Source: a virus (Duplodnaviria > Heunggongvirae > Uroviricota > Caudoviricetes). From it: 64,000 nt of DNA. The position numbers were made by a program, and so were the translations under genes. The notes under the pieces were generated by a model that searched no databases, had not been told where the DNA came from, and saw only the letters and a program-made list of their open reading frames with translations. Location of the stretch: IMG/VR virus record IMGVR_UViG_3300030434_000006, positions 955 through 64,954 of that record; one strand, written 5' to 3'. Each line of letters starts with the position of its first letter. Positions within the stretch are counted from its first letter, which is position 1. This document shows, piece after piece, positions 1 to 64,000 of this stretch.

Positions 1-66
1 CCCCGCGCGTCATCAACCCTGAGCATCAACGACCCGGCGCTCAACGAACTCCTGCAGGACTAACAC

Positions 67-426
67 ATGCAAAACGAAATTGACTGCCTGATGCGCGTAG
101 ATCAGGGCGGGGTAGTGGTGAAAGCCGGGGAGTCAGACGCCTGGCTTGCCCGGCTTGAGGAATGGCTGAGGACGCCGCAGGGCAGCGTTTACGGCCTGCC
201 CGGATGGGGTAACACCATGCAGGACTACAAACATGAGCCAGTCGGCTCTGAGACCGGCCATTTAACCGAGGTCGCTATTGAGGCCGCACTGATTAAAAAG
301 CTGCGTATCGATCTGCCAGGGCTGGGGCTACGAGCTATCCGCTGCGCGCCGCAAAACGTCGATACGTGGCAGATCACCTTTATCACATCTTACGGCCCGC
401 TGGCCGTGTCCATGAACAAAAGTTAA
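67..426 (+). CDS. baseplate assembly protein, gpW/gp25-like
   Basis: 119 aa; motif LRTPQGSV..P.WG resembles P2 gpW LRTPVGSRVMRRDYGS; sits immediately upstream of a J-like baseplate gene as in P2 (V-W-J-I-H-G). Confidence 0.5.
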   Translation: MQNEIDCLMRVDQGGVVVKAGESDAWLARLEEWLRTPQGSVYGLPGWGNTMQDYKHEPVGSETGHLTEVAIEAALIKKLRIDLPGLGLRAIRCAPQNVDTWQITFITSYGPLAVSMNKS

Positions 427-438
427 CCGGGGTAAATT

Positions 439-1872
439 GTGAGTATTCAGGAATTACTGGAAAAGTTTAACGGCCAGCTGCAGGCCAACAGCTGGTGGAG
501 AAAATTCACCAACAGCCAATTCATTCAGATGATGGCCGTGTTTGGGGCGCAGATTATCTACGCCGCGCAGACTACCGCTGAGCGCGGCCTGACGGAGGGG
601 TTTATCTCCACAGCAACGAAGCGCTCAAGCATTCTGGCCGCAGCCGAAGATCGCAACTATCTCGGCCATTTAATCACACCGTCATGGGGCAGTGTGAAGA
701 TCACCAACAAAACGGATGAAGTCATTCAGCTGCCAATTTATGCGGAGTTTCTGTCCAATGCGCAGCTGCCCTATGTCACAACTGACGTGGTGATCATCCC
801 TGCTGGCGGCAGCGTCGTGGTGAACGACGTCCGCCAGATGGAACACGTCAACGTGTCATCCGCGATCGACGCTGAAGCGCCGTTTTACACGGTAATGCTG
901 CCGCGTGACATCACGGAGGAAACCGTCTCTTTGGATGTGTTTGTGACGGAAAACGAGAACAAATCGCTATGGGAAAATAACCCGCTGTTTCGTTTATCCC
1001 GTGGGTCCAGCCAACATTACGTGCTGGTTTACAAGCCATCTGAGCAGCTGGGCGTACGCTTTGGTGACGGTGCGATCGGCAAGATGCCGAAGACCGGTAG
1101 TAAGGTCGATCTGGATGTATGGTGCAGCCGTGGCGACACTACGCTGACGCAGGGCCAGAAGCTGACGCCCGCGGGCAACATTGCCGACATGAACAGCAAG
1201 ATCGAGGTTGTGACAATGACGCCAATAACGGGCGGCAGCGGCTTCGAAAGCACGGAGGAAACGCGCAACCGGGCGCAGTACTACGTGGCGTATGACGAGC
1301 AGGTTGTCTGGGGTGGTGACTATAAGTACTTCCTGAATCGTGCAGTGCCGGGTATGTCCTGGATCAGTGCCTGGGGTGAGCAGGAGCAGGAGATTTCAAC
1401 CGGCATTAAGTCGCTGAGCAACATCAACACGATCTTCTTTTGCGGGCATAAGCCGGGCTACACGCAGGCTGAGCTTGAGACCATGATCATGACGGCTATC
1501 AAGGCTATTCCGAATGAGATCAACAAGAAATTCCGCTACGTCCCGACACAGGAGGAACCATTTACGATCTCACTGACCGCGCTGGCGAAGAAGAACGTCA
1601 TACTGTCAGACGCTAAGAAAGCCGTTCAGGAGGCACTGGAGGCTCGTTTCGGACGCGATGCCACAACGTTTGGTGACAGCGATCAGAATGGCGTTGCAGC
1701 CGGTAAGCATTTCTCACAGGTGCAGGTTAAAGACCTGTGGCGCGTGATTGAAGAGCTGAACCTGTTTATCTCCTATGAGCTGACCCCGCACGATATGAAA
1801 ACGGCCCTGCAGCTGAATGATTTTATCTATCTCGATGTGGCTAACTCCACGTTTGATATTAACTACCTGTAA
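439..1872 (+). CDS. baseplate J-like protein
   Basis: 477 aa ORF with GTG start 13 nt after the W-like gene; assignment rests on position in the W-J-I-fibre order; no sequence motif recalled. Confidence 0.4.
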   Translation: MSIQELLEKFNGQLQANSWWRKFTNSQFIQMMAVFGAQIIYAAQTTAERGLTEGFISTATKRSSILAAAEDRNYLGHLITPSWGSVKITNKTDEVIQLPIYAEFLSNAQLPYVTTDVVIIPAGGSVVVNDVRQMEHVNVSSAIDAEAPFYTVMLPRDITEETVSLDVFVTENENKSLWENNPLFRLSRGSSQHYVLVYKPSEQLGVRFGDGAIGKMPKTGSKVDLDVWCSRGDTTLTQGQKLTPAGNIADMNSKIEVVTMTPITGGSGFESTEETRNRAQYYVAYDEQVVWGGDYKYFLNRAVPGMSWISAWGEQEQEISTGIKSLSNINTIFFCGHKPGYTQAELETMIMTAIKAIPNEINKKFRYVPTQEEPFTISLTALAKKNVILSDAKKAVQEALEARFGRDATTFGDSDQNGVAAGKHFSQVQVKDLWRVIEELNLFISYELTPHDMKTALQLNDFIYLDVANSTFDINYL

Positions 1873-1881
1873 GGTACGGCC

Positions 1882-2973
1882 ATGATCAGAAATTGGGTAA
1901 AAGACCGTCTTACGAAGGAAAAACAGGGCTCTGAGTTGTGGTCGGGGTTTGCTAACGCTCTGCAGGATATTTTTGAGGACACGGTAGAGCCGATTCTGGA
2001 GCGCATTACTAACCGCAAAAGCTACTACACAATGGATAAGGACGATCTGACGCTGCGCATGAGCGAATATGGCCGCTTCTTCATCGTGGCGGAGACCACG
2101 GACACCAGCAGGCCTGTGCTGCTGGCGCAGCGCCTGGACGAAGTGCATTTTAAAGGCACAGATAAGCCGATCACTTCAACGTTCTGGCGCGAGTTCGATA
2201 ACCTGCCGGTCAGCTGGCAGGAGCTGTATGCGCCTGTGGATCAGGAGCTGGCACCCTATGGCACTTTCTTTACCACAAAAGAAGGTCTGGCGATTGCAGA
2301 AGAGAAGTATGGCGAGTTCTTCCTGACGTCACGGGCGCAAATCTCTGTTGCGCTGAATGAACTTTATGAGCGGTATGGCTATATGGAGCAGGATTTAGCC
2401 GTACAGAAGCTGCTGACACAGTTTGACCGGATCATTGCGCCGCTACTACCGCTTCATATTGTGTTTGACGGCTTAGCGCTCTTTATCTCGTTTGAGCTGA
2501 GCGCCGACGCTGAGAACATCCGGCTAATCAGCGCCGGTATCGACTATCAGGCCAAATTGTCATACGCGGATCTTCAGTCTGAGATCAAAGATCTGCACAT
2601 GGCCACACAGCAGCAGTGTGATATTCCTGCAGTGCCGCTGCGGCAGGTAAGGCGCTGCGAACGTTACGACATGTTTGCCGCTGATGCCTGGACGAATGAC
2701 TACCGCGCCAAGCCGGACGCAGCGCCAGCACCCATTGATATTGCCAGCGCTGCCAGTGACAGCCGCGCCCGGTTATTCACTGACGGTGGCGTGCAGTACA
2801 TTGCCATTCAGAAGGGCGATAGCCAGGGCGTCACAGCAACCGGTACGGACGGGAGTAGCTTAACAATGGCTTTTCCCTTTGACGGGACGCCGGAGTTTAT
2901 CCTGGCGCTGCCCGACGACGGCAATGGCACCAGCACGATCGCTACGCTTTTTTATGAGCAATTTGTCGCGTAG
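1882..2973 (+). CDS. baseplate/tail protein (gpI-position)
   Basis: 363 aa, tightly packed after the J-like gene; positional inference only. Confidence 0.3.
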   Translation: MIRNWVKDRLTKEKQGSELWSGFANALQDIFEDTVEPILERITNRKSYYTMDKDDLTLRMSEYGRFFIVAETTDTSRPVLLAQRLDEVHFKGTDKPITSTFWREFDNLPVSWQELYAPVDQELAPYGTFFTTKEGLAIAEEKYGEFFLTSRAQISVALNELYERYGYMEQDLAVQKLLTQFDRIIAPLLPLHIVFDGLALFISFELSADAENIRLISAGIDYQAKLSYADLQSEIKDLHMATQQQCDIPAVPLRQVRRCERYDMFAADAWTNDYRAKPDAAPAPIDIASAASDSRARLFTDGGVQYIAIQKGDSQGVTATGTDGSSLTMAFPFDGTPEFILALPDDGNGTSTIATLFYEQFVA

Positions 2974-2985
2974 TTGACCATCGGA

Positions 2986-3003
2986 TTTTACAAACTCCAT
3001 ACC
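2986..3003 (+). promoter_or_regulatory. late-operon conserved element TTTTACAAACTCCATACC (copy 1 of 5)
   Basis: 18-mer matching consensus AATTACARACTCCRTACC; ends 32 nt before the ATG at 3035. Confidence 0.5.
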
Positions 3004-3008
3004 CTCTG

Positions 3009-3034
3009 GCCTCTTAACTCTGAGAGGCTTTTTT
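3009..3034 (+). terminator. hairpin gcctct-N8-agaggc plus T6; its 3-prime arm overlaps the SD of the next gene
   Basis: perfect 6-bp stem and TTTTTT directly before the ATG at 3035; may act as an attenuator rather than a full stop. Confidence 0.4.
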
Positions 3035-3478
3035 ATGGCTGATACTATCTCTGTCAGCAGCAAGCTGTTTAAAGCGAAGCTGCTGGATTACTACTACATC
3101 CGTCGCGCCGAATCTTCCATCGGCAAGGGTTCCCGTTTCCAGATGGTAAAAGCCTACTGGGGCAAGTCAACACTGGTCAGCAGCAACGCCGCTGGTGGCT
3201 GGAACATTGCTGATATTCCCTCCACGTTCAGCAACGACAACCTGACCGGTAAATTCACTGAAACACCTCTGATTCTCACCAGTACCGGCGCGGATATCTC
3301 GATCACTATTCAGCTGGATGATTCCATTCTTCCGGAAGGTAAAGCCTATGACCTTAATACGCTGACGCTGGTGGACGCCGACGGCAACGCGTTTGCCGTG
3401 CTATGCCTGCAGCAGGACACCGTATTTCGTGGTAAGGCCTACCGCCTTATCGTCACCATTGAACAGAAAACGGCGTAA
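3035..3478 (+). CDS. tail protein preceding the tail fibre (P1 R-position)
   Basis: 147 aa, SD GAGAGG, directly upstream of the tail-fibre gene; positional analogy to P1 R-S-U. Confidence 0.3.
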   Translation: MADTISVSSKLFKAKLLDYYYIRRAESSIGKGSRFQMVKAYWGKSTLVSSNAAGGWNIADIPSTFSNDNLTGKFTETPLILTSTGADISITIQLDDSILPEGKAYDLNTLTLVDADGNAFAVLCLQQDTVFRGKAYRLIVTIEQKTA

Positions 3479-3483
3479 TCCAG

Positions 3484-6400
3484 ATGAGTGATAACGAAAT
3501 TACCGACATCGGCGTTATGTCAGGTAAGGCGTATGGTACCGCGCCGCTGTCGGCGGATATGCAGTATCTGGAAACCTACACCAGTTCCGCGCTAAACCGA
3601 AAACTGAAAGGCATTGTGCGATCTGGTTTTTACCTGGGCTTCTCGCCGGTCGCCGGTTCCGGGCTGAATGTCGTCATTACCTCGAAAGAGGCGGAAGGCG
3701 GGCAGGGCGCGGCCTCGATCGATGTGAACGCACACCAGATTACTGTGCAGCACCTGGCCGATCTAACACTACCGGTCGTGGCGGGTAAAACCACCCGTAT
3801 TGTGCTGGAAGCTAACTACAAGCTGGGTGTTAAGACTGACCAGGTAGATATTACCTCCACAGTTGAGGCCGCACGCGTTTTTGCGCAGGATATCTCTGTT
3901 GCGCTGAAGCCGAACCAGCTGGAGCTCTGCCGCGTGCTTGTGCCAACCGGTACCTCGCAGGTTACGCAGGCGATGATCGTCACCAACTACCGTATTAACC
4001 GGCAGGTCGGGATCACGCTGGATTCCATCTACACAAGTGACGACGAGCTGATTGCGGCCAACCTTAAGGGGCTGAAAATCCTCAAAGGCATGATCGATAA
4101 CAACATGGTCATTGCCAATAATGGCTCGGATATTCATGACAAAGCGATGTTCCGTAAGAACATCGAGCTGGATAAGCTGGTCAACGAGAAGCAGCTGATC
4201 GCCGGCGAGAATCTGGCTGATCTGCCAGACGTGCCGGAGGCCCGTGGCCACCTCGGCCTCGGTACCGCTGCACTGGCAGACCAGCAGACAAACCCAATGG
4301 ATATGACGGCAGGTGCGCTGATGGCCGTGGGCGCGTTTGGCGTGGGTGCGCCGTCATTCGTACTGGACAGCAAAATCACCTTACTCACTGAAGTGTCTGT
4401 GACTGAGCAGAATGCCTTCTGGACACTAAGCGGCACCTTCAGTGACGGCCCGATTGATCTTGGCAAAACCACGCAGACGTTGCGCGGCCAGCTATTCAAC
4501 ATGCGCCGGAAATATGATGCTGACGCTGCACTCCTGCAACTGCTGGTGGCGCAGGGTGGCATGATGTATCTGCGTCTGGCAGGTAAAGTTTCAGGCGACT
4601 GGGTGTGGTCCGGGCTATCAGCAGGTGCGGATAAAAACGGCTGGCGGAAGGTGATGGACAGCGCCAGCATGACGCTGGCGGACCTGGTTAAGGCGGGCGT
4701 GGCTAAAGCAGGCGATAACAACGATATCACCAGTACTAGTCAGCTGACCAATATCAACACGCCTAAGCTGACGGTATCTAAAAATCTCGACGTCGGTTCT
4801 CAAATCAGCGCGGGATTCCGTATTGGTGTGATCCGTTCTGAACCTTCTGTACCGTCAATGACGTTTTTGCGGACCGATCAGCCGGATGACAAACCTCCGG
4901 CATACGAAACAGACATCATGCAGATCGTTGGCCGTGTGGCGGCGGTGAGCGGTGATGCCTGGAGCGGAAGGATTCTCGGTGGCATAACTACCACGAACAT
5001 GACGCACGGCGGCGGCAAAATTTCGATTGATGCGCGTACATCAACAGGTGTGATTGCGGCTCGTCTTGCTCTCAACAGTGGAGACGGCTTAGCCACATTA
5101 CAGGGCGCTGGCGGACTGGCTATCACCGGTGGCGGTGGTCTGTCGTCTGACGGCGCGGCCCTTATCACTGCTGATATGATTGCGTTGCAGCTGAAGCCTA
5201 AAACTAAAGACAAAGCCTATTACCTCCGCGGGCGAAAAGCGGACAACACGCTGCACTGGTATATGGGCCAGTCTACGGACAGTACCGATACAGTGACTTG
5301 GGGTAACTCTATCCCGAATACGTGGCTGACACTTGCAGGCGACGGTACGGGTGAAACCAACGTTTCGACGATGAACTTCCGTAATAACGCCATTGTCGGT
5401 GGCAACCTTACTGTAGCTGGCGGGGCAGACTTTACCGGCCCCGTAAACGTGCTGGCGAAAGGTGCGACAGCCGTAGGCGATCTGACAAATGCTGCGCTGG
5501 TGGTTACTGGCAGCAGTAATGATGGCACTCAGGGGATCACGGTTAACAGCTTTGCGCCCACAGTCACATTCATTGACCGCGACGCAGACGCGGCAGGCTT
5601 CCGCTTAAGAGGCGATGGCAGCAGCCTGCGTCTTGACGTTGATGGCAGGGATAACGGCGTAACGTGGAATCAGAATATCGCGCTATTCAGCGATAAAGGG
5701 CATCTTGCATTAGGCAGCGGCAGTGACAGCACCAGCCGTATGCTGACACTTGGAAGCACCACGCCCGGAAAAGGCAATATGTCCGGAGCGTCGCAGATTG
5801 TTGCGATGGCATACGCAAATATCGGAGCAGATGCGACTACACGCGGCATTGGTTTCGGTGTGGAAATGTCAGTAGGTGACGGTAATACTGGGCAAACCGT
5901 GGCTGAAGTTGTTGAGTTTTGGGGTAACAGCAGTGTTGTTAACAAAAATGCAGCTGTAGCGCTCATGTCATCGTTCCGCGGGCATGACAAAGCCAGCCCT
6001 GTTATTGCAACGGCCTATGCCTTTGAGGGGCTACAGACGGCACGCGAAGGTTTAAACCGCTGGAACCTGTTTATGCAGGGAACCGCGCCAAACTATATGC
6101 GCGGACAGACCATCATTGGCGGAACGGATATCGCATTACCTGTTAGCAGTGTGGGACTGGATGTACGCACAGACGCGCGTTTCAAAGGGCAAGTGTCTAT
6201 TGAAAAGAAAGTCACTATTGCGGATGAAATTGTTCAAAAAAATGGTGGGTTTGCTTTCCGTGCCAAGTCTTCTGATTATGCGGCCATTCTCAGAAATGAT
6301 AATGAGAGTTTTTACTTACTCGTTACAAACAAAGGTGATACTGATGGTAAATATAATGACCTCCGACCCATCGCATTCAACCTGGCTAACGGCACGGTCA

Positions 6401-7278
6401 GAATGGAGCAAGGATTAGTTGTCCTTAAGTCAATTGATGTAGACGGCAGAATTACTGCCAGTAATTTAAATGCTATCAACCGTATTTCTATTGGAAATGC
6501 CCCTTCCGGAAATTTCAATAGTGCGTCCGGTTCAATCAATATAGGCGACTCGGATACAGGCTTGCTCTGCCCTGGTGATGGCATTCTTGATGTTTATGCA
6601 AATAACACTCTAACCTCTCGATTTACTCCTAATAATCTTCTTGTTTACGGCCAGATAACTACAAAAGATGCCAATGCATTACGCATTCGCGTTGGTGACA
6701 GCCAAATGAGTATGATTCACCGATTTGATGGCTCGAATTATTACATGCTGGTTACGAATGCAAATGATCCTGATGGCGGCTGGAATAATTTGCGTCCATT
6801 TTCATTTAATGGGAGTACCGGAGTTGTCACTATGTCGCACAATGTCAATGTCGGAGGGGCGTTAAGCGTCTCAGGAAGTGGCTGGTTTGGTGGCAACGTT
6901 AGCGTGCAATGGGGCGGTCGAGGGGTAACTTATCAGGAAAACGGCGACATTGTACGCATGGGCAATGTTACTGATGGATACACGATGTTCAGTAATTTCG
7001 GGGGTAGCACGAGTCTTTCCGGTGCATTGTCCTGGATTCGTAACCAGGGTTATAACGAAATGACCAGCAATGCTATGGCCGATTTCGGACGTGGCGGCCA
7101 GCAGTATTCTGGCGGTTCTGGCAATGGTACGGGACGGGCTTATGAGGTTCCCGCTGGGTGTGTTTTAACAGGAATTAACACCAACGTCTCAGACGGTCGC
7201 GGAATGGGTGTTTATTTCAGGCAGTTGATTGGGCGTAAAATTAATGGTGGTCAGTTTGGGATTGGGGATTTTGCATAA
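3484..7278 (+). CDS. tail fibre protein (P2 H / T4 gp37-type C-terminal domain)
   Basis: 1264 aa; C-terminal GDSDTGLLCPGDGILDVYANNTL matches P2 H GDNDTGFKQNGDGILDVYANSQR; duplicated DxDG..NNLRP.(A/S)FN modules; Gly/Thr-rich repetitive shaft. Confidence 0.8.
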   Translation: MSDNEITDIGVMSGKAYGTAPLSADMQYLETYTSSALNRKLKGIVRSGFYLGFSPVAGSGLNVVITSKEAEGGQGAASIDVNAHQITVQHLADLTLPVVAGKTTRIVLEANYKLGVKTDQVDITSTVEAARVFAQDISVALKPNQLELCRVLVPTGTSQVTQAMIVTNYRINRQVGITLDSIYTSDDELIAANLKGLKILKGMIDNNMVIANNGSDIHDKAMFRKNIELDKLVNEKQLIAGENLADLPDVPEARGHLGLGTAALADQQTNPMDMTAGALMAVGAFGVGAPSFVLDSKITLLTEVSVTEQNAFWTLSGTFSDGPIDLGKTTQTLRGQLFNMRRKYDADAALLQLLVAQGGMMYLRLAGKVSGDWVWSGLSAGADKNGWRKVMDSASMTLADLVKAGVAKAGDNNDITSTSQLTNINTPKLTVSKNLDVGSQISAGFRIGVIRSEPSVPSMTFLRTDQPDDKPPAYETDIMQIVGRVAAVSGDAWSGRILGGITTTNMTHGGGKISIDARTSTGVIAARLALNSGDGLATLQGAGGLAITGGGGLSSDGAALITADMIALQLKPKTKDKAYYLRGRKADNTLHWYMGQSTDSTDTVTWGNSIPNTWLTLAGDGTGETNVSTMNFRNNAIVGGNLTVAGGADFTGPVNVLAKGATAVGDLTNAALVVTGSSNDGTQGITVNSFAPTVTFIDRDADAAGFRLRGDGSSLRLDVDGRDNGVTWNQNIALFSDKGHLALGSGSDSTSRMLTLGSTTPGKGNMSGASQIVAMAYANIGADATTRGIGFGVEMSVGDGNTGQTVAEVVEFWGNSSVVNKNAAVALMSSFRGHDKASPVIATAYAFEGLQTAREGLNRWNLFMQGTAPNYMRGQTIIGGTDIALPVSSVGLDVRTDARFKGQVSIEKKVTIADEIVQKNGGFAFRAKSSDYAAILRNDNESFYLLVTNKGDTDGKYNDLRPIAFNLANGTVRMEQGLVVLKSIDVDGRITASNLNAINRISIGNAPSGNFNSASGSINIGDSDTGLLCPGDGILDVYANNTLTSRFTPNNLLVYGQITTKDANALRIRVGDSQMSMIHRFDGSNYYMLVTNANDPDGGWNNLRPFSFNGSTGVVTMSHNVNVGGALSVSGSGWFGGNVSVQWGGRGVTYQENGDIVRMGNVTDGYTMFSNFGGSTSLSGALSWIRNQGYNEMTSNAMADFGRGGQQYSGGSGNGTGRAYEVPAGCVLTGINTNVSDGRGMGVYFRQLIGRKINGGQFGIGDFA

Positions 7279-7634
7279 TGGCTAAGGCAAAACGTTCTTT
7301 TAAAAACGTTAAATTCGCTGGAATGAAATTACATGATAAGGCATTCCCTGCTAATGAGGAATTTGGCTATCCCGGCATGCCAGTAACTTGCTTTGTTGAT
7401 GATAAAGGCCGCGACTGGTATGACGAACGGGAAGACAAAAAGTGGGGTGCTATAGTTGCCACCTGGCCGGACGGTCATATCGGTGCCTTTGAAAAAGACG
7501 CCATGAATTTCATTCCGGTTGAAGGCTACACGGTATGGGAAGTTGATCCGGCAGACATGCCAGAAACTGACAAGATGAAGTTATTTGGTTTTTATTCTTA
7601 TGACGGCAAAGTTTTCACAAAGATTGCCGACTAA
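7278..7634 (+). CDS. putative tail fibre assembly protein / chaperone
   Basis: 118 aa; start overlaps the tail-fibre stop (TAATG) and a terminator follows; positional (P2 G / P1 U slot), shorter than classical Tfa. Confidence 0.4.
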   Translation: MAKAKRSFKNVKFAGMKLHDKAFPANEEFGYPGMPVTCFVDDKGRDWYDEREDKKWGAIVATWPDGHIGAFEKDAMNFIPVEGYTVWEVDPADMPETDKMKLFGFYSYDGKVFTKIAD

Positions 7635-7664
7635 GCGCAAAATTTCAAGCTAAAAAATCTCACT

Positions 7665-7695
7665 CACAGCGCTTCCGGGCGCTGTTTTTTTCTTT
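7665..7695 (+). terminator. rho-independent terminator
   Basis: cagcgc-ttccgg-gcgctg stem-loop followed by T7. Confidence 0.75.
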
Positions 7696-7704
7696 ACCTC
7701 TCTA

Positions 7705-7722
7705 AATTACAGACTCCGTACC
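7705..7722 (+). promoter_or_regulatory. late-operon conserved element AATTACAGACTCCGTACC (copy 2)
   Basis: ends 38 nt before the GTG at 7760. Confidence 0.5.
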
Positions 7723-7759
7723 CTCTCGCCACCTGATTACCAGGTGCTAAGGGGGGTAT

Positions 7760-8077
7760 GTGACCGATGTAGAAAAAATGCTCGCGGTTTCGCTTCTCCT
7801 GTCTTTGCTGAGTGGCACAGGCGTTTTCCTGCTGGGAGTGCGCGAATACCGGATCCGACCAACTGTATTCAACTTTACTACTGAGCTTGTGCTGGCGCTG
7901 ATTACTGGCCTCACGGCCTATTTCTTTGCCCGCCAGCAGGGACTGGATGAAATCGTGATTTACCTCGCTGTGTTAGTTGCAAGCAACAACTGGCGAGAAC
8001 TCTCAACTGTATTTAAAGAACGACTCATTGCGGCAATAAACGGCGTATTTGGGTCAAAAGGAGGCTCCGGCCCATGA
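7760..8077 (+). CDS. holin-like membrane protein (P1 LydA-position)
   Basis: 105 aa, GTG start after the SD AAGGGGGG; three predicted TM segments and a charged C-terminus; first gene of an operon whose sizes parallel P1 lydA-lydB-hdf-darA-ddrA-ddrB. Confidence 0.45.
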   Translation: MTDVEKMLAVSLLLSLLSGTGVFLLGVREYRIRPTVFNFTTELVLALITGLTAYFFARQQGLDEIVIYLAVLVASNNWRELSTVFKERLIAAINGVFGSKGGSGP

Positions 8078-8529
8078 TTGATTACCAGAACCTGTTTATC
8101 ACAGCGATGGCGGCGGCGATGGTTGTCGATCGCTGCGCCTTTGCCCGTAAAAAAGTGTCCCTGCTGGGATGTGGTGTGGCTACCGTGCGCGGCAACGCGC
8201 TGGCATTCCCGGTCCGCCTGAGCATTGCCTGTGCGGGCAAACTCGCGGGAGCCAAAATTGAGTACTGGCTGCGCGACAGCAACGATCCGACAGTGGTTAT
8301 CTCCGGAAAACAGCGCACGCTGGACCTCTCACCAAAGGGTGTGAGCGAAGAGTTTCTGCTGATCGATACGCGTTATCTTGAACCGGGCGAGTGGTCACTG
8401 ACAGTGCGCGTTACCCACGGTAACAGCCGCCTGAATCCGCTTTACCGCATTTTTCCACTGCAGGATACCGTCACCAGAACCTACCAGCTGAGCAAATCAG
8501 AGGAGGGGGATTACCGTGTCGAATCCTAA
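8074..8529 (+). CDS. hypothetical protein (LydB-position)
   Basis: 151 aa; ATGA overlap with the holin-like gene. Confidence 0.3.
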   Translation: MIDYQNLFITAMAAAMVVDRCAFARKKVSLLGCGVATVRGNALAFPVRLSIACAGKLAGAKIEYWLRDSNDPTVVISGKQRTLDLSPKGVSEEFLLIDTRYLEPGEWSLTVRVTHGNSRLNPLYRIFPLQDTVTRTYQLSKSEEGDYRVES

Positions 8530-9133
8530 AACCTACGTTCTGCTGAGCTTTGACGAGCTCAACGAGAAGGGGCTGGCAAAGCTGAAAAAGGCAATCGCCA
8601 CCAGCGGCTTTGAAGTAGCCAAAATTACCAACGCCGGCGCAGCCCGGAAAAAGGATGGCGTACTCACTAAAACCTTTAGCCTCACCGGCATGGACGAGCA
8701 GGTCATGACCGTGCAGGTCAACGACAGCGGCGACATTTCCGGCCTGAAACTGAACGGTAAAAACGTGCCGTTTACCCACGTCACCACGCTGCCCGACCTG
8801 GGACGCCAGCTGGCCGCGTTATTTAAAAAAGGCTCGACGGCATTCCAGAAGGCGCTGGCGCGCAAGATGGCACGCGCCGCCGCCAGCAAGGACGACTCAC
8901 CGCAGCCAAAACGCGGAGTGAAATCGTCCGTACAGCTGCTGGCTGAAGTGCGCCAGCAGCGTGACGCGTACAAAGCAGGTATTGAGGAAACTCAGAAGAA
9001 GGCCGACCAGCTGACGCGGGATGCCGACGCGGCACAGAAAAACGCGGACAGCTTACAGACAGAGCTTAATCAGGAGCAGGCGATCACCCGCCAGCTGAAA
9101 GAGCAGATCGCCCAACTGGAAGAGGCAGCATGA
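8516..9133 (+). CDS. coiled-coil protein (Hdf-position in a dar-like operon)
   Basis: 205 aa; Q/A/E-rich predicted coiled-coil C-terminus. Confidence 0.3.
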   Translation: MSNPKTYVLLSFDELNEKGLAKLKKAIATSGFEVAKITNAGAARKKDGVLTKTFSLTGMDEQVMTVQVNDSGDISGLKLNGKNVPFTHVTTLPDLGRQLAALFKKGSTAFQKALARKMARAAASKDDSPQPKRGVKSSVQLLAEVRQQRDAYKAGIEETQKKADQLTRDADAAQKNADSLQTELNQEQAITRQLKEQIAQLEEAA

Positions 9134-11631
9134 TGAATGAGATTTTAAGCAATCGTATGGTGCTGGACTTCCAGAGCCGCACACCGGGCGCAGTGCTGGC
9201 GCAGGCAGTTTATGACGGCCTGATGACCGGCAGTAGCGCGGATATGATGCTGGAAAGCGCCACGATCGACGATATCGATCACACTTACCTGGGAAGTGAA
9301 AGCCTGGTGCCGGATGCGATGTTTGAAGCAATCAGCACTGAGCGCATGCGTCTGGCGCAAACCATGCGCGCCTTTGTGAAAGCCTTAAACCGTGGCCTGA
9401 ACGGGACCAACATCAGTGCCGGCACTGACGATGCTGGTGCGGATACGACCGGGCAGAAAACCGTGGGCGGCGCGGTGATTGGTAAAGTGCGCCGTGTGGC
9501 CAGCATACCGGTTATGAGTGCGCTGATCCCATTATCAGACGGGCAAAGCGTGTCGCTGGTGTTCCACTCTCCGACCGCTGATAACGGCAAAATCCGCAAT
9601 CAGGATACGCTGGTGGCGTTTCAGTTCCTGATCAACAAGCGCGATGTGACGCACATTGTGGCCCCGATCGGCGGACGGGATGTATCGCTGCAGCAGGTCA
9701 CGCAGGCGCTTTCTAACCTGATCGAGAAGAACACCGGCAAGTTCACAAAGCAGAAGGACGCACAGACGAAGCTGCGCGCCGAAGTGGAAACCACGCAAGC
9801 CGAAACGGACAAGCTGGCGGAGCAGCAGTCTGCACTGCTGGAGGTGGTGGATGCACAAACCGCGCGCGTGCAGATGCAGCAGGATAATGAGCAGACGCTG
9901 CGCGGCAAAGTCGCGGCACAGCGCCAGATTAATGCTGACCTTACCGGACAGCTGGCGGCGCTGCAGCAGGCGAAAGCCAGTGAGCCTGAGAGCACGGACA
10001 CTTTCAGCGATCGCACTATCCAGGTTAAAGCGCGCCTGAACATGGACGGACAGGCGACGCTGAGCAATGGCGCGACGGTCCGATATCACAGCTATGACCA
10101 TGACGGAGAGCTTAAAGGCAAAGTGATCATCATCGAAGCGGACGGGACCACGTTTGAAATGCCGTCCAAATCCAGCCAGGGCGCAGAGATGGGTAAAGCG
10201 GCTACCAAACTGCTGAAAGCCTACCGCACCGGCGCGGCGGAGCCATATCGCATTGCGGCAGGTGCGGCAGCGCCGGTAGAGCCAGAGCCAACGCCTGGCC
10301 AACGTAAGCTGTCAGCGCGTGCCACTGAAATGACCAAAGGCGAAGGTGCGGAGCGTGACGGGCGCCTGCTTATGTCTGTTGAGGGGCCAGAGGACTTCAT
10401 GCGTTATGCAGAGAAGGAGCTGGATAAAGATTTTACTAACTCTCAGACCGAAGAAGCAGGCGAGAAAGAGGGTGATATTGCGCTGTTCTATGGAGTGGAT
10501 CGTGGGGATAAATCGCTCTTTATGGCAGCCTGGAAGCAGCTCAAATCCGACTGGATGAATGGCGCTGAGTTACCTGTAAAAGAACCCGCACCACAGCCAC
10601 AACCTGAACCACAGCCAGAGCCACAACCACAACCACAGCCAGAGCCAGAGCCAGAGCCACAACCGGAACCAGTTACACCCGCAGCCGTCTGGCGCTATGC
10701 GCTGGTAAACCGGCCAGTGGGTATTGGCGCGGTACCGCCTGAATATGCTTCCGTTGCAGACCAGCCAGCAGAAGGCCAGCCATACAGCGGCTTTGCGCGT
10801 AACGGCATTATTTCCTACGACCGTCCACTTACTGACAAAGAGATTGCTGACTTTGAGCTGAAGCTGATCCCGACGCATGCGGATCTCGATGCGCTGGCCG
10901 TAACCGTGGCCGACAAGATGAGCGATTACTCCGCGCAGTATCTGGAAATGTCCGCAGAAGACCCGGACACCTATGCAAAACAGGTGCGTATGGTTGCCCG
11001 TAAAAACCTGACTGGCGTGGCCTACCCTGAAGGCGAAGACCTGACCTACTTCAAACAGGCCATTAATGCCAGATTGCAGACCCTGGCCGCAGGTGAGCCA
11101 AAGCAGGAAGAGACAGACGTGACTGACGACCGTGAAAACACTGACCCATTCTGGATGGCGGCGAAACGCCTGGGCGATCTCGTAGGCTGGGCGTCTGACC
11201 TGGTAAATGCCTGGGCCGAAGCGCTGGGTTATGGCAGTGAGCAGATCAAGCAGGCAGCGGACTACGTGGAAGCTAATCAGAGTCCTGAGTATCTGAAGGC
11301 AGCGGAGACCGCGATGATTACCGGCAAGCGTATTCCGCTGGTGGAGGAACTGAGCACAGGAGAGCCACAGCCAGAACCGCAGCCAGCACCGGAACCAGTG
11401 CCGGAAGCTGACACCGAAGCACAGAAGGCGATTGATTACCTCCAGGGACTGACCGCGCTCGATACCGACGATATGGACGTGATCCGCGCTGGGCGTAGCC
11501 AGGTCCGTGAAGCCATCGCAGCACTGACGGCCGCGGGCGTGTTCGATGAAAACGAGTCCCTGGTCAATGACGCCGTGCAGCACCTGAGCGATCTGCTGGT
11601 GGCCGTGCAGCGTAATGGGGTGGCCGCATGA
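9130..11631 (+). CDS. large internal-head-protein candidate (DarA-position) with PQPE linkers
   Basis: 833 aa; two proline-rich linkers (PQPEPQPEPQPQPQPEPEPEPQPEP and EPQPEPQPAPEPVPE); the size and order match P1 darA. Confidence 0.35.
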   Translation: MMNEILSNRMVLDFQSRTPGAVLAQAVYDGLMTGSSADMMLESATIDDIDHTYLGSESLVPDAMFEAISTERMRLAQTMRAFVKALNRGLNGTNISAGTDDAGADTTGQKTVGGAVIGKVRRVASIPVMSALIPLSDGQSVSLVFHSPTADNGKIRNQDTLVAFQFLINKRDVTHIVAPIGGRDVSLQQVTQALSNLIEKNTGKFTKQKDAQTKLRAEVETTQAETDKLAEQQSALLEVVDAQTARVQMQQDNEQTLRGKVAAQRQINADLTGQLAALQQAKASEPESTDTFSDRTIQVKARLNMDGQATLSNGATVRYHSYDHDGELKGKVIIIEADGTTFEMPSKSSQGAEMGKAATKLLKAYRTGAAEPYRIAAGAAAPVEPEPTPGQRKLSARATEMTKGEGAERDGRLLMSVEGPEDFMRYAEKELDKDFTNSQTEEAGEKEGDIALFYGVDRGDKSLFMAAWKQLKSDWMNGAELPVKEPAPQPQPEPQPEPQPQPQPEPEPEPQPEPVTPAAVWRYALVNRPVGIGAVPPEYASVADQPAEGQPYSGFARNGIISYDRPLTDKEIADFELKLIPTHADLDALAVTVADKMSDYSAQYLEMSAEDPDTYAKQVRMVARKNLTGVAYPEGEDLTYFKQAINARLQTLAAGEPKQEETDVTDDRENTDPFWMAAKRLGDLVGWASDLVNAWAEALGYGSEQIKQAADYVEANQSPEYLKAAETAMITGKRIPLVEELSTGEPQPEPQPAPEPVPEADTEAQKAIDYLQGLTALDTDDMDVIRAGRSQVREAIAALTAAGVFDENESLVNDAVQHLSDLLVAVQRNGVAA
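10590..10672 (+). repeat. tandem hexanucleotide repeat (CCACAG/CCAGAG/CCACAA)n encoding the PQPE linker
   Basis: about 14 near-identical 6-bp units read directly in the sequence. Confidence 0.8.
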
Positions 11632-12023
11632 GCCTGACCGCACTGCAAAAGCTGGACTTAGCCGACCAGCTGGACGAACTGATCATTAAAGCGCCGACCG
11701 TGAAGGGGCTGGACCTGCTGGATCTCAATGACCAGATGGAGGCGATCATGCTCCAGCTGGGTTATGGCGCTGCGCCAGCACCCGCCACCAGCGAACCGGC
11801 ACCCGCGCCGGTCACTGAGCCACAGCCGGATTCCGTGAAGGAAGATCAGCCCGTTCCCGAAGTGGTTACTGACTTTCTGGCCGGTAAGTTCACCAGCCAG
11901 GCGCAGCTGGATTTTGTTGAGACGCTGCGCCGTGTCGGGGACTACATCGGCGTTTATCTGGAGCTGGACGACGCGAGACAACAGACCGCCAGCTGGATAG
12001 CTGCCAGCGGCCTCGCTGCTTAA
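11628..12023 (+). CDS. hypothetical protein (DdrA-position)
   Basis: 131 aa; ATGA overlap with the previous gene; contains a PAPAPATSEPAPAPVTEPQP linker. Confidence 0.3.
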   Translation: MSLTALQKLDLADQLDELIIKAPTVKGLDLLDLNDQMEAIMLQLGYGAAPAPATSEPAPAPVTEPQPDSVKEDQPVPEVVTDFLAGKFTSQAQLDFVETLRRVGDYIGVYLELDDARQQTASWIAASGLAA

Positions 12024-12027
12024 TCAA

Positions 12028-12052
12028 CACCCCGTTTCGGCGGGGTTTTTTA
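12028..12052 (+). terminator. rho-independent terminator (possibly partial)
   Basis: ccccg-tttcgg-cgggg followed by T6. Confidence 0.55.
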
Positions 12053-12066
12053 TTCCCGGAATCATA

Positions 12067-13446
12067 ATGCTGAACGAGAAATTACGAAATCTGCTGAGCG
12101 ATGCTGGCAGCATATTTGCCCTGATTGGGCTGGTGGGCTCACTGCGCAAAGCGCAGACCACAACGGGGCGATCGTCATACGTCGTGACCGGTAAAGGGCA
12201 GGAAGTAAAGACGGCGTTTAAGGTGGTGGATGCGCGCCACCTGATTATCTCTAATAACCTCGACGGCACCATAAACCCGCTTTTCCCGGCTGAGCTGCAG
12301 CCACGCGACCGCACGCGCCTGACCAGTAAAGTGCAGGTCTCCAAAATCGCGGGCAACCTCCGACCGGCGAAGCTGACCGATTCAGGCATGAGCAGCCACG
12401 GCGCGCCAATCGTGGGCGCTGATAACGTGGTTGAGTCGGGCAATGGCCGCTCGATGGGGATCACCCGCGCTTATGAGCAGGGACAAGCCGACGAGTACCG
12501 GCAGTATCTGATCGACCACGCAAAAGACTACGGCCTGAAAGCGTCGGATATCGCGCAGATGGACATGCCGGTACTGGTGCGTGAGCGCATTACCGACGTT
12601 GACCGTGCGCAGTTTGCGAAAGACTCCAACCTCTCCGATTTGCAGGAAATGGCGGCGAGTGAGAAGGCCTTTGTCGATGCCGAAATGCTCGATGAGCGTC
12701 TGATGGCCATCTTCAATCCGTCCGACGACGGCAACCTTCTGGCACGCTCAAACGACGGCTTTATCCGGGCATTCATGAAAGAGATTGGCGACACAGCGAC
12801 CGCAGGCCTGCTCACCGAAGATGGGCGCCCGACGAAGCAGCTGATTGACCGTATGCAGAATGCGATCTTTGCCCGTGCCTACAAAGACGAGCGGCTGGTT
12901 AAGCTGGTATCCGAAGAGCCGGACCCGGAAATGCGCAATATCCTGACAGCGCTCAACACGGCGGCAAGCGAGTTTGCACAGATGCAGATGCTATCCGGCG
13001 ATGTTCACCGGCAGGCCGTCACCGGGCTGGTGGACGGGGTGCAGTCGGTGGATGGTCTCGATCAGCAGGCTATCGCCGCGTTGCAGGATGCTATCAAGCT
13101 GGTTCGCCAGGCTAAAGACAGCGGGCAGGCCATACAGGAAGTGCTGGCGCAACAGGGGCTGTTTGAGGAATCCAGTAAAGAGGCCGAAGCGCTGGCGCTG
13201 TTTATCGTGGCAAACAATCGCAGTGCGAAACGCATAGGGACCGCGTTTAAAAAGATGGCGCAGAAGATTAACGACGAGCTGTTACACCAGCAGCAGGCGC
13301 TGGGGGATATGTTCGGCGGCGGTGATCTGACGCTGACCGACGTCCTCACCGCTGTATCCGGGGAGATCGAAGAGGAGTTTGGCGAAGGTAAAGGCATAAA
13401 TTTTGCCATGTTCGAATCCGCAGCCGTACCTGAGAGCGTTTCGTAG
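12067..13446 (+). CDS. hypothetical protein (DdrB-position, last gene of the dar-like operon)
   Basis: 459 aa, acidic; no motif recognised. Confidence 0.3.
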   Translation: MLNEKLRNLLSDAGSIFALIGLVGSLRKAQTTTGRSSYVVTGKGQEVKTAFKVVDARHLIISNNLDGTINPLFPAELQPRDRTRLTSKVQVSKIAGNLRPAKLTDSGMSSHGAPIVGADNVVESGNGRSMGITRAYEQGQADEYRQYLIDHAKDYGLKASDIAQMDMPVLVRERITDVDRAQFAKDSNLSDLQEMAASEKAFVDAEMLDERLMAIFNPSDDGNLLARSNDGFIRAFMKEIGDTATAGLLTEDGRPTKQLIDRMQNAIFARAYKDERLVKLVSEEPDPEMRNILTALNTAASEFAQMQMLSGDVHRQAVTGLVDGVQSVDGLDQQAIAALQDAIKLVRQAKDSGQAIQEVLAQQGLFEESSKEAEALALFIVANNRSAKRIGTAFKKMAQKINDELLHQQQALGDMFGGGDLTLTDVLTAVSGEIEEEFGEGKGINFAMFESAAVPESVS

Positions 13447-13465
13447 TACCCCAGCATTTTTAATA

Positions 13466-13489
13466 TGGCCACGCAATGTGGCCTTTTTC
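13466..13489 (+). terminator. rho-independent terminator
   Basis: ggccac-gcaat-gtggcc followed by T5. Confidence 0.7.
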
Positions 13490-13497
13490 CCATCGGA

Positions 13498-13515
13498 AAT
13501 TACAAACTCCATACA
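13498..13515 (+). promoter_or_regulatory. late-operon conserved element AATTACAAACTCCATACA (copy 3)
   Basis: ends 36 nt before the endolysin ATG at 13552. Confidence 0.5.
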
Positions 13516-13551
13516 GTCAGGCTCTTCAACAACACAGAGAGCGGAACCATC

Positions 13552-14043
13552 ATGGACCAATCCCCGAACCGTAAAGCCTTTGGCGACATGCTGGCCTTTT
13601 CCGAAGGCACCAGTACACACCCGTTAACCCGTATGCGCGGCTACGACGTCATCGTGACCGGGCTGGGCGAAAAGCAGGGCGAAATCTTCACCGATTTCAG
13701 CGATCACCCGTTTGCACATCGTCAGGCAAAACAGATTAATCACAGCGGCCTGGCATCAACCGCAGCGGGCCGCTATCAGCAGCTTTACCGCTACTGGCCT
13801 GCCTACAAAAAGCAGCTGAGCCTGCCTGATTTTAGTCCCGCCTCACAGGAGCGATTACTCGATCAGCTGCTGAAAGAACAGGGTGCTTATGCCGACATTC
13901 TGGCTGGGCGGATCCGCACGGCGATCGGCAAAACCAACGATATCTGGGCATCGCTCACCGGTTCTCCTTATGGTCAGAAAACGCACAAGATTGATGTGCT
14001 GCTGACGGCCTATGTGAACGCTGGTGGCACAGTTACCGACTAA
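13552..14043 (+). CDS. endolysin, lambda R-type lytic transglycosylase (GH104)
   Basis: NRKAFGDMLAFSEGT, GYDVIV, FTDFSDHP, AAGRYQ, LSLPDFSP.SQ, IWASL and GGTV align residue-by-residue with lambda R; internal ATG at 13552 chosen (SD AGAGAG). Confidence 0.85.
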   Translation: MDQSPNRKAFGDMLAFSEGTSTHPLTRMRGYDVIVTGLGEKQGEIFTDFSDHPFAHRQAKQINHSGLASTAAGRYQQLYRYWPAYKKQLSLPDFSPASQERLLDQLLKEQGAYADILAGRIRTAIGKTNDIWASLTGSPYGQKTHKIDVLLTAYVNAGGTVTD

Positions 14044-14930
14044 TAGCAGCGAAAGCCTTCAGGCATGACTGAGTAATCCACACCCGCCGAAAAGCTGCCG
14101 CTCAATGGGTCAGAGTAGCGGCGGCCTTTCGGCTTCCTGCCACCAGCAGGCTTTGCCCTGAAGGTAGACTTCAGCGCCTGGTAGGCTTCATGCAGTACAC
14201 CGCCTTTTCGTTGAAAATCTTCAGCGCTACGTTCGTTCTGCGCAGCTGACGACGCAGCCGCCAGCTGCTTTTGCGTGTTCTGGTAGAACCCGAATTTTTT
14301 CACCGCAGCCGATTGTGATTCTGACGATTTTTCAACCACAGAGTTTAATGGCTCCCCATTTTGTATTTCTCTTTTACTGGAGGGATCTCTTAATTCTTGT
14401 TGGTCAGTTTGACCAGGGGGATCCTGTTCATTCTGACTAGGGGGGCTGTGGATAAAATCGTTTTTAAAGAAGGCGTTAGCGATGACTCTCCGGACTATGA
14501 TCTGGCGTCCGGACGGCTTCAGATTTGCCTCTTTCAGGGCTTCCAGGCTGGCCCGGACAAAGGACAGCGCTTTACTGGTAAACGTGTATTTGCTGGGCTT
14601 GCTGACGCTGTGATTTTTCTCGTCACGCTGCTCTTCATAGCTGAGGATCCCCAGCTTGACGGCTGCACGATAAGCACGCTGAACGGTAGAGATACTACAA
14701 CCGGCTTCTTCTGCCAGATTCCTGAGCGATTTGATAATGATGAAATCGGACGTGGAACCGGCCAGATTGCAGGCGAATTTTAAAACACGGGTAACTGACT
14801 TCGGGAGGGGGGAAAGTTCGATAATGTGGGTGAGATCAAAGCCTGTAATTCGGACAGATCTGTGCTCGTTATTTGAGCGAAATGCGGGAAAAGTGTTGCC
14901 GGGATCGGCGCTTTTAGCTACTATAGACAC
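14040..14930 (-). CDS. HTH DNA-binding protein with low-complexity S/Q-rich C-terminal half
   Basis: 296 aa; helix-turn-helix-like segment CSISTVQRAYRAAVKLGIL; function unknown (regulator or initiator-like). Confidence 0.3.
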   Translation of the reverse strand: MSIVAKSADPGNTFPAFRSNNEHRSVRITGFDLTHIIELSPLPKSVTRVLKFACNLAGSTSDFIIIKSLRNLAEEAGCSISTVQRAYRAAVKLGILSYEEQRDEKNHSVSKPSKYTFTSKALSFVRASLEALKEANLKPSGRQIIVRRVIANAFFKNDFIHSPPSQNEQDPPGQTDQQELRDPSSKREIQNGEPLNSVVEKSSESQSAAVKKFGFYQNTQKQLAAASSAAQNERSAEDFQRKGGVLHEAYQALKSTFRAKPAGGRKPKGRRYSDPLSGSFSAGVDYSVMPEGFRCY

Positions 14931-15293
14931 GCTTTTGAGTCCTTGATATTTGGGACATGGACATGCCTTAATTCCTTGCTACTGAGAATTAAGAGATGAT
15001 GTCCTCCACGAGACAGCAGGTGCAATGCCTGAGTCAGTGGTTTAAAAGCAACTTCCGACCAAAGAAGTTGTACGGCACAACGCCGGTGTGGTCTCGACAA
15101 CCACACAAAGTTGTTTAAAAATCGTCTGCGCTAACAGGCGATTTTTTTTCGTCCTCACATTCAGTCGCCAAACTGAATTTGAGCGCGGATAATAAACGCG
15201 ATCCGATAAAGGATCAACACTCAGTTTTTTCCTAATTTTTAGTTTTGACTAAAACGTGCCCCAGTTTTCAGGGCACGATTTCTTTTCCCCTTC

Positions 15294-16295
15294 TTATCGT
15301 GTGTTAATCCACAGCAGCGGTGCTGAGTCCACGGCTGGCGGGCGCGTCTCTGGTAATGTGTGCTGGTGGGCGGTTCCGATCGGCAGCGTGGCCGTCGCAT
15401 TTGTACCGATTGATTCCAGCATTGCCGCGACGATCTGCGCATCTTCCGGCGTGTCCATCCGGCATAGTGCCGCCTGCTGGGCTTTACTTAAAAAAAGCGG
15501 CATGTTAGCCAGCGCATCCTTCATAATCCGGCGGCGCGCCTTTGCAACAGTACCTGCACTCTCGAGCATTAGCTGCGCGTTGCGCAGACGTTCCTCCAGC
15601 TCCAGACGCTTTCCATGCTCGATGTGAAGCGCAGATTCCATCAGCGAAGAATCCGCAGACTCTAGCATTGCCGCCTGGCCGCGCAGGGTTTCAAAATGCT
15701 GGATAATGTCGGCCGCCTGGTTCTCCGAATACCCCTTTTCAATCAGGCCCGCTTGCATAGCGTCGGCGCGTTCGCTGGCCGACTCCAGCAGCAGAGCTGG
15801 GTGATCCTGACTGATATAGTTCGGATTGGTCACATAATCGAAGCCGTGGAAGCTGGTCACTTTGGAAATGGCGTTATCATCACCACCTGTCGCCCACGAC
15901 CAGCCACCAGCGCGGGAACGGTTCATGCCGTCAACGATGTTGCCAGGCTCAGTGTCCAGAATCTCCTGAACGTGAGTCACAATGCCGTTATCGTCCACGC
16001 TGACATCCAGCGTACGGTTAGACGGTACGTTTTCCAGCGTCACCGGTTTCCCATCAACCATGACAACCGCAAATTCCGGCAGATTGAGCCGCCCGGTCTT
16101 AGCGTAATAGGCGGCGCGACGTCCGTGGCCGTAATATCCGAACATTTCCCCCAGCTGGATTCTCTCCAGAGTTTCGGGGCTGGCGAACGTCTCGCGGACA
16201 GAGCGCAGCAGGTAGTTGCGATCATTCTGTGGAGTAAATCGACGAATTTTATCAATCAATGAAAAACGATCCGTCACCGTACGGAGTGCTTCCAT
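15294..16295 (-). CDS. head morphogenesis protein (P1 Pro-position; protease/scaffold candidate)
   Basis: 333 aa; adjacent to the 565-aa head gene and to darB as in P1 darB-prt-pro; preceded by a late element. Confidence 0.3.
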   Translation of the reverse strand: MEALRTVTDRFSLIDKIRRFTPQNDRNYLLRSVRETFASPETLERIQLGEMFGYYGHGRRAAYYAKTGRLNLPEFAVVMVDGKPVTLENVPSNRTLDVSVDDNGIVTHVQEILDTEPGNIVDGMNRSRAGGWSWATGGDDNAISKVTSFHGFDYVTNPNYISQDHPALLLESASERADAMQAGLIEKGYSENQAADIIQHFETLRGQAAMLESADSSLMESALHIEHGKRLELEERLRNAQLMLESAGTVAKARRRIMKDALANMPLFLSKAQQAALCRMDTPEDAQIVAAMLESIGTNATATLPIGTAHQHTLPETRPPAVDSAPLLWINTR

Positions 16296-16367
16296 AAATA
16301 CCTCATATTCACAGGGTTATGCCCCGCAGAGCGGCGGCAGCGCTGGCGATAGCCTGCGTGAAAAGAT

Positions 16368-16385
16368 GGTAGGGAGGTTGTAATT
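16368..16385 (-). promoter_or_regulatory. late-operon conserved element AATTACAACCTCCCTACC (copy 5, minus strand)
   Basis: 16/18 match to the consensus; 73 nt upstream of the ATG at 16295 on the minus strand. Confidence 0.4.
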
Positions 16386-16426
16386 TATCGGGGTAGCGAT
16401 TCTTCGATTATCAGTGGATCTAATAA

Positions 16427-16442
16427 CCAGTGGATAATTTCA
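16427..16442 (-). promoter_or_regulatory. TGAAATTATCCACTGG element (family copy d)
   Basis: 15/16 identical to the copies at 36835 and 57099; contains a DnaA-box-like TTATCCACT. Confidence 0.4.
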
Positions 16443-16504
16443 TATTAGAAATATTGAATTTATCCGCGCCGGGGATATAGTGTGCGCGCCACTGTAAAAC
16501 AGTG

Positions 16505-16722
16505 GTCGGGATTGGAACCCCGAACGAATGTACGAGGAGGCACTTAGTGCCTCCGGCGCTACCACGTCTGGAGTTTGCCAGATGTTTCAATGGTGGCGTT
16601 GGCGGGGCTACCTTCGGGTAGGCCGGTCTCCTCGTACGCCGGTAGTTCCAACCCTGTCAACGTCACCACCCGGAGATTGGAACCTCCCGTAGTGACGCTT
16701 CCTTTTGTACGAGGAGCACTCC
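16505..16722 (+). promoter_or_regulatory. repeat-rich leader with a W/R-rich small upstream ORF
   Basis: three copies (two direct, one inverted) of GATTGGAACC..GTACGAGGAG; the SD of the gene at 16723 lies inside the third copy and is complementary to the inverted copy CTCCTCGTAC; uORF at 16582..16692 begins MFQWWRWRGYLRV. Confidence 0.4.
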
Positions 16723-16980
16723 ATGCCTGATATCCCTTATACGCCGTCCCAGGCAGTGCTTAGGTTCGCCAATGCCATGCTTGCCATAAGCCAGACAGAC
16801 AGTAGCATCTGTCGCCGTGCCAAATGGGGTGATAAACCTATTCACGTATTTACGCAGGCCGACTCAGACAGCCAGATGCAATTTATATTCATGGGCGAGT
16901 CCGGCGCGTTATCAATTTATGATCCAACACCTGAAGATATTTTGTCAGCCGACTGGCAGGTTATTTCGCTTCTGCACTGA
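16723..16980 (+). CDS. small protein, possible DUF2829/Tad2-like fold
   Basis: 85 aa from ATG 16723 (SD GAGGAG); CRRAKWGDKPIHVF and DILSADWQVI resemble DUF2829 motifs KVARKGWNGKG and DLLAEDWEIV (from memory). Confidence 0.3.
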   Translation: MPDIPYTPSQAVLRFANAMLAISQTDSSICRRAKWGDKPIHVFTQADSDSQMQFIFMGESGALSIYDPTPEDILSADWQVISLLH

Positions 16981-17043
16981 GAAGGTTGGATTAGCCGCGC
17001 AGGATCAGCTCATGTGCGGCTATGAATAATATTCAGCCTGACT

Positions 17044-18741
17044 TTATTTGTCTGGTGAGGTTACAAAACGAGCAAAGGCTATGAGTTCTTCACGGGACCA
17101 GCTGGCCGGATCACTGCCGTCAGGAGCAGATTCATTCATCATGCCGCCGCCGCCCTCATCCTCCTGAGCGTCCGCTTTCTTCCTGCTCTTCTCAAACTCC
17201 GCTAGCATTTTGTCGAGCGTGCCGCCGTCCATCTTCAGCTGATCACTGAACAGGTAGCGCATGAATGTGTCGTTCTCCGCCAGCTTGTTGTTGGCCTGCA
17301 GCGCATCCATGACCTGCACCATCAGGGTAATGAAGTTGGCGCGGGCGTCCATTTCGCGGCTTTCTTCTTCCTGAATGGCGGTGTTCATCGAGTTGAACTG
17401 AACTACATAGGGCCGATCCTTAACCGGGTAAACCTTGCCGTATTTGAACGCCAGGTGAATATCGATCAGCCGGTAAATCATTTCCTGCGCGCCCTGTCGC
17501 AGCCACTGCGCCCGGAGTGCCGCCTGTATAGCCGTCTGAATCCAGCCGCCTTCACCCAGCCCGCCCGCCATCTGATCGGCCCACCCCAGCATAGTCGAGT
17601 CGATACCGAGCGCAGCGCACAGCTGGCGCAGGTGAAACATCACGTCCTCAATGCCGGTAATGTCCGCGGGTATCGACTGCGTGTCGATCGTAATGCCGTT
17701 TTTACCGTCTCCCATCACCGGGATCACATGGTTCATCACGGTTGGCATAGTGTTGCCGTTAACCGCTTTTTTCTGGAGTGCTTCGCCGTGGCGCTTGAGC
17801 GTCTGCGACACAGTGCGGGTGTAGTTCGCACCGACAACCGGATCGAGTGAGTTGGTTGTCAGGGCAATCAGGCGGTCAATTTTGGCGGCGTTGTAGCGCG
17901 TTGCCTTCAGCGCATTCAGCGCGCCGACCAGATTCAGGAAAGGCTCATAGGCATGCGCCAGGAAGCTAGTGCCGTAATTCTGCGTCTCCGCAACCTCCTT
18001 GTCCTCTTCCTCTGATAGCAGAGAGTAACCACGATTGCCGGACGTCACGGGCTGAACGTTGCGCGTCGGGGTCCAGTACGGATTTTTCATCGGGACCAGA
18101 GACCACGGCGTAGATAGTGTGCGGGTATGGGTGTCTGGCGAAAGCACATAATCCCCGCCGAAGCCCACCAGCTGATCGCCTTTGTAAAACTCCTGAATGA
18201 AGTAGGGCAACGAGTAATAGCTATTTTCCAGGCTGGTGATCCCTTTCCCTGAGCGGGCATAAGGGCGCACATAGGACACGCCGAAAATCGCCATTGTCAT
18301 AGCCAGCGACGGCAGGTGTCGGTTAATCATCGCGCCCAAATCATCCTGTAGCTCTTTGGCCCGCGCCGCGCCTTCTGCGTCGGACGGGTCAACCGGCACA
18401 ATAGAGAACGCCAGCCCGGTTTTTTTGTCCGGCGCGAGTGCGTGGCCAATGTGGATATTCAGAGCGGCTGAGCACGTTGGGCTATTCGCCATTTCTTCCA
18501 GAATCGCATAGCGCTGCAGCCTGTCCAGCGGCAGCTCCGCGCCCAGGAAAAGACTGTCGCCGGCGGAAGTCATTTCCCCGGCATTTCCCTCTTTGTAGGC
18601 CATTGCCGCCAGCCCGGAGCGCGAGACGACCACGTTCTGTCCGTTGGTCCATGCGAGGCTTTGCGGTGCTTCTGCTGCCGCGCCCCGGAATGCCTGCCTC
18701 AATGCGCTTAAAACAGACAGTGCCTTATTTTTAGTAGCCAA
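17044..18741 (-). CDS. portal protein candidate (or major head protein)
   Basis: 565 aa minus-strand structural gene between the 333-aa head gene and darB (P1 prt position); no motif certain. Confidence 0.35.
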   Translation of the reverse strand: MATKNKALSVLSALRQAFRGAAAEAPQSLAWTNGQNVVVSRSGLAAMAYKEGNAGEMTSAGDSLFLGAELPLDRLQRYAILEEMANSPTCSAALNIHIGHALAPDKKTGLAFSIVPVDPSDAEGAARAKELQDDLGAMINRHLPSLAMTMAIFGVSYVRPYARSGKGITSLENSYYSLPYFIQEFYKGDQLVGFGGDYVLSPDTHTRTLSTPWSLVPMKNPYWTPTRNVQPVTSGNRGYSLLSEEEDKEVAETQNYGTSFLAHAYEPFLNLVGALNALKATRYNAAKIDRLIALTTNSLDPVVGANYTRTVSQTLKRHGEALQKKAVNGNTMPTVMNHVIPVMGDGKNGITIDTQSIPADITGIEDVMFHLRQLCAALGIDSTMLGWADQMAGGLGEGGWIQTAIQAALRAQWLRQGAQEMIYRLIDIHLAFKYGKVYPVKDRPYVVQFNSMNTAIQEEESREMDARANFITLMVQVMDALQANNKLAENDTFMRYLFSDQLKMDGGTLDKMLAEFEKSRKKADAQEDEGGGGMMNESAPDGSDPASWSREELIAFARFVTSPDK

Positions 18742-18820
18742 AGTTATACGCCCTATTTAATAAACCTTTAGAATCAGATAAAGCATATTCGCTTTATGCA
18801 ATCTGAGGAAAAGTTACACA

Positions 18821-21800
18821 GTGGAAAATCCAGTAAACAGGGCTGTGCAGGAGGCGGGATCGGTTGAGGAACTGATCCGGCTGGTCATGCGCCTGCACAA
18901 ACAGCGAACCGTAGTAGCGTTTGGCGTGACCAAGCGTGAAGGCGTGAGCCTGCAGCGTGAGCGCCGGAATGCAAACGACAATGCGATCGAGCTGCTTAAC
19001 TCACTGCCCCAGGGCTTCGACGGCAATAAACTGACCGACGATCAGCGCCGGGTATTGGCGGGCTACAGCGGCGAGGGCGGTCTGGAAGGCAGCGGCGGCA
19101 GTCAGTATGAGTACTACACACCGCCATTCATGGCGGAAGGTATCTGGGATCTGTTTTCCGATTACGGTATTACCAGCGGTCACATGCTGGAGCCGTCTGC
19201 CGGTACTGGCGTTTTTCAGGAGACAAAACCGGCTGGCGCCATGATGACGTCGGCCGAGATTTCGGACACGTCGGGACGCATTAACCAGCTGCTGCACCCG
19301 GAGGACGATGTTCGCCTGGGCGCGTTTGAGAAGCTGGCGGCATCAGTGCCGGATAACAGCTATGACCATGCCGTAGGCAATGTGCCGTTTGGCGACTCGC
19401 GCACTGGCTTTGCCGAGCTCGATCCCGCTTACCGCGATGAAACTAACGTCGGCCACTACTTTGTGATGCGCACCATCGACAAGGTGAAGTATGGCGGGCT
19501 GGTGGTGCTGGTGGTGCCGAACGGCATGACCGACGGCGGCGGCAACAACAAAAAGCTGCGCGATCGCGTTTCCCGTGTGGCGGAGTTCCTGGGCGCGCAC
19601 CGCATGCCGTCCGGCACGTTTGCCGAAAGCGGTACCGCAACGGTGGTGGATGTGTGGGTACTGCGAAAGCATACCGAAGCGCTGATGCAGCTGGTGCATG
19701 ATAGCGATGAACAGTCGCTTGAGGCGGCAAGCGTGCTATGGCCAACGTTCATCCGGGGCAAATGGTTCGAAACCGAAGGCCGTCGCTTTGTTCACGGTGA
19801 AACTGAGCGATCTGACTTCAATAACATCCTGGTGGTGAAGAAAGATGGCCAGCTGACCAATGCGGCAATGAAGGCCGCGCTGTCGCGCCGCTTTGATAGC
19901 CGTATCGACTGGGATCGGCTGGGTACGCCTGCCGCTGTCTGGCAGTCGCCGGTTGAAGGTGATAAGCGCCTCATGGCTGGCGTCTGGCACACCTATGACG
20001 GCACACGTTTTATCAAAGACGCCACCACCGCATCGAGCGGGATCGACGCGGAGCGGTTCGGCGCGGCGACGTTTGGCGACCTGCAGACAAAAACGCGCAC
20101 CATCAACGGCATGCTGTCGCTGGACAGCCGCGCCCTGTATGCCGCCAGCATGGAATACCCGCAGCTGTTTGACGATCGCATTCACGCCGCGATCCGTTTC
20201 GCTATGCAGCAGAAGCCCGGCCACCGATGGCGCGTTATGCGTGCCTCGATTATCGGTCTGCGCATCAATGACGCGCTGAATACGCAGATGCTGGGCGGCG
20301 ACGCCAGCGGCATCATTGCCGACGCTGCCCGCCTGGTGAGCGAAGAGGTGGGCCAGTACGGCACGCCGAAAGGCCTGAAACTGGCGGGGCTGTCTGACGC
20401 CAGCGCAAAGGGCTGGCTGAGTTTTCAGGCCAACGTCAGCCGTGAAGGCGATCTGTCGGCGCTGCTGAACGGCACCATCGACCGTAGCGAGGCTGTGGCA
20501 GTTGATTTCGCCAGCCCGGAGCAGGTGGTATCACATCTTTTCAGCGACGTTGATCTGGTTCCGGTTGCACTGGCCGCCTTCCGCGCCGCGTTTACCGGCC
20601 AGCTGCCGGAGGATGACGACGCGCTGCTGGCGCACCTGGCGACCTTCCCGGAGATCGCCCTCGATGGCAACGGCAACGTCATGCCACTGGCCCGCGCCAC
20701 CAGCGGGAACGTGCGCGGCAAAGTCTCCCGCCTGGCGGGGCTGATTGACGACGCGCCGGATGGCCCGGTAAAGGCGAACTATGTCCGCCAGCTGGAAGCC
20801 ATTAACGAGAAGCGCAATCACACGCCGATCGAAGACATTACGGTTAACCTCAATGCCCGCTGGCTGGACCGCCGCCTGATCAAAGAGTTTCTGATCGAGC
20901 AGGGCTTTGATGACTTCAAATACACGCAGGACCTGGAAAACGACAACGGTTATCTGACCGCAGAAGACAATTACGCAGGCAAAGACGGCGTTTTCTCTGG
21001 CTACCAGGTTCGCTCTGTCAACAGCAAAGGCGGCGTGACCGAGTTCAAGCGCGCCAGCTACAAAGACGGCTTCTACAATCAGCTGGAAAACTACCTGAAT
21101 GGCGTGAAGCCACGCGGGATAAATGCCAATGCGTACCTGAAGCGCATCAGCGATCTGGAGTCACATTTCAACGACTGGCTGCGCACGCACCCGGATGTGG
21201 AAACCGTCGTCAGCGACTACAACGACGCCTTTAACGGCTACGTTCCGTTTGAGCACTCGTCTGCCTCGCTGCAGCTGCAGCAGATCAGCGGCAAACGTAT
21301 TCCTCTGAGCTATCAGAATGCGGAAGTCCGGCGCCTGTCGGAAGACGGCCGCGGCATCATGGGCTTTGGCACGGGTCTGGGTAAAACCACCACGGCGCTG
21401 GCGCTGGAAGCCTATAACTACGAGGTGGGGCGCAGTAAGCGAACTGTCTACGTTGTGCCAAAAGCGGTCCTCCAGAACTGGTATCACGAAGCCCAGGGCT
21501 TCTACAGCGCCGAGGCCTTCCAGAACATTCTGTTTGTCGGGCTGGATGAAGTGCGCGGCGAAGATGGCCAGATCATGCAGGCCCAGGAGCGCGACGAGAA
21601 CAACGAGCCGAAACTGGACAAAGACGGCCAGCCGGTGATGCGTAATGTCGTGAAAGAGTCCGCGGCCGCAACCGTGCTTGAGCGCATGAATATGATCCCG
21701 GTTTCCAACTACCGCGCCGTGGTGATGACCAAAGAGCAGTTTGGCGATATCCCGATGCGCCCGGAGACAATCGAGGAAAACTCCAGCCAAGCGGTCTTTA

Positions 21801-24800
21801 ACCAGATTGAGAATGGCCGCACGGACCTGATGAAGTCCACGCACCGCGCCGCCACGTCCCGTAACAAACTCCGCGACAAAGCCGCCGATACCGGCACGAA
21901 GAAAAAGAGCCAGATCCCGTACTTTGAGGATATGCACTTTGACAGCGTGATCGCAGACGAAGGGCATAACTACCGCAACTCGCACAGCGCCGGACGTGAA
22001 GCAGGCCAGCTGGCCTACCTGCCTAATCCGTCTGTCTCCAAGATTGCCCGCGATATGGCCGTAAAAAGCCAGTACATGATGAAAAAGTACAACGGCCGTG
22101 GCGTCGTTATGCTGACCGCCACGCCGCTGGTCAACTCCCCGATTGACGCCTTTAACATGCTGTCACACGTCGTGTCGCTGGATGAATGGAAGGCGATGGG
22201 GATTCTGACGCCGGATGACTTTGTGCGGGTGTTCGGTGAAACCGAATCCGTGACGGTGCAGAAGATTTCAGGCGAACTGGAGGACAAGCAGGGGCTGGTG
22301 GGCTTCAAAAACCTGGACGGTCTGCGCGGCATCTTCCATCGCTGGACGACGCTCAAGTCTGCTGCTGACGTGAAAGACAGCGTGAAGATACCAGGCCTCG
22401 ACGAGAAAACCGTGGGTGTGCCGATGACCCGCGACCAGAAGGAGCTTTATGAAGAGCTGCGCCAGCGCGCCAGCCGTATCGGGCAGCAGGAATCCCTGCA
22501 GGACAATGGCGACGGTACTATGTCCATCGTACAGAACGACGACGATTTCATTTTCTCTGTTATCCGCGACATGGATAAGGTGGTTATCGATCCGGACCTG
22601 TACCGCTCTGCTATAACGTTCCGCTTCCGTGAAGAGGACACTGAGCTGGCGAAACAGGTGGCGCGGGCGCTGCCGGGTGAGGCTGGTGGCCAGCTGCTTG
22701 CCGGTGATGATGAAGAGACCGCTGAGGACGCGGAAACCGGTCTAACCGACACGCGCACCAGTAAGGTAGTCAAGACCACGCTGAAGAATCGCGGGGGCGT
22801 CGTGGAGCTGGTGGTGAGCGACACGCTGGAGCAGCAGGTACTGGATGCGATCGCCGCTGCCGGTATCAGCATGGAAAACGTCTCGCACCCGGTACCGCCG
22901 AAGTATGCCGCGCTGATTGAAAACCTGAAGGCAGGCCTGCCAGACGGTAAGCAGATCATTTTCATGGATGAAAAGTCCCAGCACAACAAGCTGCGCCGCA
23001 TCATCGCCAGCGCCCTGGGCCTGGCGGAGCAGCAGATAGGCATCATCAACGCCACAACAGTCAGCAAAGCGTCTGGCGTGAAGTTGAAGCCCGTGAAGAA
23101 ACCGGTTGAGCCGGTGGAAAAAGCGGACGGTAGCTTTAAGGAAGGCGCATGGGATAAGTACTATCAGGATCTGGCGCGCTATGAGGATTATCAGGCCGCG
23201 CAGAGTGACGCCTCGCTGGCCGGTATGGAAGGGATCGCCGCCGACTACAACGAAGGCCGCACGCCAATCATCATCTGCAACAAAAAGGCCGAAGTGGGGA
23301 TCAACCTGCACAAAGGCACCGCCGATACGCACCATCTGACACTCCCCTGGACGCCAGCCAGTATCGACCAGCGTAACGGACGCGGCGCCCGCGTGGGCTC
23401 CGAGCGCGACACCATGCGCGTGCATTACTACTGTGGCAAAGGGTCATTTGACGAGTTCCGTCTGGAGACGCTGCAGCGCAAGAAAAACTGGATCAACGAC
23501 GTCATGAAATCCGACGTATCCAGCATTAAAAACGGCGATGTGGAGTCGAAAGAAGAGCAAAGCCTGCTGCTGGCCGCTAATCCGGAAGAGCGCCGCGCCC
23601 GCGTCGATGCACAGCTGAAAGCGAAGCGTGAAGCCGACCGTCAGCAGGCCGAGCGCGAAGCTGCTGCCGCGCTGGATATCTATCTGAAGGCAAGCGTCGC
23701 CGCTGCTACACCTGTTGAAGTGCTTGAAGACAATATTACCAAGCTGTCTGCTGCCTTTGATGCGATCAACGGCGAGATTGCTGGCTATCGCGAGGACGTC
23801 ACCGAAGCGGAAGCAGCCTATAACCTTGAAGTTGAGAAGTATGGCAAACGGTCAGCAGATCAGTGGCGCGGTCAGGACCGTCGCGTAGCGCGTGCTGCAC
23901 TCCGTGATGGCCTGGCGAAGCAGAAGAAGCTGGAGCAGGAGCTGGGCGGCGCACGCAAGGCGCTGACTCGCTCCAAAAGTGCATCCAGCACCATCAAGCG
24001 CTCCCGCGGGGAAGTCGAACGCGCAATTAAGTCCGGCGCGCTGGAAGTCGATCCGGACGTGCTGCGCGCCCCGGAGCAGTACATGAAACTGCCCGATGGT
24101 CAGCTGGTGCGTATTGGCGCGACCTATGAAATCTGGCTCAACGATGACCGTGAAGAAAAGGGCGTATTCCAGATCCGCAAATTCTTCCCGGAGAAAAATA
24201 CGGTTGAGGTTGAGCTGATCCACAAGCCGCTGCGCAGCTATACCGGTCCGAATGTCGGTGGCTTTGCTGAAATGCCTTCTGCGCTGGTGGGCGACCGCGT
24301 GGATATCACCAGTGACCAGGCAAAAGCGCTTCAGACAGCAGCGAAGGGCATCGAGCCGATAGACCTGGCGGACAGACTGAGCCGTGCTGACTTTTACGCG
24401 GCCATTCACGCTGGCGTGCTGAATGTGCGCACGGACGGATGGCTGTACCGCGACAGCGACGGCAGGCTGAAACTGGCATACCTCAGCGGCACGATCAGCG
24501 CCAGCGAAGAGCGACCGGCTGAAACGTGGCTGTACCCGGACCACACCGACGAGCAGTTGAAGCGTGAGCTTTATCAGTACAGCGTGGACAACAACATCTA
24601 CAGCGCGCAGGGCTTCTTTAAGGCAATGTTTGGCCGTAACTACGACACAGCATTGCAGGCTTACGGGAAGCAGGCGGGCATGGCGGACGTGGTTAAAGTC
24701 TTTAACAGACTAGTGGCCGAGTTCGAAGCGAATGACCCCAAAAAGCGGTCAGTGACCGGCGCGAATGATGAAGAGGCTCATGCCGCCTTCCTGGATTCGG

Positions 24801-25690
24801 CGCAGGACCGTTACTACTGGAGCAACGTTATCAGCCTTCGTCAGTTCCGTAACGGCATGGAGGGCTTCTCTAACCGTCATGAGTACGAAGCGCTATTCGA
24901 ACAACTGCGTAACGAGATGGCCGACGGCAAGGTGCAGGCTGTCAAATCACTGACAGAACAGTATGCCGCCGCCGCGCTGCAGCAGTTCCGCCAGATGAGC
25001 GAGAGTGATAGCCAGGCCGGTATTGCCGTGCTGCTGGTGAAGTCTAAGTTTGATGCTTACAGTGACGTTGACCGGGCAGCAACCGTAACGGAGTCACCGG
25101 CAGCAATTTATCTGCGCGCCGGCGTTTCACTGGGTGCGCTCGATGACGCCGGAATCAACGTCGAAACGTTCGCCTCATCCAGCGCTATTAAGCGGCAGCT
25201 AACGATGGTTTATCTGTGGCTGGATCGAATGGAAAAAGGCGATTACCGCGAGTACGCGACGACGTGGGACGACTATAAAGCGCTGATGACCGGCAAGCTG
25301 TCGCCTGACGTTGTGGAGGCCCGCCGTGAAGAAACCAACAGACTCGCGGCGGCCGCGGCAACGACCGTGCGTACCGTTCAGGCAGAGAAGCAGTCCGATG
25401 GCTTCCTGGTCATGACAAACGAGCAGGAGCTGGTGGCTTCGCGCAAGTGGAAGAACCGCACCTTTAAAATCGACTTCCCGGCTGGTGGCGCTTATGTCCT
25501 GACGGACACCAGTGATAAGCCGGTGCTTAAGCGCAAAGCGGTGCGTGATCTCATCAAAGAGAAGTACGGCGCGAAATTCTGGAATTTTGAAGAAGATCCG
25601 GTAGCCGGAAACGAGTTTACACAAGCCGCCTGGCTTATCCCTTCCTCCCACGATCTCAATGCGTTACGCAACGATATTGTAAACGCATAA
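18821..25690 (+). CDS. DarB-like antirestriction protein: N6-adenine methyltransferase fused to SNF2-type helicase
   Basis: 2289 aa; MTase motif I LEPSAGTGVF and motif IV GNVPFG; helicase Walker A GFGTGLGKTTTA, DEGH box IADEGHNYRN, motif VI QRNGRGARVG; size and domain order match P1 DarB (2255 aa). Confidence 0.7.
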   Translation: MENPVNRAVQEAGSVEELIRLVMRLHKQRTVVAFGVTKREGVSLQRERRNANDNAIELLNSLPQGFDGNKLTDDQRRVLAGYSGEGGLEGSGGSQYEYYTPPFMAEGIWDLFSDYGITSGHMLEPSAGTGVFQETKPAGAMMTSAEISDTSGRINQLLHPEDDVRLGAFEKLAASVPDNSYDHAVGNVPFGDSRTGFAELDPAYRDETNVGHYFVMRTIDKVKYGGLVVLVVPNGMTDGGGNNKKLRDRVSRVAEFLGAHRMPSGTFAESGTATVVDVWVLRKHTEALMQLVHDSDEQSLEAASVLWPTFIRGKWFETEGRRFVHGETERSDFNNILVVKKDGQLTNAAMKAALSRRFDSRIDWDRLGTPAAVWQSPVEGDKRLMAGVWHTYDGTRFIKDATTASSGIDAERFGAATFGDLQTKTRTINGMLSLDSRALYAASMEYPQLFDDRIHAAIRFAMQQKPGHRWRVMRASIIGLRINDALNTQMLGGDASGIIADAARLVSEEVGQYGTPKGLKLAGLSDASAKGWLSFQANVSREGDLSALLNGTIDRSEAVAVDFASPEQVVSHLFSDVDLVPVALAAFRAAFTGQLPEDDDALLAHLATFPEIALDGNGNVMPLARATSGNVRGKVSRLAGLIDDAPDGPVKANYVRQLEAINEKRNHTPIEDITVNLNARWLDRRLIKEFLIEQGFDDFKYTQDLENDNGYLTAEDNYAGKDGVFSGYQVRSVNSKGGVTEFKRASYKDGFYNQLENYLNGVKPRGINANAYLKRISDLESHFNDWLRTHPDVETVVSDYNDAFNGYVPFEHSSASLQLQQISGKRIPLSYQNAEVRRLSEDGRGIMGFGTGLGKTTTALALEAYNYEVGRSKRTVYVVPKAVLQNWYHEAQGFYSAEAFQNILFVGLDEVRGEDGQIMQAQERDENNEPKLDKDGQPVMRNVVKESAAATVLERMNMIPVSNYRAVVMTKEQFGDIPMRPETIEENSSQAVFNQIENGRTDLMKSTHRAATSRNKLRDKAADTGTKKKSQIPYFEDMHFDSVIADEGHNYRNSHSAGREAGQLAYLPNPSVSKIARDMAVKSQYMMKKYNGRGVVMLTATPLVNSPIDAFNMLSHVVSLDEWKAMGILTPDDFVRVFGETESVTVQKISGELEDKQGLVGFKNLDGLRGIFHRWTTLKSAADVKDSVKIPGLDEKTVGVPMTRDQKELYEELRQRASRIGQQESLQDNGDGTMSIVQNDDDFIFSVIRDMDKVVIDPDLYRSAITFRFREEDTELAKQVARALPGEAGGQLLAGDDEETAEDAETGLTDTRTSKVVKTTLKNRGGVVELVVSDTLEQQVLDAIAAAGISMENVSHPVPPKYAALIENLKAGLPDGKQIIFMDEKSQHNKLRRIIASALGLAEQQIGIINATTVSKASGVKLKPVKKPVEPVEKADGSFKEGAWDKYYQDLARYEDYQAAQSDASLAGMEGIAADYNEGRTPIIICNKKAEVGINLHKGTADTHHLTLPWTPASIDQRNGRGARVGSERDTMRVHYYCGKGSFDEFRLETLQRKKNWINDVMKSDVSSIKNGDVESKEEQSLLLAANPEERRARVDAQLKAKREADRQQAEREAAAALDIYLKASVAAATPVEVLEDNITKLSAAFDAINGEIAGYREDVTEAEAAYNLEVEKYGKRSADQWRGQDRRVARAALRDGLAKQKKLEQELGGARKALTRSKSASSTIKRSRGEVERAIKSGALEVDPDVLRAPEQYMKLPDGQLVRIGATYEIWLNDDREEKGVFQIRKFFPEKNTVEVELIHKPLRSYTGPNVGGFAEMPSALVGDRVDITSDQAKALQTAAKGIEPIDLADRLSRADFYAAIHAGVLNVRTDGWLYRDSDGRLKLAYLSGTISASEERPAETWLYPDHTDEQLKRELYQYSVDNNIYSAQGFFKAMFGRNYDTALQAYGKQAGMADVVKVFNRLVAEFEANDPKKRSVTGANDEEAHAAFLDSAQDRYYWSNVISLRQFRNGMEGFSNRHEYEALFEQLRNEMADGKVQAVKSLTEQYAAAALQQFRQMSESDSQAGIAVLLVKSKFDAYSDVDRAATVTESPAAIYLRAGVSLGALDDAGINVETFASSSAIKRQLTMVYLWLDRMEKGDYREYATTWDDYKALMTGKLSPDVVEARREETNRLAAAAATTVRTVQAEKQSDGFLVMTNEQELVASRKWKNRTFKIDFPAGGAYVLTDTSDKPVLKRKAVRDLIKEKYGAKFWNFEEDPVAGNEFTQAAWLIPSSHDLNALRNDIVNA

Positions 25691-25720
25691 TTCAGGAGCG
25701 GCCCGCGAGGGCCGTCGAAC

Positions 25721-26149
25721 ATGACGACACTCATTGATACCATCAAGCCAACCGAAACCTACATCGAGAGCCTGCTACCGCTGGCGCTGGACGGGCGAAC
25801 CGAAGAGGCCTTTTTAGTAAACTATCTGGAAAATTTAGTAAAGCGCGTGAGCAGTGCGAGGTTTGCGTACCGGGCTTTTGGGCCGTGGTGGCCTGCCGTC
25901 AAAACGTTATTGCTGGAACGTGCTACTACTAAATTTGGGCAGATAGTCGAAAGCGATGTAGCTGAAATATACTCGCTTTCACGTCCTGCTCTTACGGTCA
26001 TAGCTGCGCACCTGTACGCTGACGACCGTACCGAAAACGATGCCGTATTCAGCGCGGTACATCTGCTTCCCGTGATGCCTTCGGCGGATGATACTGAACC
26101 TTACATGTATGTCAGCTATGATGAATCCATAGAGAAAAGAAGATTTTAG
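25721..26149 (+). CDS. hypothetical protein
   Basis: 142 aa ORF downstream of darB. Confidence 0.3.
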   Translation: MTTLIDTIKPTETYIESLLPLALDGRTEEAFLVNYLENLVKRVSSARFAYRAFGPWWPAVKTLLLERATTKFGQIVESDVAEIYSLSRPALTVIAAHLYADDRTENDAVFSAVHLLPVMPSADDTEPYMYVSYDESIEKRRF

Positions 26150-26157
26150 GAGACACC

Positions 26158-26439
26158 GTGCCGCGAGAGAACAAGTACCTTAAGCTGGAGGAACTGGAAG
26201 CCTATGCCTATGCCAATGGTGCTGAGCTGAATTTTTACCCCCCGACTGGGGTATTTACGATGCGTAATCGCCAGGATCATGAAGCATGGGTATGGGTCAT
26301 TAATCCCTACACACAGGAGAGAGTTAAGCGGGTACGGGAACTGGATAAAAGTAGCTGGATTTCTGCGCTGCAGGATGCGTTAAATCGGCTGAAAAATGCC
26401 GGAGAAGCCTTGCCGCAGGTGAAAAGTGACGAAAAGTAG
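26158..26439 (+). CDS. hypothetical protein
   Basis: 93 aa, GTG start after the SD AGGAGA. Confidence 0.3.
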   Translation: MPRENKYLKLEELEAYAYANGAELNFYPPTGVFTMRNRQDHEAWVWVINPYTQERVKRVRELDKSSWISALQDALNRLKNAGEALPQVKSDEK

Positions 26440-26504
26440 TTATTTTAATTGACGATAAATTAGAAAACCCTTAGATTGCGTTAAGCAGCTAAGGCAGCGA
26501 CAAA

Positions 26505-26536
26505 GAAAAAGCCCGACCATAAGGCCGGGCTTTCAC
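26505..26536. terminator. bidirectional hairpin terminator
   Basis: agcccgacc-ataa-ggccgggct; T-run on the minus-strand side, weaker T-run on the plus side. Confidence 0.5.
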
Positions 26537-26593
26537 TTTGCAGGGGTTCAGTTTGGCGACGTACACCCCTGCACCTAACAAAGAGAATATACC

Positions 26594-26758
26594 ATGAATA
26601 ATTTTGCGCAGCGTGATTTTGTTAATGCCACCTCAAACAAGGCTCTTTCAGCAAAAGCCACGCCTTTTTCTAATGTGATCGGCAGGTTCCTTGTACTTTG
26701 CTTCAGTACGCTCGGTATCGTTTACAGCCTTGCGTTCATGTGGATGGCCCACCAGTAA
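26594..26758 (+). CDS. small hydrophobic peptide (54 aa), not in the ORF track
   Basis: MNNFAQRDFVNATSNKALSAKATPFSNVIGRFLVLCFSTLGIVYSLAFMWMAHQ; single C-terminal TM helix; weak SD. Confidence 0.3.
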   Translation: MNNFAQRDFVNATSNKALSAKATPFSNVIGRFLVLCFSTLGIVYSLAFMWMAHQ

Positions 26759-26894
26759 AAAGATAACTGCCTGTAATAACTATCTTTCAAAGATGTAGAT
26801 TACAGGCTTGTTTTTTCCCGTCTCAGCGTTAAAAATACCCCCCAACGCAGATCCACTTTTTAGACTAATTAATCATCGGTTGGCAATTTCGGAT

Positions 26895-27485
26895 ATGCGC
26901 TTCAGTGAAGAGTGGTTGCACTCCTATAAAAAAAATCAAAAAAACCGCACCAAAGCAGCTGTTAAATCTGCTGGTGGAGCGTCGGTAAAATCCGGCAAAA
27001 CCTCTGCCTGGTTAGCGGCAGCTTTAGAAATATCGGTTCACGCAAAAGCGCTGGCCGCTCTCGTCAAAAATCCCGATCTGCGCAAAGGCAAACAAGAGCA
27101 TTACGATCAGGTTCGAATCTTTGACCATTTTCACCGTCACAACAGGGTTATTTATGACCATCTGTATGCCGTACCAAACGGAGGATTTCGCTTAAAGGCG
27201 ACCGCCGCAGCGATCGAGGCTGAGGGCGCAAAGCGGGGCGTTCCGGATATGTCCCTGGAAATACCGGCAGGCATCTATCACGGAATGCGGGTAGAGCAGA
27301 AACACGGTAAGAATATGCCTTCTGAGTTTCAGCTGACGTGGATGCGTCGCCTGAAAGAGCAGGGGTACTACGTTCTTTTATCATTTTCACCTGAAGAGAC
27401 GATCAGCGTGATGGAACAATACGCAGTTCTCAAAGCAGGCGAAGCAATGCCAGCGCATGAGAATGACGGTTTCTGGAGCGAATAA
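26895..27485 (+). CDS. VRR-NUC domain nuclease
   Basis: GVPDMSLEIPAGIYHGMRVEQKHGKN gives the PD-(D/E)xK signature and ...SEFQLTWMRRLKEQGYYVLL matches the VRR-NUC consensus; internal ATG chosen (ORF begins 26808). Confidence 0.55.
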   Translation: MRFSEEWLHSYKKNQKNRTKAAVKSAGGASVKSGKTSAWLAAALEISVHAKALAALVKNPDLRKGKQEHYDQVRIFDHFHRHNRVIYDHLYAVPNGGFRLKATAAAIEAEGAKRGVPDMSLEIPAGIYHGMRVEQKHGKNMPSEFQLTWMRRLKEQGYYVLLSFSPEETISVMEQYAVLKAGEAMPAHENDGFWSE

Positions 27486-28004
27486 GTGCTTTTTGACGCG
27501 CAGTTTTTTACCGGATGCCCCACCTTTGAGCAGTATGCGCGCCGTAAAAAGACGCGCGACGGCTTGGGCCGTGGGCTTTCGGTTTTTGCCGACATGGCTA
27601 TGGACGTCGGCATTTTCAAAGTACCGAAGCAGGAGCTTATGTCGCGCAGCGGCATGAGTAACCGCCAGCTGAACTATTTCGGCGGCGTGAAGGGGATCAG
27701 TTACATCTTGAGAAAATCATTAACAGAAGGACGCGGACGCATGACTACGGCACAGATCGAAGGTTTGAGCAAAATTGGAATCGGTGCCATTACGTGCAGC
27801 TATGACCGCGCCTTGCTGAAGATGAAAGAGGATCCGGAATTGCTGATGCGCCGGGAAGCGTGGGAGGCGGGTTACTTTGTGTCGCTTGAGCAGGAGCATG
27901 AAGGCTGTGACGTGCTGATACTGACCCGACCGGACGGCGGCGTTGAGATACACGAACTGAGCATTAACGATATGCGCGTCAGCGACTGGGTAGTTATCAG
28001 CTGA
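27486..28004 (+). CDS. hypothetical protein
   Basis: 172 aa, GTG start; stop overlaps the next start (ATGA). Confidence 0.3.
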   Translation: MLFDAQFFTGCPTFEQYARRKKTRDGLGRGLSVFADMAMDVGIFKVPKQELMSRSGMSNRQLNYFGGVKGISYILRKSLTEGRGRMTTAQIEGLSKIGIGAITCSYDRALLKMKEDPELLMRREAWEAGYFVSLEQEHEGCDVLILTRPDGGVEIHELSINDMRVSDWVVIS

Positions 28005-28300
28005 TGGGCCAGGATAAGCCATACCACTACCATACTGTCTGCTACATGGGCGACAACGGGAAGATGAGATCCGGAATCGTCCAGCTGGCCACACGTCAGA
28101 TTTCCCGCCAGACGCTTGAAAACGTCCGGGCTACGCTTAGCTTTGACGAAAACGCAGTGCTGATCTCGCACAGCTACCTGGGCAGGATGACGCAGACAGA
28201 GTATGAGACCGGCGAGATCAAGGTGCCGTCTGTACTGCTGAACGTGCTGATGATTATCACTGTGGCCGCCATAGCCGTAACGGCGCTGAAACTGCTGTAA
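28004..28300 (+). CDS. tail-anchored small membrane protein
   Basis: 98 aa, C-terminal TM helix VLLNVLMIITVAAIAVTAL. Confidence 0.3.
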   Translation: MGQDKPYHYHTVCYMGDNGKMRSGIVQLATRQISRQTLENVRATLSFDENAVLISHSYLGRMTQTEYETGEIKVPSVLLNVLMIITVAAIAVTALKLL

Positions 28301-28363
28301 CCCTCTGCTGGTGGCGGAGTCCACGATAACGCCACCAGCAATCTCGCCTTAATTGTTTAATCA

Positions 28364-28384
28364 AATCTAAGAAAACTCTTAGAC
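28364..28384 (+). repeat. 21-bp element AATCTAAGAAAACTCTTAGAC (left copy of a perfect inverted repeat; internally palindromic)
   Basis: exact reverse complement found at 29754..29774. Confidence 0.85.
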
Positions 28385-28398
28385 AGTGGTTAATTTCG
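28383..28398 (+). promoter_or_regulatory. ACAGTGGTTAATTTCG element (family copy a)
   Basis: 14/16 identity to the copies at 36835 and 57099; abuts the left IR. Confidence 0.35.
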
Positions 28399-28441
28399 AG
28401 TTATCATCCGCCGCAAATTACACGCGGATCTGATTCTCAAT

Positions 28442-29731
28442 ATGACTACACTCGCTCCACTCCAGCAGCTGCAAAATCTCCCTGTATGCAACGTCGATGA
28501 CGATGTTCTGCACCAGGCGTTTGTCACCGCTTACAGCCAGCTTAATTCCATCCGTAAACGCCTGACGCTTGATGACCTGGAGCTGCGCCTCCTTGATAAC
28601 TGCACGAACGCTCTGGAGCAGATCCAGATCGATATCGGCATGCGGCTCAATCATGAGGCTGATACCTACAACCTGCTATTAGACACACTGGAGCAGGTAC
28701 AGCAGCAGCTGGGTGCGCAGTCCGCACTGGTCAACGAAGTAACGAAAATTCGTCTCGATGCCGAGAGCGCCATTGAAGAGGCCCGTGAGTCGGCTACTCA
28801 GCGAGTGCTGGAGGCGGACAACCGCGTAATCAATGCAGAGAATCAGCTTGAGGGTATCAGGTCTGCCCTGACCACCGCGCAGCTGGCGTTTACCTCTGTC
28901 TCACAGGAATATGAACAGTATCGCCGCAAGAATCCTGAGCGCCTGGCGCGAGACCTGAATGAGCGTGACAAAACCATTTCACAGCAGCGCGCCGATCGCA
29001 AAAAAGACAGCCTTAAGCGGCAGGAGCTACAGAGCAAACTCAATATCGCGGATAAGGTTGTCGGAGAAGAGCGCCGCCAGCGCGCCGCAACAGCCAATGA
29101 CCTGATGAAGACGACCGCTCTTTATAACCACCTGAAGGAACGCGTTGAATTTCATGATGGCCGGGAAGATGTGCAGCAGTTCCTTCTTCAGCTGCCGGAT
29201 GGCTCTGGCGACGTGGGCTGCTACATCTACAACTTCCACTTTGGCCTGAGCGTTTTCCACGGTGTCCGGGATGTGTCTATCGAGACGGCTGATTTCCACT
29301 TCCAGATCCGTACCGCGATGATGCTGGCAATGGACGTGGTGCCGGGGATATGGGGCAACCCGGTCTTCCGCCTGCTGCCTGAGCTTGCGCCGATGTGGGA
29401 CACGGCTATCAATGACGAGCTGCACACACGGATCATGAAGCGTCTGGCGCAGGATTTCCCGCGTCTTCACCAACGCATTCTTGACGGCAAGGCTGCGCCT
29501 GTTTCCGAGCTGGCCATACCGACACGCCTCCTTAACGTTCTGACAAAGGCCGGGTATGAGACGGTTGCAGATGCTGGTGGTGAGTTACCTGACGAGCTGG
29601 CAAAAGTGAGGGGGCTGAGTGAGGCCTCAGTCAATGATATTCGTGCTGCCGTGAACAGCTGGTGCATAAAGTGGGCGCAGGCGAACGGCGACATTGAGAA
29701 CATCAGAAACCCCAAAGTAAAACGCCGCTAA
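28442..29731 (+). CDS. coiled-coil protein with C-terminal RNAP alpha-CTD-like helix-hairpin-helix domain
   Basis: 429 aa; long Q/E/R-rich heptad region; C-terminal IPTRLLNVLTKAGYETVADAGGELPDELAKVRGLSEASVNDIRAAV parallels the RpoA CTD (RSANCLKAEAIHYIGDL...LGKKSLTEIKDVL). Confidence 0.4.
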   Translation: MTTLAPLQQLQNLPVCNVDDDVLHQAFVTAYSQLNSIRKRLTLDDLELRLLDNCTNALEQIQIDIGMRLNHEADTYNLLLDTLEQVQQQLGAQSALVNEVTKIRLDAESAIEEARESATQRVLEADNRVINAENQLEGIRSALTTAQLAFTSVSQEYEQYRRKNPERLARDLNERDKTISQQRADRKKDSLKRQELQSKLNIADKVVGEERRQRAATANDLMKTTALYNHLKERVEFHDGREDVQQFLLQLPDGSGDVGCYIYNFHFGLSVFHGVRDVSIETADFHFQIRTAMMLAMDVVPGIWGNPVFRLLPELAPMWDTAINDELHTRIMKRLAQDFPRLHQRILDGKAAPVSELAIPTRLLNVLTKAGYETVADAGGELPDELAKVRGLSEASVNDIRAAVNSWCIKWAQANGDIENIRNPKVKRR

Positions 29732-29753
29732 CCCCTCCCTTCATGCTTTGAAA

Positions 29754-29774
29754 GTCTAAGAGTTTTCTTAGATT
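29754..29774 (+). repeat. 21-bp element GTCTAAGAGTTTTCTTAGATT (right copy, inverted)
   Basis: perfect reverse complement of 28364..28384. Confidence 0.85.
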
Positions 29775-29956
29775 TTCATTGCTTCATTACTCCGTATTGT
29801 GTACATTCCTCCCCGCTGACAAGAGCTTTACGGCTCCGTGCAAAAATCATAATAGGCATTTGGCGGATTACTCATAACTGTCTGTTTAATCCGCTCTTTT
29901 TTCACAAATCAGAGTCTATTCCAGAGTAGGCTTTGCTGTGTGTAGTAGGGTTTTTG

Positions 29957-29982
29957 GCCCGGTAGTTTCCGGGCTTTTTTTT
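29957..29982 (+). terminator. rho-independent terminator
   Basis: gcccgg-tagttt-ccgggc followed by T8. Confidence 0.7.
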
Positions 29983-30160
29983 CAGGTTCAGCCGTGAGTG
30001 CATCAGGGTGTGCTGACGGCTGAAACGGGGAAAACGCTTTAGCAAGCGAGGCAAACGCACTGCAAATCTGGCGAGGTTTCCTGACCTCATACGTGACGCA
30101 AGCGGACAGGTTGACCAGATACCTAAGTGTCCGCGCCGGGTATGCACCGGCAAGTATTCA

Positions 30161-30224
30161 GCAGGTTTAGCTCAGTCGGTAGAGTGTTCCATTGTCGGCG
30201 GTTCAATTCCGTCAACCTGCACCA
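30161..30224 (+). pseudogene. truncated tRNA-like element (acceptor, D-arm and T-arm present; no anticodon arm)
   Basis: 7-bp acceptor GCAGGTT/AACCTGC, D-arm TAGCTCAGTCGGTAGAGT, T-arm GGCGG-TTCAATT-CCGTC, then ACCA; only 11 nt where the anticodon arm should be. Confidence 0.35.
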
Positions 30225-30396
30225 GTTCGTAACGGGCCGCCCCCGGTTATTAGCTTTTTCCGGGTGTGTTATGAGTAGGGTGAACGGCAAGTAGCCCCTC
30301 CTGTCATGGCAGTGAACGCGGTTGATGGACTAATCCCGCGCATAGAACGCCCCATGAGGCTTAAACACGTTCCCGCCTGATCCTCGTAAGGGATCA

Positions 30397-30478
30397 CCAT
30401 TTGTGAGCGCGCTGGTACATCTGACGTTTTACCTGGCGTTTGGCGAAAGATTACCTCTTACAGCGTGCTCACAAATGG
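30397..30478 (+). other. long imperfect hairpin (18-bp arms CCATTTGTGAGCGCGCTG / CAGCGTGCTCACAAATGG) inside the ORF-free GC-rich region
   Basis: 17/18 complementary arms with a 46-nt loop; further long-range complementarity at 30701/30766. Confidence 0.4.
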
Positions 30479-31174
30479 GGGAATGCGGCTATGCGCACGC
30501 GGGACGGAACAGTTACCTGACGTTTTGCAAATTCCTTTACATGACCCGTCCGTAGATTCCGTATCGGACAGCTGGTGGCACCAGCCCCCCATGCGCTACA
30601 CGTCAACACCAGGCGGTGCCCTGTTTACTGGCTAATTTGGCTGGTGGCGGGGCAGGGTATCGGCAGGCCTCAACACGCCGTGGCTGCTGGGAAAGACCAG
30701 CCCACAACGGCGAGGACATTGAAGGGTGACTTAAACGAGCACCCGGCGCGTGGTTGATCAGTGTTCTCGGCCGTTGTGGTGATCGCTTTAACACACCGTA
30801 GGAGTTGTGGATCCGGAATCCACGGGGCGGAAGCCTTGCCTGTGAATTAACACGGGCGGTCAGCGATGGGCTGCGAAAGCAAAGCGGGTTTAAGTCCCGC
30901 CTCAGTGAACAATCGCGTTAACGGGAAACGGTCACCGCAACTCTATTGAACCCGGCCAGTAACGACAAGCCAGCGATCCCTGCTGGTGGCTGAAAGTGGG
31001 GCATTTGGGACATGTGGGTGCGGAGCCTGGGCGTTTTATTTCCTTTTCGTCTATTTGGTTATCCGGTCAACACAGAATGTGCCAGCCAGCGGGATAACGT
31101 CATTGCAGGTTGAGCGCCTGGGCGATTAGTTCTGACAGCTGGAAGAGACAGCATTCCTCCACAAAGGACGCATT

Positions 31175-31303
31175 ATGTCGTTATCAGAGTTTGCTGCAGA
31201 GCACCCATTTCTCACCGTGATTTACGCGCTGGTGGCCATCTATGGCATTGAGACGTTTGTAAAAGCATGGCGAAGTGGGTTGAAAAGAAAACGTCGTCGG
31301 TAG
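31175..31303 (+). CDS. small membrane peptide (42 aa), not in the ORF track
   Basis: MSLSEFAAEHPFLTVIYALVAIYGIETFVKAWRSGLKRKRRR; SD AAGGA; one TM helix and a basic tail. Confidence 0.3.
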   Translation: MSLSEFAAEHPFLTVIYALVAIYGIETFVKAWRSGLKRKRRR

Positions 31304-31376
31304 TGCCTATAGAAAAGGGCGTTGCGCTGTTTTGCATAGTGTCCCTCTCTGAATGTATTACTTGTGAGGACGCAGT

Positions 31377-31580
31377 TTGGCTGGCTTTTACTTGAAACTT
31401 CTTTGCCTGTTATTTATTGGATTCATGGCTTACGGCCATTTAGCGCCGTGGTTAATATCCAGTAAAGACACCGTTCTTTGCATAGCCGGATTTTTTTTAC
31501 TGGCAACCATGCCTGTTTACGCATGGTTAATTTTGAAATGGGTCAGAAAAGTTATTTCTGTATTACTGAAAAGGCATTAA
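31377..31580 (+). CDS. small two-TM membrane protein
   Basis: 67 aa, immediately upstream of the SPFH gene. Confidence 0.35.
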   Translation: MAGFYLKLLCLLFIGFMAYGHLAPWLISSKDTVLCIAGFFLLATMPVYAWLILKWVRKVISVLLKRH

Positions 31581-31583
31581 AGC

Positions 31584-32423
31584 GTGAAAACTAAATTAGT
31601 AATGGCTTCACTGGCAATTGGATCAGCTCTGCTGCTGTCCGGCTGCGAGCGCGTGACCGTTCCGACCGGCTATGTAGGCGTAAAAGTTGAGCTTTATGGT
31701 GATGATAAAGGCGTTCAACAGCAAGAAGTTGGTACCGGGCGTTACTGGCTATCCATGAACGAAGAAATTTATCAATTTCCAACATTTAATCAGCTGTACA
31801 ACTATGATGCACCGTTTGTATTTCAGACAGCAGACTCAATGGATATTAAGGCCAAAGTAGGTGTTGAGTATTACGTTGACCCGACTAAAGTCACGTCAAT
31901 TTTCCAGAAATACCGAAAAGGCGTTGAAGAAATAACCGAAATTAACATTCGCCAGAACATTAGCGATGCGTTAATTAATCACTCTGGCCGTATGGATATT
32001 AATTCCCTTGCTGCTGGTGGCAAAACTGAACTGCTAAATGCAGTTACAGCTGATTTGAAAGCTAAACTCGATCCGCTGGGGATTCGCATCGTTAAGCTGT
32101 CATGGATTAGCGATCTCGAATACCCGCAAAAGGTTAAAGAGTCGATTAACGCTAAGATTGAAGCAACTCAGCGCGCTCTGCTGCGTGAAAACGAAATTCA
32201 GCAGTCAAAAGCGGAAGCACAAAAGGCTATCGAGATCGCCCGTGGTGAAGCGGATGCAACGATGCTGCACGCTAAAGCTGAATCAGCTGCTATCGCTATG
32301 CGTGGTGAAGCCCTGCGCCAGAACCCTGAAGTTTTGCAGCTGGAGGGCATTAATAAGTGGAACGGTACACTGCCACAATACATGGGTAATGGCACACCAA
32401 TGCCATTTATCAGCGTTAAGTAG
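31584..32423 (+). CDS. SPFH/band-7 domain lipoprotein
   Basis: 279 aa; signal peptide with lipobox LLSGC; stomatin/HflK-like core and a C-terminal coiled coil. Confidence 0.65.
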   Translation: MKTKLVMASLAIGSALLLSGCERVTVPTGYVGVKVELYGDDKGVQQQEVGTGRYWLSMNEEIYQFPTFNQLYNYDAPFVFQTADSMDIKAKVGVEYYVDPTKVTSIFQKYRKGVEEITEINIRQNISDALINHSGRMDINSLAAGGKTELLNAVTADLKAKLDPLGIRIVKLSWISDLEYPQKVKESINAKIEATQRALLRENEIQQSKAEAQKAIEIARGEADATMLHAKAESAAIAMRGEALRQNPEVLQLEGINKWNGTLPQYMGNGTPMPFISVK

Positions 32424-33163
32424 TGATTCAGGGCTTCTCCGGAAGCCCGATACTTCACAACAGGTAATAGCATTGGCGTGACAGCCTCATAAGCTAATCC
32501 ATGCAGCCGACGGATAATCCCCAGTCGATCCGTTCAGTGCTATTTCCGTTGTGGTGCATTCGCAGTTGCTGCTGCGATCGCAAGACTGGCCCCCGCTTCT
32601 TCAGTCGCGTACACAGGGGTTAAAGCCGCCAGTAACCAGGTTGACCAGTCACTTGAGAGGTTATTTGCCGGGTATGGCACCGGCCACCACTAACGCTTTG
32701 CCTGATATATCAGGCATCATCAGTGACCATACAGTCAGTTTATCCGGATGCAGAGCGCATGAGTGACAGCACTTACACAAAGACCATCAGAGCCATGCAG
32801 TTTGTCATGTTTCACTGTCTGCTTAATGCCGGACTGTTTGCCGGTCACAAATGGCTTATCGCGCAGCTGGTTGCGGGGTGAGACAGGACAACAGGTAAGA
32901 GCGCCAGCAATGTGCTTTTACCGTTGTGTTGTCGCTTAAAGGAAGCAACCGCCGTTCCATGTAACAGCCGTAAGGCCTGATGGGGACAGACGGACGGTAG
33001 CCGGTTCGAATCCGGTCAGCACAATGCCATTACAGCCACCCGGCCACGCGCCGGCGCAGGCTTCAAATTATCGCCGTGCGTATCCCACGCCGGATTTAAC
33101 CAGGTGAACTTTAATCACCGGCGCCTGCCGGGGATTCTGCACGCCTGCAGGAAGAGAAAACGC

Positions 33164-33391
33164 ATGAAGAAGATCGCACTGATGGGCGCAATTATGGGAA
33201 GCCTCAGCTGGGTTGCCCGCCGTCCGCCGACCGTTCCGGTCCCGCAGGTAAGAACGCTGCTGGTGGATGAGACCCGTCCACCCGTGCAGGAAGAGATCGA
33301 ACAGGGAATACGTCGTTTGGCCACAAGCAATACAGACGTGAAGAAGCAAAGACAGGCAGCGCAGAAGCGCAAGCAGAAACGGGGCTACTGA
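33164..33391 (+). CDS. small basic protein
   Basis: 75 aa from internal ATG (SD AGGAAGAG); KKQRQAAQKRKQKRGY tail. Confidence 0.3.
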   Translation: MKKIALMGAIMGSLSWVARRPPTVPVPQVRTLLVDETRPPVQEEIEQGIRRLATSNTDVKKQRQAAQKRKQKRGY

Positions 33392-33393
33392 TA

Positions 33394-33978
33394 ATGATGA
33401 CCGCTCAACAATTAAATGCAACGATCGCCATGATTGCAGACGCAGAAGCCGACTATGCAGGCGATTACATGGCGCTGCTGGCTGTCATTGCCCGCTTGGG
33501 ATACACCATTACAGAGACGTCTGAGACCAAAACTGACGGATACGCAGCCGTTATCAGCAAAAGCGGCCTGACTATGACCGGTTTTGGCGAAACCCTGAAC
33601 CACGCCGCCTGTGCCGCGCTGATTAAGCTGAATGATCTTATCCTGCGCAACGAAGCGATGATTGATACCGGTGAACTGAGTTTCAGGCAGGAGCAAGCAC
33701 CGCTGGCCGTCGCGCAGCTGTGGCTGTCTGAGGGCTGCAAAGTGGCGAGGGCAACATGGGGGAAGGGCGTTCATCTGCGCCTCACCAGAGGGCTGACACG
33801 CGCAGCACTGAATGGATCAGACATGTATGGCGTACCGGCCCGCTACTTTGATTGCAGCCAGGATGTGGCCGTAACGCAGATGCCCCAGCTTTTGCTCATT
33901 GATACCGAAAAGCTAACGGTTTCCGACTGGGCGCCAGCCTCAACAGATCTTCTCGCAAGCGACTGGAGGCTGGTGTAG
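33394..33978 (+). CDS. two-domain protein with C-terminal DUF2829/Tad2-like domain
   Basis: 194 aa; EGCKVARATWGKGVHLRL and SDWAPASTDLLASDWRLV resemble Tad2 motifs QGKKVARKGWNGKGMYL and PWLASQTDLLAEDWEIV (recalled). Confidence 0.4.
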   Translation: MMTAQQLNATIAMIADAEADYAGDYMALLAVIARLGYTITETSETKTDGYAAVISKSGLTMTGFGETLNHAACAALIKLNDLILRNEAMIDTGELSFRQEQAPLAVAQLWLSEGCKVARATWGKGVHLRLTRGLTRAALNGSDMYGVPARYFDCSQDVAVTQMPQLLLIDTEKLTVSDWAPASTDLLASDWRLV

Positions 33979-34376
33979 TGGAAACAGTTAAAATCAGTGA
34001 CCTGCCAGCGCTGGAATGGCGCGCTGCCAACTGCCAAATTACGTCTGTCTCCTGTAAACGCAGTTATCCCAGTGCCGGTACAGAAACTTCGGCTATGAGC
34101 GTCGGAGGCACGGTGACGCTCGAACTCCGAAAGAACTGTGGTGTGCGTTTCGCATGGCGGGCAGAGCAGCTGGTGGAGCATTTCGGTTCTACTCCCGGAT
34201 TTGCCTACAGCGTGGACGCCGCGAAAGCTGGTACATCTCAGCAACTGATTTTTGTGGGTGATGCAGGGGGGCATGTGCCATTAAGCGATTACAGCGCAGT
34301 CATCCAGCAGTTAGGAAGTGACATAGTAACTTTGTGGTCCCCGACCGTCAGCCACTACCTGAGAAGCCTCCGCTGA
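33978..34376 (+). CDS. hypothetical protein
   Basis: 132 aa, start overlaps the previous stop. Confidence 0.3.
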   Translation: METVKISDLPALEWRAANCQITSVSCKRSYPSAGTETSAMSVGGTVTLELRKNCGVRFAWRAEQLVEHFGSTPGFAYSVDAAKAGTSQQLIFVGDAGGHVPLSDYSAVIQQLGSDIVTLWSPTVSHYLRSLR

Positions 34377-34728
34377 CAGCCTGATACATGATCTACCGGG
34401 TGAAGATGCTCACCCGGCACCGGCAGCAATCCACACATCGCATAAACTCTAAGTAAAAAATTCGGGTTTACAGTGATAATCCCTCTGAAAACTATATTTA
34501 TAGGCGGTCCAGTTATGCGGTATCGAGCGTACTGAAATGCACTGCCAGTACTGCGATCGTCATTCACTCATACAGCCACCAGCCAGTTTAGGCATGCGCC
34601 GTTCGCCCCCGGAATCGTCTCTAAAACGCACTTATACCTGCTAATAATGGCGATATTTAAACCATTACCACTTGTGCAGATTATACAATCCTTAGAATTG
34701 CTTGTAGTAAATTCAAGCGGAGCAGTAT

Positions 34729-35136
34729 ATGGAGCAAAAGGTGAGCAGTATAGAGGTGGCCGATCTGTTGATTCGCAGAAAGGACTACATGACCGTGGCC
34801 GAAGTCACTAAGCTGGTGGAAACGGAATACCCGCACCTGTTGGTGAACACCGGCATTATCTCGAATATCCTGCGCTCCTTTGTCCGTTCGCCGTTCGCAC
34901 AATGCCGGGTACATCCCGATGCCTATCCCCGGCAGTATCGCCTGGAGGCCATGAACGGCTACATCTTCAAGGTGCGGGGAAGAAAGGATCTTAATTACGA
35001 CTCGCTGTGTGTGGAAAGCGCCACAAAGCGTGTGCTGCAGAAGAAGGAAATGGAACAGCTGTCGGTATGCGCGCTGGCGCGGCAACTGATGGATATGTGC
35101 AGACGGGGAAGGATGGAAAATGCCCCGCTCATGTGA
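34729..35136 (+). CDS. hypothetical protein, possible small DNA-binding regulator
   Basis: 135 aa; same orientation as, and upstream of, the pacA-like gene. Confidence 0.25.
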   Translation: MEQKVSSIEVADLLIRRKDYMTVAEVTKLVETEYPHLLVNTGIISNILRSFVRSPFAQCRVHPDAYPRQYRLEAMNGYIFKVRGRKDLNYDSLCVESATKRVLQKKEMEQLSVCALARQLMDMCRRGRMENAPLM

Positions 35137-35151
35137 ACGGGGCAGAGCGGC

Positions 35152-35694
35152 TTAGCCTGAAACTCTGTGGCGTTGCAGCTTTAAGGCGCTTGATGTAACA
35201 CCTTTGGGTGCTTCTTCTACACGCTTGGATGAATTGTCATCCGGATTATGAGTAACGCTAACCGCCTCCGGCTGACTCTCGGCCTGTGCTGGTTGAGCAG
35301 CTTCGCTGGAAGGCTTCTCAGCCTGTACCGGTTGAGCCTTTTCAGCTGGTGACGCTCCAACGACAGCGGCTGCTGGTTCTGCCACTGGTGCCTGTACCGG
35401 CTGCATACCCGGCGTCGTTGGAGTGATTTCACCCAGCGTGACGCTGATTAGCGAAAGCAGACGCTGCAGCCGCTCACGCTTGGTCATTGTCATGAACGTA
35501 TCACCATACGTCTCTTCCATCAGCGCGAGGATTGGTGCAAGCCCCATCTGCTCCACTGCATAGCCCGAACGAATAACGTTTATCACAAAGGCGCGCTTTG
35601 CGGGATTCGTCTTCAGCTTGTTATAGTCTTCGAGCATAGAGCGGCTGAACAGCCCGCCTTCCTCCAGCCCGGTAAATTTAATCACCTGTGCCAT
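35152..35694 (-). CDS. parR: ParR-like partition adaptor
   Basis: 180 aa directly downstream of parM, separated by 2 nt; structured N-terminus, then a disordered P/A/Q-rich C-terminus. Confidence 0.45.
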   Translation of the reverse strand: MAQVIKFTGLEEGGLFSRSMLEDYNKLKTNPAKRAFVINVIRSGYAVEQMGLAPILALMEETYGDTFMTMTKRERLQRLLSLISVTLGEITPTTPGMQPVQAPVAEPAAAVVGASPAEKAQPVQAEKPSSEAAQPAQAESQPEAVSVTHNPDDNSSKRVEEAPKGVTSSALKLQRHRVSG

Positions 35695-35696
35695 AG

Positions 35697-36824
35697 TTAG
35701 CCCTTCTCGTTGGTCCGGCTACGAATATCGCTTACAGACGCCGCACTACTGATATCAGCCAGAATATCGGCCTCAGAGGCCTGCAGCGCCAGATAGACGC
35801 CACGCGCAATAGCCATTTCAGGGTTATTCGGCACAACAACAACATCATGCCAGCCATCGGTGTGATCGGTCAGTCCTGGCAGCTTGCCAGCGATATAGTT
35901 AGCGCCGCCACCAACAACCAGAACAACGTCAACATCGCGGGTATTACGGTGAAGCGCACGCACGTCCTGCCAGATTTTCTCTGCCAGCTCAGATGCGGCC
36001 TGGTTGATGACTTCACTGATATCAATACGCTTCGATTTAGCGCTTTCCAGACGGGAGCCGATATAGCCCTGACGAATGATGGCATCAACGCTATCAACGC
36101 TGAGATCGGATGCGCCGAACGATTTACCCAGCTTTTCTTCAAACTCTGGCAGCAGCGCATGTACACGCTCGATCATCTTCTGAACGCCGTGCTCATAGCT
36201 GGCCTTTTTCACAGGCATCAGGTCTTTATCAACCAGGGCGATATCACAGGTAAAGCGTCCCAGGTCTACTACCAGCGTCTGCTCAGCGTCAGCCAGCTCC
36301 GGATTATCAGCCTGTGCCGAAACGATGGCAGGAACGGCTTCAGGGAATACTTCGACGTGAATGATGTTAGCCGGTTCGCTACCGTCGCGGTAATTGGTGA
36401 CAGGCGTCTTCAGGCTGGCAACCTTCTCACGGATACGGGCTTCGTTAATCACACCCATAGCGCTGTAGAACTGATTCACCGGCAGCGTTTCACCAATGAT
36501 CACATCACGGCCGCCGAGGCCAGCACGGTGCAGTGCATCGGCAATCAGGACGCGGTGAGCGGGTGAGACCTGATAGTTAGGGTCGCAGGTGTCATACAGG
36601 TCATAGCCTTTCTTCATGACGGTGTAGGCGCGTTCTTTGCCGCTGGCATCCGTTGTCAGCCACGTTGACTGGGATTCAGCCGCGAAAGACTGCTGGTGGC
36701 CTTCCAGTATCAGTGAAGGGGTGACAGAGGTGATCCAGCGCCCTGTGCCATCTTCAGCATAAGTCAGCGCTACGTTGCCAGAGCCTGCGTCTACTGCCAC
36801 TAAAACAGCTTTATTCTTAGTCAT
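35697..36824 (-). CDS. parM: ParM/StbA actin-like plasmid segregation ATPase
   Basis: 375 aa; N-terminal VAVDAGSGNV phosphate-1 motif and actin-fold spacing (DLGRFTCD, VVGGGANY). Confidence 0.65.
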   Translation of the reverse strand: MTKNKAVLVAVDAGSGNVALTYAEDGTGRWITSVTPSLILEGHQQSFAAESQSTWLTTDASGKERAYTVMKKGYDLYDTCDPNYQVSPAHRVLIADALHRAGLGGRDVIIGETLPVNQFYSAMGVINEARIREKVASLKTPVTNYRDGSEPANIIHVEVFPEAVPAIVSAQADNPELADAEQTLVVDLGRFTCDIALVDKDLMPVKKASYEHGVQKMIERVHALLPEFEEKLGKSFGASDLSVDSVDAIIRQGYIGSRLESAKSKRIDISEVINQAASELAEKIWQDVRALHRNTRDVDVVLVVGGGANYIAGKLPGLTDHTDGWHDVVVVPNNPEMAIARGVYLALQASEADILADISSAASVSDIRSRTNEKG

Positions 36825-36834
36825 TTAATTTTAT

Positions 36835-36850
36835 CCAGTGGTTAATTTCA
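36835..36850 (-). promoter_or_regulatory. TGAAATTAACCACTGG element 10 nt upstream of the parM start (family copy b)
   Basis: identical to the 57099..57114 copy. Confidence 0.45.
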
Positions 36851-36931
36851 TACTACGAACGAGGAATCAAAGTACCACATATTCCGGTTTTGTCCATTAG
36901 TAAGGCACCAAAACGGCGCGTTAGCTGCGAT

Positions 36932-36953
36932 AGTGATCATTAATGTGATCACT
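36932..36953. promoter_or_regulatory. palindrome AGTGATCA-TTAATG-TGATCACT with two GATC sites
   Basis: perfect 8-bp arms; lies in the parM / pacA divergent intergenic region. Confidence 0.4.
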
Positions 36954-36956
36954 ACA

Positions 36957-36974
36957 AATTACAGACTCCATACC
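36957..36974 (+). promoter_or_regulatory. late-operon conserved element AATTACAGACTCCATACC (copy 4)
   Basis: ends 35 nt before the pacA-like ATG at 37010. Confidence 0.5.
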
Positions 36975-37009
36975 ATCCCGGTTTATTGGCCTCTTTTGAA
37001 CGATAAACC

Positions 37010-38284
37010 ATGTCCAAAGTTAACTGGGATGACCACAGAAAAGCCTTCATCGAGCAGAAGGCGCAGAACGGGATAACCGTCAAAGAGTACTGTGAGCACT
37101 ACGGTCTGCCGTTTAACACCGCACGCCGGGAGCTGAACGGCAAAGCGCTGGCCGCAATGCGTGATCTGGCTGGTGATCACAATCATGATCATTCGAGTGA
37201 TCACGCTTCTGATCATCAAAATGATCACACCAGACAAGAAGACCTGATCATCCGCCGAAACGGGCGCAAAGTCAGGCACAGCGCAGCTTTAGAGGGGGTA
37301 CTGGAACCACGCGCTGACGCAGCAGCGCAGCCAGGCGGGAAGAAAAAGCCCAATGCTTCACATGCCAAAAAGATCATAAATGCCAGTGATCAGGATTCCG
37401 GTCGCCCTAAGCACACCCCAAAGCCACGCGGGGAGGGAAAACCGTTTGAGGAAGGGCATGAAACCAAGCTGGTGGCCAACCGGCGCGGCTACCCACGGCC
37501 AGAGGATTATGAATCAGCATTAGAGGTGCTGGGCGAGGGCGTGGAAGCCAGCGCCATGACGGTGCTGTTTGACTCGCTGGCTCACATGGACCTTCTGAAG
37601 CGCACCACGGCGCGGGCGGTCGAACTGTTTGAGCTGGAAGCCAGTAACCTGAAGAACGGCGGCAAAAAGGATGATGACGAAGGCGGCGGCGGGCCACACC
37701 CAATCCTCAAGATGACCAAGCTGATGATCGAGGTCGGTTATCTGGTCAATGACCACGCTACGCGGGTGGCGGCAATCGCCAGCGGCACCGATAAGAACCG
37801 GCGCGACAATGAGAAGCATGCACTGACGCATAACGCCGGTGAGGTGATCAGCCGTGCCTACCAACTGCGCGAGGAAAAGGACTGGGATTTACTGGAGACG
37901 GCGGAGTACATCGAGCGGCACGGTATCAAACTGCCAGAGTCACTATCCAGACGCCTTGAGAACGAGCTCAAGAACGCCGAACCGCCAGTTGATGAAACCG
38001 GCGCGGTTACAGAGGACCAGCTGGACCAGGATGCACGTAAGTTCCGGGAACAGCAGGCCACCAGCGCGGCGTTTGTTGAGGCGCGCCGTGCGGAAGTGGC
38101 AGCGCTGGTGGATGGCAGCGGATTCGGTGACGTCCAAGCAGACGGAGAGAACCGCGCCGGCGAAACAGCGGGCGAGGGTAATCTCAGCGGCAACTTTGAC
38201 TACATGGCCACGGCGGAGCTGTACGGAGACGACGACGATATCCCGCCTGACATAGACGTCATACAGGGCGAGGACGACGCCTGA
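37010..38284 (+). CDS. terminase small subunit, PacA-like
   Basis: 424 aa directly upstream of, and overlapping, the large terminase; N-terminal DNA-binding-like segment; contains the TGATCA hexamer array. Confidence 0.55.
   Translation: MSKVNWDDHRKAFIEQKAQNGITVKEYCEHYGLPFNTARRELNGKALAAMRDLAGDHNHDHSSDHASDHQNDHTRQEDLIIRRNGRKVRHSAALEGVLEPRADAAAQPGGKKKPNASHAKKIINASDQDSGRPKHTPKPRGEGKPFEEGHETKLVANRRGYPRPEDYESALEVLGEGVEASAMTVLFDSLAHMDLLKRTTARAVELFELEASNLKNGGKKDDDEGGGGPHPILKMTKLMIEVGYLVNDHATRVAAIASGTDKNRRDNEKHALTHNAGEVISRAYQLREEKDWDLLETAEYIERHGIKLPESLSRRLENELKNAEPPVDETGAVTEDQLDQDARKFREQQATSAAFVEARRAEVAALVDGSGFGDVQADGENRAGETAGEGNLSGNFDYMATAELYGDDDDIPPDIDVIQGEDDA
37162..37250 (+). other. pac-like site: TGATC(A/T) hexamers at 12-bp periodicity inside pacA
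   Basis: hexamers at 37162, 37174, 37186, 37198, 37210 and 37222, plus 37245; together they encode GDHNHDHSSDHASDHQNDH. Confidence 0.55.
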
Positions 38285-39795
38285 TGAGCGGTAAGAAGCG
38301 CATAAAGAGCGTTACTACAGACCCGCGCTGGCGCGACATGGTTATCCGCTACCGCTATAACTGGGCGCTGGCCGTCGTTGAGCTGTTTGGCATGATCCCC
38401 ACCTGGCAGCAGGAAGAGATCATGAACTCCGTACAGGAGACGGGGAGCCAGACTACCGTGACGTCCGGACACGGAACGGGTAAATCATCCCTGACGGCCA
38501 TGATGCTGCTGATCTACATGATCATGTACCCGGATGCCCGCGTAATCATCGTGGCCAACAAAATCGGGCAGGTTAAGACCGGCGTTTTCAAGTACGTCAA
38601 AACCTACTGGGCGAACGCCGCCAGACGTCACCCGTGGCTTCAAAACTACTTCACCCTGACCGACACTATGTTTTACGAGAAGTCGCGTAAGGGCATCTGG
38701 GAGGTGCTCTGTAAGGGCTATCGCCTGGGTAACGAGGAAGCGCTTGCCGGTGAGCACGCAGCACACATTCTGCTGATCCTTGATGAGGCGTCGGGTATCT
38801 CTGACAAAGCGATCGCAATCATGCGTGGTGCGCTGACAGAAGAAGATAACCGCATGCTGATGATGTCGCAGCCTACTCGCCCCAGTGGTTACTTCTATGA
38901 CTCGCACCATTCGTTAGCCAGACACCCGGATAACCCTAACGGCTTCTGGAATGCCATTGTCCTCAATTCCGAGGAAGCGCCGCACGTTACCCTGAAATTC
39001 ATCCGTGAAAAGCTGGTGGAGTACGGGGGCCGCGATTCACTGGAATACATGGTGAAGGTGCTGGGCCGCTTCCCGCGCAACGTCAGCGGCTATCTGCTGG
39101 GGCGTGACGAGTGCGATCGCGCAGCGCGCCGGAAAGTGTATCTGGAAAAGGGCTGGGGATGGGTGGCCACCGCCGACGTCGGTAACGGGAGGGATAAGTC
39201 GATCCTCAATATCTGCAAGGTATCCGGGTACGGCGATGCGCGCCGCGTCGTGTCGTTTAAGCTGCTGGAAATGCCCGGCACAATGGACCCGATCTCGTTC
39301 GGTGACTACATCGCTAACGAATGCACCCAGGAGCGATATCCGGGCATCACCATTGCGGTAGATGGCGACGGCGTGGGTTCAGGTACGCTCAAGCAGCTGG
39401 AGCGCCGGGGCGTTAATGCAATCAGTATCCGCTGGGGCCAGCCGCCTTTCAGTAAGAAGGTGAGAGAGCGATTCAAGAATCAGCGCGCCTGGTCGAACAT
39501 CATGGCCGCTGACGCGATCCGGTCGGGCCGGATGCGCATTGATATGTCACAGCACACGGCAGAGCAGGCCTCAAAGATTCCGTACTTCATGGATGAAATG
39601 GGGCGAATTATGATGGTGCCGAAGCCTCAGATGCGTCAGAAACTTAACATCAAATCACCTGACCGCTGGGATACCTACTGCTTCATCTTCCTGATTGGCT
39701 ACCGTCCGGCAGAGGCCGAACTGAGCGAAGATATGGCTGACTTTACGCAGAGCAAACTGGATGAGCTGTCGGAGCTGGACGCGCTGCTGGGCTGA
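38284..39795 (+). CDS. terminase large subunit, PacB-like
   Basis: 503 aa; Walker A VTSGHGTGKS; Walker B-like ILLILDEASG; size matches P1 PacB. Confidence 0.75.
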   Translation: MSGKKRIKSVTTDPRWRDMVIRYRYNWALAVVELFGMIPTWQQEEIMNSVQETGSQTTVTSGHGTGKSSLTAMMLLIYMIMYPDARVIIVANKIGQVKTGVFKYVKTYWANAARRHPWLQNYFTLTDTMFYEKSRKGIWEVLCKGYRLGNEEALAGEHAAHILLILDEASGISDKAIAIMRGALTEEDNRMLMMSQPTRPSGYFYDSHHSLARHPDNPNGFWNAIVLNSEEAPHVTLKFIREKLVEYGGRDSLEYMVKVLGRFPRNVSGYLLGRDECDRAARRKVYLEKGWGWVATADVGNGRDKSILNICKVSGYGDARRVVSFKLLEMPGTMDPISFGDYIANECTQERYPGITIAVDGDGVGSGTLKQLERRGVNAISIRWGQPPFSKKVRERFKNQRAWSNIMAADAIRSGRMRIDMSQHTAEQASKIPYFMDEMGRIMMVPKPQMRQKLNIKSPDRWDTYCFIFLIGYRPAEAELSEDMADFTQSKLDELSELDALLG

Positions 39796-39866
39796 CCACC
39801 AGCAGGCAACCACTATAGTCAGTAAACGAATGAAATTCGGTCAGGCTGACTGATTTACGGCCACAA

Positions 39867-39895
39867 AAAAGGGCGCTTATGCGCCCTTCTGTTTT
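39867..39895. terminator. bidirectional terminator
   Basis: aagggcgc-ttat-gcgccctt; T-run on the minus side (aaaaaa on plus) and ctgttttct on the plus side. Confidence 0.7.
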
Positions 39896-39921
39896 CTCTG
39901 CTGGTGGCAGAGCATTGATTA

Positions 39922-41001
39922 TTATTTGCTCTGATTTTTCAGGTTACTTTCCAGCTCACGCAGCAGGCTATACATGTTGCGCATGTTCTTTCCGGCGCGT
40001 GGCTCTTCGCCACCGTAACGCTTGCGGATCTCCGGCATGGTCAGCTGTTCGGTATCGCCTGCAGCCACCTTCTTATCCAGCAGCGCCCAGTCGTATGCTT
40101 CCAGCTTTTCCAGCAGGTCACGGTTTTCGTCAATTTCAGCCTTAAACAGGCGTGCTTCCTGCGCGTCCTTTGCCTTAGCAATCTTCGCCTTCGCCCTGGT
40201 CTCAAACTGAGTGCGGCGCGTGTTCACCGTATACGCCACAGAAGAACGCTGAGCGGCCAGCTGCTTGCTGTAATCCACGTCTTCCATCGTGTACAGCTTG
40301 GCATTCGGCAGTACTGAGCATGCCACGGGAGAAATCGCGTCGTAAGAGGACGTGTACCCGCCGTTACTGTTAACGTTCAGCCTGATATCACGCTCTTTGT
40401 TCAGGTTTTCACCGTAGATAAGCATGCCGTGCGCGCCATAACGGAACGATTCGCCCTCATCTTTTTTGTCGTCGGTGTAGCGCGCAGTCACCTGAATGTC
40501 AGAGTAGTTGCTGGTGCGGGCGCGGTACATTGCGCCTGGCGCTGCGGCTTCAAACGCCTTCATTTCGTCTTCCAGCGACATGATGGCACCGGCAGCGAAC
40601 GGAACCTTACGCAGCTTGCCGATCTGCTTTTCGTAGCGCTTCAGGATATCTTCACGGGTGTGGTTCGCGGTCGCCGTAGCGCGGAAGCGGTTGATAGTGA
40701 CTTGCTTCGGCTCAACGATCAGGGTCGGCACCGGCAGGTAAAGGTTAGTCGTGATCGCGATAGAACGCGCCTGGCGTTTCTCTTCTGCCAGGTCGGCAAA
40801 GCTCTGCCAGTCGGCCAGCAGGTGTTCTGCGCGCTGAAAGGTCTTCTTATCAGTGATAAAGCCGATCGGGCGGCATTCCTCACCCATAGCGTTTTTATCA
40901 ATGAAAATCTGGTTGTCCGTGATGAGAGTCAGCCACTCTTTTTGTACCTGTAGAAAATGTTTATAGCGCTTCTCAAATTCTACATCGCTGAAGTTAGGCA
41001 T
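39922..41001 (-). CDS. hypothetical protein divergent from the lox/cre-like locus
   Basis: 359 aa; occupies the position that c1 holds relative to loxP-cre in P1, but shows no recognisable similarity. Confidence 0.3.
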   Translation of the reverse strand: MPNFSDVEFEKRYKHFLQVQKEWLTLITDNQIFIDKNAMGEECRPIGFITDKKTFQRAEHLLADWQSFADLAEEKRQARSIAITTNLYLPVPTLIVEPKQVTINRFRATATANHTREDILKRYEKQIGKLRKVPFAAGAIMSLEDEMKAFEAAAPGAMYRARTSNYSDIQVTARYTDDKKDEGESFRYGAHGMLIYGENLNKERDIRLNVNSNGGYTSSYDAISPVACSVLPNAKLYTMEDVDYSKQLAAQRSSVAYTVNTRRTQFETRAKAKIAKAKDAQEARLFKAEIDENRDLLEKLEAYDWALLDKKVAAGDTEQLTMPEIRKRYGGEEPRAGKNMRNMYSLLRELESNLKNQSK

Positions 41002-41386
41002 AATTGTATTCCAAAAAAATTAATGAGCGGTGCAAGTCTCTCTGGACTTAATGGAGGCGAATATAGACAGAATCAGTAGCCATGTAAAATTAACTCTCCT
41101 TAGAATTGCAATAATAAGAATAGTCTGCATTGTGCATCTGTCAGATATTTCCGCTGTACACGCTTATTAACAAACTGTGTGTTCAGGGTTGTGTAACAGG
41201 TATCAGGTGCAAAGCGCCTGGGCAAATGGTCCCGACTGATAATAGTTACCTTTAGCAATCAATTTGCATGCCAAATGATCATATATGAAGGTATGGTGCC
41301 GATCACGAACAATAACGTAACGAATTTGCAAATTTTTCGATTTGGCTACTCTTTCAGGCAGTCGCTTTACAAAAAGTGTCAAAATA

Positions 41387-41422
41387 GGAAACTTTAAATA
41401 ATAAGTCTTATATAAAGTTTCC
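41387..41422. other. lox-like recombination site candidate (14-8-14)
   Basis: GGAAACTTTAAATA-ATAAGTCT-TATATAAAGTTTCC; arms 13/14 complementary, 8-bp asymmetric spacer; 190 bp upstream of the Cre-like gene. Confidence 0.5.
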
Positions 41423-41611
41423 CCTGATTCATGTATGCTTGATCAGTGGTTGATGATCAAATGATCAGGTAAACGAAGCCGCTGGCAAAATGTATGCTTT
41501 CTGAGCGGTTTTGCATCAGGCGTCGCTACGTGAAATCTGACGTATCACACCCCTGCTGTTTTCGTAGATTTCGCGTAGCGTTGTCTCTCTGATTTGGGAT
41601 GAAATATATAA

Positions 41612-42643
41612 ATGAAACATCTGGCTCAAATAAAGACCGGCGCACTCCCGGCAGAATTAACGCAATTAACGCCGGAAGACATTGCAAATAACCTGCGCAG
41701 ATTCATCGCAGATAAGGCCGCTTATTCCGAGAATACTTTCCGCGACCTGTTATCCGTTATCCGGCGCTGGGCCTTCTGGTGCAACGAGCGCGATGTGGGC
41801 TACCTGCCGATCGACCCCGAGCTGGCGCGGGAGTACTTTCTGCAGATGGCAGAAAGCGGCCTGGCATCGAGCACGATCGACAAACACTATGCCATGATGA
41901 ACATGCTGTGCCGGGAAAGCGGCCTGCCGGATCTCCGGGGAAGCGTGGACCTGAAACGTTCCATGAAACGCATCCGCCGCGAGGCCGTGCTGCAGGGTGA
42001 ACGCACCGGCCAGGCTGTGCCGTTCCGCCTGCCGGACCTGCAGCTGCTGTCGCACCTCATGGGCCGCTCCGACCGGCTGACCGATCAGCGAAACCTGGCA
42101 TTTCTGTTTGTGGCCTACAACACCCTGTGCCGTATGTCCGAACTCAGCCGCATCCGGGTGCGCGACCTGGATATCAGCGACAGTGGCCATGTGGTGATCA
42201 ACCTGTCACACACTAAAACGATGGTGACGGCCGCGGGCGTGGTCAAGCACCTCAGCCGCGCCGCTGCCGGTCATCTGATGCACTGGCTGGAGCTGTCCGG
42301 GCTGATTCATCATCCGGACGCGATGGTTTTCGGTCCGGTCCGCCACAACAACACGGCTGGCGTGTCGGAAAAGCCAATGTCTGCACCGGCGACCGAGAAG
42401 ATTTTCAAAGACGCATGGGATCTGCTGGGGAAAGAGCCGGTGCAGGATAACAAAGGCCGCTACGCCAAATGGTCCGGCCACAGCGCCCGCGTGGGTGCCG
42501 CGATGGATATGGCCGAACGTGACGCGACGATTACTCAGATCATGCAGGAAGGCACCTGGCAGGATCCGAAAACCGTTATGCGCTACCTTCGCCGCTCTGA
42601 AAGTCAAAAAGGAAAAATGTCTGGCATACTGGACGGAGAATAG
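41612..42643 (+). CDS. Cre-like tyrosine site-specific recombinase
   Basis: 343 aa (same length as P1 Cre); NLAFLFVAYNTLCRMSELSRIRVRDLD matches Cre NLAFLGIAYNTLLRIAEIARIRVKDIS; WSGHSARVGAAMDMA matches WSGHSARVGAARDMA; catalytic Tyr in VMRYLR. Confidence 0.85.
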   Translation: MKHLAQIKTGALPAELTQLTPEDIANNLRRFIADKAAYSENTFRDLLSVIRRWAFWCNERDVGYLPIDPELAREYFLQMAESGLASSTIDKHYAMMNMLCRESGLPDLRGSVDLKRSMKRIRREAVLQGERTGQAVPFRLPDLQLLSHLMGRSDRLTDQRNLAFLFVAYNTLCRMSELSRIRVRDLDISDSGHVVINLSHTKTMVTAAGVVKHLSRAAAGHLMHWLELSGLIHHPDAMVFGPVRHNNTAGVSEKPMSAPATEKIFKDAWDLLGKEPVQDNKGRYAKWSGHSARVGAAMDMAERDATITQIMQEGTWQDPKTVMRYLRRSESQKGKMSGILDGE

Positions 42644-42646
42644 AGA

Positions 42647-42668
42647 TTTAGATTTATTGAAATCTAAA
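42647..42668. promoter_or_regulatory. perfect 9-4-9 palindrome TTTAGATTT-ATTG-AAATCTAAA
   Basis: begins 4 nt after the cre-like stop; shares the AATCTAA half-site with the IRs at 28364/29754 and the palindrome at 62359. Confidence 0.45.
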
Positions 42669-42736
42669 GAAATAATAATTGTAACGTTAACATTTATCCC
42701 CCACAATTCGGGCCATCCCGCATCCTGCGAATACCG

Positions 42737-43069
42737 ATGGCCAGACAACAAATCTTACTGACACGAACGTTCACCATTGACGGCCACCAGCTGACCTTCA
42801 CCGCAATCAAGCGCGGCGTAGTGGCACTGGTGGAATATGGCGTGTCTACGCTGTCAGAAGCCGTCCCGCTGCTAACCCTCGAAAAACCCAGGATCGACCA
42901 ATATAGCGCCTGCTACTACGTGGAAAACATCACCGAGCGCGCTGCAAATAAGCTACTGGAGTATTTCAGAAGCGAATTTGCAGCCGTTGTCGGGCTGGTG
43001 GACCGCGCTTTCACCCGGCAGGAAACCAACACCTTAAGCAGCCGGGAACGGCTCTTTACGGGGAAATAA
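42737..43069 (+). CDS. hypothetical protein
   Basis: 110 aa. Confidence 0.3.
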   Translation: MARQQILLTRTFTIDGHQLTFTAIKRGVVALVEYGVSTLSEAVPLLTLEKPRIDQYSACYYVENITERAANKLLEYFRSEFAAVVGLVDRAFTRQETNTLSSRERLFTGK

Positions 43070-43527
43070 TGTCTGTAACCGGCAACGTCGTTAACTTCTT
43101 CGTGGCTGTGGCAATGGCACACGACGTCTCTAACCCTATCGGCACCTATTCCAGCGGCTCTTATGTCGATTCCTGCACCGGCCAGTACTGGGGCGAGGAA
43201 ATATTCAGGCACCCCAAAACCGTCGCATCACTCGTTAAATTCGGCGCGATCGAATACGCCCGCGATCCGGACCAGGGCGAAATCATCCGCTTTGAGGACC
43301 GCCGCGAAGTGCTCAGCGAGTTTGCGCGTGGCTATGCCGACGCAGAAGACGGCCAGTGTACCGAGGAAGGCGCGATCGAGTCCGTCGTGCCGCATGCCTA
43401 CCTGTCAGGCGCGCAATTCTGCCGCAGGCGCAGCAAGCTGGGCGGTATGGCTTTCAGGCTGGATCAGGGCCGCGTGTGTCACGGCGTGCTATGCGTTGAT
43501 ACGGGCGAGAAGTGGACACAGGACTAA
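43069..43527 (+). CDS. hypothetical protein
   Basis: 152 aa, start overlaps the previous stop. Confidence 0.3.
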   Translation: MSVTGNVVNFFVAVAMAHDVSNPIGTYSSGSYVDSCTGQYWGEEIFRHPKTVASLVKFGAIEYARDPDQGEIIRFEDRREVLSEFARGYADAEDGQCTEEGAIESVVPHAYLSGAQFCRRRSKLGGMAFRLDQGRVCHGVLCVDTGEKWTQD

Positions 43528-43537
43528 AGAAAAAGGG

Positions 43538-43561
43538 AACCATTGCTGGCTCCCTTTTTCC
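43538..43561 (+). terminator. rho-independent terminator
   Basis: gggaacc-attgct-ggctccc followed by T5. Confidence 0.55.
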
Positions 43562-43634
43562 GTTCGTTCTGGTTCAGACGTTAACCACTGGATGTAGGTA
43601 TCCGAAATAAACCAATGGCAAGGATAACAGAACA

Positions 43635-44126
43635 TTGAAGCGCCTTTTACCAAAACTTAAAGTTTTTCGCGCCCGATATCCGGAAACGGCCTCAGCTGTG
43701 CTGATGCTGCTGAAGGATGAGCGTATCGCCACGCGCCGCCGCTTTACCCGCGCCCTGCCGGACACATCAACGCACGTCATCCGGGGAACGCTGCTGGACC
43801 TCCTGAAAAACGGACTGATCACGCGATCCATTGATAACGAGTACAGCCTGGCGGTGACGCCCGCTTATGCCGCCAGACTGACGCCCCTGAAAATGGGGAA
43901 GACCGAAGAGTACATTCTGATGCTGCTCGATCAGAACCGGTACATCACCGCCAGACAGGTACGCCAGGAGTTTGACGTAAGCCATTCCCTCTTTCTGCAG
44001 TCCGTGAAGAAACTGATTGCTCGCGGGCTGGTGGAGTACACAGACGTCCCTCTCTATGAGAACTCTGTCCGCAAACGCCGCCATTACACCTTTAAATCAC
44101 CGGAGTTAAGCCATGCCTCAAATTAA
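43635..44126 (+). CDS. putative winged-helix DNA-binding protein
   Basis: 163 aa; two MarR-like wHTH-looking segments (RGTLLDLLKNGLI and QSVKKLIARGLV). Confidence 0.3.
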   Translation: MKRLLPKLKVFRARYPETASAVLMLLKDERIATRRRFTRALPDTSTHVIRGTLLDLLKNGLITRSIDNEYSLAVTPAYAARLTPLKMGKTEEYILMLLDQNRYITARQVRQEFDVSHSLFLQSVKKLIARGLVEYTDVPLYENSVRKRRHYTFKSPELSHASN

Positions 44127-44697
44127 GATCAAACGTCTCACACCAGACGCAAAACTGCCGTTCCGTGGTTCGGACGGCGCTGCAGCGTGGGATATCACCG
44201 CGCTGGACGTGAAAAATAACGTCGTACTGACTCAGGGCGCAACCCGTCAGCCGCGTGCGTGGTGGGTCACGACCGGGCTGGCCGTGGAGATCCCATCAGG
44301 CTACTGCATGAAGATTTATCCTCGTTCCGGGCTGGCTGTGAACAACTTCCTGCGCCTGGCGAACAACGTGGCCATCATCGACAGCGATTACCGTGGCGAG
44401 ATCAAATTGCGCATGATTGCCGATGAAGGCGGTCAGTTCATTGAGCCGAAGGCTGGCATGGTCATCGCGCAGGCAACGATCGAGAAAGTTGAGTCAGTCA
44501 CCTGGAAAGAAGTCGATCAGCTGTCAGAAACTGCCCGTGGCGATGGCGGCTTTGGGTCTACTACGCCGGTACAGACCAACCCGACGCCTGTCGAAGACGA
44601 TACCAGCACGACCCCTGCCGACTCGCAGGAACCCGCTCAGGTTGAAGAGTCAGCGGTGAACGAAACCAGCACCAGCACTAAGACCACCAGCAAATAA
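44113..44697 (+). CDS. dut: dUTPase
   Basis: dUTPase motif 3 IDSDYRGEI, motif 5 RGDGGFGST, plus an acidic P/T-rich tail. Confidence 0.8.
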   Translation: MPQIKIKRLTPDAKLPFRGSDGAAAWDITALDVKNNVVLTQGATRQPRAWWVTTGLAVEIPSGYCMKIYPRSGLAVNNFLRLANNVAIIDSDYRGEIKLRMIADEGGQFIEPKAGMVIAQATIEKVESVTWKEVDQLSETARGDGGFGSTTPVQTNPTPVEDDTSTTPADSQEPAQVEESAVNETSTSTKTTSK

Positions 44698-44706
44698 GGC
44701 GCTATC

Positions 44707-45501
44707 ATGACTCAGTACATTATCAGTAAGACCACGGCCATTGAGGTCAATGAGAAGAACGAGATCGGCCCGGAAAACCTTGAGATTGCGCTTGTGGCCG
44801 CGCTGGGCTTTGAGCCGCAGGAAGTTGAAGGCGTCACTGTATGGGCTAACAAAAATGAGCGCTTCTGGCTGCTGCACAGCCTGGAATTGCCGCAGGATGC
44901 CGCTAAACGTCAGGAAGCGGTAAACGCCATCAATGAGAAGACCGGCGCGCTGCCCTTGGCTCCGACGTTGGATAAGAGCTTTGCGCAGCTGCTCATGCGT
45001 CAAATGTCGATGAATATTAGTGGCGAGGCATTTGTGGATGGTTCGCTTACCGGCCTGTGGCGCGTGGAGACGGTCAGCCCGTACATGCCCCATAACGCAC
45101 AGCTGCACGGCATTCTGACCGGCAGGTTACAGCATGTCAGCGTGGCGCACACCTCTCTGCCACTGGCCGTGTGTGTCCTGTTCCTCCAGGCGTTAGGCGT
45201 TGGCCAGCATGCTTATGTGTATATCCCGGACGGCGTAGAGGCCGAGCCACAGCTGATCTACATCACAGTTGAGAATGAGAAAGCCCTGAAGGCAATTGCC
45301 CCGGAAGCGAGTCTTTTCCGCATGGAAGGCCTGGACAAGTTTGCGGTTGTCGGACTGGATGCTGATATGGTGAAAGAGGCCATCGAAAAGGCGCAGCTGC
45401 AGCGCACTATCCTGCTGGCAAAGGCGAAAACCAACGCCCCACAGCCTCAGCCGGAGCTGGTGGCCGCAGCGGCAGCGGCTGAACCGCAAAAAGCGGAATA
45501 A
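44707..45501 (+). CDS. hypothetical protein
   Basis: 264 aa. Confidence 0.3.
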   Translation: MTQYIISKTTAIEVNEKNEIGPENLEIALVAALGFEPQEVEGVTVWANKNERFWLLHSLELPQDAAKRQEAVNAINEKTGALPLAPTLDKSFAQLLMRQMSMNISGEAFVDGSLTGLWRVETVSPYMPHNAQLHGILTGRLQHVSVAHTSLPLAVCVLFLQALGVGQHAYVYIPDGVEAEPQLIYITVENEKALKAIAPEASLFRMEGLDKFAVVGLDADMVKEAIEKAQLQRTILLAKAKTNAPQPQPELVAAAAAAEPQKAE

Positions 45502-45640
45502 AAGGCGTTAGTACCTGCCAGAATTAGCAGGTAAAGATGCTTCAGGCTGGTGATGAAATGGCTTGTATAAATCTAAGGGTTTGGTAATTTACAAACCGGA
45601 TGTTTCTTGATTGATGTTGCCATTAGCCTTTGCTCTCCAA

Positions 45641-45666
45641 AGCCCCTTAATCGGGGCTTTTTTTAT
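45641..45666 (+). terminator. rho-independent terminator
   Basis: aaagcccc-ttaat-cggggctt followed by T7. Confidence 0.7.
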
Positions 45667-45754
45667 GCCTGTCGATACCCGGAAGGCATTACCTCTGTTG
45701 CGTCTTATACTCATCACAGGAGCTGTATAACGCTAATCAGAATGGAGCATTGCA

Positions 45755-46132
45755 ATGGCCTTTCAGAGCCCCGCCCAGAACTACACTGAAACGCGCCTGA
45801 ACCTGGGCGATCTGGTATCTCTTTCCCCCTTCTCAACCTATCTGATGCGCAGCGAATCCGACTGCCCCGGCGCCGGGATTGTCAAAGGGTCCGTGCTGGC
45901 CATCGATCGCGCCCTGACGCCGGCGCACGGCCAGCTTATAGTGGCGGAGTTCGAAGGCGACCTGACACTGAGGCGGCTGTTGCTCAATCCGGTTCCCGCC
46001 CTCCAGGCACTGGACGCGGACGAGACAGTAACACTGCTCGATGTGAGCCAGGAGCTTCCTGTGTGGGGTGTGGTGGCTTATGCCTTAACCGATGTGGCCG
46101 GGATCGGCTTTAATGGGCCTGCAGGAGGTTAA
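45755..46132 (+). CDS. UmuD-prime-like protein (pre-processed form, P1 HumD-like)
   Basis: 125 aa; S24 peptidase C-terminal fold without the N-terminal cleavable arm; SD GGAG; directly upstream of umuC. Confidence 0.55.
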   Translation: MAFQSPAQNYTETRLNLGDLVSLSPFSTYLMRSESDCPGAGIVKGSVLAIDRALTPAHGQLIVAEFEGDLTLRRLLLNPVPALQALDADETVTLLDVSQELPVWGVVAYALTDVAGIGFNGPAGG

Positions 46133-46134
46133 GC

Positions 46135-47397
46135 ATGTTTGCGCTGGCAGATGCCAATAACTTCTATGCCTCCTGTGAAACCGTGTTCAGGCCCGATCTG
46201 CGCGGTAAACCGATTGTCGTCGTTTCGAACAACGACGGCTGCGTGATCGCACGTTCGGCGGAGGCAAAGCGCCTGGGTATCAAAATGGCGGCGCCGCTGT
46301 TTCTGAATGAGCGTTTTTTCAGGCAGAACGGCGTGCATGTGTTCAGTTCCAATTATGAGCTGTACGGCGATATGTCAGCCCGGATGATGGCCATACTGGG
46401 CGAGATGGCTGCTGGACAGGAGGTTTACTCTATCGACGAGTCATTTCTGGACGTCACCGGCATCAGCAATGTGATCCCGCTTGAGACGTTCGGACACCAG
46501 ATGCGTGAGCGTATCCGAAAGGAAACAGGGCTGATAATTGGCGTAGGGTTCGGACCAACGAAGACGCTGGCCAAGCTGGCTAATCATGCTGCGAAAAAAT
46601 GGACGCAGACAAAGGGCGTGGTCGATTTATCCAGCCGGACCCGGCAGCGAAAGCTGCTTCACCTGACCGACGTCGGCGATATCTGGGGTATCGGCCCGCG
46701 CATTACCAAGCGCATGCACCAGCTGGGCATCACCACTGCTCTGCAACTGGCGGACAGCAATATCAGCATGATCCGGAAAAACTTTGACGTCATCGTTGAG
46801 CGTACCACCCGCGAGCTCAATGGCGAGTCCTGCATCGCACTGGAAGACGCGCCGCCGCCAAAGCAGAACATCCTTAACTCGCGCTCATTTGGTGAGAAGA
46901 TCACGGACCTGGAGGACATGAAGCAGGCCGTCACACTCTACGCCACCCGTGCCGGAGAAAAGCTGAGAGAGCAGAACTCGCGTTGCCGACATATCAGCGT
47001 GTCGATCTCTACCGCTAGGCACGCAAACGAGCCTCAGTATTCGAATACCGCCTCATGCGTCTGCGACTACCCCACCAGCGACACTCGGGACATTATTGAG
47101 TCTGCGCTGCGCGGGCTGAGCACTATCTGGCGCGACGGCTACCGGTACGCAAAAGCAGGCGTCATGCTGGGGGATTTTTACCAGTCTGGCGTGGCGCAGT
47201 TTGACATGTTCAGTGAGCAGCAGCCGCGTGCAAATGCAGATGCTCTGATGGCCGCGCTGGACGCTATCAATCGCTCCGGGAGGGGAAAGGTATTCTTCGC
47301 GGGACAGGGAGAGCAAGACAGCGCATGGCAGATGAAGCGAGAAATGCTGTCGCCTCGATATACCACGCGGCTGAAAGATATACCACGCATAAAATAA
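46135..47397 (+). CDS. umuC: Y-family DNA polymerase subunit UmuC-like
   Basis: MFALADANNFYASCETVFRPDLRGKPIVVVSNNDGCVIARSAEAKRLGIKM is near-identical to the UmuC N-terminus. Confidence 0.85.
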   Translation: MFALADANNFYASCETVFRPDLRGKPIVVVSNNDGCVIARSAEAKRLGIKMAAPLFLNERFFRQNGVHVFSSNYELYGDMSARMMAILGEMAAGQEVYSIDESFLDVTGISNVIPLETFGHQMRERIRKETGLIIGVGFGPTKTLAKLANHAAKKWTQTKGVVDLSSRTRQRKLLHLTDVGDIWGIGPRITKRMHQLGITTALQLADSNISMIRKNFDVIVERTTRELNGESCIALEDAPPPKQNILNSRSFGEKITDLEDMKQAVTLYATRAGEKLREQNSRCRHISVSISTARHANEPQYSNTASCVCDYPTSDTRDIIESALRGLSTIWRDGYRYAKAGVMLGDFYQSGVAQFDMFSEQQPRANADALMAALDAINRSGRGKVFFAGQGEQDSAWQMKREMLSPRYTTRLKDIPRIK

Positions 47398-47461
47398 CGT
47401 GACTGCTTAGTAAGTCTGCTAACTATAGTGAACGTTCCGCCCCATCCGCACGCCGGGTTAC

Positions 47462-47878
47462 TTACGTCCGGCGCTGGTTAATTTCTTCTCGCAGCGCGTC
47501 GCGCTCCTTCTCTGCGTCCACCAGCCGCTGTGAGAGCATCATCAGGCCATTATGGTGCGAGTATGCCTCCAGCTGGGCTTTTACTTCTTCCAGCTGCGCC
47601 TGCAGCGCGCCCCACTGCTCCGCATGCCGTCGTGTCACCGCCTCGATAAATATTTCCGCTGCAGCGTCGGGATCGCCTTCAAACGTCACCCTGCCCTTGT
47701 TCACTGTAAGCTGCGCCCGCGTGCCGTCTGTTGCGCAGAAAGTTACCACCAGCGGCGCCGGGGCGATCGGCAGAGAATATGCTGCGCCGGCGATTAACGT
47801 AAATTCGCCGGCGTTGAATGTATCGAGCAATGCGGCCGCATCGTTGGCAGTGCTGTTTAAGTCGGTTGGGGTGGTCAT
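47462..47878 (-). CDS. hypothetical protein
   Basis: 138 aa, coiled-coil C-terminus. Confidence 0.3.
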   Translation of the reverse strand: MTTPTDLNSTANDAAALLDTFNAGEFTLIAGAAYSLPIAPAPLVVTFCATDGTRAQLTVNKGRVTFEGDPDAAAEIFIEAVTRRHAEQWGALQAQLEEVKAQLEAYSHHNGLMMLSQRLVDAEKERDALREEINQRRT

Positions 47879-47943
47879 GCTGGTGGCCTCTGAGTCATTG
47901 TGACGGCCAGGATAAGCGGTTTGTGATTTAGAACGAGAGCGCC

Positions 47944-48327
47944 TTACTCAGACGCAAACTCGACTGTTAATGTTCCACAATCCAGCATGCCGAACTGCTT
48001 CTTATCAGGGAATTTTCCGTCATAAAACGGGATCAGCCAGATTTTGTCCGGGCCTTTGATTTCGTTATCTATGAACCTTATGCCATTTTGATTGGCGACC
48101 TTAGAAGCATCCCCCCAGCTCTTCCAGCCATTCGGCTGTTTGAGACGTGCGCTTAGCACTGCTTCTTTTGCCTGGTCATTAGTATAATTTTTACACTCTT
48201 CCAGGTTTGATACGCTGTAATACTGATCGCCCGTTTTGAGGTAAAGCAGAGTACCAACGCCACCCAACGCTAATAAAACACCACCAGCTAATACCAAAGC
48301 GATTCCTTTAACCACCCGTCCTGCCAT
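47944..48327 (-). CDS. membrane-anchored hypothetical protein
   Basis: 127 aa; N-terminal TM helix then a soluble domain. Confidence 0.3.
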   Translation of the reverse strand: MAGRVVKGIALVLAGGVLLALGGVGTLLYLKTGDQYYSVSNLEECKNYTNDQAKEAVLSARLKQPNGWKSWGDASKVANQNGIRFIDNEIKGPDKIWLIPFYDGKFPDKKQFGMLDCGTLTVEFASE

Positions 48328-48592
48328 AACGCCCTCGCTTACTGATATTCATTAGCCCACATTATATACAAATAGCAATCATTATCAATTACAGTCAATA
48401 ACACTACCATAACTCACTGTATTTGTTTGTTTTTTTATTTTTAGACTTCTCAAACCCTGCCGCCTAGTTTTTAAAGCAGTTAGATATACTAAATTATACT
48501 GTATAAATACCCATATGTTTCTGGCCGATGCTTAGTCGGCATTGTTATCCTCTTTACCGCATTAACACGATGATAAACATAAGGAGATACAT

Positions 48593-49402
48593 ATGAGCGA
48601 AGGCACTATGGTAGTAACCGCACCCCCTGTAAGTTCTGGCGGAGCTCCTGCCGGTTTTGGTAGCTATAACCCAGGCGGCGCTACCTCTGTCCCGCCTGGT
48701 CAGGCACAAGCACAGATGTTTCATGAAGTTCTCAATGGTAGCTTTTTCAATAGCCAAAATGCTGTGGATTACGTTAATAAGAACGATCTTACGTCTCTAC
48801 TACAGTGGGTTAAAAACAATTGTTATCTGAACGATTGCATCGTAGGCCCGACAATGGGTACTACTGGCATTTCAGCAATGGCGGGTAATGGTGCTCAGTG
48901 GCGTGACTGGCAATTAGGCAATATGAGCGATCAGTTAAGTGGTGGTCCTTATAGCGTAGTTTCTGCACTGGCTAATTTCTTTTGGGGTAACGGTCGTCCA
49001 ATGAATGTTGATATCAACAACATTGGTTTACAGCTGGCACCGCAGAAAATTCTTGGCTTTAACGATCAGTTAATGGCTATGAGCGCACCGGGCAGCTACA
49101 ACTTCAGCCTTAAATTTGCTTATGACACCGGCGTAGACAGCCTTGTATCAAATTACTATCTCGGAAGTATTACGCTTCAGATGGAAGGCACGTTAAACCG
49201 TGATGCGTCTGGTCAGTGGACATTCAACGGTGTGGTCCGTGGCTATCAGGATAAGTATGACTTCAATGCCTCCACGCACCGTACTAAGACTAATGAAGAC
49301 ATGACAACTATCGGTAACTTTCTCGGCCAGCAATTTCAGGGCGTAACTTACCCGATCAATATTAATGGCCAATTAGATGGTGTTTCTTTCTCCGGTCAAT
49401 AA
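48593..49402 (+). CDS. hypothetical protein (low-GC island)
   Basis: 269 aa, strong SD AAGGAG; Gly/Asn-rich, beta-rich composition. Confidence 0.35.
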   Translation: MSEGTMVVTAPPVSSGGAPAGFGSYNPGGATSVPPGQAQAQMFHEVLNGSFFNSQNAVDYVNKNDLTSLLQWVKNNCYLNDCIVGPTMGTTGISAMAGNGAQWRDWQLGNMSDQLSGGPYSVVSALANFFWGNGRPMNVDINNIGLQLAPQKILGFNDQLMAMSAPGSYNFSLKFAYDTGVDSLVSNYYLGSITLQMEGTLNRDASGQWTFNGVVRGYQDKYDFNASTHRTKTNEDMTTIGNFLGQQFQGVTYPININGQLDGVSFSGQ

Positions 49403-49421
49403 AATCGGGCTTCTTTAATGT

Positions 49422-49450
49422 TAAGCCTGCCATGTGCAGGCTTTTTTTTA
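49422..49450 (+). terminator. rho-independent terminator
   Basis: agcctgc-catgt-gcaggct followed by T8. Confidence 0.75.
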
Positions 49451-49554
49451 TGGCAGGTACGGAAATCGTAAGGAAATTGTAAAAACAGGCTTAAGCATAC
49501 GGTACAATTCCACCCTATAGCTTTGAAAATGACGCAAGAAAGGTTTTCCCGCCA

Positions 49555-50442
49555 ATGATTTACGATTGTTTCCTGTACTACGACGAAGATATGCTTTTAG
49601 AGCTCCGCCTCAATACGCTTTATGAGCATGTTGATCGGTTCGTGATCGTGGAATCGCTATACACGTTTACCGGCAAGCGGCGCGACAAACTGAGCTTTGA
49701 TATCGAAAAGTTTGCGGCTTTTCGTGACAAGATTATCTACGTTGTGAATGACTCTGTGCCAACCATATATCAGCATGAGTTTGTGTCCGGTAGTTCTGTA
49801 GTAAAAGCCGGTGAGTCGGACCCATGGGAAAACGAGACAATAGCGCGTAATTCCATCATGCGCGGCCTCGACTCCGCCCAGGACGACGATATCATTATGA
49901 TATCTGACGTTGATGAAATACCCCGCCCGGGAGCCCTGAAGCAGTTCAGCCCGCGTCTTCTCTGCACGACGCTATATCTGAATTTCTATAACTATAAGTT
50001 CAACGTCCAGGTGCTCAACGACGACGGTTCTGCGCGTCTTTGCCGTCTTCCGAAGATGACCACAATGAAAAACCTAAAAGGCTTCTTCCACGGCCAGCCA
50101 GAGCTGCTGCGCAACGTTAAACGCAAAGGTACACCCATAAGGGAAAGCTGGTGGCGTTGGAAGCTGCTGAAGATGCGTACCAAGATAGTTGAAGACGCTG
50201 GCTGGCACTTCTCATGGGTAATGACCGATGCCCGGATAAGCGAGAAGATGGAGACGATTTCCCACACGGAAAACAATCTCCCGGAGTTCAATAATCCGGA
50301 TCACATCCGCCGCTGTGTTGAGCAGAATATAGATATCTGGAACCGGCCCCGGAAAATGGTTATCAGGCCCATAACGATTGAGTTCATGCCCGCCTGGCTG
50401 GTGGTTAATCAGGCCCGATTTAATGACTTTATAAAACGATAA
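49555..50442 (+). CDS. glycosyltransferase family 17-like (GnT-III-like)
   Basis: N-terminus MIYDCFLYYDEDMLLELRLNTLYEHVDRFVIVES and a DVDEIP DXD motif, as recalled for the bacterial GT17 family; low GC. Confidence 0.5.
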   Translation: MIYDCFLYYDEDMLLELRLNTLYEHVDRFVIVESLYTFTGKRRDKLSFDIEKFAAFRDKIIYVVNDSVPTIYQHEFVSGSSVVKAGESDPWENETIARNSIMRGLDSAQDDDIIMISDVDEIPRPGALKQFSPRLLCTTLYLNFYNYKFNVQVLNDDGSARLCRLPKMTTMKNLKGFFHGQPELLRNVKRKGTPIRESWWRWKLLKMRTKIVEDAGWHFSWVMTDARISEKMETISHTENNLPEFNNPDHIRRCVEQNIDIWNRPRKMVIRPITIEFMPAWLVVNQARFNDFIKR

Positions 50443-50651
50443 GCAAATCATCGTAACCCGCTCTAAGCGGTTGTTTTTATGTGTTAAGCAGGTAATAAAA
50501 GGCTAGTTCTGAATTCAGGATAACTGGCTTAAGCATTATCGAAGGCCTTGCGGCAAAAAGTATCTTATGTAGGTGAGCTTACAGCCTCTAAAGCATCTGT
50601 AATGTGTGTATGATGACGAAAAATTAGACATCTAAAATGGTATTTACTACG

Positions 50652-50687
50652 CAAAAAGTAATACAAAAAGTAGTACAAAAAGTACTA
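50652..50687 (+). repeat. 3 x 12-bp tandem repeat CAAAAAGTA(A/G/C)TA
   Basis: read directly; followed by the hairpin caaaccgg-ttgt-cggtttg; lies upstream of the gene at 50781. Confidence 0.7.
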
Positions 50688-50780
50688 CAAACGCACTTTA
50701 TGTAATACAAACCGGTTGTCGGTTTGCTATTGTCAAATCCAATAGGAAATTCATATAAAAAATTCAGGATAGAAATCGAA

Positions 50781-51422
50781 ATGCCAGTACTCAAACAGGG
50801 GGACTCCAATATGTCGGTAATGCCAATGACATACAGCCCGAGCACAATACAGCGTCGATTTGAAATCTTAGATGAGCTTGTCATCCGTGGCGAGACTTAC
50901 TGGATTGCTTTCGACAGCAAAACTCCTTTTGCCGCAGTCATTAACGCCAATCCATCGAGTGTTAATGGTGAACTGCGTCACAAGTCTGTTGCTATGCTGG
51001 AATTGGCCCGCCCTGCGAGTTTTGATGGCGTTCTGAGTGTTAAAGATTTCTGGGCTGATACTGATGCCGTTCAGGTTGATGGCGTAGTAGTAGATGGCGC
51101 TGTACAGGACGTGGGTTTAGCAACTCGCCTCTATGAGACCCTTGTTCTTAAAAAGAACATTACGCTTATGAGTGATAACACTCATTATGCAGGCGGTCAG
51201 GCGCTGTGGAAACGTATTGCGGCCAAATCAAAAGACCTTATTGTTTTCGTATTCGATACCGATGAAGGCAAATTTTATCCCTATGATGGGCAACGTGTTC
51301 AGTATGACGGCGCAGTCATTCCAGACGACAAAATCTGGAGCGTACATCCTGACACAAGCTGCTATGGTGTGATCCTAGTGGCTGAAGATGTTAAGCGCTA
51401 TCCTCAAATGGTAGCAGCATAA
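50781..51422 (+). CDS. hypothetical protein
   Basis: 213 aa from internal ATG with the SD AGGA; ORF begins 50724. Confidence 0.35.
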   Translation: MPVLKQGDSNMSVMPMTYSPSTIQRRFEILDELVIRGETYWIAFDSKTPFAAVINANPSSVNGELRHKSVAMLELARPASFDGVLSVKDFWADTDAVQVDGVVVDGAVQDVGLATRLYETLVLKKNITLMSDNTHYAGGQALWKRIAAKSKDLIVFVFDTDEGKFYPYDGQRVQYDGAVIPDDKIWSVHPDTSCYGVILVAEDVKRYPQMVAA

Positions 51423-51423
51423 A

Positions 51424-51449
51424 AAAGGGCCGCTTAATGCGGCCCTTTT
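51424..51449. terminator. bidirectional terminator
   Basis: A6-gggccgc-ttaat-gcggccc-T5. Confidence 0.75.
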
Positions 51450-51455
51450 TGTATC

Positions 51456-51896
51456 TTAACCCGCGCAATTCTCCCGTAAAAACGTATCGCCGCACTTACT
51501 GCAATACCACTGCCTATCGTAATTCTCCCGCGCCCTGCGCCGGTTATGCCGGTTGATGCGCGCCACCAGCGCGGTTAGCAGCAATGCGACTAATACGCCT
51601 GCTATAGTTGCTCCTGTCACTGTGGTTGCCGGTATATCGAGTATCAGCCAGGTAGACAGCAGGAACGAAGCGACAAACGTAAATACCTCCAGTTTGCCGC
51701 CCGCTGGTGCATTGCGCGAAGCAGCAACCGACTGCCGCGTTGATCTGCCCTGCCGCCTGCTTCCACCCGATCCGCGATTCGATATCCAGCCTGTGTGGCT
51801 GACGCTGCGCGTGTTAGAGGTTCCCTGCTCATAGACCGCCCTGCTGCTCTTGACGCTTCCTGATCCGCAGTGCGGGCATTTAATCCTGCTTTCCAT
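51456..51896 (-). CDS. membrane protein with N- and C-terminal zinc-ribbon motifs
   Basis: 146 aa; CPHCGS at the N-terminus, a central TM pair, CSKCGD at the C-terminus. Confidence 0.35.
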   Translation of the reverse strand: MESRIKCPHCGSGSVKSSRAVYEQGTSNTRSVSHTGWISNRGSGGSRRQGRSTRQSVAASRNAPAGGKLEVFTFVASFLLSTWLILDIPATTVTGATIAGVLVALLLTALVARINRHNRRRARENYDRQWYCSKCGDTFLRENCAG

Positions 51897-51971
51897 TTTC
51901 TGCCGTTCTGAATTGCTTAAGTTGATAACCGGCCACCAGCCGGAATGCTGGTGGTCAGTCAGTGAGAAGTG

Positions 51972-52334
51972 TTAACGCCATTTTGGCAGGCCCAACTGGT
52001 CAAACTCAACGTAAAGCGGGATGCCGGTTGTGTGCCGGTGGCCCACCAGAGACTCCCGGCGCTCTGGTATTTCGTCAACTTCGACAGCTGTTTTATACAG
52101 GTGGACTGCCTCGCTCGGATCTTCAAAGCACCAGCGATACTGATAAACGTCCGTTGGCGTGATCCCCATGCAGACGCTGAGCGTATACAGAAGACGGAGA
52201 AGGCCTGACCAGCTGCCATCCGGCAATTTGCGGGCGTGAATGATGCCGCATTTAGTGGCGAGATAGTCATGAACTTCACTGTCCGGCCAGTCCTCAAAAG
52301 ATAGCCAGCCGTACTTACTTAGCCGGTCGTCCAT
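51972..52334 (-). CDS. hypothetical protein
   Basis: 120 aa. Confidence 0.3.
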   Translation of the reverse strand: MDDRLSKYGWLSFEDWPDSEVHDYLATKCGIIHARKLPDGSWSGLLRLLYTLSVCMGITPTDVYQYRWCFEDPSEAVHLYKTAVEVDEIPERRESLVGHRHTTGIPLYVEFDQLGLPKWR

Positions 52335-52642
52335 CAGCGCCCGGATGCCGGATTTTTGCTGGTGGCCAGCGCGGAGGTTTTCGACGGCTTGCGCATGATA
52401 TAGGTCGGAAACTCTATGCTTGCCGCCTTATCGTAAAACAGCGCCATCGTGCGCGCCTCTGCGCCACCACCAGCGGCGATCTCGACATTCCCAGCCGGTT
52501 GCCCGTAAAGATCGCTAAACCACTCTGAAAGCGCCTGAGCAACGCTGTAGCAGGCGGGATTTACATCGGTACTGCCATCAGGCTGCTGCTCCAGTTTGAA
52601 GCCGTGCGCCAGAAACAGCGCCCTGATTTCCTGTTTAATCAC
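52334..52642 (-). CDS. hypothetical protein
   Basis: 102 aa. Confidence 0.3.
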   Translation of the reverse strand: MIKQEIRALFLAHGFKLEQQPDGSTDVNPACYSVAQALSEWFSDLYGQPAGNVEIAAGGGAEARTMALFYDKAASIEFPTYIMRKPSKTSALATSKNPASGR

Positions 52643-52859
52643 TGGTGTTCTTATCCTGTTGCTTTGCTTCGCCCGCCGACAGGCATACAGCGTCGAGGTG
52701 ATGCTGTATCCATTCTGACAGTTTCATCCCTTCCCGCTGTGCCTGCGCGACATAGCGGTTTTTAACATCGGGATCTACGCGCATCTGAATCTGAGCCGTC
52801 GCGGGGGCGGCTCCTTTAACTGAGTTTAAAGCCCGTGGATCGCGTGCTTTATCGGTCAT
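52635..52859 (-). CDS. small DNA-binding protein, possible ribbon-helix-helix
   Basis: 74 aa; N-terminal basic strand then a KLSEWIQHHL helix. Confidence 0.3.
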   Translation of the reverse strand: MTDKARDPRALNSVKGAAPATAQIQMRVDPDVKNRYVAQAQREGMKLSEWIQHHLDAVCLSAGEAKQQDKNTSD

Positions 52860-52861
52860 GA

Positions 52862-53818
52862 TTAGCCTCGGTTAATTGCCCCTTCTGCCGGGGCATATTG
52901 TTGATAGACGTCAGTGAAATACTCATTACAAAATCCCAGCGTGCAATCCATTTCCTGTAACGCCGTCAGCGCATCAAGCGGGCTTCCATCATATTCAAAC
53001 AGTGAGAACTCATACGGCAGGGTAAACCGGGCCGCCGTGATGTACACCATAAACGGCAGGTTATACTGTTCGGCCTTTTCGCCCATGACCATGTTCCACT
53101 CAAACGCGAACTGATATTCGCCTTCGGTGTCTGTCATGGTGGCCGTGCCGGTAACGGTATCCGCAGTATGTGATGTGATCACGATCTGCTGAGGGTCCCA
53201 CCAGTCCAGCTCAAACATATTGCTGAGCACCATCCGGTGCGCCGGTGCAGTACCCGGACGCCAGCCTGATTTAAGGATGAAGTCGATGTGATCGCGGTAG
53301 CCCAGGTTGATCTCTTCAAACGTGTGTTCATCGCCACTGTAGCCAAAACAGAGGTGATTACGCAGCCAGACAACGGTCGCCAGGTCGGTGCAGCTGGTGG
53401 CCACCAGCTCGTAATTGGTTTTGATATCTGCGTAGGCTTCCGCCGTGATAAAGCCAGGCTGCTGGCTCTGTTTGATTGCACCGGTCAGAGTGTAAGACAT
53501 GTGCTGAAGCGCAGCGGTCGCGGTCATTTCGCTATGGGCTGGAATGGAAGCAACAGATTGCGGTGCAGCTGTGGTCTGCTCTTTGAGTTTGCTCACAATT
53601 TCTTCAAACCATGCCTTAAAGCGCTTACGAAATACGCTGGCGGTAAGAGGGCTACAATCACGCACCGAATACAGCTCTTCAACATAGATTCTGTCGCCGT
53701 CGGTCCATGTGATTGAGCCGTAGCTCGTCAAATTAGAGGCATTCAGAGAAGGTTGGATACCACGGGCCAGCAGATCATTAACGAGAGAGAAAAAGGTCGC
53801 TTTCAGCATCGGTTTCAT
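52862..53818 (-). CDS. hypothetical protein
   Basis: 318 aa; no motif recognised. Confidence 0.3.
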   Translation of the reverse strand: MKPMLKATFFSLVNDLLARGIQPSLNASNLTSYGSITWTDGDRIYVEELYSVRDCSPLTASVFRKRFKAWFEEIVSKLKEQTTAAPQSVASIPAHSEMTATAALQHMSYTLTGAIKQSQQPGFITAEAYADIKTNYELVATSCTDLATVVWLRNHLCFGYSGDEHTFEEINLGYRDHIDFILKSGWRPGTAPAHRMVLSNMFELDWWDPQQIVITSHTADTVTGTATMTDTEGEYQFAFEWNMVMGEKAEQYNLPFMVYITAARFTLPYEFSLFEYDGSPLDALTALQEMDCTLGFCNEYFTDVYQQYAPAEGAINRG

Positions 53819-53933
53819 TGTGGGGAGGTCCTTAGTGCCTGGAGCCGCCAGGGCGGTGGCGCTAAAGCAGCGCCATGAAGTGAAATATACAGGTGGTGAT
53901 TTTGCTTGTCAATACAAGCAAATTAATTTGCTA

Positions 53934-54233
53934 TCAATCTCGCGGTTTACCATTCAGCACCAGCTGTTTCACTTCACTAATCGTCTCTTCGGCCCAGTCA
54001 CGATCGAAACCCGGCATAGCGTCAAATGCACCAGCGATATCAGCCGGGATTGCGTCGATATACTCCAGCCCTGCCATTGCCACCTCAACCAGCTCCGAAC
54101 CGGAACGGCGTAACGCCAGCAGCTCTCTGGCCATCATCTGCGCCAGCGCATGATTGGGCGCAAATACCAGGTTGTTCTGCGGCTCAGCGGCGAACATTTC
54201 CAGCTCTTTATCAGTCACGCGATCGTTGATCAT
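53934..54233 (-). CDS. hypothetical protein
   Basis: 99 aa. Confidence 0.3.
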   Translation of the reverse strand: MINDRVTDKELEMFAAEPQNNLVFAPNHALAQMMARELLALRRSGSELVEVAMAGLEYIDAIPADIAGAFDAMPGFDRDWAEETISEVKQLVLNGKPRD

Positions 54234-54243
54234 TGCGGTTTCC

Positions 54244-54597
54244 TCAGCTCTCAGTGGCGATCATGTTTATTGCGGGCTCAAAGTCTGCAGGCACGGTATG
54301 CCCTTCTATGAATGCCAGGCGCATAGCGATGTTATGACGGCCGCGGGACAGCAAAAACGCTACTGCGCCGGCGCAATGCGCTTCTTTCCCTGACGGGGTG
54401 TAAACTTCGCCGTCTTCGCCCTCTTCCTCGCCAGTGTGGTGCGTGGTTTTGTGGCAGTAGAATGACGAGTAATCGTCCCGCAGCAGGTGCGCTTTGATGC
54501 CCTCAAGGCGTCCGGGATTCAGCTTGATGCCACCAGCTTTCAGGAACGGACAGTTAGCGCAGGGCGCTTTGAGGCGGAAGAACTTACGCAGGTCCAT
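54244..54597 (-). CDS. Cys/His-rich putative zinc-binding protein
   Basis: 117 aa; CANCPF...FYCHKTTHH...HCAG. Confidence 0.3.
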   Translation of the reverse strand: MDLRKFFRLKAPCANCPFLKAGGIKLNPGRLEGIKAHLLRDDYSSFYCHKTTHHTGEEEGEDGEVYTPSGKEAHCAGAVAFLLSRGRHNIAMRLAFIEGHTVPADFEPAINMIATES

Positions 54598-54928
54598 GAC
54601 TGTTCTCTTTTGTGAGTGGTGGCTGCGACGGCGCTATTTTGTGCTCCAACGTTATTTGTGAGGTAACTGCTGAATCCACAAAGCGGCGGCGGTCGATAAT
54701 ACGTTGCGCCTGACGTATGCGGTTTAGCTGCCGCAAATTGATTAGCTCGTCAGCCATAGCCTTAACGATGGCTGGTGGAGCATGGCGATCATTCAGGTCG
54801 TCATAAAGGCGACAAATGGCTGTGCTGTTATCCGGATGAACGTCATCGCTTTTACCAGCAATGGCTTTGATCACGTCGTCCGCGCTAGCGCTGACTTTCA
54901 GCAAAACCGACAGGTTTAGTTTGCTCAC
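54584..54928 (-). CDS. hypothetical protein
   Basis: 114 aa. Confidence 0.3.
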   Translation of the reverse strand: MSKLNLSVLLKVSASADDVIKAIAGKSDDVHPDNSTAICRLYDDLNDRHAPPAIVKAMADELINLRQLNRIRQAQRIIDRRRFVDSAVTSQITLEHKIAPSQPPLTKENSHGPA

Positions 54929-54932
54929 TTAA

Positions 54933-55130
54933 TCACCCTGCATTGACTGAGACTGAGATAGGCCCGTAGTGGATAGCAAGCCAGAGAATAAGAGAGCTAC
55001 AGCCAGCAGCTACAATGCTTAAATATGAGGTTCGTCCACTAAAAGAAATGGCTACCCAAAAGTTACCGACGCTCAAAACTAATAGAAATAGCCCGAAACA
55101 GAACAAAACGATCTCACCAAAAATTGCCAT
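54933..55130 (-). CDS. small two-TM membrane protein
   Basis: 65 aa, hydrophobic. Confidence 0.3.
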   Translation of the reverse strand: MAIFGEIVLFCFGLFLLVLSVGNFWVAISFSGRTSYLSIVAAGCSSLILWLAIHYGPISVSVNAG

Positions 55131-55799
55131 TCAATCCTCTACCACGCGCTTAAACTCAATCACCCATACCCACGGGTTTGCCTGCCAGCTCTCCTCTCCA
55201 TAGATAGACTTCCATAACGTCACGAAGGAACCGCGTGCGCTCAACTGGTGCTGAGTCCAGGCAGGCTGATAATGACGCCAGAAACCGCCCCGCAACTGCT
55301 CCACACCGTCCGCACGTGCATCGGCCTCACTGATGTTATTCAACCTCTCCACACGAACGCCGGTAATCTCCAGCGTTATGCGGGAAGCCCAGCGCGGCAT
55401 GTGGATGGATGGTCGCCAACGAAGTTGACCTTCCCACTGACGCCCAATGTCGCTTTCGCGATACCAAACAGCACCAGGTGTATATTCCGATGGCTCAACC
55501 CGGATTGAATGCGTCTCACGGACCCAAAGGCGATCACCTACTGCACCGAACGGGCAGGTGTAGCCTTCATCCTCGCTGGCCACACCAAATACCTGCTTCT
55601 TAGAAGACTGCAAGTAACCGTCTTTATCGACAACGCCTGGCGTATACCAGCGCGAGGTAAAGTCCGTTTCCAGCTCCATATTCATCGGAGAGAAATCTTC
55701 AGATGGTTGAACCTTCATGATCCGGCGCGTCTGCGTCTTCCTGCCGTCGAGAACTGCACGAACCATGTCGCCATTTAAGAAAATTGGACGTTCTTTCAT
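55131..55799 (-). CDS. ASCH/PUA-like domain protein
   Basis: N-terminal MVRAVLDGRKTQTRR matches the ASCH GRKTxTxR motif; 222 aa. Confidence 0.5.
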   Translation of the reverse strand: MKERPIFLNGDMVRAVLDGRKTQTRRIMKVQPSEDFSPMNMELETDFTSRWYTPGVVDKDGYLQSSKKQVFGVASEDEGYTCPFGAVGDRLWVRETHSIRVEPSEYTPGAVWYRESDIGRQWEGQLRWRPSIHMPRWASRITLEITGVRVERLNNISEADARADGVEQLRGGFWRHYQPAWTQHQLSARGSFVTLWKSIYGEESWQANPWVWVIEFKRVVED

Positions 55800-56275
55800 T
55801 GCTGCTCTCCGTCTTTGATGAAGGTAAACCAGTGCGTTAAGCCACGCTTGCCGCTGATGTGGCCAAACAGGGGTTTCTGGTCAGTCAGCGCCAGAATGTC
55901 CCGCGCCCGGATCTGCGTTTCATTCCATTTAAAAATCAGCAGGCCGTTCGGCCGCAGCACGCGGAAAGCCTCAGTAAAACCGGCGCGCAGATCATTGCGC
56001 CAGGTCCCGCGATTGAGCACTCCATACTTGAGCCGTTGCCACCCCTTTTCGCCAGCCCGCTCCAGGTGCGGCGGGTCAAAGGCAATCACGTAAAAAGAGT
56101 TATCCGGGAATGGCAAGGATCGGAAGTCGGCTATCACGTCCGGGCTAATGACAAGCTCCCGGTCGGGCAGCTGGTGGGTCTCTTCCCGGATATCGGAATA
56201 CAGCACGCGGGGATCGGCTTTATCGAACCACATCATTCGCGGGCCACAGCACATGTCTAATACGGCCTTATCCAT
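55796..56275 (-). CDS. small phage-type N6-adenine DNA methyltransferase
   Basis: motif I LDMCCGP and motif IV FDPPHL; internal ATG chosen (ORF extends to 56473; alternative start at 56323). Confidence 0.5.
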   Translation of the reverse strand: MDKAVLDMCCGPRMMWFDKADPRVLYSDIREETHQLPDRELVISPDVIADFRSLPFPDNSFYVIAFDPPHLERAGEKGWQRLKYGVLNRGTWRNDLRAGFTEAFRVLRPNGLLIFKWNETQIRARDILALTDQKPLFGHISGKRGLTHWFTFIKDGEQQ

Positions 56276-56912
56276 GCGTACGCGCTCCCGCACACTGCCA
56301 GTCAGCGCAGCCTTCAAAGACATACGGATTGAGTTGCCAGTGAATGCGCCCACAGTCCGGGCAGTTGAGGCGCGTCTTTCCTGTGCCTGGCTTGCGGCGG
56401 CGGGCGCGGCTGATGTGCGCCGGTACTCGCAGACCAGCACCCTGCACCATGCGGCGATGATCCAGCATGGCAATGGGGAACGTGCGGCGCTTTACTGCGT
56501 CAGCCGTGGCGAACGGTAGCCAAACCAGCTCAGCCGTATCGCCCGGTCTATCGAAAATGGTCGCTTGTGTGAAGTCGGTCGTCGGCAGGCCGCCGTTGCG
56601 GAGCCAGTACAGATCATTGCCATCCCAGCGCCCTTTCTGAAATGCAACGTACTTACTGCAATCAGGAGTAATGACCGACTCACCGGGTACGTGCTGGTGG
56701 TCAACGTGAACGACGGCTAGCGCATCCACGCTGTCTGCGCAAACGGGTTGATCGATAGTGCGGCCTGTATTCCAGCGGCTCTGTGCTTCTGCCAGGGTAT
56801 AGACGTGTGCTTTTTCGATATTGGTGTTGTAGCCGTGACCATCGTGGCACCAGAAAGAGGCATTACTGCCTACCGTATCTCTGGTACAGATCATGTAAAA
56901 GCGGTCGCTCAT
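56268..56912 (-). CDS. hypothetical protein with C-terminal zinc ribbon
   Basis: 214 aa; FWCHDGHGY and NCPDCGRIHW...CADWQCAG. Confidence 0.3.
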   Translation of the reverse strand: MSDRFYMICTRDTVGSNASFWCHDGHGYNTNIEKAHVYTLAEAQSRWNTGRTIDQPVCADSVDALAVVHVDHQHVPGESVITPDCSKYVAFQKGRWDGNDLYWLRNGGLPTTDFTQATIFDRPGDTAELVWLPFATADAVKRRTFPIAMLDHRRMVQGAGLRVPAHISRARRRKPGTGKTRLNCPDCGRIHWQLNPYVFEGCADWQCAGARTHG

Positions 56913-57088
56913 CAGGCATCACCACTTTCACGGCTAAAGGCAATTACTACATGGTTTACAGCCTCCACAACGGCAGCAAACTGCGCCTTATTGACGCTGG
57001 TACCGGGATGGAGTCTTGCTATTTCAGCGAGTAAAGCACTGATGAGTAACGGCTGGCTCAGATTGAGGGATTTAGCAGTGCCGGTCAT
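56912..57088 (-). CDS. small alpha-helical protein, first gene of the minus-strand accessory operon
   Basis: 58 aa from ATG 57088 (the ORF track used TTG at 57115). Confidence 0.3.
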   Translation of the reverse strand: MTGTAKSLNLSQPLLISALLAEIARLHPGTSVNKAQFAAVVEAVNHVVIAFSRESGDA

Positions 57089-57098
57089 GTGTAATATT

Positions 57099-57114
57099 CC
57101 AGTGGTTAATTTCA
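57099..57114 (-). promoter_or_regulatory. TGAAATTAACCACTGG element 10 nt upstream of the ATG at 57088 (family copy c)
   Basis: identical 16-mer to 36835..36850. Confidence 0.45.
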
Positions 57115-57594
57115 ACCAGAAGTTTATTACATTCTAAAGATTATTTAAATTTAATGTTAACCTTGATTTTGACAGACAAAACTGAGACCCGCTGGCTTGA
57201 ACTGTAGCCAGCAGGGCATCAGATAAGCATAAATTTAAAACGGGATGTATCGGGGGATCAGCTTAAGGTATTCGATTTAGCTATGTAGGCGTCAAACGCG
57301 CGCAACATCGCGGGCAATCCGCACAAGGTTGCGACAGTTGCCAGCGCCAGTAATGCAAAGAAAAGCGTCATTAAAACAAAAGCAAAGTTTGCTGTGTCAG
57401 TCATATCCGTACAACTCCAAGCCAGAAAAAGTTAACGCATTTCATTGATTTATGCGCTTTCGGTTTTTTCTGATTGTATGCACACTCTAAGAGGCGATCA
57501 AGAAGTGATCAGCGCTACTACTAAAAGTAGTGGCACTAATCACTTTGAAGTTACACTTAAGTTAAATTACTGATAATGATGTACTTATCTCAAA

Positions 57595-58860
57595 TTATTT
57601 CATCCTTACGATGGGTAACTCTTCCCACCGCGTCAGATAGCGCGGAGATAACATTTCCCTCTTCATCTGGTAGGCCGGATTGACACCCTGACCGGCAATA
57701 AAAAGTGTGCCGCGCTGGTAGCTATTCAGCTTGTCCATCACGGCCATCAGCTTATCGCTGCCGGGGCGCGGCGGTGACTCGTCAAAAAGGTTCAGTTGCT
57801 GCTCTGAGCCGCAGAACTCCCCAAGCATCACTCCGGCCTTCGCATACTCATAGCCGTCCCGCCAGATAGCTCTGAGGCCGCGCACGGCTGCATCAATCAG
57901 ATCGCGGGTATCCTGTGTGGCCGTCGTAAACGAATGGCTGGCGCCGCGTGAATAATACGGGCGGCGCGGATCGTGTTTGCTGGTCTGGATGAATACCGTG
58001 ATATTCCGGCAGTACTGCTTTTCACGCCGCAGCTTTTCACCGGCGCTGGTGGCAAAGAAGCACACGGCGTTACTTACTTCATCCAGGCTGGTGAGGCGTT
58101 TGCCGAACGAACGGCTTACCACCAGCTGCTGCTTAGTCGGCGGGTTCTCTTCGAGCTCGAAGCAGCGTTCGCCGCGCAGCTCCCGTACGGTGCGCTCCAG
58201 CATCACATTGAAGTTTTTGCGGATCATGGTTGTGTCAGCGCGGGCAAGGTCGAGCATCGTCTTGATGTTCATCAGCTGCAGCCTGGCCCCTATCTTTCTG
58301 CCGACGCCCCACGTCTCGGAGACGTCGAGCAGTGATAGCAGCTTGTCGCGCCGTTTCGGGTCGGTCAGCACCACCACGCCGCCTGTTTTAGGCCAGGTCT
58401 TTGCTGCGTGCGTGGCTACCTTGCAGAGCGTCTTTGTCTCGGCTATCCCTATTCCGCACTTCATCGTGGTGTGCTGGATAACGGTGCGCCGGATCTCTTC
58501 TCCGAATGTCTGGAAGTCCACCAGCTTTTCCATGCCGTCCAGAGAGCCAAACACTTCGTCGATCGAGTACGCTTCCAGGTTCGGGACATACTCGCCCACT
58601 ATCGTATGGAAACGCTTGCTGAATGCGTCATACAGCGTGTAGTTGCTGCTGAACACCACCACGCCGTAGCGCCGGATGGTATCGCGGATTTTAAACAGCG
58701 GATCGCCCCGCTTCAGGCCTACGTTTTTCGCCTCGCGGTTCAGCGCCGCAATACAGCCGTCATTGTTGGTCGCCACCACGACAGGACGCCCGTACAGGTC
58801 CGGCCTGAATGCCAGCTCGGCCGACACGTAGAAGGCGTTAACGTCACTGTGCAGGAACAT
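57595..58860 (-). CDS. umuC: Y-family DNA polymerase subunit UmuC-like (second copy)
   Basis: MFLHSDVNAFYVSAELAFRPDLYGRPVVVATNNDGCIAALNREAKNVGLKRGDPLF. Confidence 0.85.
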   Translation of the reverse strand: MFLHSDVNAFYVSAELAFRPDLYGRPVVVATNNDGCIAALNREAKNVGLKRGDPLFKIRDTIRRYGVVVFSSNYTLYDAFSKRFHTIVGEYVPNLEAYSIDEVFGSLDGMEKLVDFQTFGEEIRRTVIQHTTMKCGIGIAETKTLCKVATHAAKTWPKTGGVVVLTDPKRRDKLLSLLDVSETWGVGRKIGARLQLMNIKTMLDLARADTTMIRKNFNVMLERTVRELRGERCFELEENPPTKQQLVVSRSFGKRLTSLDEVSNAVCFFATSAGEKLRREKQYCRNITVFIQTSKHDPRRPYYSRGASHSFTTATQDTRDLIDAAVRGLRAIWRDGYEYAKAGVMLGEFCGSEQQLNLFDESPPRPGSDKLMAVMDKLNSYQRGTLFIAGQGVNPAYQMKREMLSPRYLTRWEELPIVRMK

Positions 58861-59290
58861 TGTCAGTACGGTGGATGACGTATGTCACCACCCCCCATAT
58901 TTCCAGACCATCAGGCTCGACAGGGATCGGCTTATAGCGCGGGTTCATGGCCAGCAGCATCGGTACTGGCCTCAGCTGCAGCTTTTTTACCGTAAACTCC
59001 CCGTCCACAGAGGCAATCACGATCTGGCCGTCTGCCGCCGCCTTCGATTTATCCACCACCAGCAGATCGCCGTCAAAAATACCGGCCCCGATCATTGACT
59101 CACCCTCGCAGCGCACAAAATAAGTGGCCGTTTTGGCCCTGACGCAATACTCGTTCAGATCCAGCGGAGTGTCTTCGTACCCGATGGCAGGAGACGGAAA
59201 ACCCGCTGCTACCGTTTCAATAAACTGCCTGAAAGCCTGTCTGGGCGCGGCTTCGTCAGGTATTGCTATTATCTCTAAGCGCATAATCAC
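58844..59290 (-). CDS. umuD: UmuD-like S24 peptidase (full length)
   Basis: 148 aa, GTG start; Ser/Lys dyad context GESMIGAGI...VVDKSK; overlaps umuC by 17 nt. Confidence 0.6.
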   Translation of the reverse strand: MIMRLEIIAIPDEAAPRQAFRQFIETVAAGFPSPAIGYEDTPLDLNEYCVRAKTATYFVRCEGESMIGAGIFDGDLLVVDKSKAAADGQIVIASVDGEFTVKKLQLRPVPMLLAMNPRYKPIPVEPDGLEIWGVVTYVIHRTDNVPAQ

Positions 59291-59301
59291 CCCTCCTTTA
59301 C

Positions 59302-59320
59302 ACTGTATAAAAATACAGTA
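59302..59320 (-). promoter_or_regulatory. LexA box ACTGTATAAAAATACAGTA
   Basis: CTGT-N8-ACAG with an AT-rich spacer, 12 nt upstream of the umuD-like start. Confidence 0.7.
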
Positions 59321-59403
59321 TAAGTTTAGAAGTATGGAATTGACCAGTGGATGATTTCATATAAGAATATGTACATTCTAAAATTTTATGAATTTTTGCA
59401 CTT

Positions 59404-59619
59404 ATGAAATTAGGTTTGAAGCAGATCGAATTAGACAAAATGCGCGGCTATTGGAAAGCAAAAGGCTTTGTAGAAGCAGGCAGAACTGAGCCGCTGCGTA
59501 TCAACCGCACCGACTGCTACATCACGTTTCAACGTAAAAACTGGGTATGTATAGACCTGAAGGGTAATACCATTAATAGCAGGCCAATGCTTTTTGCTCT
59601 GCTAAAACACACACTCTAA
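59404..59619 (+). CDS. hypothetical small protein (low-GC segment)
   Basis: 71 aa. Confidence 0.25.
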   Translation: MKLGLKQIELDKMRGYWKAKGFVEAGRTEPLRINRTDCYITFQRKNWVCIDLKGNTINSRPMLFALLKHTL

Positions 59620-59967
59620 ACTTCCACACAATTCTGCGTTTATCTCTGCCTGCGCAAGTCATGTTCTCATAGCTTGCGCTACCTTCCTCACGACTAATCA
59701 TCAGGGGGCTTTTTTAGTCCTTTTTTTGGTCTGTGACATTTACAAAAACATTTTTCGGGCTGCAAGGTGCATCGTGGCTGGCTTTGCTCATCTTGCATGA
59801 TTACAGAACGTAAAACCCTATATATGGCGGGCTTGCGCGAGAATAACTGCTACACATATCATCCTGTTTAAGAGAGAGATGGATAGTGCTGTGCCGGTCA
59901 ACACGGACTCCCTGAAAAGCAGGGTAAGATGATTGCAAAAGCCGAGGAAATAGCCTTATTTCAGGCA

Positions 59968-59995
59968 CAAAAAAACCGCCCAAAGGCGGCTTTTT
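59968..59995. terminator. hairpin terminator
   Basis: A8-ccgcc-caaa-ggcgg-ctttttt. Confidence 0.6.
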
Positions 59996-60152
59996 TGAAA
60001 GTGATGCAGCCAGAAGGCTCCACCCTTCTTTCTGCTCACCGGCGAAATTTTTTCTATCCCGCAGGCGATTACTTTGCTCAGGCTCAGTATACGCATAGGG
60101 GTTACGATAACAAGGTCCGTAACAAAATAAGATACACGTCACGTATGTCTTA

Positions 60153-60209
60153 TGTGGATAAACACTACAGCCACGTTCATGGTGAGTAACGTTGTGGATA
60201 AACACTACA
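60153..60209 (+). repeat. two direct 17-bp repeats TGTGGATAAACACTACA, each with a perfect DnaA box (TTATCCACA on the minus strand)
   Basis: copies at 60153 and 60193; a degenerate iteron-like TTCATGGTGAG lies between them. Confidence 0.6.
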
Positions 60210-60517
60210 TCTTGGGGTTATTGAGTATTACACCATCAATATACAGGCCTGAACTAGATGATTTATTGATATGCGGCAAGCGATATTTATACCTAAATCG
60301 CAAATATACAGTTAGGTAACATTGCATTTGTAGGTAATCATATATCTGTTCCACGTCACCAGGCACTCCAATCCTGGCACCGGTGAACGCATGGCGTGGC
60401 CACTAAAATTCCGTAAAGCTCGTAGGCGATTACTTTGCTCAAAGTATCTCTGCGGGTCTGATGTAATAACGTCGCCGGTGGCGCGATTCATCAGCGGAAC
60501 GACAGAGGAAAGGCCAA

Positions 60518-60655
60518 ATGAGTCGATTAAAAATCGTCTCCCTGTCTGTGTCAGTACTTTTGACACTTGCAGGAGTGGTTGCAGCTTCTGGTAGTGCTGG
60601 ATGGTCTGTAACGACAAACATCATTACCCAAATCACCGTTAACCACGGCAAATAA
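60518..60655 (+). CDS. small secreted-peptide candidate (45 aa), not in the ORF track
   Basis: MSRLKIVSLSVSVLLTLAGVVAASGSAGWSVTTNIITQITVNHGK; SD GGAAAGG; signal-peptide-like N-terminus; terminator follows. Confidence 0.3.
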   Translation: MSRLKIVSLSVSVLLTLAGVVAASGSAGWSVTTNIITQITVNHGK

Positions 60656-60656
60656 A

Positions 60657-60684
60657 ACAAGCCGCCTTCGGGCGGCTTTTTTTA
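60657..60684 (+). terminator. rho-independent terminator
   Basis: gccgcc-ttcg-ggcggc followed by T7. Confidence 0.75.
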
Positions 60685-60699
60685 TGCTCTTTCCGCCAT

Positions 60700-61135
60700 G
60701 TTGTCAGATTCATGGTAGTCAGCGCCAATGTTGCTCTGTTCATGGTGAAGAGCCTCTATTCCCGGAAATTCAGCATAACTCCAGCCGTAGCTGGTGGACT
60801 TACCATGAATCCAGCAACATCCCCATGAAACCAGCAACATTCTCCGTTAAGCATGGCCTAAGCTCTTTGAGTGCTTTCGTCATGGTCATAGCCTTGCATA
60901 GCTACTGTGTCAGAGTTGTTGCTGGTTTCATGGTGAGTGCCTGAAGGAGCATGGTGTACATTGCTGGTTTCATGGTAATTCGCTATATAAATCACAGTAA
61001 ATGTTGTTGGTTTCATGGTAACGAAGGGCTTTCGAGCAAAAAATACTCTGTATCGAATGACCACTAGCATTAATCGCCGGTACTCCAGCAACGCTTCCAT
61101 GAAACCAACAACACCAGCCATGAAACCAGCAATTA
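60700..61135. repeat. incA-like control locus: 7 clear plus about 2 degenerate iterons CCATGAAACCARCAAY, in both orientations
   Basis: copies at 60802(+), 60823(+), 60917(-), 60961(-), 61005(-), 61096(+) and 61118(+); lies immediately 3-prime of repA, as in P1. Confidence 0.75.
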
Positions 61136-62017
61136 TTATTCTTTGTGTGGCAGAAGGTCAGGCTTACGTGAGTGAATCTGGAAGTAGACCGCGCCATTCT
61201 TCTTAACTTCTGTAAACGACAGGTATCCAATGTCAGCCAGCTCTTTCATGGCTTTACGGACAACGTTGTTCTGAGTGCTGATAGTGGAGTTCAGGTTGAG
61301 GCGATCACGAAGACGCTCTAACGACACTTGTAGGAAGCCGGTAGGCAGACTCTCAATGTACACATAGAGAGCCTGTGCCGACTCTTTACGCGGCAGTGCC
61401 TGGATTGCTTTTAGCTGGAGTAACACCTTGTGATCAAAGGCGTAAAGCTCCCATAGCCGGGAATCCCCTTCCAGAGTGATGATGTCTTTCTCAGTATCAA
61501 AATGGGCGCTATTAAGCAGGTGCGTAATCGTCGCTTTACTGCCGTCTTTATTTTTAAACGAGACAACAAGCGAGGCCAGTCTTAGAAATGAGTTGAAGAA
61601 GCGATCACGCGAACGCTGGTTAATATCATCGACGGCGATTCCACAGAGCTTTGCAAATTCGGTAAACGGTAGCTTAATGCGGTTGCTATCAGCGCCGTAC
61701 TTACTGAATGCCCGGATAGCACCAATCCACGTCTTAAAATCAGTGCTCATATCGAGCCTGCTGCCCTTAATCATGATATTGGTGTAACCCTCAGCTTTCG
61801 CTATCTCAAGCTGGCCGAAGTCTTCAGAGGCATCAATAGTAGCATTGCCACGCTGGGGCTTATTGCGGACGGCTGGCACAAATACACCCAAACGCATCAA
61901 CGCTATCGGCTGCACAGTCCGATTTGCTGTAGGTGTCAGTGTATAACTTTTAGCTTCCTGCTCAGCGCTATACACCAGAGCATCGCCTATCGTCTTGATT
62001 TCTTCGTCGTTTTCCAT
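61136..62017 (-). CDS. repA: P1-type plasmid replication initiator RepA
   Basis: 293 aa; NRTVQPIALMRLGVFVP, FGQLEIAKAEGY, RLDMSTDFKTWIGAI, WELYAFDHKVLLQ, LPRKESAQALYVYIESLP and HSRKPDL align with P1 RepA (286 aa). Confidence 0.85.
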   Translation of the reverse strand: MENDEEIKTIGDALVYSAEQEAKSYTLTPTANRTVQPIALMRLGVFVPAVRNKPQRGNATIDASEDFGQLEIAKAEGYTNIMIKGSRLDMSTDFKTWIGAIRAFSKYGADSNRIKLPFTEFAKLCGIAVDDINQRSRDRFFNSFLRLASLVVSFKNKDGSKATITHLLNSAHFDTEKDIITLEGDSRLWELYAFDHKVLLQLKAIQALPRKESAQALYVYIESLPTGFLQVSLERLRDRLNLNSTISTQNNVVRKAMKELADIGYLSFTEVKKNGAVYFQIHSRKPDLLPHKE

Positions 62018-62057
62018 CGAAACAACCTTCTATCGGTCAATGTGGGTAATTAGCTGT

Positions 62058-62300
62058 CCTACCATGAAACCAGCAACACCCTACCATGAAACCAACAACA
62101 TTCACCATGAAACCAACAATGTTTACCATGAAACCAGCAATGTCTACCATGAAACCAGCAACGCAAAACGTGAAATTTATATTTAAAATCATGTAATTAC
62201 ATCAACGGTGATCTTCTTTGATCTAAATAGGATCTATATAGGATCGATTTATATGATCTATCCAGTGGATAAGTGGATAACCTGCCGTGCTGATTAACTA
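62058..62300. other. oriR-like origin: 5 direct 21-bp iterons, AT-rich segment with 5 GATC, two DnaA-box-like repeats
   Basis: iterons at 62061, 62083, 62104, 62125 and 62146; GATC at 62210, 62220, 62231, 62242 and 62255; AGTGGATAA x2 at 62263..62280. Confidence 0.75.
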
Positions 62301-62358
62301 AGTGCCATAACCAGTGGACAATTACGGATTGCTTTACAGATTCCGCGAGGTGATCAAC

Positions 62359-62380
62359 AATCTAAAAAATATTTTAGATT
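62359..62380. promoter_or_regulatory. perfect 9-4-9 palindrome AATCTAAAA-AATA-TTTTAGATT
   Basis: 11 nt upstream of the ATG at 62391; same half-site family as 42647 and the IRs at 28364/29754. Confidence 0.45.
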
Positions 62381-62390
62381 TGGTTAAATC

Positions 62391-63047
62391 ATGGAAAGTG
62401 CAGATTTTCAGGCCGCACGGGAAAAGCAGGTAAAAGCACAGCAACGCCAACGAGAAAGACACGCAGCAAAACTAGCTGACCCGGAGTTTCGCCAGCAGCA
62501 GTACGCAAAGCAGAAAGCCAGCAGTAGCAGGATGCTTGCCAAACAAATTGAAAAGCGTAATTCCCCGGAGTGGATCGCACAGCAAAAAACCAAAGCGGCA
62601 AAACGCGCTGTAAGCGCATCTGAGCGTCTGAAAGAAAAAAAACCAGCACCAGTAGCAGCGAAACGGCAAACACGCGCCAGCACGTCAGGCAGAGGCCTTA
62701 AAGGACGCACACCGACCGCTGCCGAGCGCGTTGTTATGGATGCGCTGGGAAAGCTGCCCTGCATTGCCTGCCTCCAGCACGGGAAAGAGTCATTGCTTAT
62801 CAGCCTGCATCACATCGAAGGGCGAACTAAACCAGGCGCGCACCTTTTGCAGATCCCCCTTTGTGATCACCACCACCAGCACGCGGCACCAGCCGCAATT
62901 CGTGCAGATTTCCCCTGGCTAGTACCTGTACATGCGGACGGAATTACAGGCGGCAAGGCTGAGTTCTCCCGGCATAACGGCACTGAGAGTGAATTAATGG
63001 CTAAAGCCTATGTGCTGGCGGGTATAGATTTGATGCTGAATAACTAA
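62391..63047 (+). CDS. HNH-like nuclease-domain protein, possibly Ref-like
   Basis: 218 aa; disordered K/R/Q-rich N-terminal third, then a Cys/His cluster CIACLQHGKESLLISLHHIEGRTK...CDHHHQH; architecture recalls P1 Ref. Confidence 0.3.
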   Translation: MESADFQAAREKQVKAQQRQRERHAAKLADPEFRQQQYAKQKASSSRMLAKQIEKRNSPEWIAQQKTKAAKRAVSASERLKEKKPAPVAAKRQTRASTSGRGLKGRTPTAAERVVMDALGKLPCIACLQHGKESLLISLHHIEGRTKPGAHLLQIPLCDHHHQHAAPAAIRADFPWLVPVHADGITGGKAEFSRHNGTESELMAKAYVLAGIDLMLNN

Positions 63048-63117
63048 GTTTGTGAGTAGACGCTGAAACTAAACTCATTATTATACTTAACGTTTACTCA
63101 ACAATCTGGAGATTGAA

Positions 63118-63546
63118 ATGGCGATACTGGCAAGGGTGAAATGGAAAGCAGGCAACTATCCTAATTCGGATGGGGGCAAATACTTAGCTGAACTGTTCTA
63201 CTATGACGGTAAAAATCTGGTTAAAAAAGATACCAACACTGATCTAACAGAGCACTTAAACTATGAGTGTAAAATCCAGCTTTATCGCAGCCAGCAAACT
63301 ACTGCGCCAGAAACCATCTATAAAAATACGTTCTCAAGCCTGCAATCAGCTTTAAACTTTTTTAACAGTCTAGTTAGTGCCACAGGTGCGCAACATTGCG
63401 ACGCTACAAGAGAACATGATTTCATTGCTCCAGTTTTTACTAACAAAGAACTAACCAATACCATTATTGAAAAGTTAGACGAAGCAGTTCAGCGAATAAC
63501 TGGCAGTATCGAAGAGTTGGCAGAGGCTACGGCCCGCAGCAAATAA
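63118..63546 (+). CDS. hypothetical protein
   Basis: 142 aa, AT-rich gene; terminator follows. Confidence 0.3.
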   Translation: MAILARVKWKAGNYPNSDGGKYLAELFYYDGKNLVKKDTNTDLTEHLNYECKIQLYRSQQTTAPETIYKNTFSSLQSALNFFNSLVSATGAQHCDATREHDFIAPVFTNKELTNTIIEKLDEAVQRITGSIEELAEATARSK

Positions 63547-63560
63547 GCACGAACTCTTAA

Positions 63561-63588
63561 AAGGCCGCTAATCAGCGGCCTTTTTTAT
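63561..63588 (+). terminator. rho-independent terminator
   Basis: aaaaggccgct-aatc-agcggcctttt followed by a T-run. Confidence 0.7.
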
Positions 63589-63768
63589 TTTCAAAAAAAC
63601 TTCTTGACCCGTAACTACGCAAAGTACAAACCGCTTACAGTCGCCCCAAGCTGTTAGCGGTTCCCTGATGGAATTTTTGACAACTTACCTAATCTGCAAC
63701 GCGCGGTTGGGAACGTTAAAAGCCAGAGAGGCCGCTATATGCGGCCTTTCGCCTTTTCAGGGGTACAG

Positions 63769-64000
63769 ACGTGAAACAGAAAATCGCAGTAATCAGCCTT
63801 TCCACCAGCCAGCCGATGGCAATCACCGCCATTTACGAGGATCACACGCTCGTTATGTCAAAGCCGCAGACGCTGCCAAAGGGCATGCGAAAGCAGCTGG
63901 TTAAACTTGCCCCTTTCGTCGAGGCACTTCGCAAGCAGGGCTTTAAAGTGCTGGTGGATGAAGCCACTGGCAAAGTGGCAAACGAGGTAGGCGGCAACCA
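63769..64000 (+). CDS. hypothetical protein, truncated by the window end
   Basis: GTG-initiated ORF running off the end of the window. Confidence 0.2.

Follow-up and report, generated by a model that had tools for sequence, protein, structure and literature searches.

Why does a phage gene for a small terminase subunit carry six copies of the Dam site GATC at exact 12-bp steps, in a frame that turns them into a repeated Asp-His peptide, and is it the DNA or the peptide that selection maintains? The preliminary description of this locus considered the array to be a pac site of the P1 type, located inside pacA and encoding a (DH)n protein segment at the same time. The genes that bear on this question in the window, by which we mean the whole stretch of 64,000 nucleotides of viral DNA that was analyzed, are listed below.

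37010 to 38284, plus strand: pacA, encoding the 424-aa small terminase (pacase A subunit) and containing the site (PHROG 1711, BLASTP and tblastn).
38284 to 39795, plus strand: pacB, encoding the 503-aa large terminase (pacase B subunit; P1 PacB homology and PHROG 2).
34729 to 35136, plus strand: gene for an lpa-like late-promoter activator (Pfam BPP1_LPA, E=1e-29; the counterpart in pEuc3 is annotated 'late promoter activating protein').

The pacA product matched PHROG 1711 'terminase' (E=3e-156), and its N-terminus weakly matched the small-terminase PHROGs 370 and 51. BLASTP aligned it with P1 PacA over the full length at 27% identity (E=2e-28), tblastn returned pacA of D6, phiW39, SJ46, P1 and P7, and a Pfam search with the 424-aa product gave no match. 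The traits of the PacA family are all found in this protein, namely an N-terminal HTH-like domain with W-x2-H ... NTARR, a variable linker and a helical C-terminal domain, and residues W6, H9, T23, Y27, L33, N36, T37 and R39 are invariant among 24 sequences including those of P1 and D6. The pacB product is 53% identical to P1 PacB over 487 aa and matched the terminase large subunit of PHROG 2 (E=7e-37) and, weakly, Pfam Terminase_6N. Neighboring genes encode a ParM partition ATPase, Lpa, DarA, DdrB, a portal protein, a Rep3-type initiator, Ref and a 343-aa tyrosine recombinase (Cre-like). The order pacA, pacB, a phrog_1678 gene and the Cre-like recombinase gene is the pac-to-lox layout of P1, with the recombinase gene ~4.3 kb downstream and a candidate lox-like inverted repeat at 41387-41422. 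The lpa-like product likely regulates the transcription of pacAB.

Six plasmids of 87-96 kb matched the window at 86-92% identity, five from Pantoea and one labeled Acinetobacter venetianus. The annotations of the complete relative pEuc3 include capsid, tail, baseplate, Mat, DdrA, Lpa, a Cre-like recombinase and a 931-aa Dam-family methyltransferase. The homology of pacA and pacB, the P1-like neighbors and the plasmid relatives with phage genes therefore indicate that the window is part of a P1-like phage-plasmid of Pantoea. Megablast of the region against phage genomes gave no match, and no virion-derived genome of this lineage is present in the phage collection. The Dam-family methyltransferase of pEuc3 falls outside the span of the window, and its carriage by the element studied here is an assumption.

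Inspection of the pacA sequence and a motif count placed GATC at 37163, 37175, 37187, 37199, 37211 and 37223, in 12-bp steps, and again at 37246. The corresponding hexamers form the following features.

37162 to 37227, unstranded: left arm of the proposed pac site, TGATCT and then five TGATCA in 12-bp register, read in frame as (x-x-D-H)n.
37245 to 37250, unstranded: a seventh TGATCA, 23 bp past the sixth and in another frame (L-I-I); variable.

The left-arm hexamers start at 37162 (TGATCT) and at 37174, 37186, 37198, 37210 and 37222 (TGATCA), and the ORF at 37010-38284 is translated across them as AGDHNHDHSSDHASDHQNDH, which is the (DH)n segment as it had been described. With seven GATC per 150 bp the array has the highest GATC density in the 64 kb of the window, where the runner-up cluster, at ~62.2 kb, contains five; the window total is 329 GATC, where base composition predicts ~247. 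None of 100 dinucleotide-preserving shuffles contained three TGATC in 12-bp register, and TGATCA-N6-TGATCA with at most one mismatch was observed 6 times in the window versus 0.15 expected. The presence of six TGATC(A/T) at exact 12-bp spacing inside the terminase small-subunit gene was thus confirmed by the sequence, the motif count and the shuffles. An ORF on the minus strand (36983-37279) also overlaps the array, and our sole ground for taking it as spurious is that it overlaps the conserved pacA frame.

The GATC cores of the left arm are invariant in 7 close relatives, and per-base conservation across 24 unique sequences of the clade showed the left arm to be almost entirely invariant. The first hexamer is TGATCT in the window versus TGATCA in all 6 of 6 close relatives. 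At 37245, 3 of 7 close relatives have TGACCA or TCACCA in place of the seventh hexamer, which is also missing in several members of the clade and is probably an accessory element and no conserved part of the array. Of the seven hexamers that the preliminary description counted, the conserved extent is therefore the six of the left arm, and a right arm at 37371-37392 had been missed. This arm, the spacer that separates it from the left arm, and a further pair of hexamers upstream of the gene are as follows.

37371 to 37392, unstranded: right arm, AGATCA at 37371 (frame 2, K-I-I) and TGATCA at 37387 (frame 0, D-Q), 16 bp apart.
37228 to 37370, unstranded: inter-arm spacer of ~143 bp, the putative cleavage region, its position assigned by analogy with P1.
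36934 to 36951, unstranded: upstream TGATCA-N6-TGATCA pair, 60-75 bp 5′ of the pacA ATG.

The 7 close relatives all share both right-arm hexamers unchanged; in the wider set of 24 unique clade sequences, the hexamer at 37371 shows essentially no variation, and the one at 37387 is missing in a few members (e.g. L011 and L027). A layout of two hexamer domains around a central region is thus found here with both arms conserved (37162-37227 and 37371-37392). The A-rich segment at 37345-37381 is nearly invariant in the same 24 sequences. When 37140-37420 was searched with the IHF consensus WATCAANNNNTTR, one match with two mismatches was obtained (37366-37378, minus strand) where 1.6 are expected by chance; this consensus scan is weak, and the annotated IHF site of P1 itself has one mismatch to WATCAANNNNTTR.

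The arms coincide with a particular part of the protein. In the AlphaFold model, built with 20 sequences, the N-terminal helical domain (residues 6-55) is confident and a helical C-terminal domain starts at residue 164 (helices 164-370), and pLDDT is below 50 at residues 55-78 and 98-159, the latter including 115-128; both arms are encoded there. The hexamer DNA is accordingly predicted to encode a disordered linker of PacA. When the PDB was searched by sequence with the PacA profile, there was no meaningful match and no solved structure of a homologue.

The upstream pair is the sole 12-bp hexamer pair beyond the array in the window, and the same holds for the 95 kb of pEuc3. The onset of conservation coincides with the pair (36934-36951), and the flank 5′ of it diverges. 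Upstream clusters of 2-5 hexamers are found in other lineages and none is found in P1. The simplest guess is that the pair is an operator for PacA or a promoter element that responds to Dam methylation. A consensus for the late promoters of P1, AAGTGACTT-N4-TANNNT, built from 7 annotated P1 late promoters, gave 5 matches versus 3 expected in the window and none 5′ of pacA, and for this reason the pair was not attributed to a P1-type late promoter. A scan of 36780-37060 for sigma-70 promoters and terminators found nothing. The numbers of upstream and left-arm hexamers across lineages showed no correlation (Spearman 0.03), and the idea that the two compensate for each other was discarded.

P1 pac is the basis of P1 transduction, phagemid delivery and PAC cloning, and to our knowledge it is the sole methylation-gated packaging signal studied so far. 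In the RefSeq record of P1, the pac cuts and the IHF site are annotated inside pacA, with the cuts halfway from HEX4 to HEX3. The left hexamers are four TGATCA at pacA nt 195, 202, 214 and 229, and the right hexamers are TGATCG, TGATCA and TGATCA at pacA nt 325, 337 and 348. They are read as M-I-I-D-H, N-D-Q, G-D-H, D-D-H and V-I-T; since P1 hexamers also encode D-H, this peptide is not special to the window. P1 pac is 161 bp long and consists of HEX4, IHF, the cleavage region and HEX3, and P1 packaging drops ~9-fold when the hexamers are mutated synonymously (PMC10028697). Dam methylation at pac is required by P1 (PMC12707154, PMC10028697).

For comparison across the family, we searched with the protein and collected the loci from genomes and viral contigs, which yielded a non-redundant set of 19 pacA genes; their products are 24-97% identical to the window protein, and their hosts include Pantoea, Enterobacter, Citrobacter, Rosenbergiella, Serratia, Xenorhabdus and Escherichia. 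Clusters of TGATCR-type hexamers on the left (nt ~145-255) and on the right (nt ~300-400) were observed in 18 of the 19 lineages, the only exception being D6, whose pacA has no TGATCA clusters. Because D6 is a member of the family, the TGATCA motif is not obligatory for every PacA. The density of hexamers was 18.0 per kb at pacA nt 130-430 versus 1.2 per kb in the remaining pacA, and pooling of 166 sites gave the consensus RTGATCAY, that is, R (87%) T (82%) GATC A (87%) Y (66%). The modal distance between neighboring GATC in the 19-gene set was 12 bp (44 of ~103 pairs), and this preference is more than an effect of codon phase, because the non-coding upstream clusters show the same spacing.

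In the family alignment, D72 and I122 stand out as near-invariant islands in a linker that is otherwise unalignable. D72-H73, encoded by the last left-arm hexamer, aligns with D68-H69 of P1 (hexamer at nt 202), and I122 (ATC) aligns with I117 of P1, which lies in the third HEX3 hexamer (nt 348). The hexamer codons are 51-73 and 121-128 in the window pacA, and 65-78 and 109-117 in P1 pacA. This comparison, which the preliminary description had suggested as a check, places the hexamers, with two arms in both elements, at the position homologous to the mapped pac of P1. Together with the homology of PacA and PacB, this positional match favors the proposal of a P1-type pac inside pacA.

The same array could in principle be explained by its peptide, by the way repeats arise, or by regulation. 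A selected His-rich (DH)n linker, serving for example metal binding or flexibility, with GATC incidental to its codons, would fit the repeat being in frame and the recurrence of DH dipeptides in distant PacA proteins. In frame 0, TGATCA is read as xxT-GAT-CAy and gives Asp-His or Asp-Gln. The codons that precede the Asp of the array end in T in 6 of 6 cases (P=5e-4 with the codon usage of the window) and the Asp codons themselves are GAT in 6 of 6 (P=0.013), with a joint probability of ~6e-6, whereas Asp is encoded by GAT in 9 and by GAC in 7 of the 16 DH dipeptides found elsewhere in the window. Relatives that retain TGATCA nevertheless encode different residues: in Rosenbergiella, five TGATCA spaced by 12 bp are translated as RDQNSDQNNDQKRDHNRDQ, a (DQ)n segment, and other lineages have DR (from TGATCG), or M/L/K/V-I-x where the hexamers are in frame 2. 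DH codons that persist in relatives without GATC, named beforehand as a finding that would speak against the pac reading, were not what we observed; the opposite was seen, with GATC/TGATCA kept and the peptide becoming DQ, DR or x-I-x. When 25 unique genes of the Pantoea/Enterobacter clade were compared in pairs, synonymous diversity was 0.03-0.05 at codons 51-80 and ~0.045 at codons 101-130 versus 0.2-0.3 elsewhere in pacA, and per-base conservation agrees with these dips at both arms. Since the motif is kept while the peptide varies, codon choice is skewed and synonymous diversity dips, these results point to selection on the DNA motif. The same motif and spacing in non-coding upstream DNA and the disorder predicted for the segment also argue against a selected peptide, and this explanation is largely refuted; we consider its chance very slight. 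The (DH)n peptide is a by-product of the DNA signal, tolerated because the segment encodes a linker that is predicted to be disordered. A neutral or recent expansion of a tandem repeat by replication slippage, without function, appears even less probable, although the strict 12-bp period and the varying number of units (6 here, 4-5 in the 70% group and 5 in Rosenbergiella) could be taken in its favor. Tandem Repeats Finder reported no repeat on the array, and the 6-bp spacers of the left arm are unrelated to one another (GGCTGG, CAATCA, TTCGAG, CGCTTC and TCAAAA), so that the hexamer alone recurs and the array is not a simple duplication. Slippage is further contradicted by conservation, because 24 unique sequences that vary at other positions share the array unchanged, and its position is kept down to 24% protein identity.

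More weight is due to the explanation that the array is mainly regulatory, as an autoregulatory operator of PacA or as a Dam/SeqA-sensitive switch for the expression or timing of pacAB, with packaging cleavage taking place elsewhere. Closely spaced GATC arrays are classic SeqA targets, an identical TGATCA-N6-TGATCA module that is conserved as strongly as the array lies promoter-proximal to pacA, and several lineages have 3-5 hexamers upstream. On the other hand, the intragenic clusters coincide with the experimentally mapped pac of P1, with hexamers that align position for position, and packaging in P1 starts from the intragenic site although an upstream cluster is lacking there. We therefore regard a mainly regulatory array as unlikely; regulatory and packaging roles are not exclusive, and the array could serve both.

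Taken as a packaging signal, the array is with good probability the left recognition arm of a P1-type pac site in a P1-like phage-plasmid of Pantoea. The whole proposed site would be two-armed, with 6 + 2 RTGATCAY hexamers separated by a spacer of ~140 bp in the 5′ third of pacA. By homology with P1, PacA would bind the hexamers cooperatively through its N-terminal helix-turn-helix late in infection, and PacB, the large terminase with the nuclease, would cut between the arms. Headful packaging would then proceed rightward, via pacB toward the Cre-like recombinase gene. The Enterobacterales hosts are Dam+, and gating by methylation is expected because every hexamer contains a Dam site: fully methylated DNA would be cut, and newly replicated or unmethylated DNA would be left uncut. 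PacA binding, the position of cleavage, Dam gating and the direction of packaging are what we infer from P1. Points against the pac reading are the absence of clusters in D6, the lack of an IHF consensus between the arms beyond the chance-level match, a spacer longer than that of P1, and a right arm with two hexamers, one of which is AGATCA.

The model in which DNA wraps around a small-terminase ring, presented in a review (PMC7617512), offers a possible extension. The preference for RTGATCAY at 12 bp might be a structural ruler of the PacA ring, and the upstream pair might be a second PacA loading site that is coupled to the Dam clock; we put this forward tentatively, as a reading that we hold to be rather doubtful at present. 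Successive HTH domains of the PacA ring would each take one hexamer on the wrapped DNA, corresponding to ~41 A of arc per PacA subunit, and no natural substrate would be cleaner than that of the Pantoea lineage, whose six sites are perfectly in register. The upstream pair would link the transcription of pacAB, through autoregulation, to the Dam-methylation clock that licenses cleavage. As a loading site for PacA, the pair would be a feature that is absent from P1 and undescribed so far.

Compared with P1 pac in detail, the proposed site likewise occupies the 5′ third of pacA, a homologous gene that is followed immediately by a pacB of 53% identity, and the downstream layout toward a Cre-like recombinase is shared. 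In both, two arms are made of TGATCA/G hexamers with GATC in each, the hexamers are partly in frame 0 (D-H/D-Q) and partly in frame 2 (x-I-x), and two of them align codon for codon (D72/H73 with D68/H69, and I122 with I117). In contrast, the arms contain 6 (+1 variable) and 2 hexamers here versus 4 and 3 in P1, the spacing in the left arm is uniformly 12 bp here versus 7, 12 and 15 bp in P1, and the spacer is ~143 bp here versus ~90 bp in P1. No recognizable IHF consensus is found here, and the extra upstream pair has no counterpart in P1. PacA is only 27% identical between the two.

Recognition sites in or beside the small-terminase gene are also known from P22 (gene 3), SPP1 (pacL/pacC/pacR) and Sf6, where an oligomeric small terminase uses its N-terminal HTH domains to bind short boxes that occur repeatedly. 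However, these pac sites are unrelated in sequence, and we know of no Dam-site arrays and no methylation gating in them. Past an HTH-type N-terminus, which accounts for the weak matches to PHROGs 370 and 51, their small terminases show no detectable homology to PacA. Dense GATC is also a property of E. coli oriC and P1 oriR, which are sequestered by SeqA when hemimethylated and where methylation likewise reports recent replication. The window contains a GATC cluster of this origin type at 62209-62260, adjoining iterons, DnaA boxes and rep. Its GATC are in mixed contexts (TGATCT, GGATCT and GGATCG), unlike the pac array, which has the extended palindrome RTGATCAY at a strict 12 bp inside pacA and is co-inherited with PacA.

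These comparisons suggest that the site is very probably a packaging-start signal, an expected relative of the classic P1 pac that involves no new mechanism. What is new here is the right arm, the upstream pair, the rule of motif, 12-bp spacing and two arms that holds family-wide, and the incidental nature of the peptide. The design with two hexamer arms is retained among pacA genes whose products are as little as ~25% identical, in phage-plasmids of Pantoea, Enterobacter, Citrobacter, Rosenbergiella, Serratia and Xenorhabdus, and the comparison defines the RTGATCAY motif, the ~12-bp spacing and the two arms as its essential features. This provides a sequence rule for finding pac in uncharacterized P1-like phage-plasmids, and structural studies of PacA would find a natural substrate of unusual regularity in the array of this lineage. 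The array also illustrates cleanly how a DNA signal can dictate a protein sequence, which is tolerated in a linker predicted to be disordered.

Outside the proposed pac array, the window holds a single further pair of hexamers with the same spacing:

36934-36951, TGATCA-N6-TGATCA pair, 60-75 bp before the start of pacA

No second pair of this kind was found outside the array, either in the window or in the whole of the related plasmid pEuc3. The pair showed no variation in the 24 clade sequences, and divergence was observed in the flank farther upstream. Whereas P1 has no hexamer upstream of pacA, other pacA lineages carry two to five there. One possible role of the pair at 36934-36951 is that of an operator for PacA; another is that of a promoter element sensitive to Dam.

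TGATCA clusters were absent from only one of the 19 pacA lineages, that of phage D6 (locus L002, pacA at 1501-2865), where the GATC contexts in the equivalent region are mixed (GGATCA, AGATCA, TGATCC and GGATCT). The packaging signal of D6 may have evolved away from the P1 type. Another retrieved locus, L008 (CP060164.1, plasmid unnamed3), is labelled 'Acinetobacter venetianus', shares 86% identity with the Pantoea phage-plasmid region and is almost identical to pPSP-26e of Pantoea sp. PSNIH1. Its pacA carries two single-T insertions, at columns ~270 and ~337 of alignment A1, by which the annotated CDS is truncated. These anomalies are likely due to a mislabelled host or a contaminant, together with homopolymer sequencing errors.

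Three features were located downstream of pacB:

39922-41001, minus strand, 359-aa ORF, between pacB and the Cre-like gene
41387-41422, inverted repeat, 15-nt arms and 6-nt spacer (GGAAACTTTAAATAA / TTATATAAAGTTTCC), ~190 bp upstream of the recombinase gene
41612-42643, Cre-like tyrosine recombinase gene, 343 aa

The inverted repeat is a candidate lox-type site and follows the proposed pac at a distance of ~4 kb, as in P1. The 359-aa ORF gave no Pfam match and strongly matched PHROG 1678 (E=2e-147), a family of unknown function. In P1, c1 occupies a roughly equivalent place, and in the window lineage the ORF could belong to the repressor region or act in immunity.

A second GATC cluster was found elsewhere, among the following features:

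61136-62017, minus strand, Rep3-type initiator gene
62048-62160, iterons, five units of ~21 bp (TACCATGAAACCARCAA)
62209-62260, GATC cluster, five GATC in 52 bp
within 62048-62282, DnaA-box-like TGGATAAGTGGATAA

The cluster is adjacent to the iterons and to the DnaA-box-like sequence, and all three lie directly upstream of the initiator gene, an arrangement that resembles the oriR plasmid origin of P1.

P1-g2 phage-plasmids are described as having pacB and lacking a pacA homologue (Pfeifer et al. 2021, PMC7969092). Because the divergent PacA of the P1-like window element (37010-38284) was easily detected with PHROG 1711 and with BLASTP against P1 PacA (27%), the absence reported for P1-g2 could reflect a limit of sensitivity and not true loss.

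What the first reader, a model, noticed from the sequence alone, without database searches (positions are those of the whole stretch)
41387..42643. Cre homologue with a candidate 14-8-14 lox-like site 190 bp upstream
The 343-aa recombinase aligns block-for-block with P1 Cre. The only Cre-sized inverted repeat with an 8-bp asymmetric spacer in the adjacent intergenic region is GGAAACTTTAAATA-ATAAGTCT-TATATAAAGTTTCC. Its arm sequences differ completely from loxP, so this would be a new Cre/lox specificity pair, useful as an orthogonal recombination tool.
Basis: partly seen in the sequence, partly recalled or inferred. Interest (0 to 1): 0.6.

Follow-up and report, generated by a model that had tools for sequence, protein, structure and literature searches.

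The report
Known Panto/pox recombinase system, rediscovered
The gene and its upstream inverted repeat are real, but they are the Panto recombinase and its pox site from Pantoea phage-plasmids, tested experimentally in 2016 and shown to cross-react with Dre/rox, so this is neither a new nor an orthogonal recombination tool.

Summary
A 343-aa Cre homologue lies at 41612-42643 (+). One lox-shaped inverted repeat, GAAACTTTAAATA-ATAAGTCT-TATATAAAGTTTC (41388-41421), ends 190 bp upstream of the start codon. It is far beyond chance.

- The window comes from a roughly 91-kb Pantoea sp. GD03673 contig that looks like a D6/P1-type phage-plasmid.
- The protein differs from the published Panto recombinase (Karimova et al. 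2016, PMC4957104) at one supported position, V211I.
- The site equals native pox. The published test site differs only by the authors' deliberate A-to-T symmetrising change.
- Panto recombines pox in E. coli and human cells. It also recombines rox and weakly loxP, and Dre recombines pox.
- The arms do not "differ completely" from loxP: 8-9 of 13 bases are shared.

Comparative data add support. Of 80 relatives, 68 carry a 13-8-13 site at the same position, with arms that change symmetrically. Nineteen viral contigs carry pox variants that differ mainly in the spacer.

The likely natural role, inferred from P1, is to circularise injected DNA and resolve plasmid dimers.

One side observation may be new: a 57-bp palindromic element (41524-41580), conserved from P1 to Pantoea, just upstream of the recombinase start codon (in P1, upstream of the intervening cra gene).

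The parts
41388..41421 (.). Native pox site, 13-8-13. Left arm GAAACTTTAAATA (41388-41400), spacer ATAAGTCT (41401-41408), right arm TATATAAAGTTTC (41409-41421). There is one arm asymmetry at arm position 10 (A on the left, T on the right).
   Evidence: Sequence and inverted repeat. It matches the pEVO-pox primer site GAAACTTTAAATAATAAGTCTTATTTAAAGTTTC at 33 of 34 positions, and the one difference is the published symmetrising A-to-T change. It is conserved in Pantoea plasmids while the sequence just to its left diverges. The same position holds a site in 68 of 80 relatives.
41612..42643 (+). Panto-type Cre-family tyrosine recombinase gene, 343 aa. The protein is identical to WP_279772303.1.
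   Evidence: Cre E=4e-74. Pfam Phage_integrase. 54.7% identity to Dre and 42% to Cre. Exact accession match. One supported difference from published Panto, V211I. Catalytic residues R174, K202, H290, R293, W316 and Y325 are present, with R44/P259/K263 as in Dre and Panto.
41524..41580 (.). Conserved 57-bp palindromic element, CGCTACGTGAAATCTG-N25-TAGATTTCGCGTAGCG, ending 31 nt before the start codon. It is probably a regulatory DNA site for expression of the recombinase; its function is unknown.
   Evidence: I3. The exact 11-mer sits in the same interval in P1, D6 and distant loci. The element is found in 63 loci and is exactly 57 bp in all but two distinct versions. The arms do not covary like an RNA stem. 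It occurs once in the window. No Rfam family reaches threshold.
41441..41466 (.). Three GATC (Dam) sites within 26 bp, between pox and the 57-bp element.
   Evidence: The P1 annotation lists three Dam sites in the cre regulatory region, two of them just before the same palindromic element.
39922..41001 (-). C1-type phage repressor gene, divergent from the recombinase (context).
   Evidence: tblastn: D6 C1 29% identity, E=1e-38; P1 C1 E=8e-12. Same order as the D6 immC record, c1 - rox - dre.
37010..39795 (+). pacA and pacB terminase genes (context). A pac-like array of seven GATC sites lies at 37163-37249 inside pacA, six of them TGATCA, the first six spaced exactly 12 bp apart. It is about 4.2 kb from pox.
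   Evidence: D6 PacB 74% and P1 PacB 53% identity. GATC array. In P1, pac lies inside pacA about 4.0 kb from lox.

Best explanation
This is the Panto/pox site-specific recombination module of a D6/P1-like phage-plasmid of Pantoea. The 343-aa Cre-family tyrosine recombinase binds as one monomer to each 13-bp arm of the single 34-bp pox site. Two sites synapse in a tetramer, and the strands are cut and exchanged within the asymmetric 8-bp spacer through a Holliday intermediate, without accessory factors, as with Cre/loxP and Dre/rox.

What is shown: the identity of the protein and of the site. What comes from the literature: recombination activity, for a one-residue variant of the protein on a symmetrised pox site. 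What is inferred from P1 and from gene order: in the plasmid prophage the module circularises injected, terminally redundant DNA and resolves plasmid dimers before partition.
For: - Full-length Cre homology with all six catalytic residues.
- Nearest characterised relative is Dre at 53-55% identity. The three specificity residues reported for Dre and Panto (R, P and K at Cre positions 43, 259 and 263) are present.
- The source is Pantoea sp. GD03673. About 90% identical DNA is found in four circular 90-95 kb Pantoea plasmids.
- The protein matches the Panto sequence printed in the paper's supplement, with V211I the only difference supported by both the amino-acid and the codon-optimised DNA text.
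- The site equals pox.
- Published assays show efficient excision and co-integration in E. coli and activity in HeLa cells, with cross-reaction to rox.
- Comparative support found here: 68 of 80 relatives carry a 13-8-13 site a median 202 bp upstream. The same scan recovers loxP itself in P1-like E. coli loci. The arms are symmetric in 645 of 741 cells, against 568 +/- 7 when arms are shuffled between sites.
- Nineteen IMG/VR viral contigs carry pox variants. Where the DNA was held, an 84-99.7% identical recombinase starts 190-201 bp downstream. Variation is concentrated in spacer positions 3-7.
- Gene order lpa-pacA-pacB-c1-site-recombinase-orf2-orf3-dut matches D6. The pac-like array lies 4.2 kb from the site, as in P1.
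- There is only one site in the window.
Against: - Nothing was assayed for this exact protein (V211) or for the native asymmetric site. The paper tested the symmetrised site.
- The Panto sequence and native pox were read from a machine-read PDF with dropped characters, so 'one difference' is a best reading.
- The cleavage positions in pox have not been mapped.
- The natural roles (circularisation, dimer resolution) are transferred from P1, not shown for any Pantoea plasmid.
Confidence: 0.93

Rival explanations
1. A new Cre/lox specificity pair, orthogonal to existing tools.
For: The arms differ from loxP at 4-5 of 13 positions. Cre did not recombine pox in the published assays.
Against: The pair was published as Panto/pox in 2016. 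Panto recombines rox and weakly loxP, and Dre recombines pox. Protein and site are essentially identical to the published ones.
Confidence: 0.03
2. The inverted repeat is not a recombination site but a transcription terminator or a repressor operator of the c1/immunity region.
For: It lies in a regulatory intergenic region next to c1. The spacer is itself partly palindromic (ATAAG-T-CTTAT), so the whole site could form a hairpin.
Against: It is AT-rich, with no G+C stem or T run, and the terminator scan did not call it. Its arms match the rox arm at 10-11 of 13 positions. Equivalent sites with symmetric arm changes accompany 68 of 80 homologous recombinases whatever the neighbouring genes are. 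The same sequence is recombined in published assays.
Confidence: 0.02
3. The site works as a rox-style 14-4-14 site (AAACTTTAAATAAT-AAGT-CTTATATAAAGTTT) with a shorter crossover region, rather than as a loxP-style 13-8-13 site.
For: The left 14-mer contains the rox arm AACTTTAAATAAT exactly. The annotated 32-bp rox reads as 14-bp inverted repeats around a 4-bp centre.
Against: In this parse the arms match at only 12 of 14 positions. Natural pox variants vary at spacer positions 3-7 of the 8-bp parse, which reaches beyond a 4-bp centre. Mutagenesis of rox indicated that its crossover region is close in length to that of loxP (PMC4777119). Across the wider family the pattern is ATA|AT.....T|TATA.
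Confidence: 0.1

Closest known systems
Panto/pox (Pantoea sp. aB; Karimova et al. 2016, Sci Rep 6:30130, PMC4957104)
   Same: Same genus. 343-aa protein with one supported substitution (V211I). Same 34-bp native site, including the single arm asymmetry. In the relatives examined here the site sits at the same place just upstream of the gene.
   Different: The window carries V211 where Panto and the 13 other full-length cluster members compared carry I211. The published assays used a symmetrised pox. Related plasmids carry other spacer alleles.
Dre/rox of phage D6 (Sauer and McDermott 2004; GenBank AY753669)
   Same: Same gene order: pacA-pacB-c1-site-recombinase-orf2-orf3-dut. 53-55% protein identity. 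Arm core AACTTTAAATA shared. Same three specificity residues. Published mutual cross-recombination.
   Different: rox is annotated as 32 bp and has A at arm position 10 in both arms. Its spacer is ATTGGCAT against ATAAGTCT, and the paper attributes the lack of rox x pox co-integration to incompatible spacers. Its host is E. coli.
Cre/loxP of phage P1
   Same: Fold, catalytic residues and 13-8-13 site architecture. One site per genome, upstream of the gene and about 4 kb from pac. Dam sites and the 57-bp palindromic element lie in the leader region.
   Different: 42% identity. The arms differ at positions 1, 2 and 8-10. P1 has coi, imcA and imcB between c1 and lox, and cra between lox and cre.

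Membership tests
Cre-type tyrosine recombinases | Full-length homology to Cre, covering both the N-terminal and the catalytic domain | tested here: met
   phmmer E=4e-74, residues 12-341 against Cre 11-340. Pfam PF00589.
Cre-type tyrosine recombinases | Catalytic residues R173, K201, H289, R292, W315 and Y324 (Cre numbering) | tested here: met
   R174, K202, H290, R293, W316 and Y325 are all present.
Cre-type tyrosine recombinases | A 34-bp 13-8-13 target site with an asymmetric spacer close to the gene | tested here: met
   Site at 41388-41421, 1 mismatch between arms, 190 bp upstream. The same arrangement is seen in 68 of 80 relatives.
Cre-type tyrosine recombinases | Recombination without accessory proteins | not testable with these tools
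   Published for Panto in E. coli and HeLa cells. Not assayed for this exact variant.
Panto/pox system | Protein essentially identical to Panto (ZP_07380973.1) | tested here: met
   Aligned to the supplement text. V211I is the only difference supported by both the amino-acid and the codon-optimised DNA versions. The other discrepancies are dropped or misread characters.
Panto/pox system | Site identical to pox | tested here: met
   33 of 34 positions match the primer-borne pox. The one difference is the stated A-to-T symmetrisation. The printed native site has lost 3 characters in the machine-read text.
Panto/pox system | Activity on the native, asymmetric site | not testable with these tools
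   The paper tested the symmetrised site only.
Dre/rox system | Protein is Dre and site is rox | tested here: not met
   53-55% identity to Dre. Arms match at 10-11 of 13 positions and the spacer is different. It is a relative with overlapping specificity, not Dre/rox itself.
P1/D6-like phage-plasmid, pac-c1-lox region | Gene order lpa, pacA, pacB, c1 (reverse strand), site, recombinase, with a pac-like array in pacA | tested here: met
   tblastn with D6 and P1 proteins. D6 and P1 annotation. GATC array at 37163-37249. Relatives are circular 90-95 kb plasmids and 87-95 kb viral contigs.

The most novel reading that the evidence does not exclude
The lox-like site and the recombinase gene form a portable cassette that also contains a 57-bp palindromic element I could not find described. 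In the window it reads CGCTACGTGAAATCTG-N25-TAGATTTCGCGTAGCG; the family consensus has CAGAATTCACGTAGCG as the right arm. Its length and arm sequence are fixed from P1 cre to Pantoea, Rahnella and Serratia homologues, even though the lox arms and the recombinases themselves diverge.

The proposed reading is that it is an operator for a conserved host factor, or an unusual promoter architecture, that sets recombinase expression. Separately, the conserved A/T asymmetry of the two pox arms and the many spacer alleles might have functional meaning, such as the order of strand exchange or incompatibility groups among co-resident plasmids.
Probability: 0.3. Interest if true: 0.45.

Novelty: already known. 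Interest (0 to 1): 0.12.

Why it matters
As a tool, nothing new follows. Panto/pox has been available since 2016 and is known to be promiscuous: it acts on rox and weakly on loxP, and it is toxic at high dose. That makes it a poor choice for orthogonal designs.

Finding the single 13-8-13 inverted repeat beside a Cre homologue is the same logic that found the published system.

Three modest gains come from the comparative work.
- A catalogue of natural pox spacer alleles attached to nearly identical recombinases.
- Evidence for a large Erwiniaceae/Yersiniaceae family of Cre-like cassettes, each with its own site whose arms change symmetrically.
- A conserved 57-bp element upstream of these genes, including P1 cre, which may bear on how Cre-family expression is controlled in nature.

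Tried and rejected
- Megablast of the region against the phage collection gave no match. The protein mode was needed to reach D6 and P1.
- A full-text search for the site sequence found nothing. The sequence was in a supplement.
- The P1 genome paper and Sauer and McDermott 2004 are not held, so statements about P1 biology rest on GenBank annotation and on general knowledge.
- A supplement search of the 2023 NAR paper found no held files.
- Terminator reading of the site: rejected, because the scan does not call it and the composition is wrong.
- RNA-hairpin reading of the 57-bp element: it folds well (z=-3.6). But the arm pairs that vary do so independently: 89.4% of cells are paired against 88.9% in shuffles, and positions 9/49 and 12/46 are unpaired in about half of the sequences. 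A small inner hairpin is not supported either. No Rfam family reaches threshold; the only listing was a chance-level ArcZ match (E=0.48, 18.7 bits against a cut-off of 66).
- I compared the element by eye with sigma-32, CRP and ARG-box consensus sequences from memory. The spacing or key bases do not fit, and I make no claim.
- Search for a conserved neighbouring regulator gene across 80 loci: only the recombinase recurs.
- Search for further copies of the element's arm in the window: none beyond chance.
- A C1-operator-like 17-mer at 41105-41121 is single and not significant.

Full report
**What is in the sequence.** The repeat finder reports it as arms of 15 nt, 93% complementary, with 6 nt between them. 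The ORF at 41612-42643 (+) encodes 343 aa.

The protein matches P1 Cre structures over its whole length: E=4e-74, residues 12-341 against 11-340. It also carries the Pfam Phage_integrase domain.

A scan of my own for 13-8-13 inverted repeats finds one in the 610-bp c1-recombinase intergenic region, with one mismatch. Only 2 of 5000 dinucleotide shuffles of that region produce any. The whole window holds two against 0.05 expected, and the second, at 60652, is G+C-rich with a T run, like a terminator.

The conserved unit is the 34-bp site at 41388-41421: GAAACTTTAAATA / ATAAGTCT / TATATAAAGTTTC.

**What it is.** A protein search of the phage collection puts Dre of phage D6 first (54.7% identity) and Cre of P1 and P7 second (about 42%). 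The D6 immC record annotates pacA, pacB, c1 (reverse strand), the rox site, dre, orf2, orf3 and dut. tblastn of those proteins against the window reproduces the same order: lpa, pacA, pacB at 74% identity, c1 at 29%, the recombinase, orf2, orf3 and dut.

The rox site read from that record is TAACTTTAAATAATTGGCATTATTTAAAGTTA. This agrees with the published site, written there on the other strand (PMC4777119). Its arm core AACTTTAAATA is identical to the left arm of the window site.

The DNA itself has about 90% identical matches only in four circular 90-95 kb Pantoea plasmids. The protein is exactly WP_279772303.1 of Pantoea sp. GD03673. A genome scan returns that strain's 91-kb contig at 100% identity (L005).

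**It is already described.** Karimova et al. 2016 (PMC4957104) searched for Cre-like proteins and then looked for 13-8-13 inverted repeats near the gene. They named 'Panto', from Pantoea sp. aB, and its site 'pox'.

Their supplement prints the Panto protein and a codon-optimised gene. Aligned with the window protein, the only difference supported by both texts is V211I. The other discrepancies are characters lost in machine reading. The 13 other full-length members of the 90% cluster that I compared carry I211.

Their cloning primer carries GAAACTTTAAATAATAAGTCTTATTTAAAGTTTC. The figure legend states that full symmetry was introduced into pox by an A-to-T change. Undoing that change gives exactly the window site.

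The paper reports 52% identity to Dre and about 40% to Cre. I find 53.4% and 41.5%. It also names R, P and K at Cre positions 43, 259 and 263 as shared by Dre and Panto. The window protein has R44, P259 and K263, plus all six catalytic residues.

**What is known about its function.** According to that paper:
- Panto excises and co-integrates pox substrates efficiently in E. coli, and it works in HeLa cells.
- It recombines rox equally well and shows a little activity on loxP.
- Dre recombines pox.
- High Panto expression is toxic to mammalian cells.
- The authors judge the system less suitable for combined use.

A 13x13 cross-test in 2023 again shows cross-reaction among Dre, Panto and related sites (PMC10250229).

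The statement that the arms differ completely from loxP is also wrong: 8 or 9 of 13 positions are the same.

**Comparative evidence gathered here.** A profile of the window protein, Dre and Cre retrieved 80 loci, mostly from Pantoea, Erwinia, Mixta, Rahnella and related genera.

I scanned the 1 kb upstream of each gene. In 68 loci there is a 13-8-13 inverted repeat with the inner ATA...TAT signature, a median 202 bp before the match. In the two P1-like E. coli loci the scan returns loxP itself, which serves as a positive control.

Over 57 distinct sites the two arms agree in 645 of 741 cells. When right arms are shuffled among sites the figure is 568 +/- 7, with a maximum of 590 in 2000 shuffles. 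Arm positions 6, 8 and 9 switch state in both arms together. This is what is expected of sites read by a symmetric pair of recombinase monomers.

Within the Panto clade the arms are nearly constant, and the sequence just left of the site diverges. Nineteen IMG/VR viral contigs, many of 87-95 kb, carry pox-like sites. Where the locus reaches far enough, a recombinase 84-99.7% identical starts 190-201 bp downstream.

Variation is concentrated in spacer positions 3-7: ATAAGTCT, ATAAGCCT, ATAAGTGT, ATAAACAT, ATACCCAT and ATTACTCT. That fits a crossover region which the protein does not read but which must match between partner sites.

**How it most likely works in nature.** This part is inferred. 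In P1, pac lies in pacA about 4.0 kb from lox, and there is one lox site per genome. In the window an array of seven GATC sites (six of them TGATCA), the first six exactly 12 bp apart, lies inside pacA at 37163-37249. That is 4.2 kb from the single pox site.

By analogy with P1 (general knowledge), the recombinase would join the two copies of the site in terminally redundant injected DNA. It would also resolve plasmid dimers before partition. A ParM gene lies next to this region in the related plasmid. None of this has been tested for a Pantoea plasmid.

**Site architecture.** rox reads as 14-bp inverted repeats around a 4-bp centre, and the window site can be read that way with 12 of 14 matching. 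Three things favour a loxP-like crossover region: the natural spacer variation, the family-wide pattern ATA|AT.....T|TATA, and published rox mutagenesis. The cleavage points themselves are unmapped.

**A side observation.** Between pox and the start codon lies a second inverted repeat, at 41524-41580 (I3). Its right arm contains TTCGCGTAGCG. That exact 11-mer occurs in 13 of 85 loci and, wherever I checked its position, lies just upstream of the recombinase gene. The list includes P1 and D6.

A relaxed search finds the element in 63 loci, and it is exactly 57 bp long in all but two distinct versions. The consensus is CGCTACGTGAAATCTG-N25-CAGAATTCACGTAGCG. In the window and in D6 it ends about 30 nt before the recombinase start codon; in most other loci the distance to the alignment start is consistent with that. 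In P1 it ends 33 nt before cra, and its left arm overlaps the annotated -10 box of the P3cre promoter.

Further properties:
- The arms do not covary as an RNA stem would.
- No neighbouring gene other than the recombinase recurs across loci.
- The element is single in the window.
- No Rfam family reaches threshold.
- In three loci its internal segment is inverted.

I read it as a conserved DNA-level regulatory site, possibly bound by a host factor. I found no description of it in the papers I could search, but the key older P1 papers were not available to me.

**Verdict.** The pair is the published Panto/pox system and is known to cross-react with Dre/rox. The novelty class is 'already known' and interest is low.

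Noticed in passing
window 41524-41580 (also L004 117-173 in P1; L001 about 5007-5063 in D6): A 57-bp palindromic element, consensus CGCTACGTGAAATCTG-N25-CAGAATTCACGTAGCG, lies shortly upstream of Cre-family genes in 63 loci from P1 to Pantoea, Rahnella and Serratia. In the window and D6 it ends about 30 nt before the start codon. Its length is fixed and its outer 7 bp are nearly invariant. The arms do not covary like an RNA stem. Its internal orientation is flipped in L058, L059 and L082. D6 has lost the outer part of the left arm. Function unknown.
   Followed up: partly
window 41441-41466: Three GATC sites lie within 26 bp, between pox and the 57-bp element. P1 has annotated Dam sites at the equivalent place in the cre regulatory region, which suggests methylation-sensitive expression here too.
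   Followed up: no
window 37163-37249: Seven GATC sites (six of them TGATCA), the first six exactly 12 bp apart, inside pacA. They encode a run of Asp-His repeats in the protein. This is probably the pac site, about 4.2 kb from pox, as in P1.
   Followed up: partly
window 41397 / 41412; L002, L003, L005-L008: All six Panto-clade sites found without bias keep the same arm asymmetry at arm position 10: a rox-like A in the left arm and the family-consensus T in the right arm. The published experiments removed this asymmetry, so its significance is untested.
   Followed up: partly
L086-L104 (IMG/VR) and L002, L003, L006-L008: Recombinases 84-99.7% identical sit next to pox sites with at least six different spacer alleles. 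Sites with different spacers should not recombine with each other, so these may mark incompatibility groups among related phage-plasmids.
   Followed up: partly
L052 (Pantoea sp. GD03673 contig 16): The same host genome carries a second Cre-like gene (44% identity). It has its own site, ATAACCTTATATA-ATTATGTT-TATATAAGGCCAG, and its own copy of the 57-bp element.
   Followed up: no
L009-L084: A large family of Cre-like cassettes, about 45% identical, is found in Erwiniaceae and Yersiniaceae, on large plasmids and long contigs. Each has a lox-like site whose arm changes are mirrored in both arms. None shares a neighbouring gene. Some may overlap with systems tested in PMC10250229.
   Followed up: partly
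window 60651-60686; 62210-62258; 62409-63026; 59422-59607: A terminator-like 13-8-13 inverted repeat (AAAACAAGCCG...CGGCTTTTTTT). A second dense GATC cluster. A homologue of the P1 Ref endonuclease (47% identity). A weak match to P1 Cra, far from the recombinase gene.
   Followed up: no
window 41105-41121: ATTGCAATAATAAGAAT resembles the P1 C1 operator consensus as I recall it. It lies inside a palindrome upstream of c1. It is a single copy and is not significant on its own.
   Followed up: partly

What the first reader, a model, noticed from the sequence alone, without database searches (positions are those of the whole stretch)
60153..62300. P1-type R replicon recombined with a ParMR (type II) partition system
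Reading the minus strand, the layout is DnaA boxes, an AT-rich stretch with 5 GATC, 5 evenly spaced 21-bp iterons, repA, and then 7-9 iterons in mixed orientation. This reproduces the P1 oriR-repA-incA layout, and RepA aligns with P1 RepA. However, the iteron sequence (CCATGAAACCAGCAAC) is new, and partition is by ParM/ParR rather than ParA/ParB. The partition operon is located away from repA, between the SPFH locus and the terminase genes. Additional perfect DnaA boxes in 17-bp direct repeats lie beyond incA (60153 and 60193).
Basis: partly seen in the sequence, partly recalled or inferred. Interest (0 to 1): 0.5.

Follow-up and report, generated by a model that had tools for sequence, protein, structure and literature searches.

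The report
P1-type plasmid replicon with new iterons
This is the plasmid-replication module of a P1-like phage-plasmid from Pantoea-type bacteria: it is built like phage P1's own replicon but has different initiator-binding repeats and an actin-like (ParM) partition gene elsewhere in the genome, a combination already present in sequenced relatives, so it is an ordinary new member of a known kind.

Summary
On the minus strand lie two overlapping DnaA boxes (62264-62280), an AT-rich stretch with five GATC, five iterons spaced 21/21/21/22 bp (62062-62162), a DnaA-like box, repA (62017..61136) and nine incA-like iterons in mixed orientation (61133..60700).

RepA is 49% identical to P1 RepA. The DnaA-box/GATC part aligns with P1 oriR at nucleotide level. 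Only the iterons differ.

The window is a P1-like phage-plasmid (lpa, pacAB, c1, cre, ref, C4 RNA). Its nearest relatives are 84-96 kb Pantoea plasmids.

ParM (35697-36824) sits between lpa and pacA, which are adjacent in P1. No ParA or ParB was found. "ParR" rests on position only, and no centromere was identified.

The same rep/par arrangement occurs in pEuc3, pPA-MXU-90 and IMG/VR contigs. A StbA/ParM gene in a P1-like phage (D6) and the separation of rep from par are already published.

The window's iteron type keeps a family-wide TTCATGG core. Its other half differs, and the window-specific RepA substitutions cluster in the WH2 domain, which suggests a separate incompatibility type.

The two perfect DnaA boxes at 60153 and 60193 are not conserved. 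They lie inside a candidate small-RNA/small-protein module, not in the replicon.

Verdict: new member of a known kind, low to moderate interest.

The parts
62264..62280 (-). Pair of DnaA boxes (TTATCCACT twice, sharing one T) at the outer end of the origin
   Evidence: The string GATCTATCCAGTGGATAA(T)GTGGATAA is invariant between the window, pEuc3, P1 and JK004. P1 annotates the equivalent 18 bp as a DnaA binding site. The pair is present in all relatives examined.
62163..62263 (.). AT-rich stretch with five GATC (62210, 62220, 62231, 62242, 62255); inferred unwinding region and Dam/SeqA target
   Evidence: Sequence. GC is 0.30-0.32. The stretch aligns with the five annotated Dam sites of P1 oriR. 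Five GATC are kept in the five relatives that have a 71% or more identical RepA; Citrobacter L021 has four in the cluster.
62062..62162 (+). Five origin iterons (core CCATGAAACCAGCAAC as written on the + strand), spaced 22/21/21/21 bp
   Evidence: P1 has the same number and the same 21/21/21/22 spacing read toward repA, as do six related replicons.
62041..62049 (-). DnaA-like box TTACCCACA between the iterons and the repA start
   Evidence: It is conserved in pPA-MXU-90. P1 has TGTGGATAG at the equivalent place (sequence), and Citrobacter L021 has a perfect box there.
61136..62017 (-). repA, a Rep_3-family (WH1-WH2) initiator of 293 aa
   Evidence: Pfam Rep3_N and Rep3_C. PHROG 775 at 2e-119. 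48.7% identical to P1 RepA, E 3e-72. 99% identical to pPA-MXU-90 RepA and 80% to pEuc3 RepA.
60700..61133 (.). incA-like array of nine iterons in mixed orientation (++ --- ++ --), beginning 2 bp after the repA stop codon
   Evidence: The same 2-3-2-2 pattern occurs in pPA-MXU-90, and 8-10 copies occur in the IMG/VR relatives. P1 incA also has nine iterons abutting repA, three in the origin orientation and six opposite.
35697..36824 (-). parM, an actin-like partition ATPase of 375 aa
   Evidence: Pfam StbA_N 6.9e-19, ParM C-terminal domain 3.8e-11. PHROG 691 'partition protein' 6e-48. About 60% identical homologues sit at the same lpa-pacA site in pEuc3 and other 84-96 kb plasmids.
35152..35694 (-). 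Candidate ParR adaptor (180 aa): helical N-terminal ~90 aa plus a Pro/Ala/Gln-rich tail
   Evidence: The assignment rests on position only: its ATG lies 3 bp after the parM stop, and the pair is conserved in pEuc3 (49% identity over 89 aa). No Pfam, NCBIfam or PHROG hit. AF2 pLDDT 55, and no Foldseek match.
36825..36925 (.). parM-proximal upstream region: presumed parM promoter and candidate centromere (imperfect palindrome at 36883-36918)
   Evidence: This half of the intergenic region diverges from pEuc3 together with the ParMR allele, while the pacA-proximal half is nearly identical. No iterated repeats were found. The assignment is inferred.
60153..60209 (-). Two perfect DnaA boxes in 17-bp direct repeats 40 bp apart; real, but not a conserved part of the replicon
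   Evidence: Absent from pPA-MXU-90, pEuc3 and L009. One box is intact and one degenerate in L010.

Best explanation
The region is the plasmid-prophage (R-type, theta) replicon of a P1-like phage-plasmid of Pantoea/Erwiniaceae.

**Inferred mechanism, by homology with P1.**

- RepA monomers bind the five phased origin iterons.
- Host DnaA binds the boxes on both sides of the array.
- The AT-rich GATC stretch is opened. Its methylation state (Dam/SeqA) limits re-initiation.
- RepA represses its own promoter, which overlaps the repA-proximal iteron.
- The nine downstream iterons titrate RepA and pair with the origin (handcuffing), which holds copy number low.

The part that interacts with host factors is conserved with P1 at nucleotide level. 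The iteron and the RepA WH2 domain have diverged together. The replicon should therefore be compatible with P1 (IncY), and probably with the pEuc3-type relatives.

Segregation is inferred to depend on a type II ParM cassette inserted between lpa and pacA, not on the parAB-parS operon that follows incA in P1.

Shown here: the sequence anatomy, the homology and the conservation across relatives. Inferred: every functional step.
For: **Anatomy and statistics.**

**Match to P1.** Annotated P1 has a DnaA site, 5 Dam sites, 5 incC iterons at 21/21/21/22 bp, repA and 9 incA iterons abutting repA. The window matches this element for element.

**RepA homology.**

**Origin homology.** In the alignment with P1, JK004 and pEuc3, the GATC/DnaA-box part is conserved and the iterons are replaced.

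**Conservation across independent elements.**
- pPA-MXU-90 has the same iteron and the same incA pattern.
- Seven IMG/VR contigs carry the same iteron.
- pEuc3, L018 (RepA cluster P0019, Pantoea sp. aB), a Chimaeribacter contig, L020 and a Citrobacter contig have the same scaffold with other iterons.

**RepA changes that track the iteron.** The window-type RepA differs from all other clade members at a cluster of about 10 positions within residues 243-269. That stretch lies inside the Pfam WH2 match at 232-276. The iteron differs in one half only.

**P1-like context.** lpa, pacA/B, c1, cre and ref; C4 RNA; a pac-like TGATCA array aligning with P1 pac.

**Partition.**
- ParM is intact.
- lpa and pacA are adjacent in P1 but are separated here by the parR-candidate/parM cassette, as in pEuc3.
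- No ParA or ParB was found.

**Literature.** In P1-type replicons the iterons determine replication incompatibility. A 73%-identical RepA with P1-like iterons is predicted to be IncY, and P1 displaced that plasmid under selection (PMC10999674).
Against: - No experiment exists. Autonomous replication, copy control, Dam and DnaA dependence and incompatibility are all inferred from P1.
- No consensus sigma-70 promoter for repA was found inside the iterons by the simple scan. Only a weak TTGCTG-16-GCTAAT candidate overlaps iteron 1.
- The two outermost incA copies are degenerate (3-4 mismatches).
- The ParR identity and the centromere are unverified.
- About 30 kb of the element lies outside the window, so a second rep or par system there cannot be excluded directly. 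The only check was the annotation of pEuc3, whose PLSDB gene table is incomplete.
Confidence: 0.85

Rival explanations
1. The replicon is extended by the two perfect DnaA boxes at 60153 and 60193. With the adjacent AT-rich stretch, they would form an auxiliary DnaA-loading or titration site, or a second origin, that acts with oriR.
For: There are two perfect TTATCCACA boxes 40 bp apart in perfect 17-bp repeats. About 0.5 perfect boxes are expected in the whole window. GC is 0.31-0.35 immediately beside them. P1 itself uses DnaA boxes at both ends of its origin (PMC4980987).
Against: The boxes lie about 500 bp beyond incA, behind a terminator and a small gene. They are absent from pPA-MXU-90, which has 99% identical RepA and the same iterons, and from pEuc3 and L009. 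One box is degenerate in L010. They sit in the variable spacer of a separate sRNA/small-ORF module.
Confidence: 0.07
2. The repA-iteron region is a decaying remnant, and the prophage is maintained by another replicon outside the window or by integration.
For: The window covers only about two thirds of the element. The outermost incA iterons are degenerate.
Against: The 293-aa frame is intact. The closest cluster is 98% identical with 46 member sequences. The five origin iterons, the five GATC and the DnaA pair are kept with exact spacing in more than 10 independent elements. The relatives are circular 84-96 kb plasmids, and this is the only Rep annotated in the pEuc3 regions examined.
Confidence: 0.04
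3. The ParM-like gene is not the partition motor of the plasmid prophage. It would instead serve a phage-cycle or other cytoskeletal role, with segregation relying on something else.
For: No parC repeat array was found and the adaptor could not be recognised. ParM homologues also occur in small integrated-type phages such as P88 and Xuanwuvirus.
Against: The protein matches ParM/StbA profiles over its full length. The two-gene operon is conserved at the same site in many low-copy 84-96 kb plasmids that lack ParAB. The P1-like phage D6 is annotated with StbA/StbB stability genes.
Confidence: 0.1

Closest known systems
Phage P1 R replicon (oriR-repA-incA; IncY)
   Same: The order and numbers of elements are the same: a tandem DnaA-box pair, five GATC in an AT-rich stretch, five iterons at 21/21/21/22 bp, a DnaA-like box before repA, a Rep_3 RepA (49% identical), and nine downstream iterons starting at the repA stop. 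The DnaA/GATC segment aligns at nucleotide level.
   Different: - The iteron sequence is unrelated: CCATGAAACCAGCAAC against GATGTGTGCTGGAGGGAAA.
- incA is 435 bp with a ++ --- ++ -- pattern and 21/42/95-bp spacings. P1's is 285 bp with three copies in the origin orientation, six opposite, and ~31-bp spacings.
- The two DnaA boxes overlap by 1 bp.
- No parAB-parS follows incA.
- The module lies between ref and umuDC, not between upfA and gene 23.
Pantoea phage-plasmids pPA-MXU-90 (NZ_CP141613), NZ_CP134736 and pEuc3 (NZ_CP045723), and IMG/VR contigs of 88-95 kb
   Same: Over window 30001-55000 they are ~87% identical, in blocks covering 69-74% of that query. The organisation is the same: ref - oriR - repA - incA - umuDC, and lpa - parR-candidate - parM - pacA. 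pPA-MXU-90 has 99% identical RepA and the same iterons.
   Different: - The ParM of these plasmids is only ~60% identical, so it is a different ParMR allele at the same site.
- pEuc3 RepA is 80% identical and uses the iteron CCATGAATAGACTAAC.
- The segment between incA and umuD is variable: pPA-MXU-90 has an IS3 there, and only the window and L010 have DnaA boxes.
Phage D6 and D6-like phage-plasmids (P1-g2 of Pfeifer et al. 2021)
   Same: D6 is a P1-like phage whose record annotates StbA/StbB (ParM-type) stability genes. [quoted passage not shown]
   Different: - D6 StbA is only 29.6% identical over half of the window's ParM.
- D6 StbA lies near upfB/upfC, not between lpa and pacA.
- D6 gave no RepA match at E<=1e-3, so its initiator is different.
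R1/pB171-type ParMRC (type II) partition systems
   Same: An actin-like ParM is followed by a small downstream gene in one operon.
   Different: The downstream protein matches no ParR family, and no array of short direct repeats (parC) lies upstream.

Membership tests
P1-type R replicon (Rep_3 iteron replicon with P1 oriR architecture) | The initiator is homologous to P1 RepA (Rep_3, WH1+WH2) | tested here: met
   Pfam Rep3_N and Rep3_C are above their cut-offs. 48.7% identical to P1 RepA over 279 aa, E 3e-72. PHROG 775 at 2e-119.
P1-type R replicon (Rep_3 iteron replicon with P1 oriR architecture) | Five direct iterons with two-helical-turn spacing lie immediately upstream of repA | tested here: met
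   There are five copies at 62062-62162, spaced 21/21/21/22 as in P1.
P1-type R replicon (Rep_3 iteron replicon with P1 oriR architecture) | DnaA boxes flank the iteron array, and an AT-rich stretch with five GATC lies between the outer boxes and the iterons | tested here: met
   The segment aligns with P1's annotated DnaA site and Dam sites.
P1-type R replicon (Rep_3 iteron replicon with P1 oriR architecture) | A second array of iterons in mixed orientation (incA, copy control) lies downstream of repA | tested here: met
   There are nine copies at 61133..60700, seven good and two degenerate. The array is conserved in relatives. P1 has nine.
P1-type R replicon (Rep_3 iteron replicon with P1 oriR architecture) | The repA promoter is embedded in the origin iterons (autoregulation) | tested here: inconclusive
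   The consensus scan found no minus-strand promoter in 62020-62165. By eye there is only a weak TTGCTG-16-GCTAAT candidate overlapping iteron 1.
P1-type R replicon (Rep_3 iteron replicon with P1 oriR architecture) | Autonomous, DnaA- and Dam-dependent low-copy replication | not testable with these tools
   This needs a mini-replicon experiment.
IncY incompatibility group (P1/P7) | Iterons (near-)identical to P1's GATGTGTGCTGGAGGGAAA, with RepA ~72% or more identical to P1 RepA | tested here: not met
   The iteron is unrelated to P1's and RepA is 49% identical. The criterion comes from PMC10999674.
Type II (ParMRC) partition system | An actin-like ParM ATPase | tested here: met
   StbA_N 6.9e-19, ParM C-terminal domain 3.8e-11. 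PHROG 691 at 6e-48.
Type II (ParMRC) partition system | A ParR DNA-binding adaptor encoded downstream of parM | tested here: inconclusive
   A 180-aa gene is in the right place and is conserved with parM. It has no family hit, and its model is low-confidence with no fold match.
Type II (ParMRC) partition system | A parC centromere of iterated short repeats next to the operon | tested here: not met
   No repeat array lies in 36825-37009, and only 15 bp separate the parR-candidate stop from lpa. Only an imperfect palindrome lies at 36883-36918.
P1-like phage-plasmid (Punavirus-related) | P1 hallmark genes and RNAs in P1 order: lpa, pacA/pacB with an internal pac site, c1, cre, ref, and C4 antisense RNA | tested here: met
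   - Lpa Pfam 1.1e-29 and a Cre-size integrase.
- C1 NCBIfam 2.9e-15, which is below the equivalog cut-off.
- PacA PHROG 1711 at 3e-156.
- Ref 1.9e-34.
- C4 RNA 81.8 bits.
- The pac hexamers align with P1.
P1 plasmid-maintenance region (repA-incA-parA-parB-parS) | A type Ia parAB-parS operon immediately downstream of incA | tested here: not met
   tblastn with P1 ParA and ParB gives only E>1. No deviant Walker-A motif occurs in any open frame of 120 aa or more. Downstream of incA lie a 45-aa ORF, a variable spacer and umuDC.

The most novel reading that the evidence does not exclude
Two readings are not excluded by the evidence.

1. Within a RepA clade of 71% identity or more, on an invariant P1-type origin scaffold, one half of the iteron has been swapped (GCTGGTT against AGTCTAT). 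A tight cluster of substitutions in the RepA WH2 domain (residues 243-269) accompanies the swap. This would be a natural, minimal specificity switch that creates a new incompatibility type, and it could be used to read out the Rep-iteron recognition code.

2. The two perfect DnaA boxes sit between a candidate antisense sRNA promoter and the small-protein gene that the sRNA would pair with. They could couple a type I toxin-antitoxin-like stability module to DnaA availability, meaning to replication status.
Probability: 0.15. Interest if true: 0.5.

Novelty: new member of a known kind. Interest (0 to 1): 0.22.

Why it matters
The finding adds an uncharacterised iteron and incompatibility type to the P1/RepFIB-like replicon family. 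It also documents, for plant-associated Erwiniaceae, how P1-like phage-plasmids are put together:

- an invariant scaffold that interacts with host factors (DnaA boxes, Dam sites, iteron phasing);
- interchangeable specificity parts (iteron half plus RepA WH2);
- interchangeable partition cassettes (ParMR alleles at the lpa-pacA junction instead of parAB-parS).

This is useful for replicon typing of Pantoea plasmids. It also helps in predicting which phage-plasmids can coexist, and in building P1-style vectors for Pantoea. It does not change current understanding, because variable plasmid modules on conserved phage backbones are already the published picture.

Tried and rejected
- **Megablast of 60100-62400 against phages** gave no match. 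The element has no close sequenced phage relative, only plasmid records.
- **Two-iteron pattern scan of one genome per species (GTDB)** gave 0 hits. IMG/VR gave nine stretches from seven contigs.
- **Rfam.** Nothing reached threshold in 59300-62450. Only weak sub-threshold minus-strand hits fell around the 59970 terminator.
- **ParR candidate.** It has no Pfam, NCBIfam or PHROG hit. Only 12 close homologues were found. AF2 gave pLDDT 55 and Foldseek-PDB gave nothing below E=1.8. The label therefore stays positional.
- **parC search** with 6-nt seeds found only the TGATCA (pac/late-promoter) repeats.
- **RepA against PDB sequences** gave no hit.
- **RNAduplex of the candidate sRNA against the small-ORF leader** did not discriminate from shuffles. 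I rely instead on the 18-nt perfect repeat and its concerted variation among relatives.
- **The 45-aa peptide** has no plasmid tblastn hit and only three near-identical database homologues.
- **Considered and rejected: an SSU5-type replicon.** The RepA identity is similar (48%), but the SSU5 iterons and origin layout differ and the window's phage genes are P1-like.
- **Considered and rejected: membership of IncY.** The iterons are unrelated.
Full report

Yes. The 16-mer CCATGAAACCAGCAAC (up to 3 mismatches) occurs 14 times in the 64-kb window against 0.63 expected. Thirteen of those matches lie in 60730-62162, and a further degenerate copy lies at 60700.

- Five copies form a one-orientation array at 62062-62162, with start-to-start spacing 22/21/21/21 bp.
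- Nine copies lie on the other side of a 293-aa ORF (62017..61136, minus strand), in the orientation pattern ++ --- ++ --. The two outermost are degenerate.
- Outside the five-iteron array lies a stretch of GC 0.30-0.32 with five GATC at 62210, 62220, 62231, 62242 and 62255.
- Next come two overlapping DnaA boxes, TTATCCACT/TTATCCACT, at 62264-62280.
- A one-mismatch box, TTACCCACA, lies at 62041-62049 between the iterons and the start codon.
- The two perfect DnaA boxes at 60153 and 60193, in perfect 17-bp direct repeats, are also there.

**2. What the ORF is**

Pfam finds both winged-helix domains of Rep_3 initiators: Rep3_N at 6.6e-08 and Rep3_C at 2.8e-04, both above their cut-offs. PHROG 775 matches at 2e-119.

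| Comparator | Identity to window RepA |
|---|---|
| pPA-MXU-90 | 99% |
| pEuc3 | 80% |
| Cronobacter phage JK004 | 50% |
| P1 / P7 | 48.9% over 95% of the query (48.7% over 279 aa, E 3e-72) |
| SSU5 | 48% |

**3. Comparison with annotated P1**

In NC_005856, read in the repA direction, the order is as follows:

- an 18-bp DnaA site;
- five Dam sites;
- five incC iterons at 62773, 62752, 62731, 62710 and 62688, which gives spacing 21/21/21/22;
- repA;
- nine incA iterons, the first abutting the repA stop. Three are in the origin orientation and six are opposite.
- Ppar, parA, parB and parS then follow.

The window reproduces every element up to and including incA, with the same counts and the same 21/21/21/22 phasing. 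In an alignment of the origin's outer part, the string GATCTATCCAGTGGATAA(T)GTGGATAA is invariant between the window, pEuc3, P1 and JK004. The GATC positions align, whereas the iterons are unrelated. JK004 keeps P1-type iterons and has two downstream genes of ParA/ParB size in P1's parAB position before gene_19, but none of these genes is named or was tested. The part of the origin that interacts with host factors is therefore homologous to P1's, and the part that interacts with the initiator has been replaced.

**4. Genomic context**

The window is a P1-like phage-plasmid.

| Feature | Coordinates | Evidence |
|---|---|---|
| Lpa | 34729-35136 | Pfam 1.1e-29 |
| PacA | 37010-38284 | PHROG 1711, 3e-156 |
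| PacB | 38284-39795 | weak Terminase_6N match, below cut-off |
| C1-like repressor | 39922-41001 | NCBIfam 2.9e-15, below equivalog cut-off |
| Cre-size tyrosine recombinase | 41612-42643 | |
| Ref | 62391-63047 | 1.9e-34 |
| C4 antisense RNA | 16586-16673 | 81.8 bits |
| TGATCA array inside pacA | 37162-37228 | aligns with the P1 pac hexamers |

The nearest records are non-mobilizable 90-95 kb Pantoea plasmids: pEuc3, pPA-MXU-90, NZ_CP134736 and NZ_CP134741. Over window 30001-55000 they are about 87% identical, in blocks covering 69-74% of that query.

**5. The partition claim**

ORF 35697-36824(-) is a full-length ParM/StbA (PHROG 691 at 6e-48). It and a 180-aa downstream gene occupy the gap between lpa and pacA. 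In P1 those two genes are separated by only 85 bp, which carry the late promoter LPpac.

pEuc3 has the same lpa - 183-aa gene - parM - pacA arrangement. However, its ParM is only 60% identical and its adaptor candidate 49% identical. The parM-proximal half of the upstream region diverges with them, while the pacA-proximal half is nearly identical. This is the signature of allelic cassette exchange at a fixed site.

- tblastn with P1 ParA and ParB finds nothing better than E=1.1 in the window.
- No deviant Walker-A motif (KGGxxK[ST]) exists in any frame of 120 aa or more.
- No ParA or ParB is annotated in the examined parts of pEuc3, which cover most of that record.

The "ParR" label could not be verified. 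The protein has no family hit. Its AF2 model is low-confidence, with no fold match. No parC-type repeat array exists. Only an imperfect palindrome lies at 36883-36918.

**6. How widespread and how new**

The same replicon is found in pPA-MXU-90, with 99% identical RepA, the same iteron and the same 2-3-2-2 incA pattern. It is also found in seven IMG/VR contigs of 13-95 kb, five of them 88-95 kb. It is absent from the GTDB species representatives.

A RepA clade of 71% identity or more contains about 17 clusters, mostly on 84-120 kb contigs. They come from Pantoea (including Pantoea sp. aB, the source of the Panto/pox recombinase, PMC4957104) and Chimaeribacter. The next step down is ~55% identity, in Citrobacter elements.

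In six replicons examined, the scaffold is the same:

- five iterons spaced 21/21/21/22;
- five GATC in the five replicons with a 71% or more identical RepA (four in the Citrobacter cluster);
- GTTATCCACTTATCCACTGGATAGATC.

The iteron keeps a TTCATGG core in the clade of 71% identity or more, and varies in its other half. In repA sense, the window has GTTGCTGGTTTCATGG, pEuc3/L018/L020 have GTTAGTCTATTCATGG, and Chimaeribacter has TTGGTCTGTTCATGG.

The window-type RepA differs from all other clade members at a cluster of about 10 positions within residues 243-269: NLNSTISTQNNVVRKAMKELADIGYLSFT against NLTSSISAQNLAVRNAMKELEKIGYLTYS. That stretch lies inside the WH2 match at 232-276. This suggests co-variation of one DNA-reading domain with one iteron half. 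It is an inference, not a test.

**7. What is already published**

- Iterons determine replication incompatibility in P1-type replicons. Pantoea plasmids with 73%-identical RepA and P1-like iterons are predicted to be IncY, and marked P1 displaced one of them under selection (PMC10999674).
- By that criterion the window's replicon is not IncY.
- The P1-like phage D6 is annotated with StbA/StbB stability genes.
- D6-like plasmids are described as having parM/stbB-type functions (PMC6799933).
- Pfeifer et al. report that replication and partition are co-localised in P1-g1 but separated in P1-g2. They also report that plasmid modules are the variable part of phage-plasmids (PMC7969092).

I found no paper that describes this particular Pantoea lineage's replicon.

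**8. The extra DnaA boxes**

They are real but are not part of the conserved replicon.

- pPA-MXU-90 has the same RepA and iterons, yet has an IS3 and other genes there.
- pEuc3 and L009 lack the boxes.
- L010 has one intact box and one degenerate.

The alignment of window, L010 and L009 shows what surrounds them. A 45-aa ORF (60518-60655) has a hydrophobic N-terminus and a terminator (60659-60678). Window against L009, it carries 9 synonymous and 4 non-synonymous differences (read).

The ORF's conserved 5' leader (about 60345-60445) is partly repeated upstream (about 60030-60100). The repeat includes an 18-nt perfect direct repeat, AGGCGATTACTTTGCTCA, at 60063-60080 and 60424-60441.

A minus-strand promoter-like site at 60113..60086 is conserved at its -10. 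With the bidirectional terminator at 59969-59996, it would give a ~110-nt RNA. The 5' end of that RNA would be complementary to the ORF's leader.

In L009 both repeat copies carry the same two substitutions. In pEuc3 the equivalent small ORF has a completely different 18-nt repeat pair, CACAAGCAGAAGYTCTCA, 278 bp apart. This concerted variation fits a type I toxin-antitoxin-like, or sRNA-regulated small-protein, module next to the replicon. The DnaA boxes lie in its variable spacer, and their role is unknown.

- RepA binds the five phased iterons.
- DnaA binds the flanking boxes.
- The GATC-rich AT stretch opens and is subject to Dam/SeqA control.
- RepA represses its own promoter. Only a weak candidate promoter overlapping iteron 1 was seen.
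- The nine downstream iterons titrate RepA and handcuff the origin, which sets a low copy number.
- ParM filaments, attached through the downstream adaptor to an unidentified site near 36825-36925, segregate the copies.

**10. Verdict**

The novelty level is "new member of a known kind": an uncharacterised iteron and incompatibility type of the P1 R replicon, in a Pantoea lineage of P1-like phage-plasmids that use ParM cassettes. Interest is low to moderate (0.22). The most interesting residue is the half-iteron/WH2 specificity switch, together with the sRNA/small-ORF module that carries the DnaA boxes.

Noticed in passing
window 59966-60678: This looks like a candidate type I toxin-antitoxin-like, or sRNA-regulated small-protein, module next to incA.

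- It contains a 45-aa ORF (60518-60655, hydrophobic N-terminus, terminator at 60659-60678).
- An 18-nt stretch of the ORF's 5' leader (60424-60441) is perfectly repeated at 60063-60080.
- That upstream copy sits just downstream of a minus-strand promoter-like site (60113..60086) and upstream of a bidirectional terminator (59969-59996).
- Together these predict a ~110-nt antisense-type RNA.
- The repeat pair changes concertedly in relatives: L009 has two shared substitutions, and pEuc3 has a different 18-mer pair.
   Followed up: partly
window 37162-37228 (and 36931-36954): Six TGATCA/TGATCT hexamers at exact 12-bp spacing lie inside pacA and align with the P1 pac-site hexamers. A perfect 9-bp inverted repeat, TAGTGATCA-N6-TGATCACTA, lies 56 bp upstream of pacA. 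It is ~100% conserved with pEuc3 and is possibly the late-promoter or operator element.
   Followed up: partly
window 16586-16673: A C4 antisense RNA (Rfam RF01695, 81.8 bits), the P1 immI regulator, confirms P1-type immunity circuitry.
   Followed up: no
window 30161-30221: A tRNA gene was called by Rfam (47.4 bits). The anticodon was not determined.
   Followed up: no
window 45755-47397 and 57595-59290: There are two umuC-type (IMS family) translesion polymerase genes. One, at 57595-58860, is paired with a umuD-like S24 peptidase gene next to the replicon. The other, at 46135-47397, is preceded by a 125-aa ORF that was not examined. P1 has only humD.
   Followed up: no
window 48593-49402: A 269-aa protein carries a Colicin M catalytic domain (Pfam 9.3e-44) in the accessory region between cre and repA. 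It may be a bacteriocin cargo. It is followed by a family-17 glycosyltransferase-like gene (49555-50442).
   Followed up: no
window 33394-33978 and 27486-28004: Two proteins have Tad2-like (Thoeris anti-defence 2) C-terminal domains (3.7e-10 and 4e-4). pEuc3 annotates the first as an 'MW1434 family type I TA system toxin'.
   Followed up: no
window 28442-29731: A 429-aa protein has an RNA polymerase alpha C-terminal domain (Pfam 8.7e-07), which is unusual cargo for a phage-plasmid. It is conserved in pEuc3.
   Followed up: no
window (whole): GATC is over-represented in the window: 329 against 227 +/- 13 expected, and no shuffle reaches 329. The relative pEuc3 encodes a large Dam-family methyltransferase, and the corresponding region would lie outside the window.
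   Followed up: no
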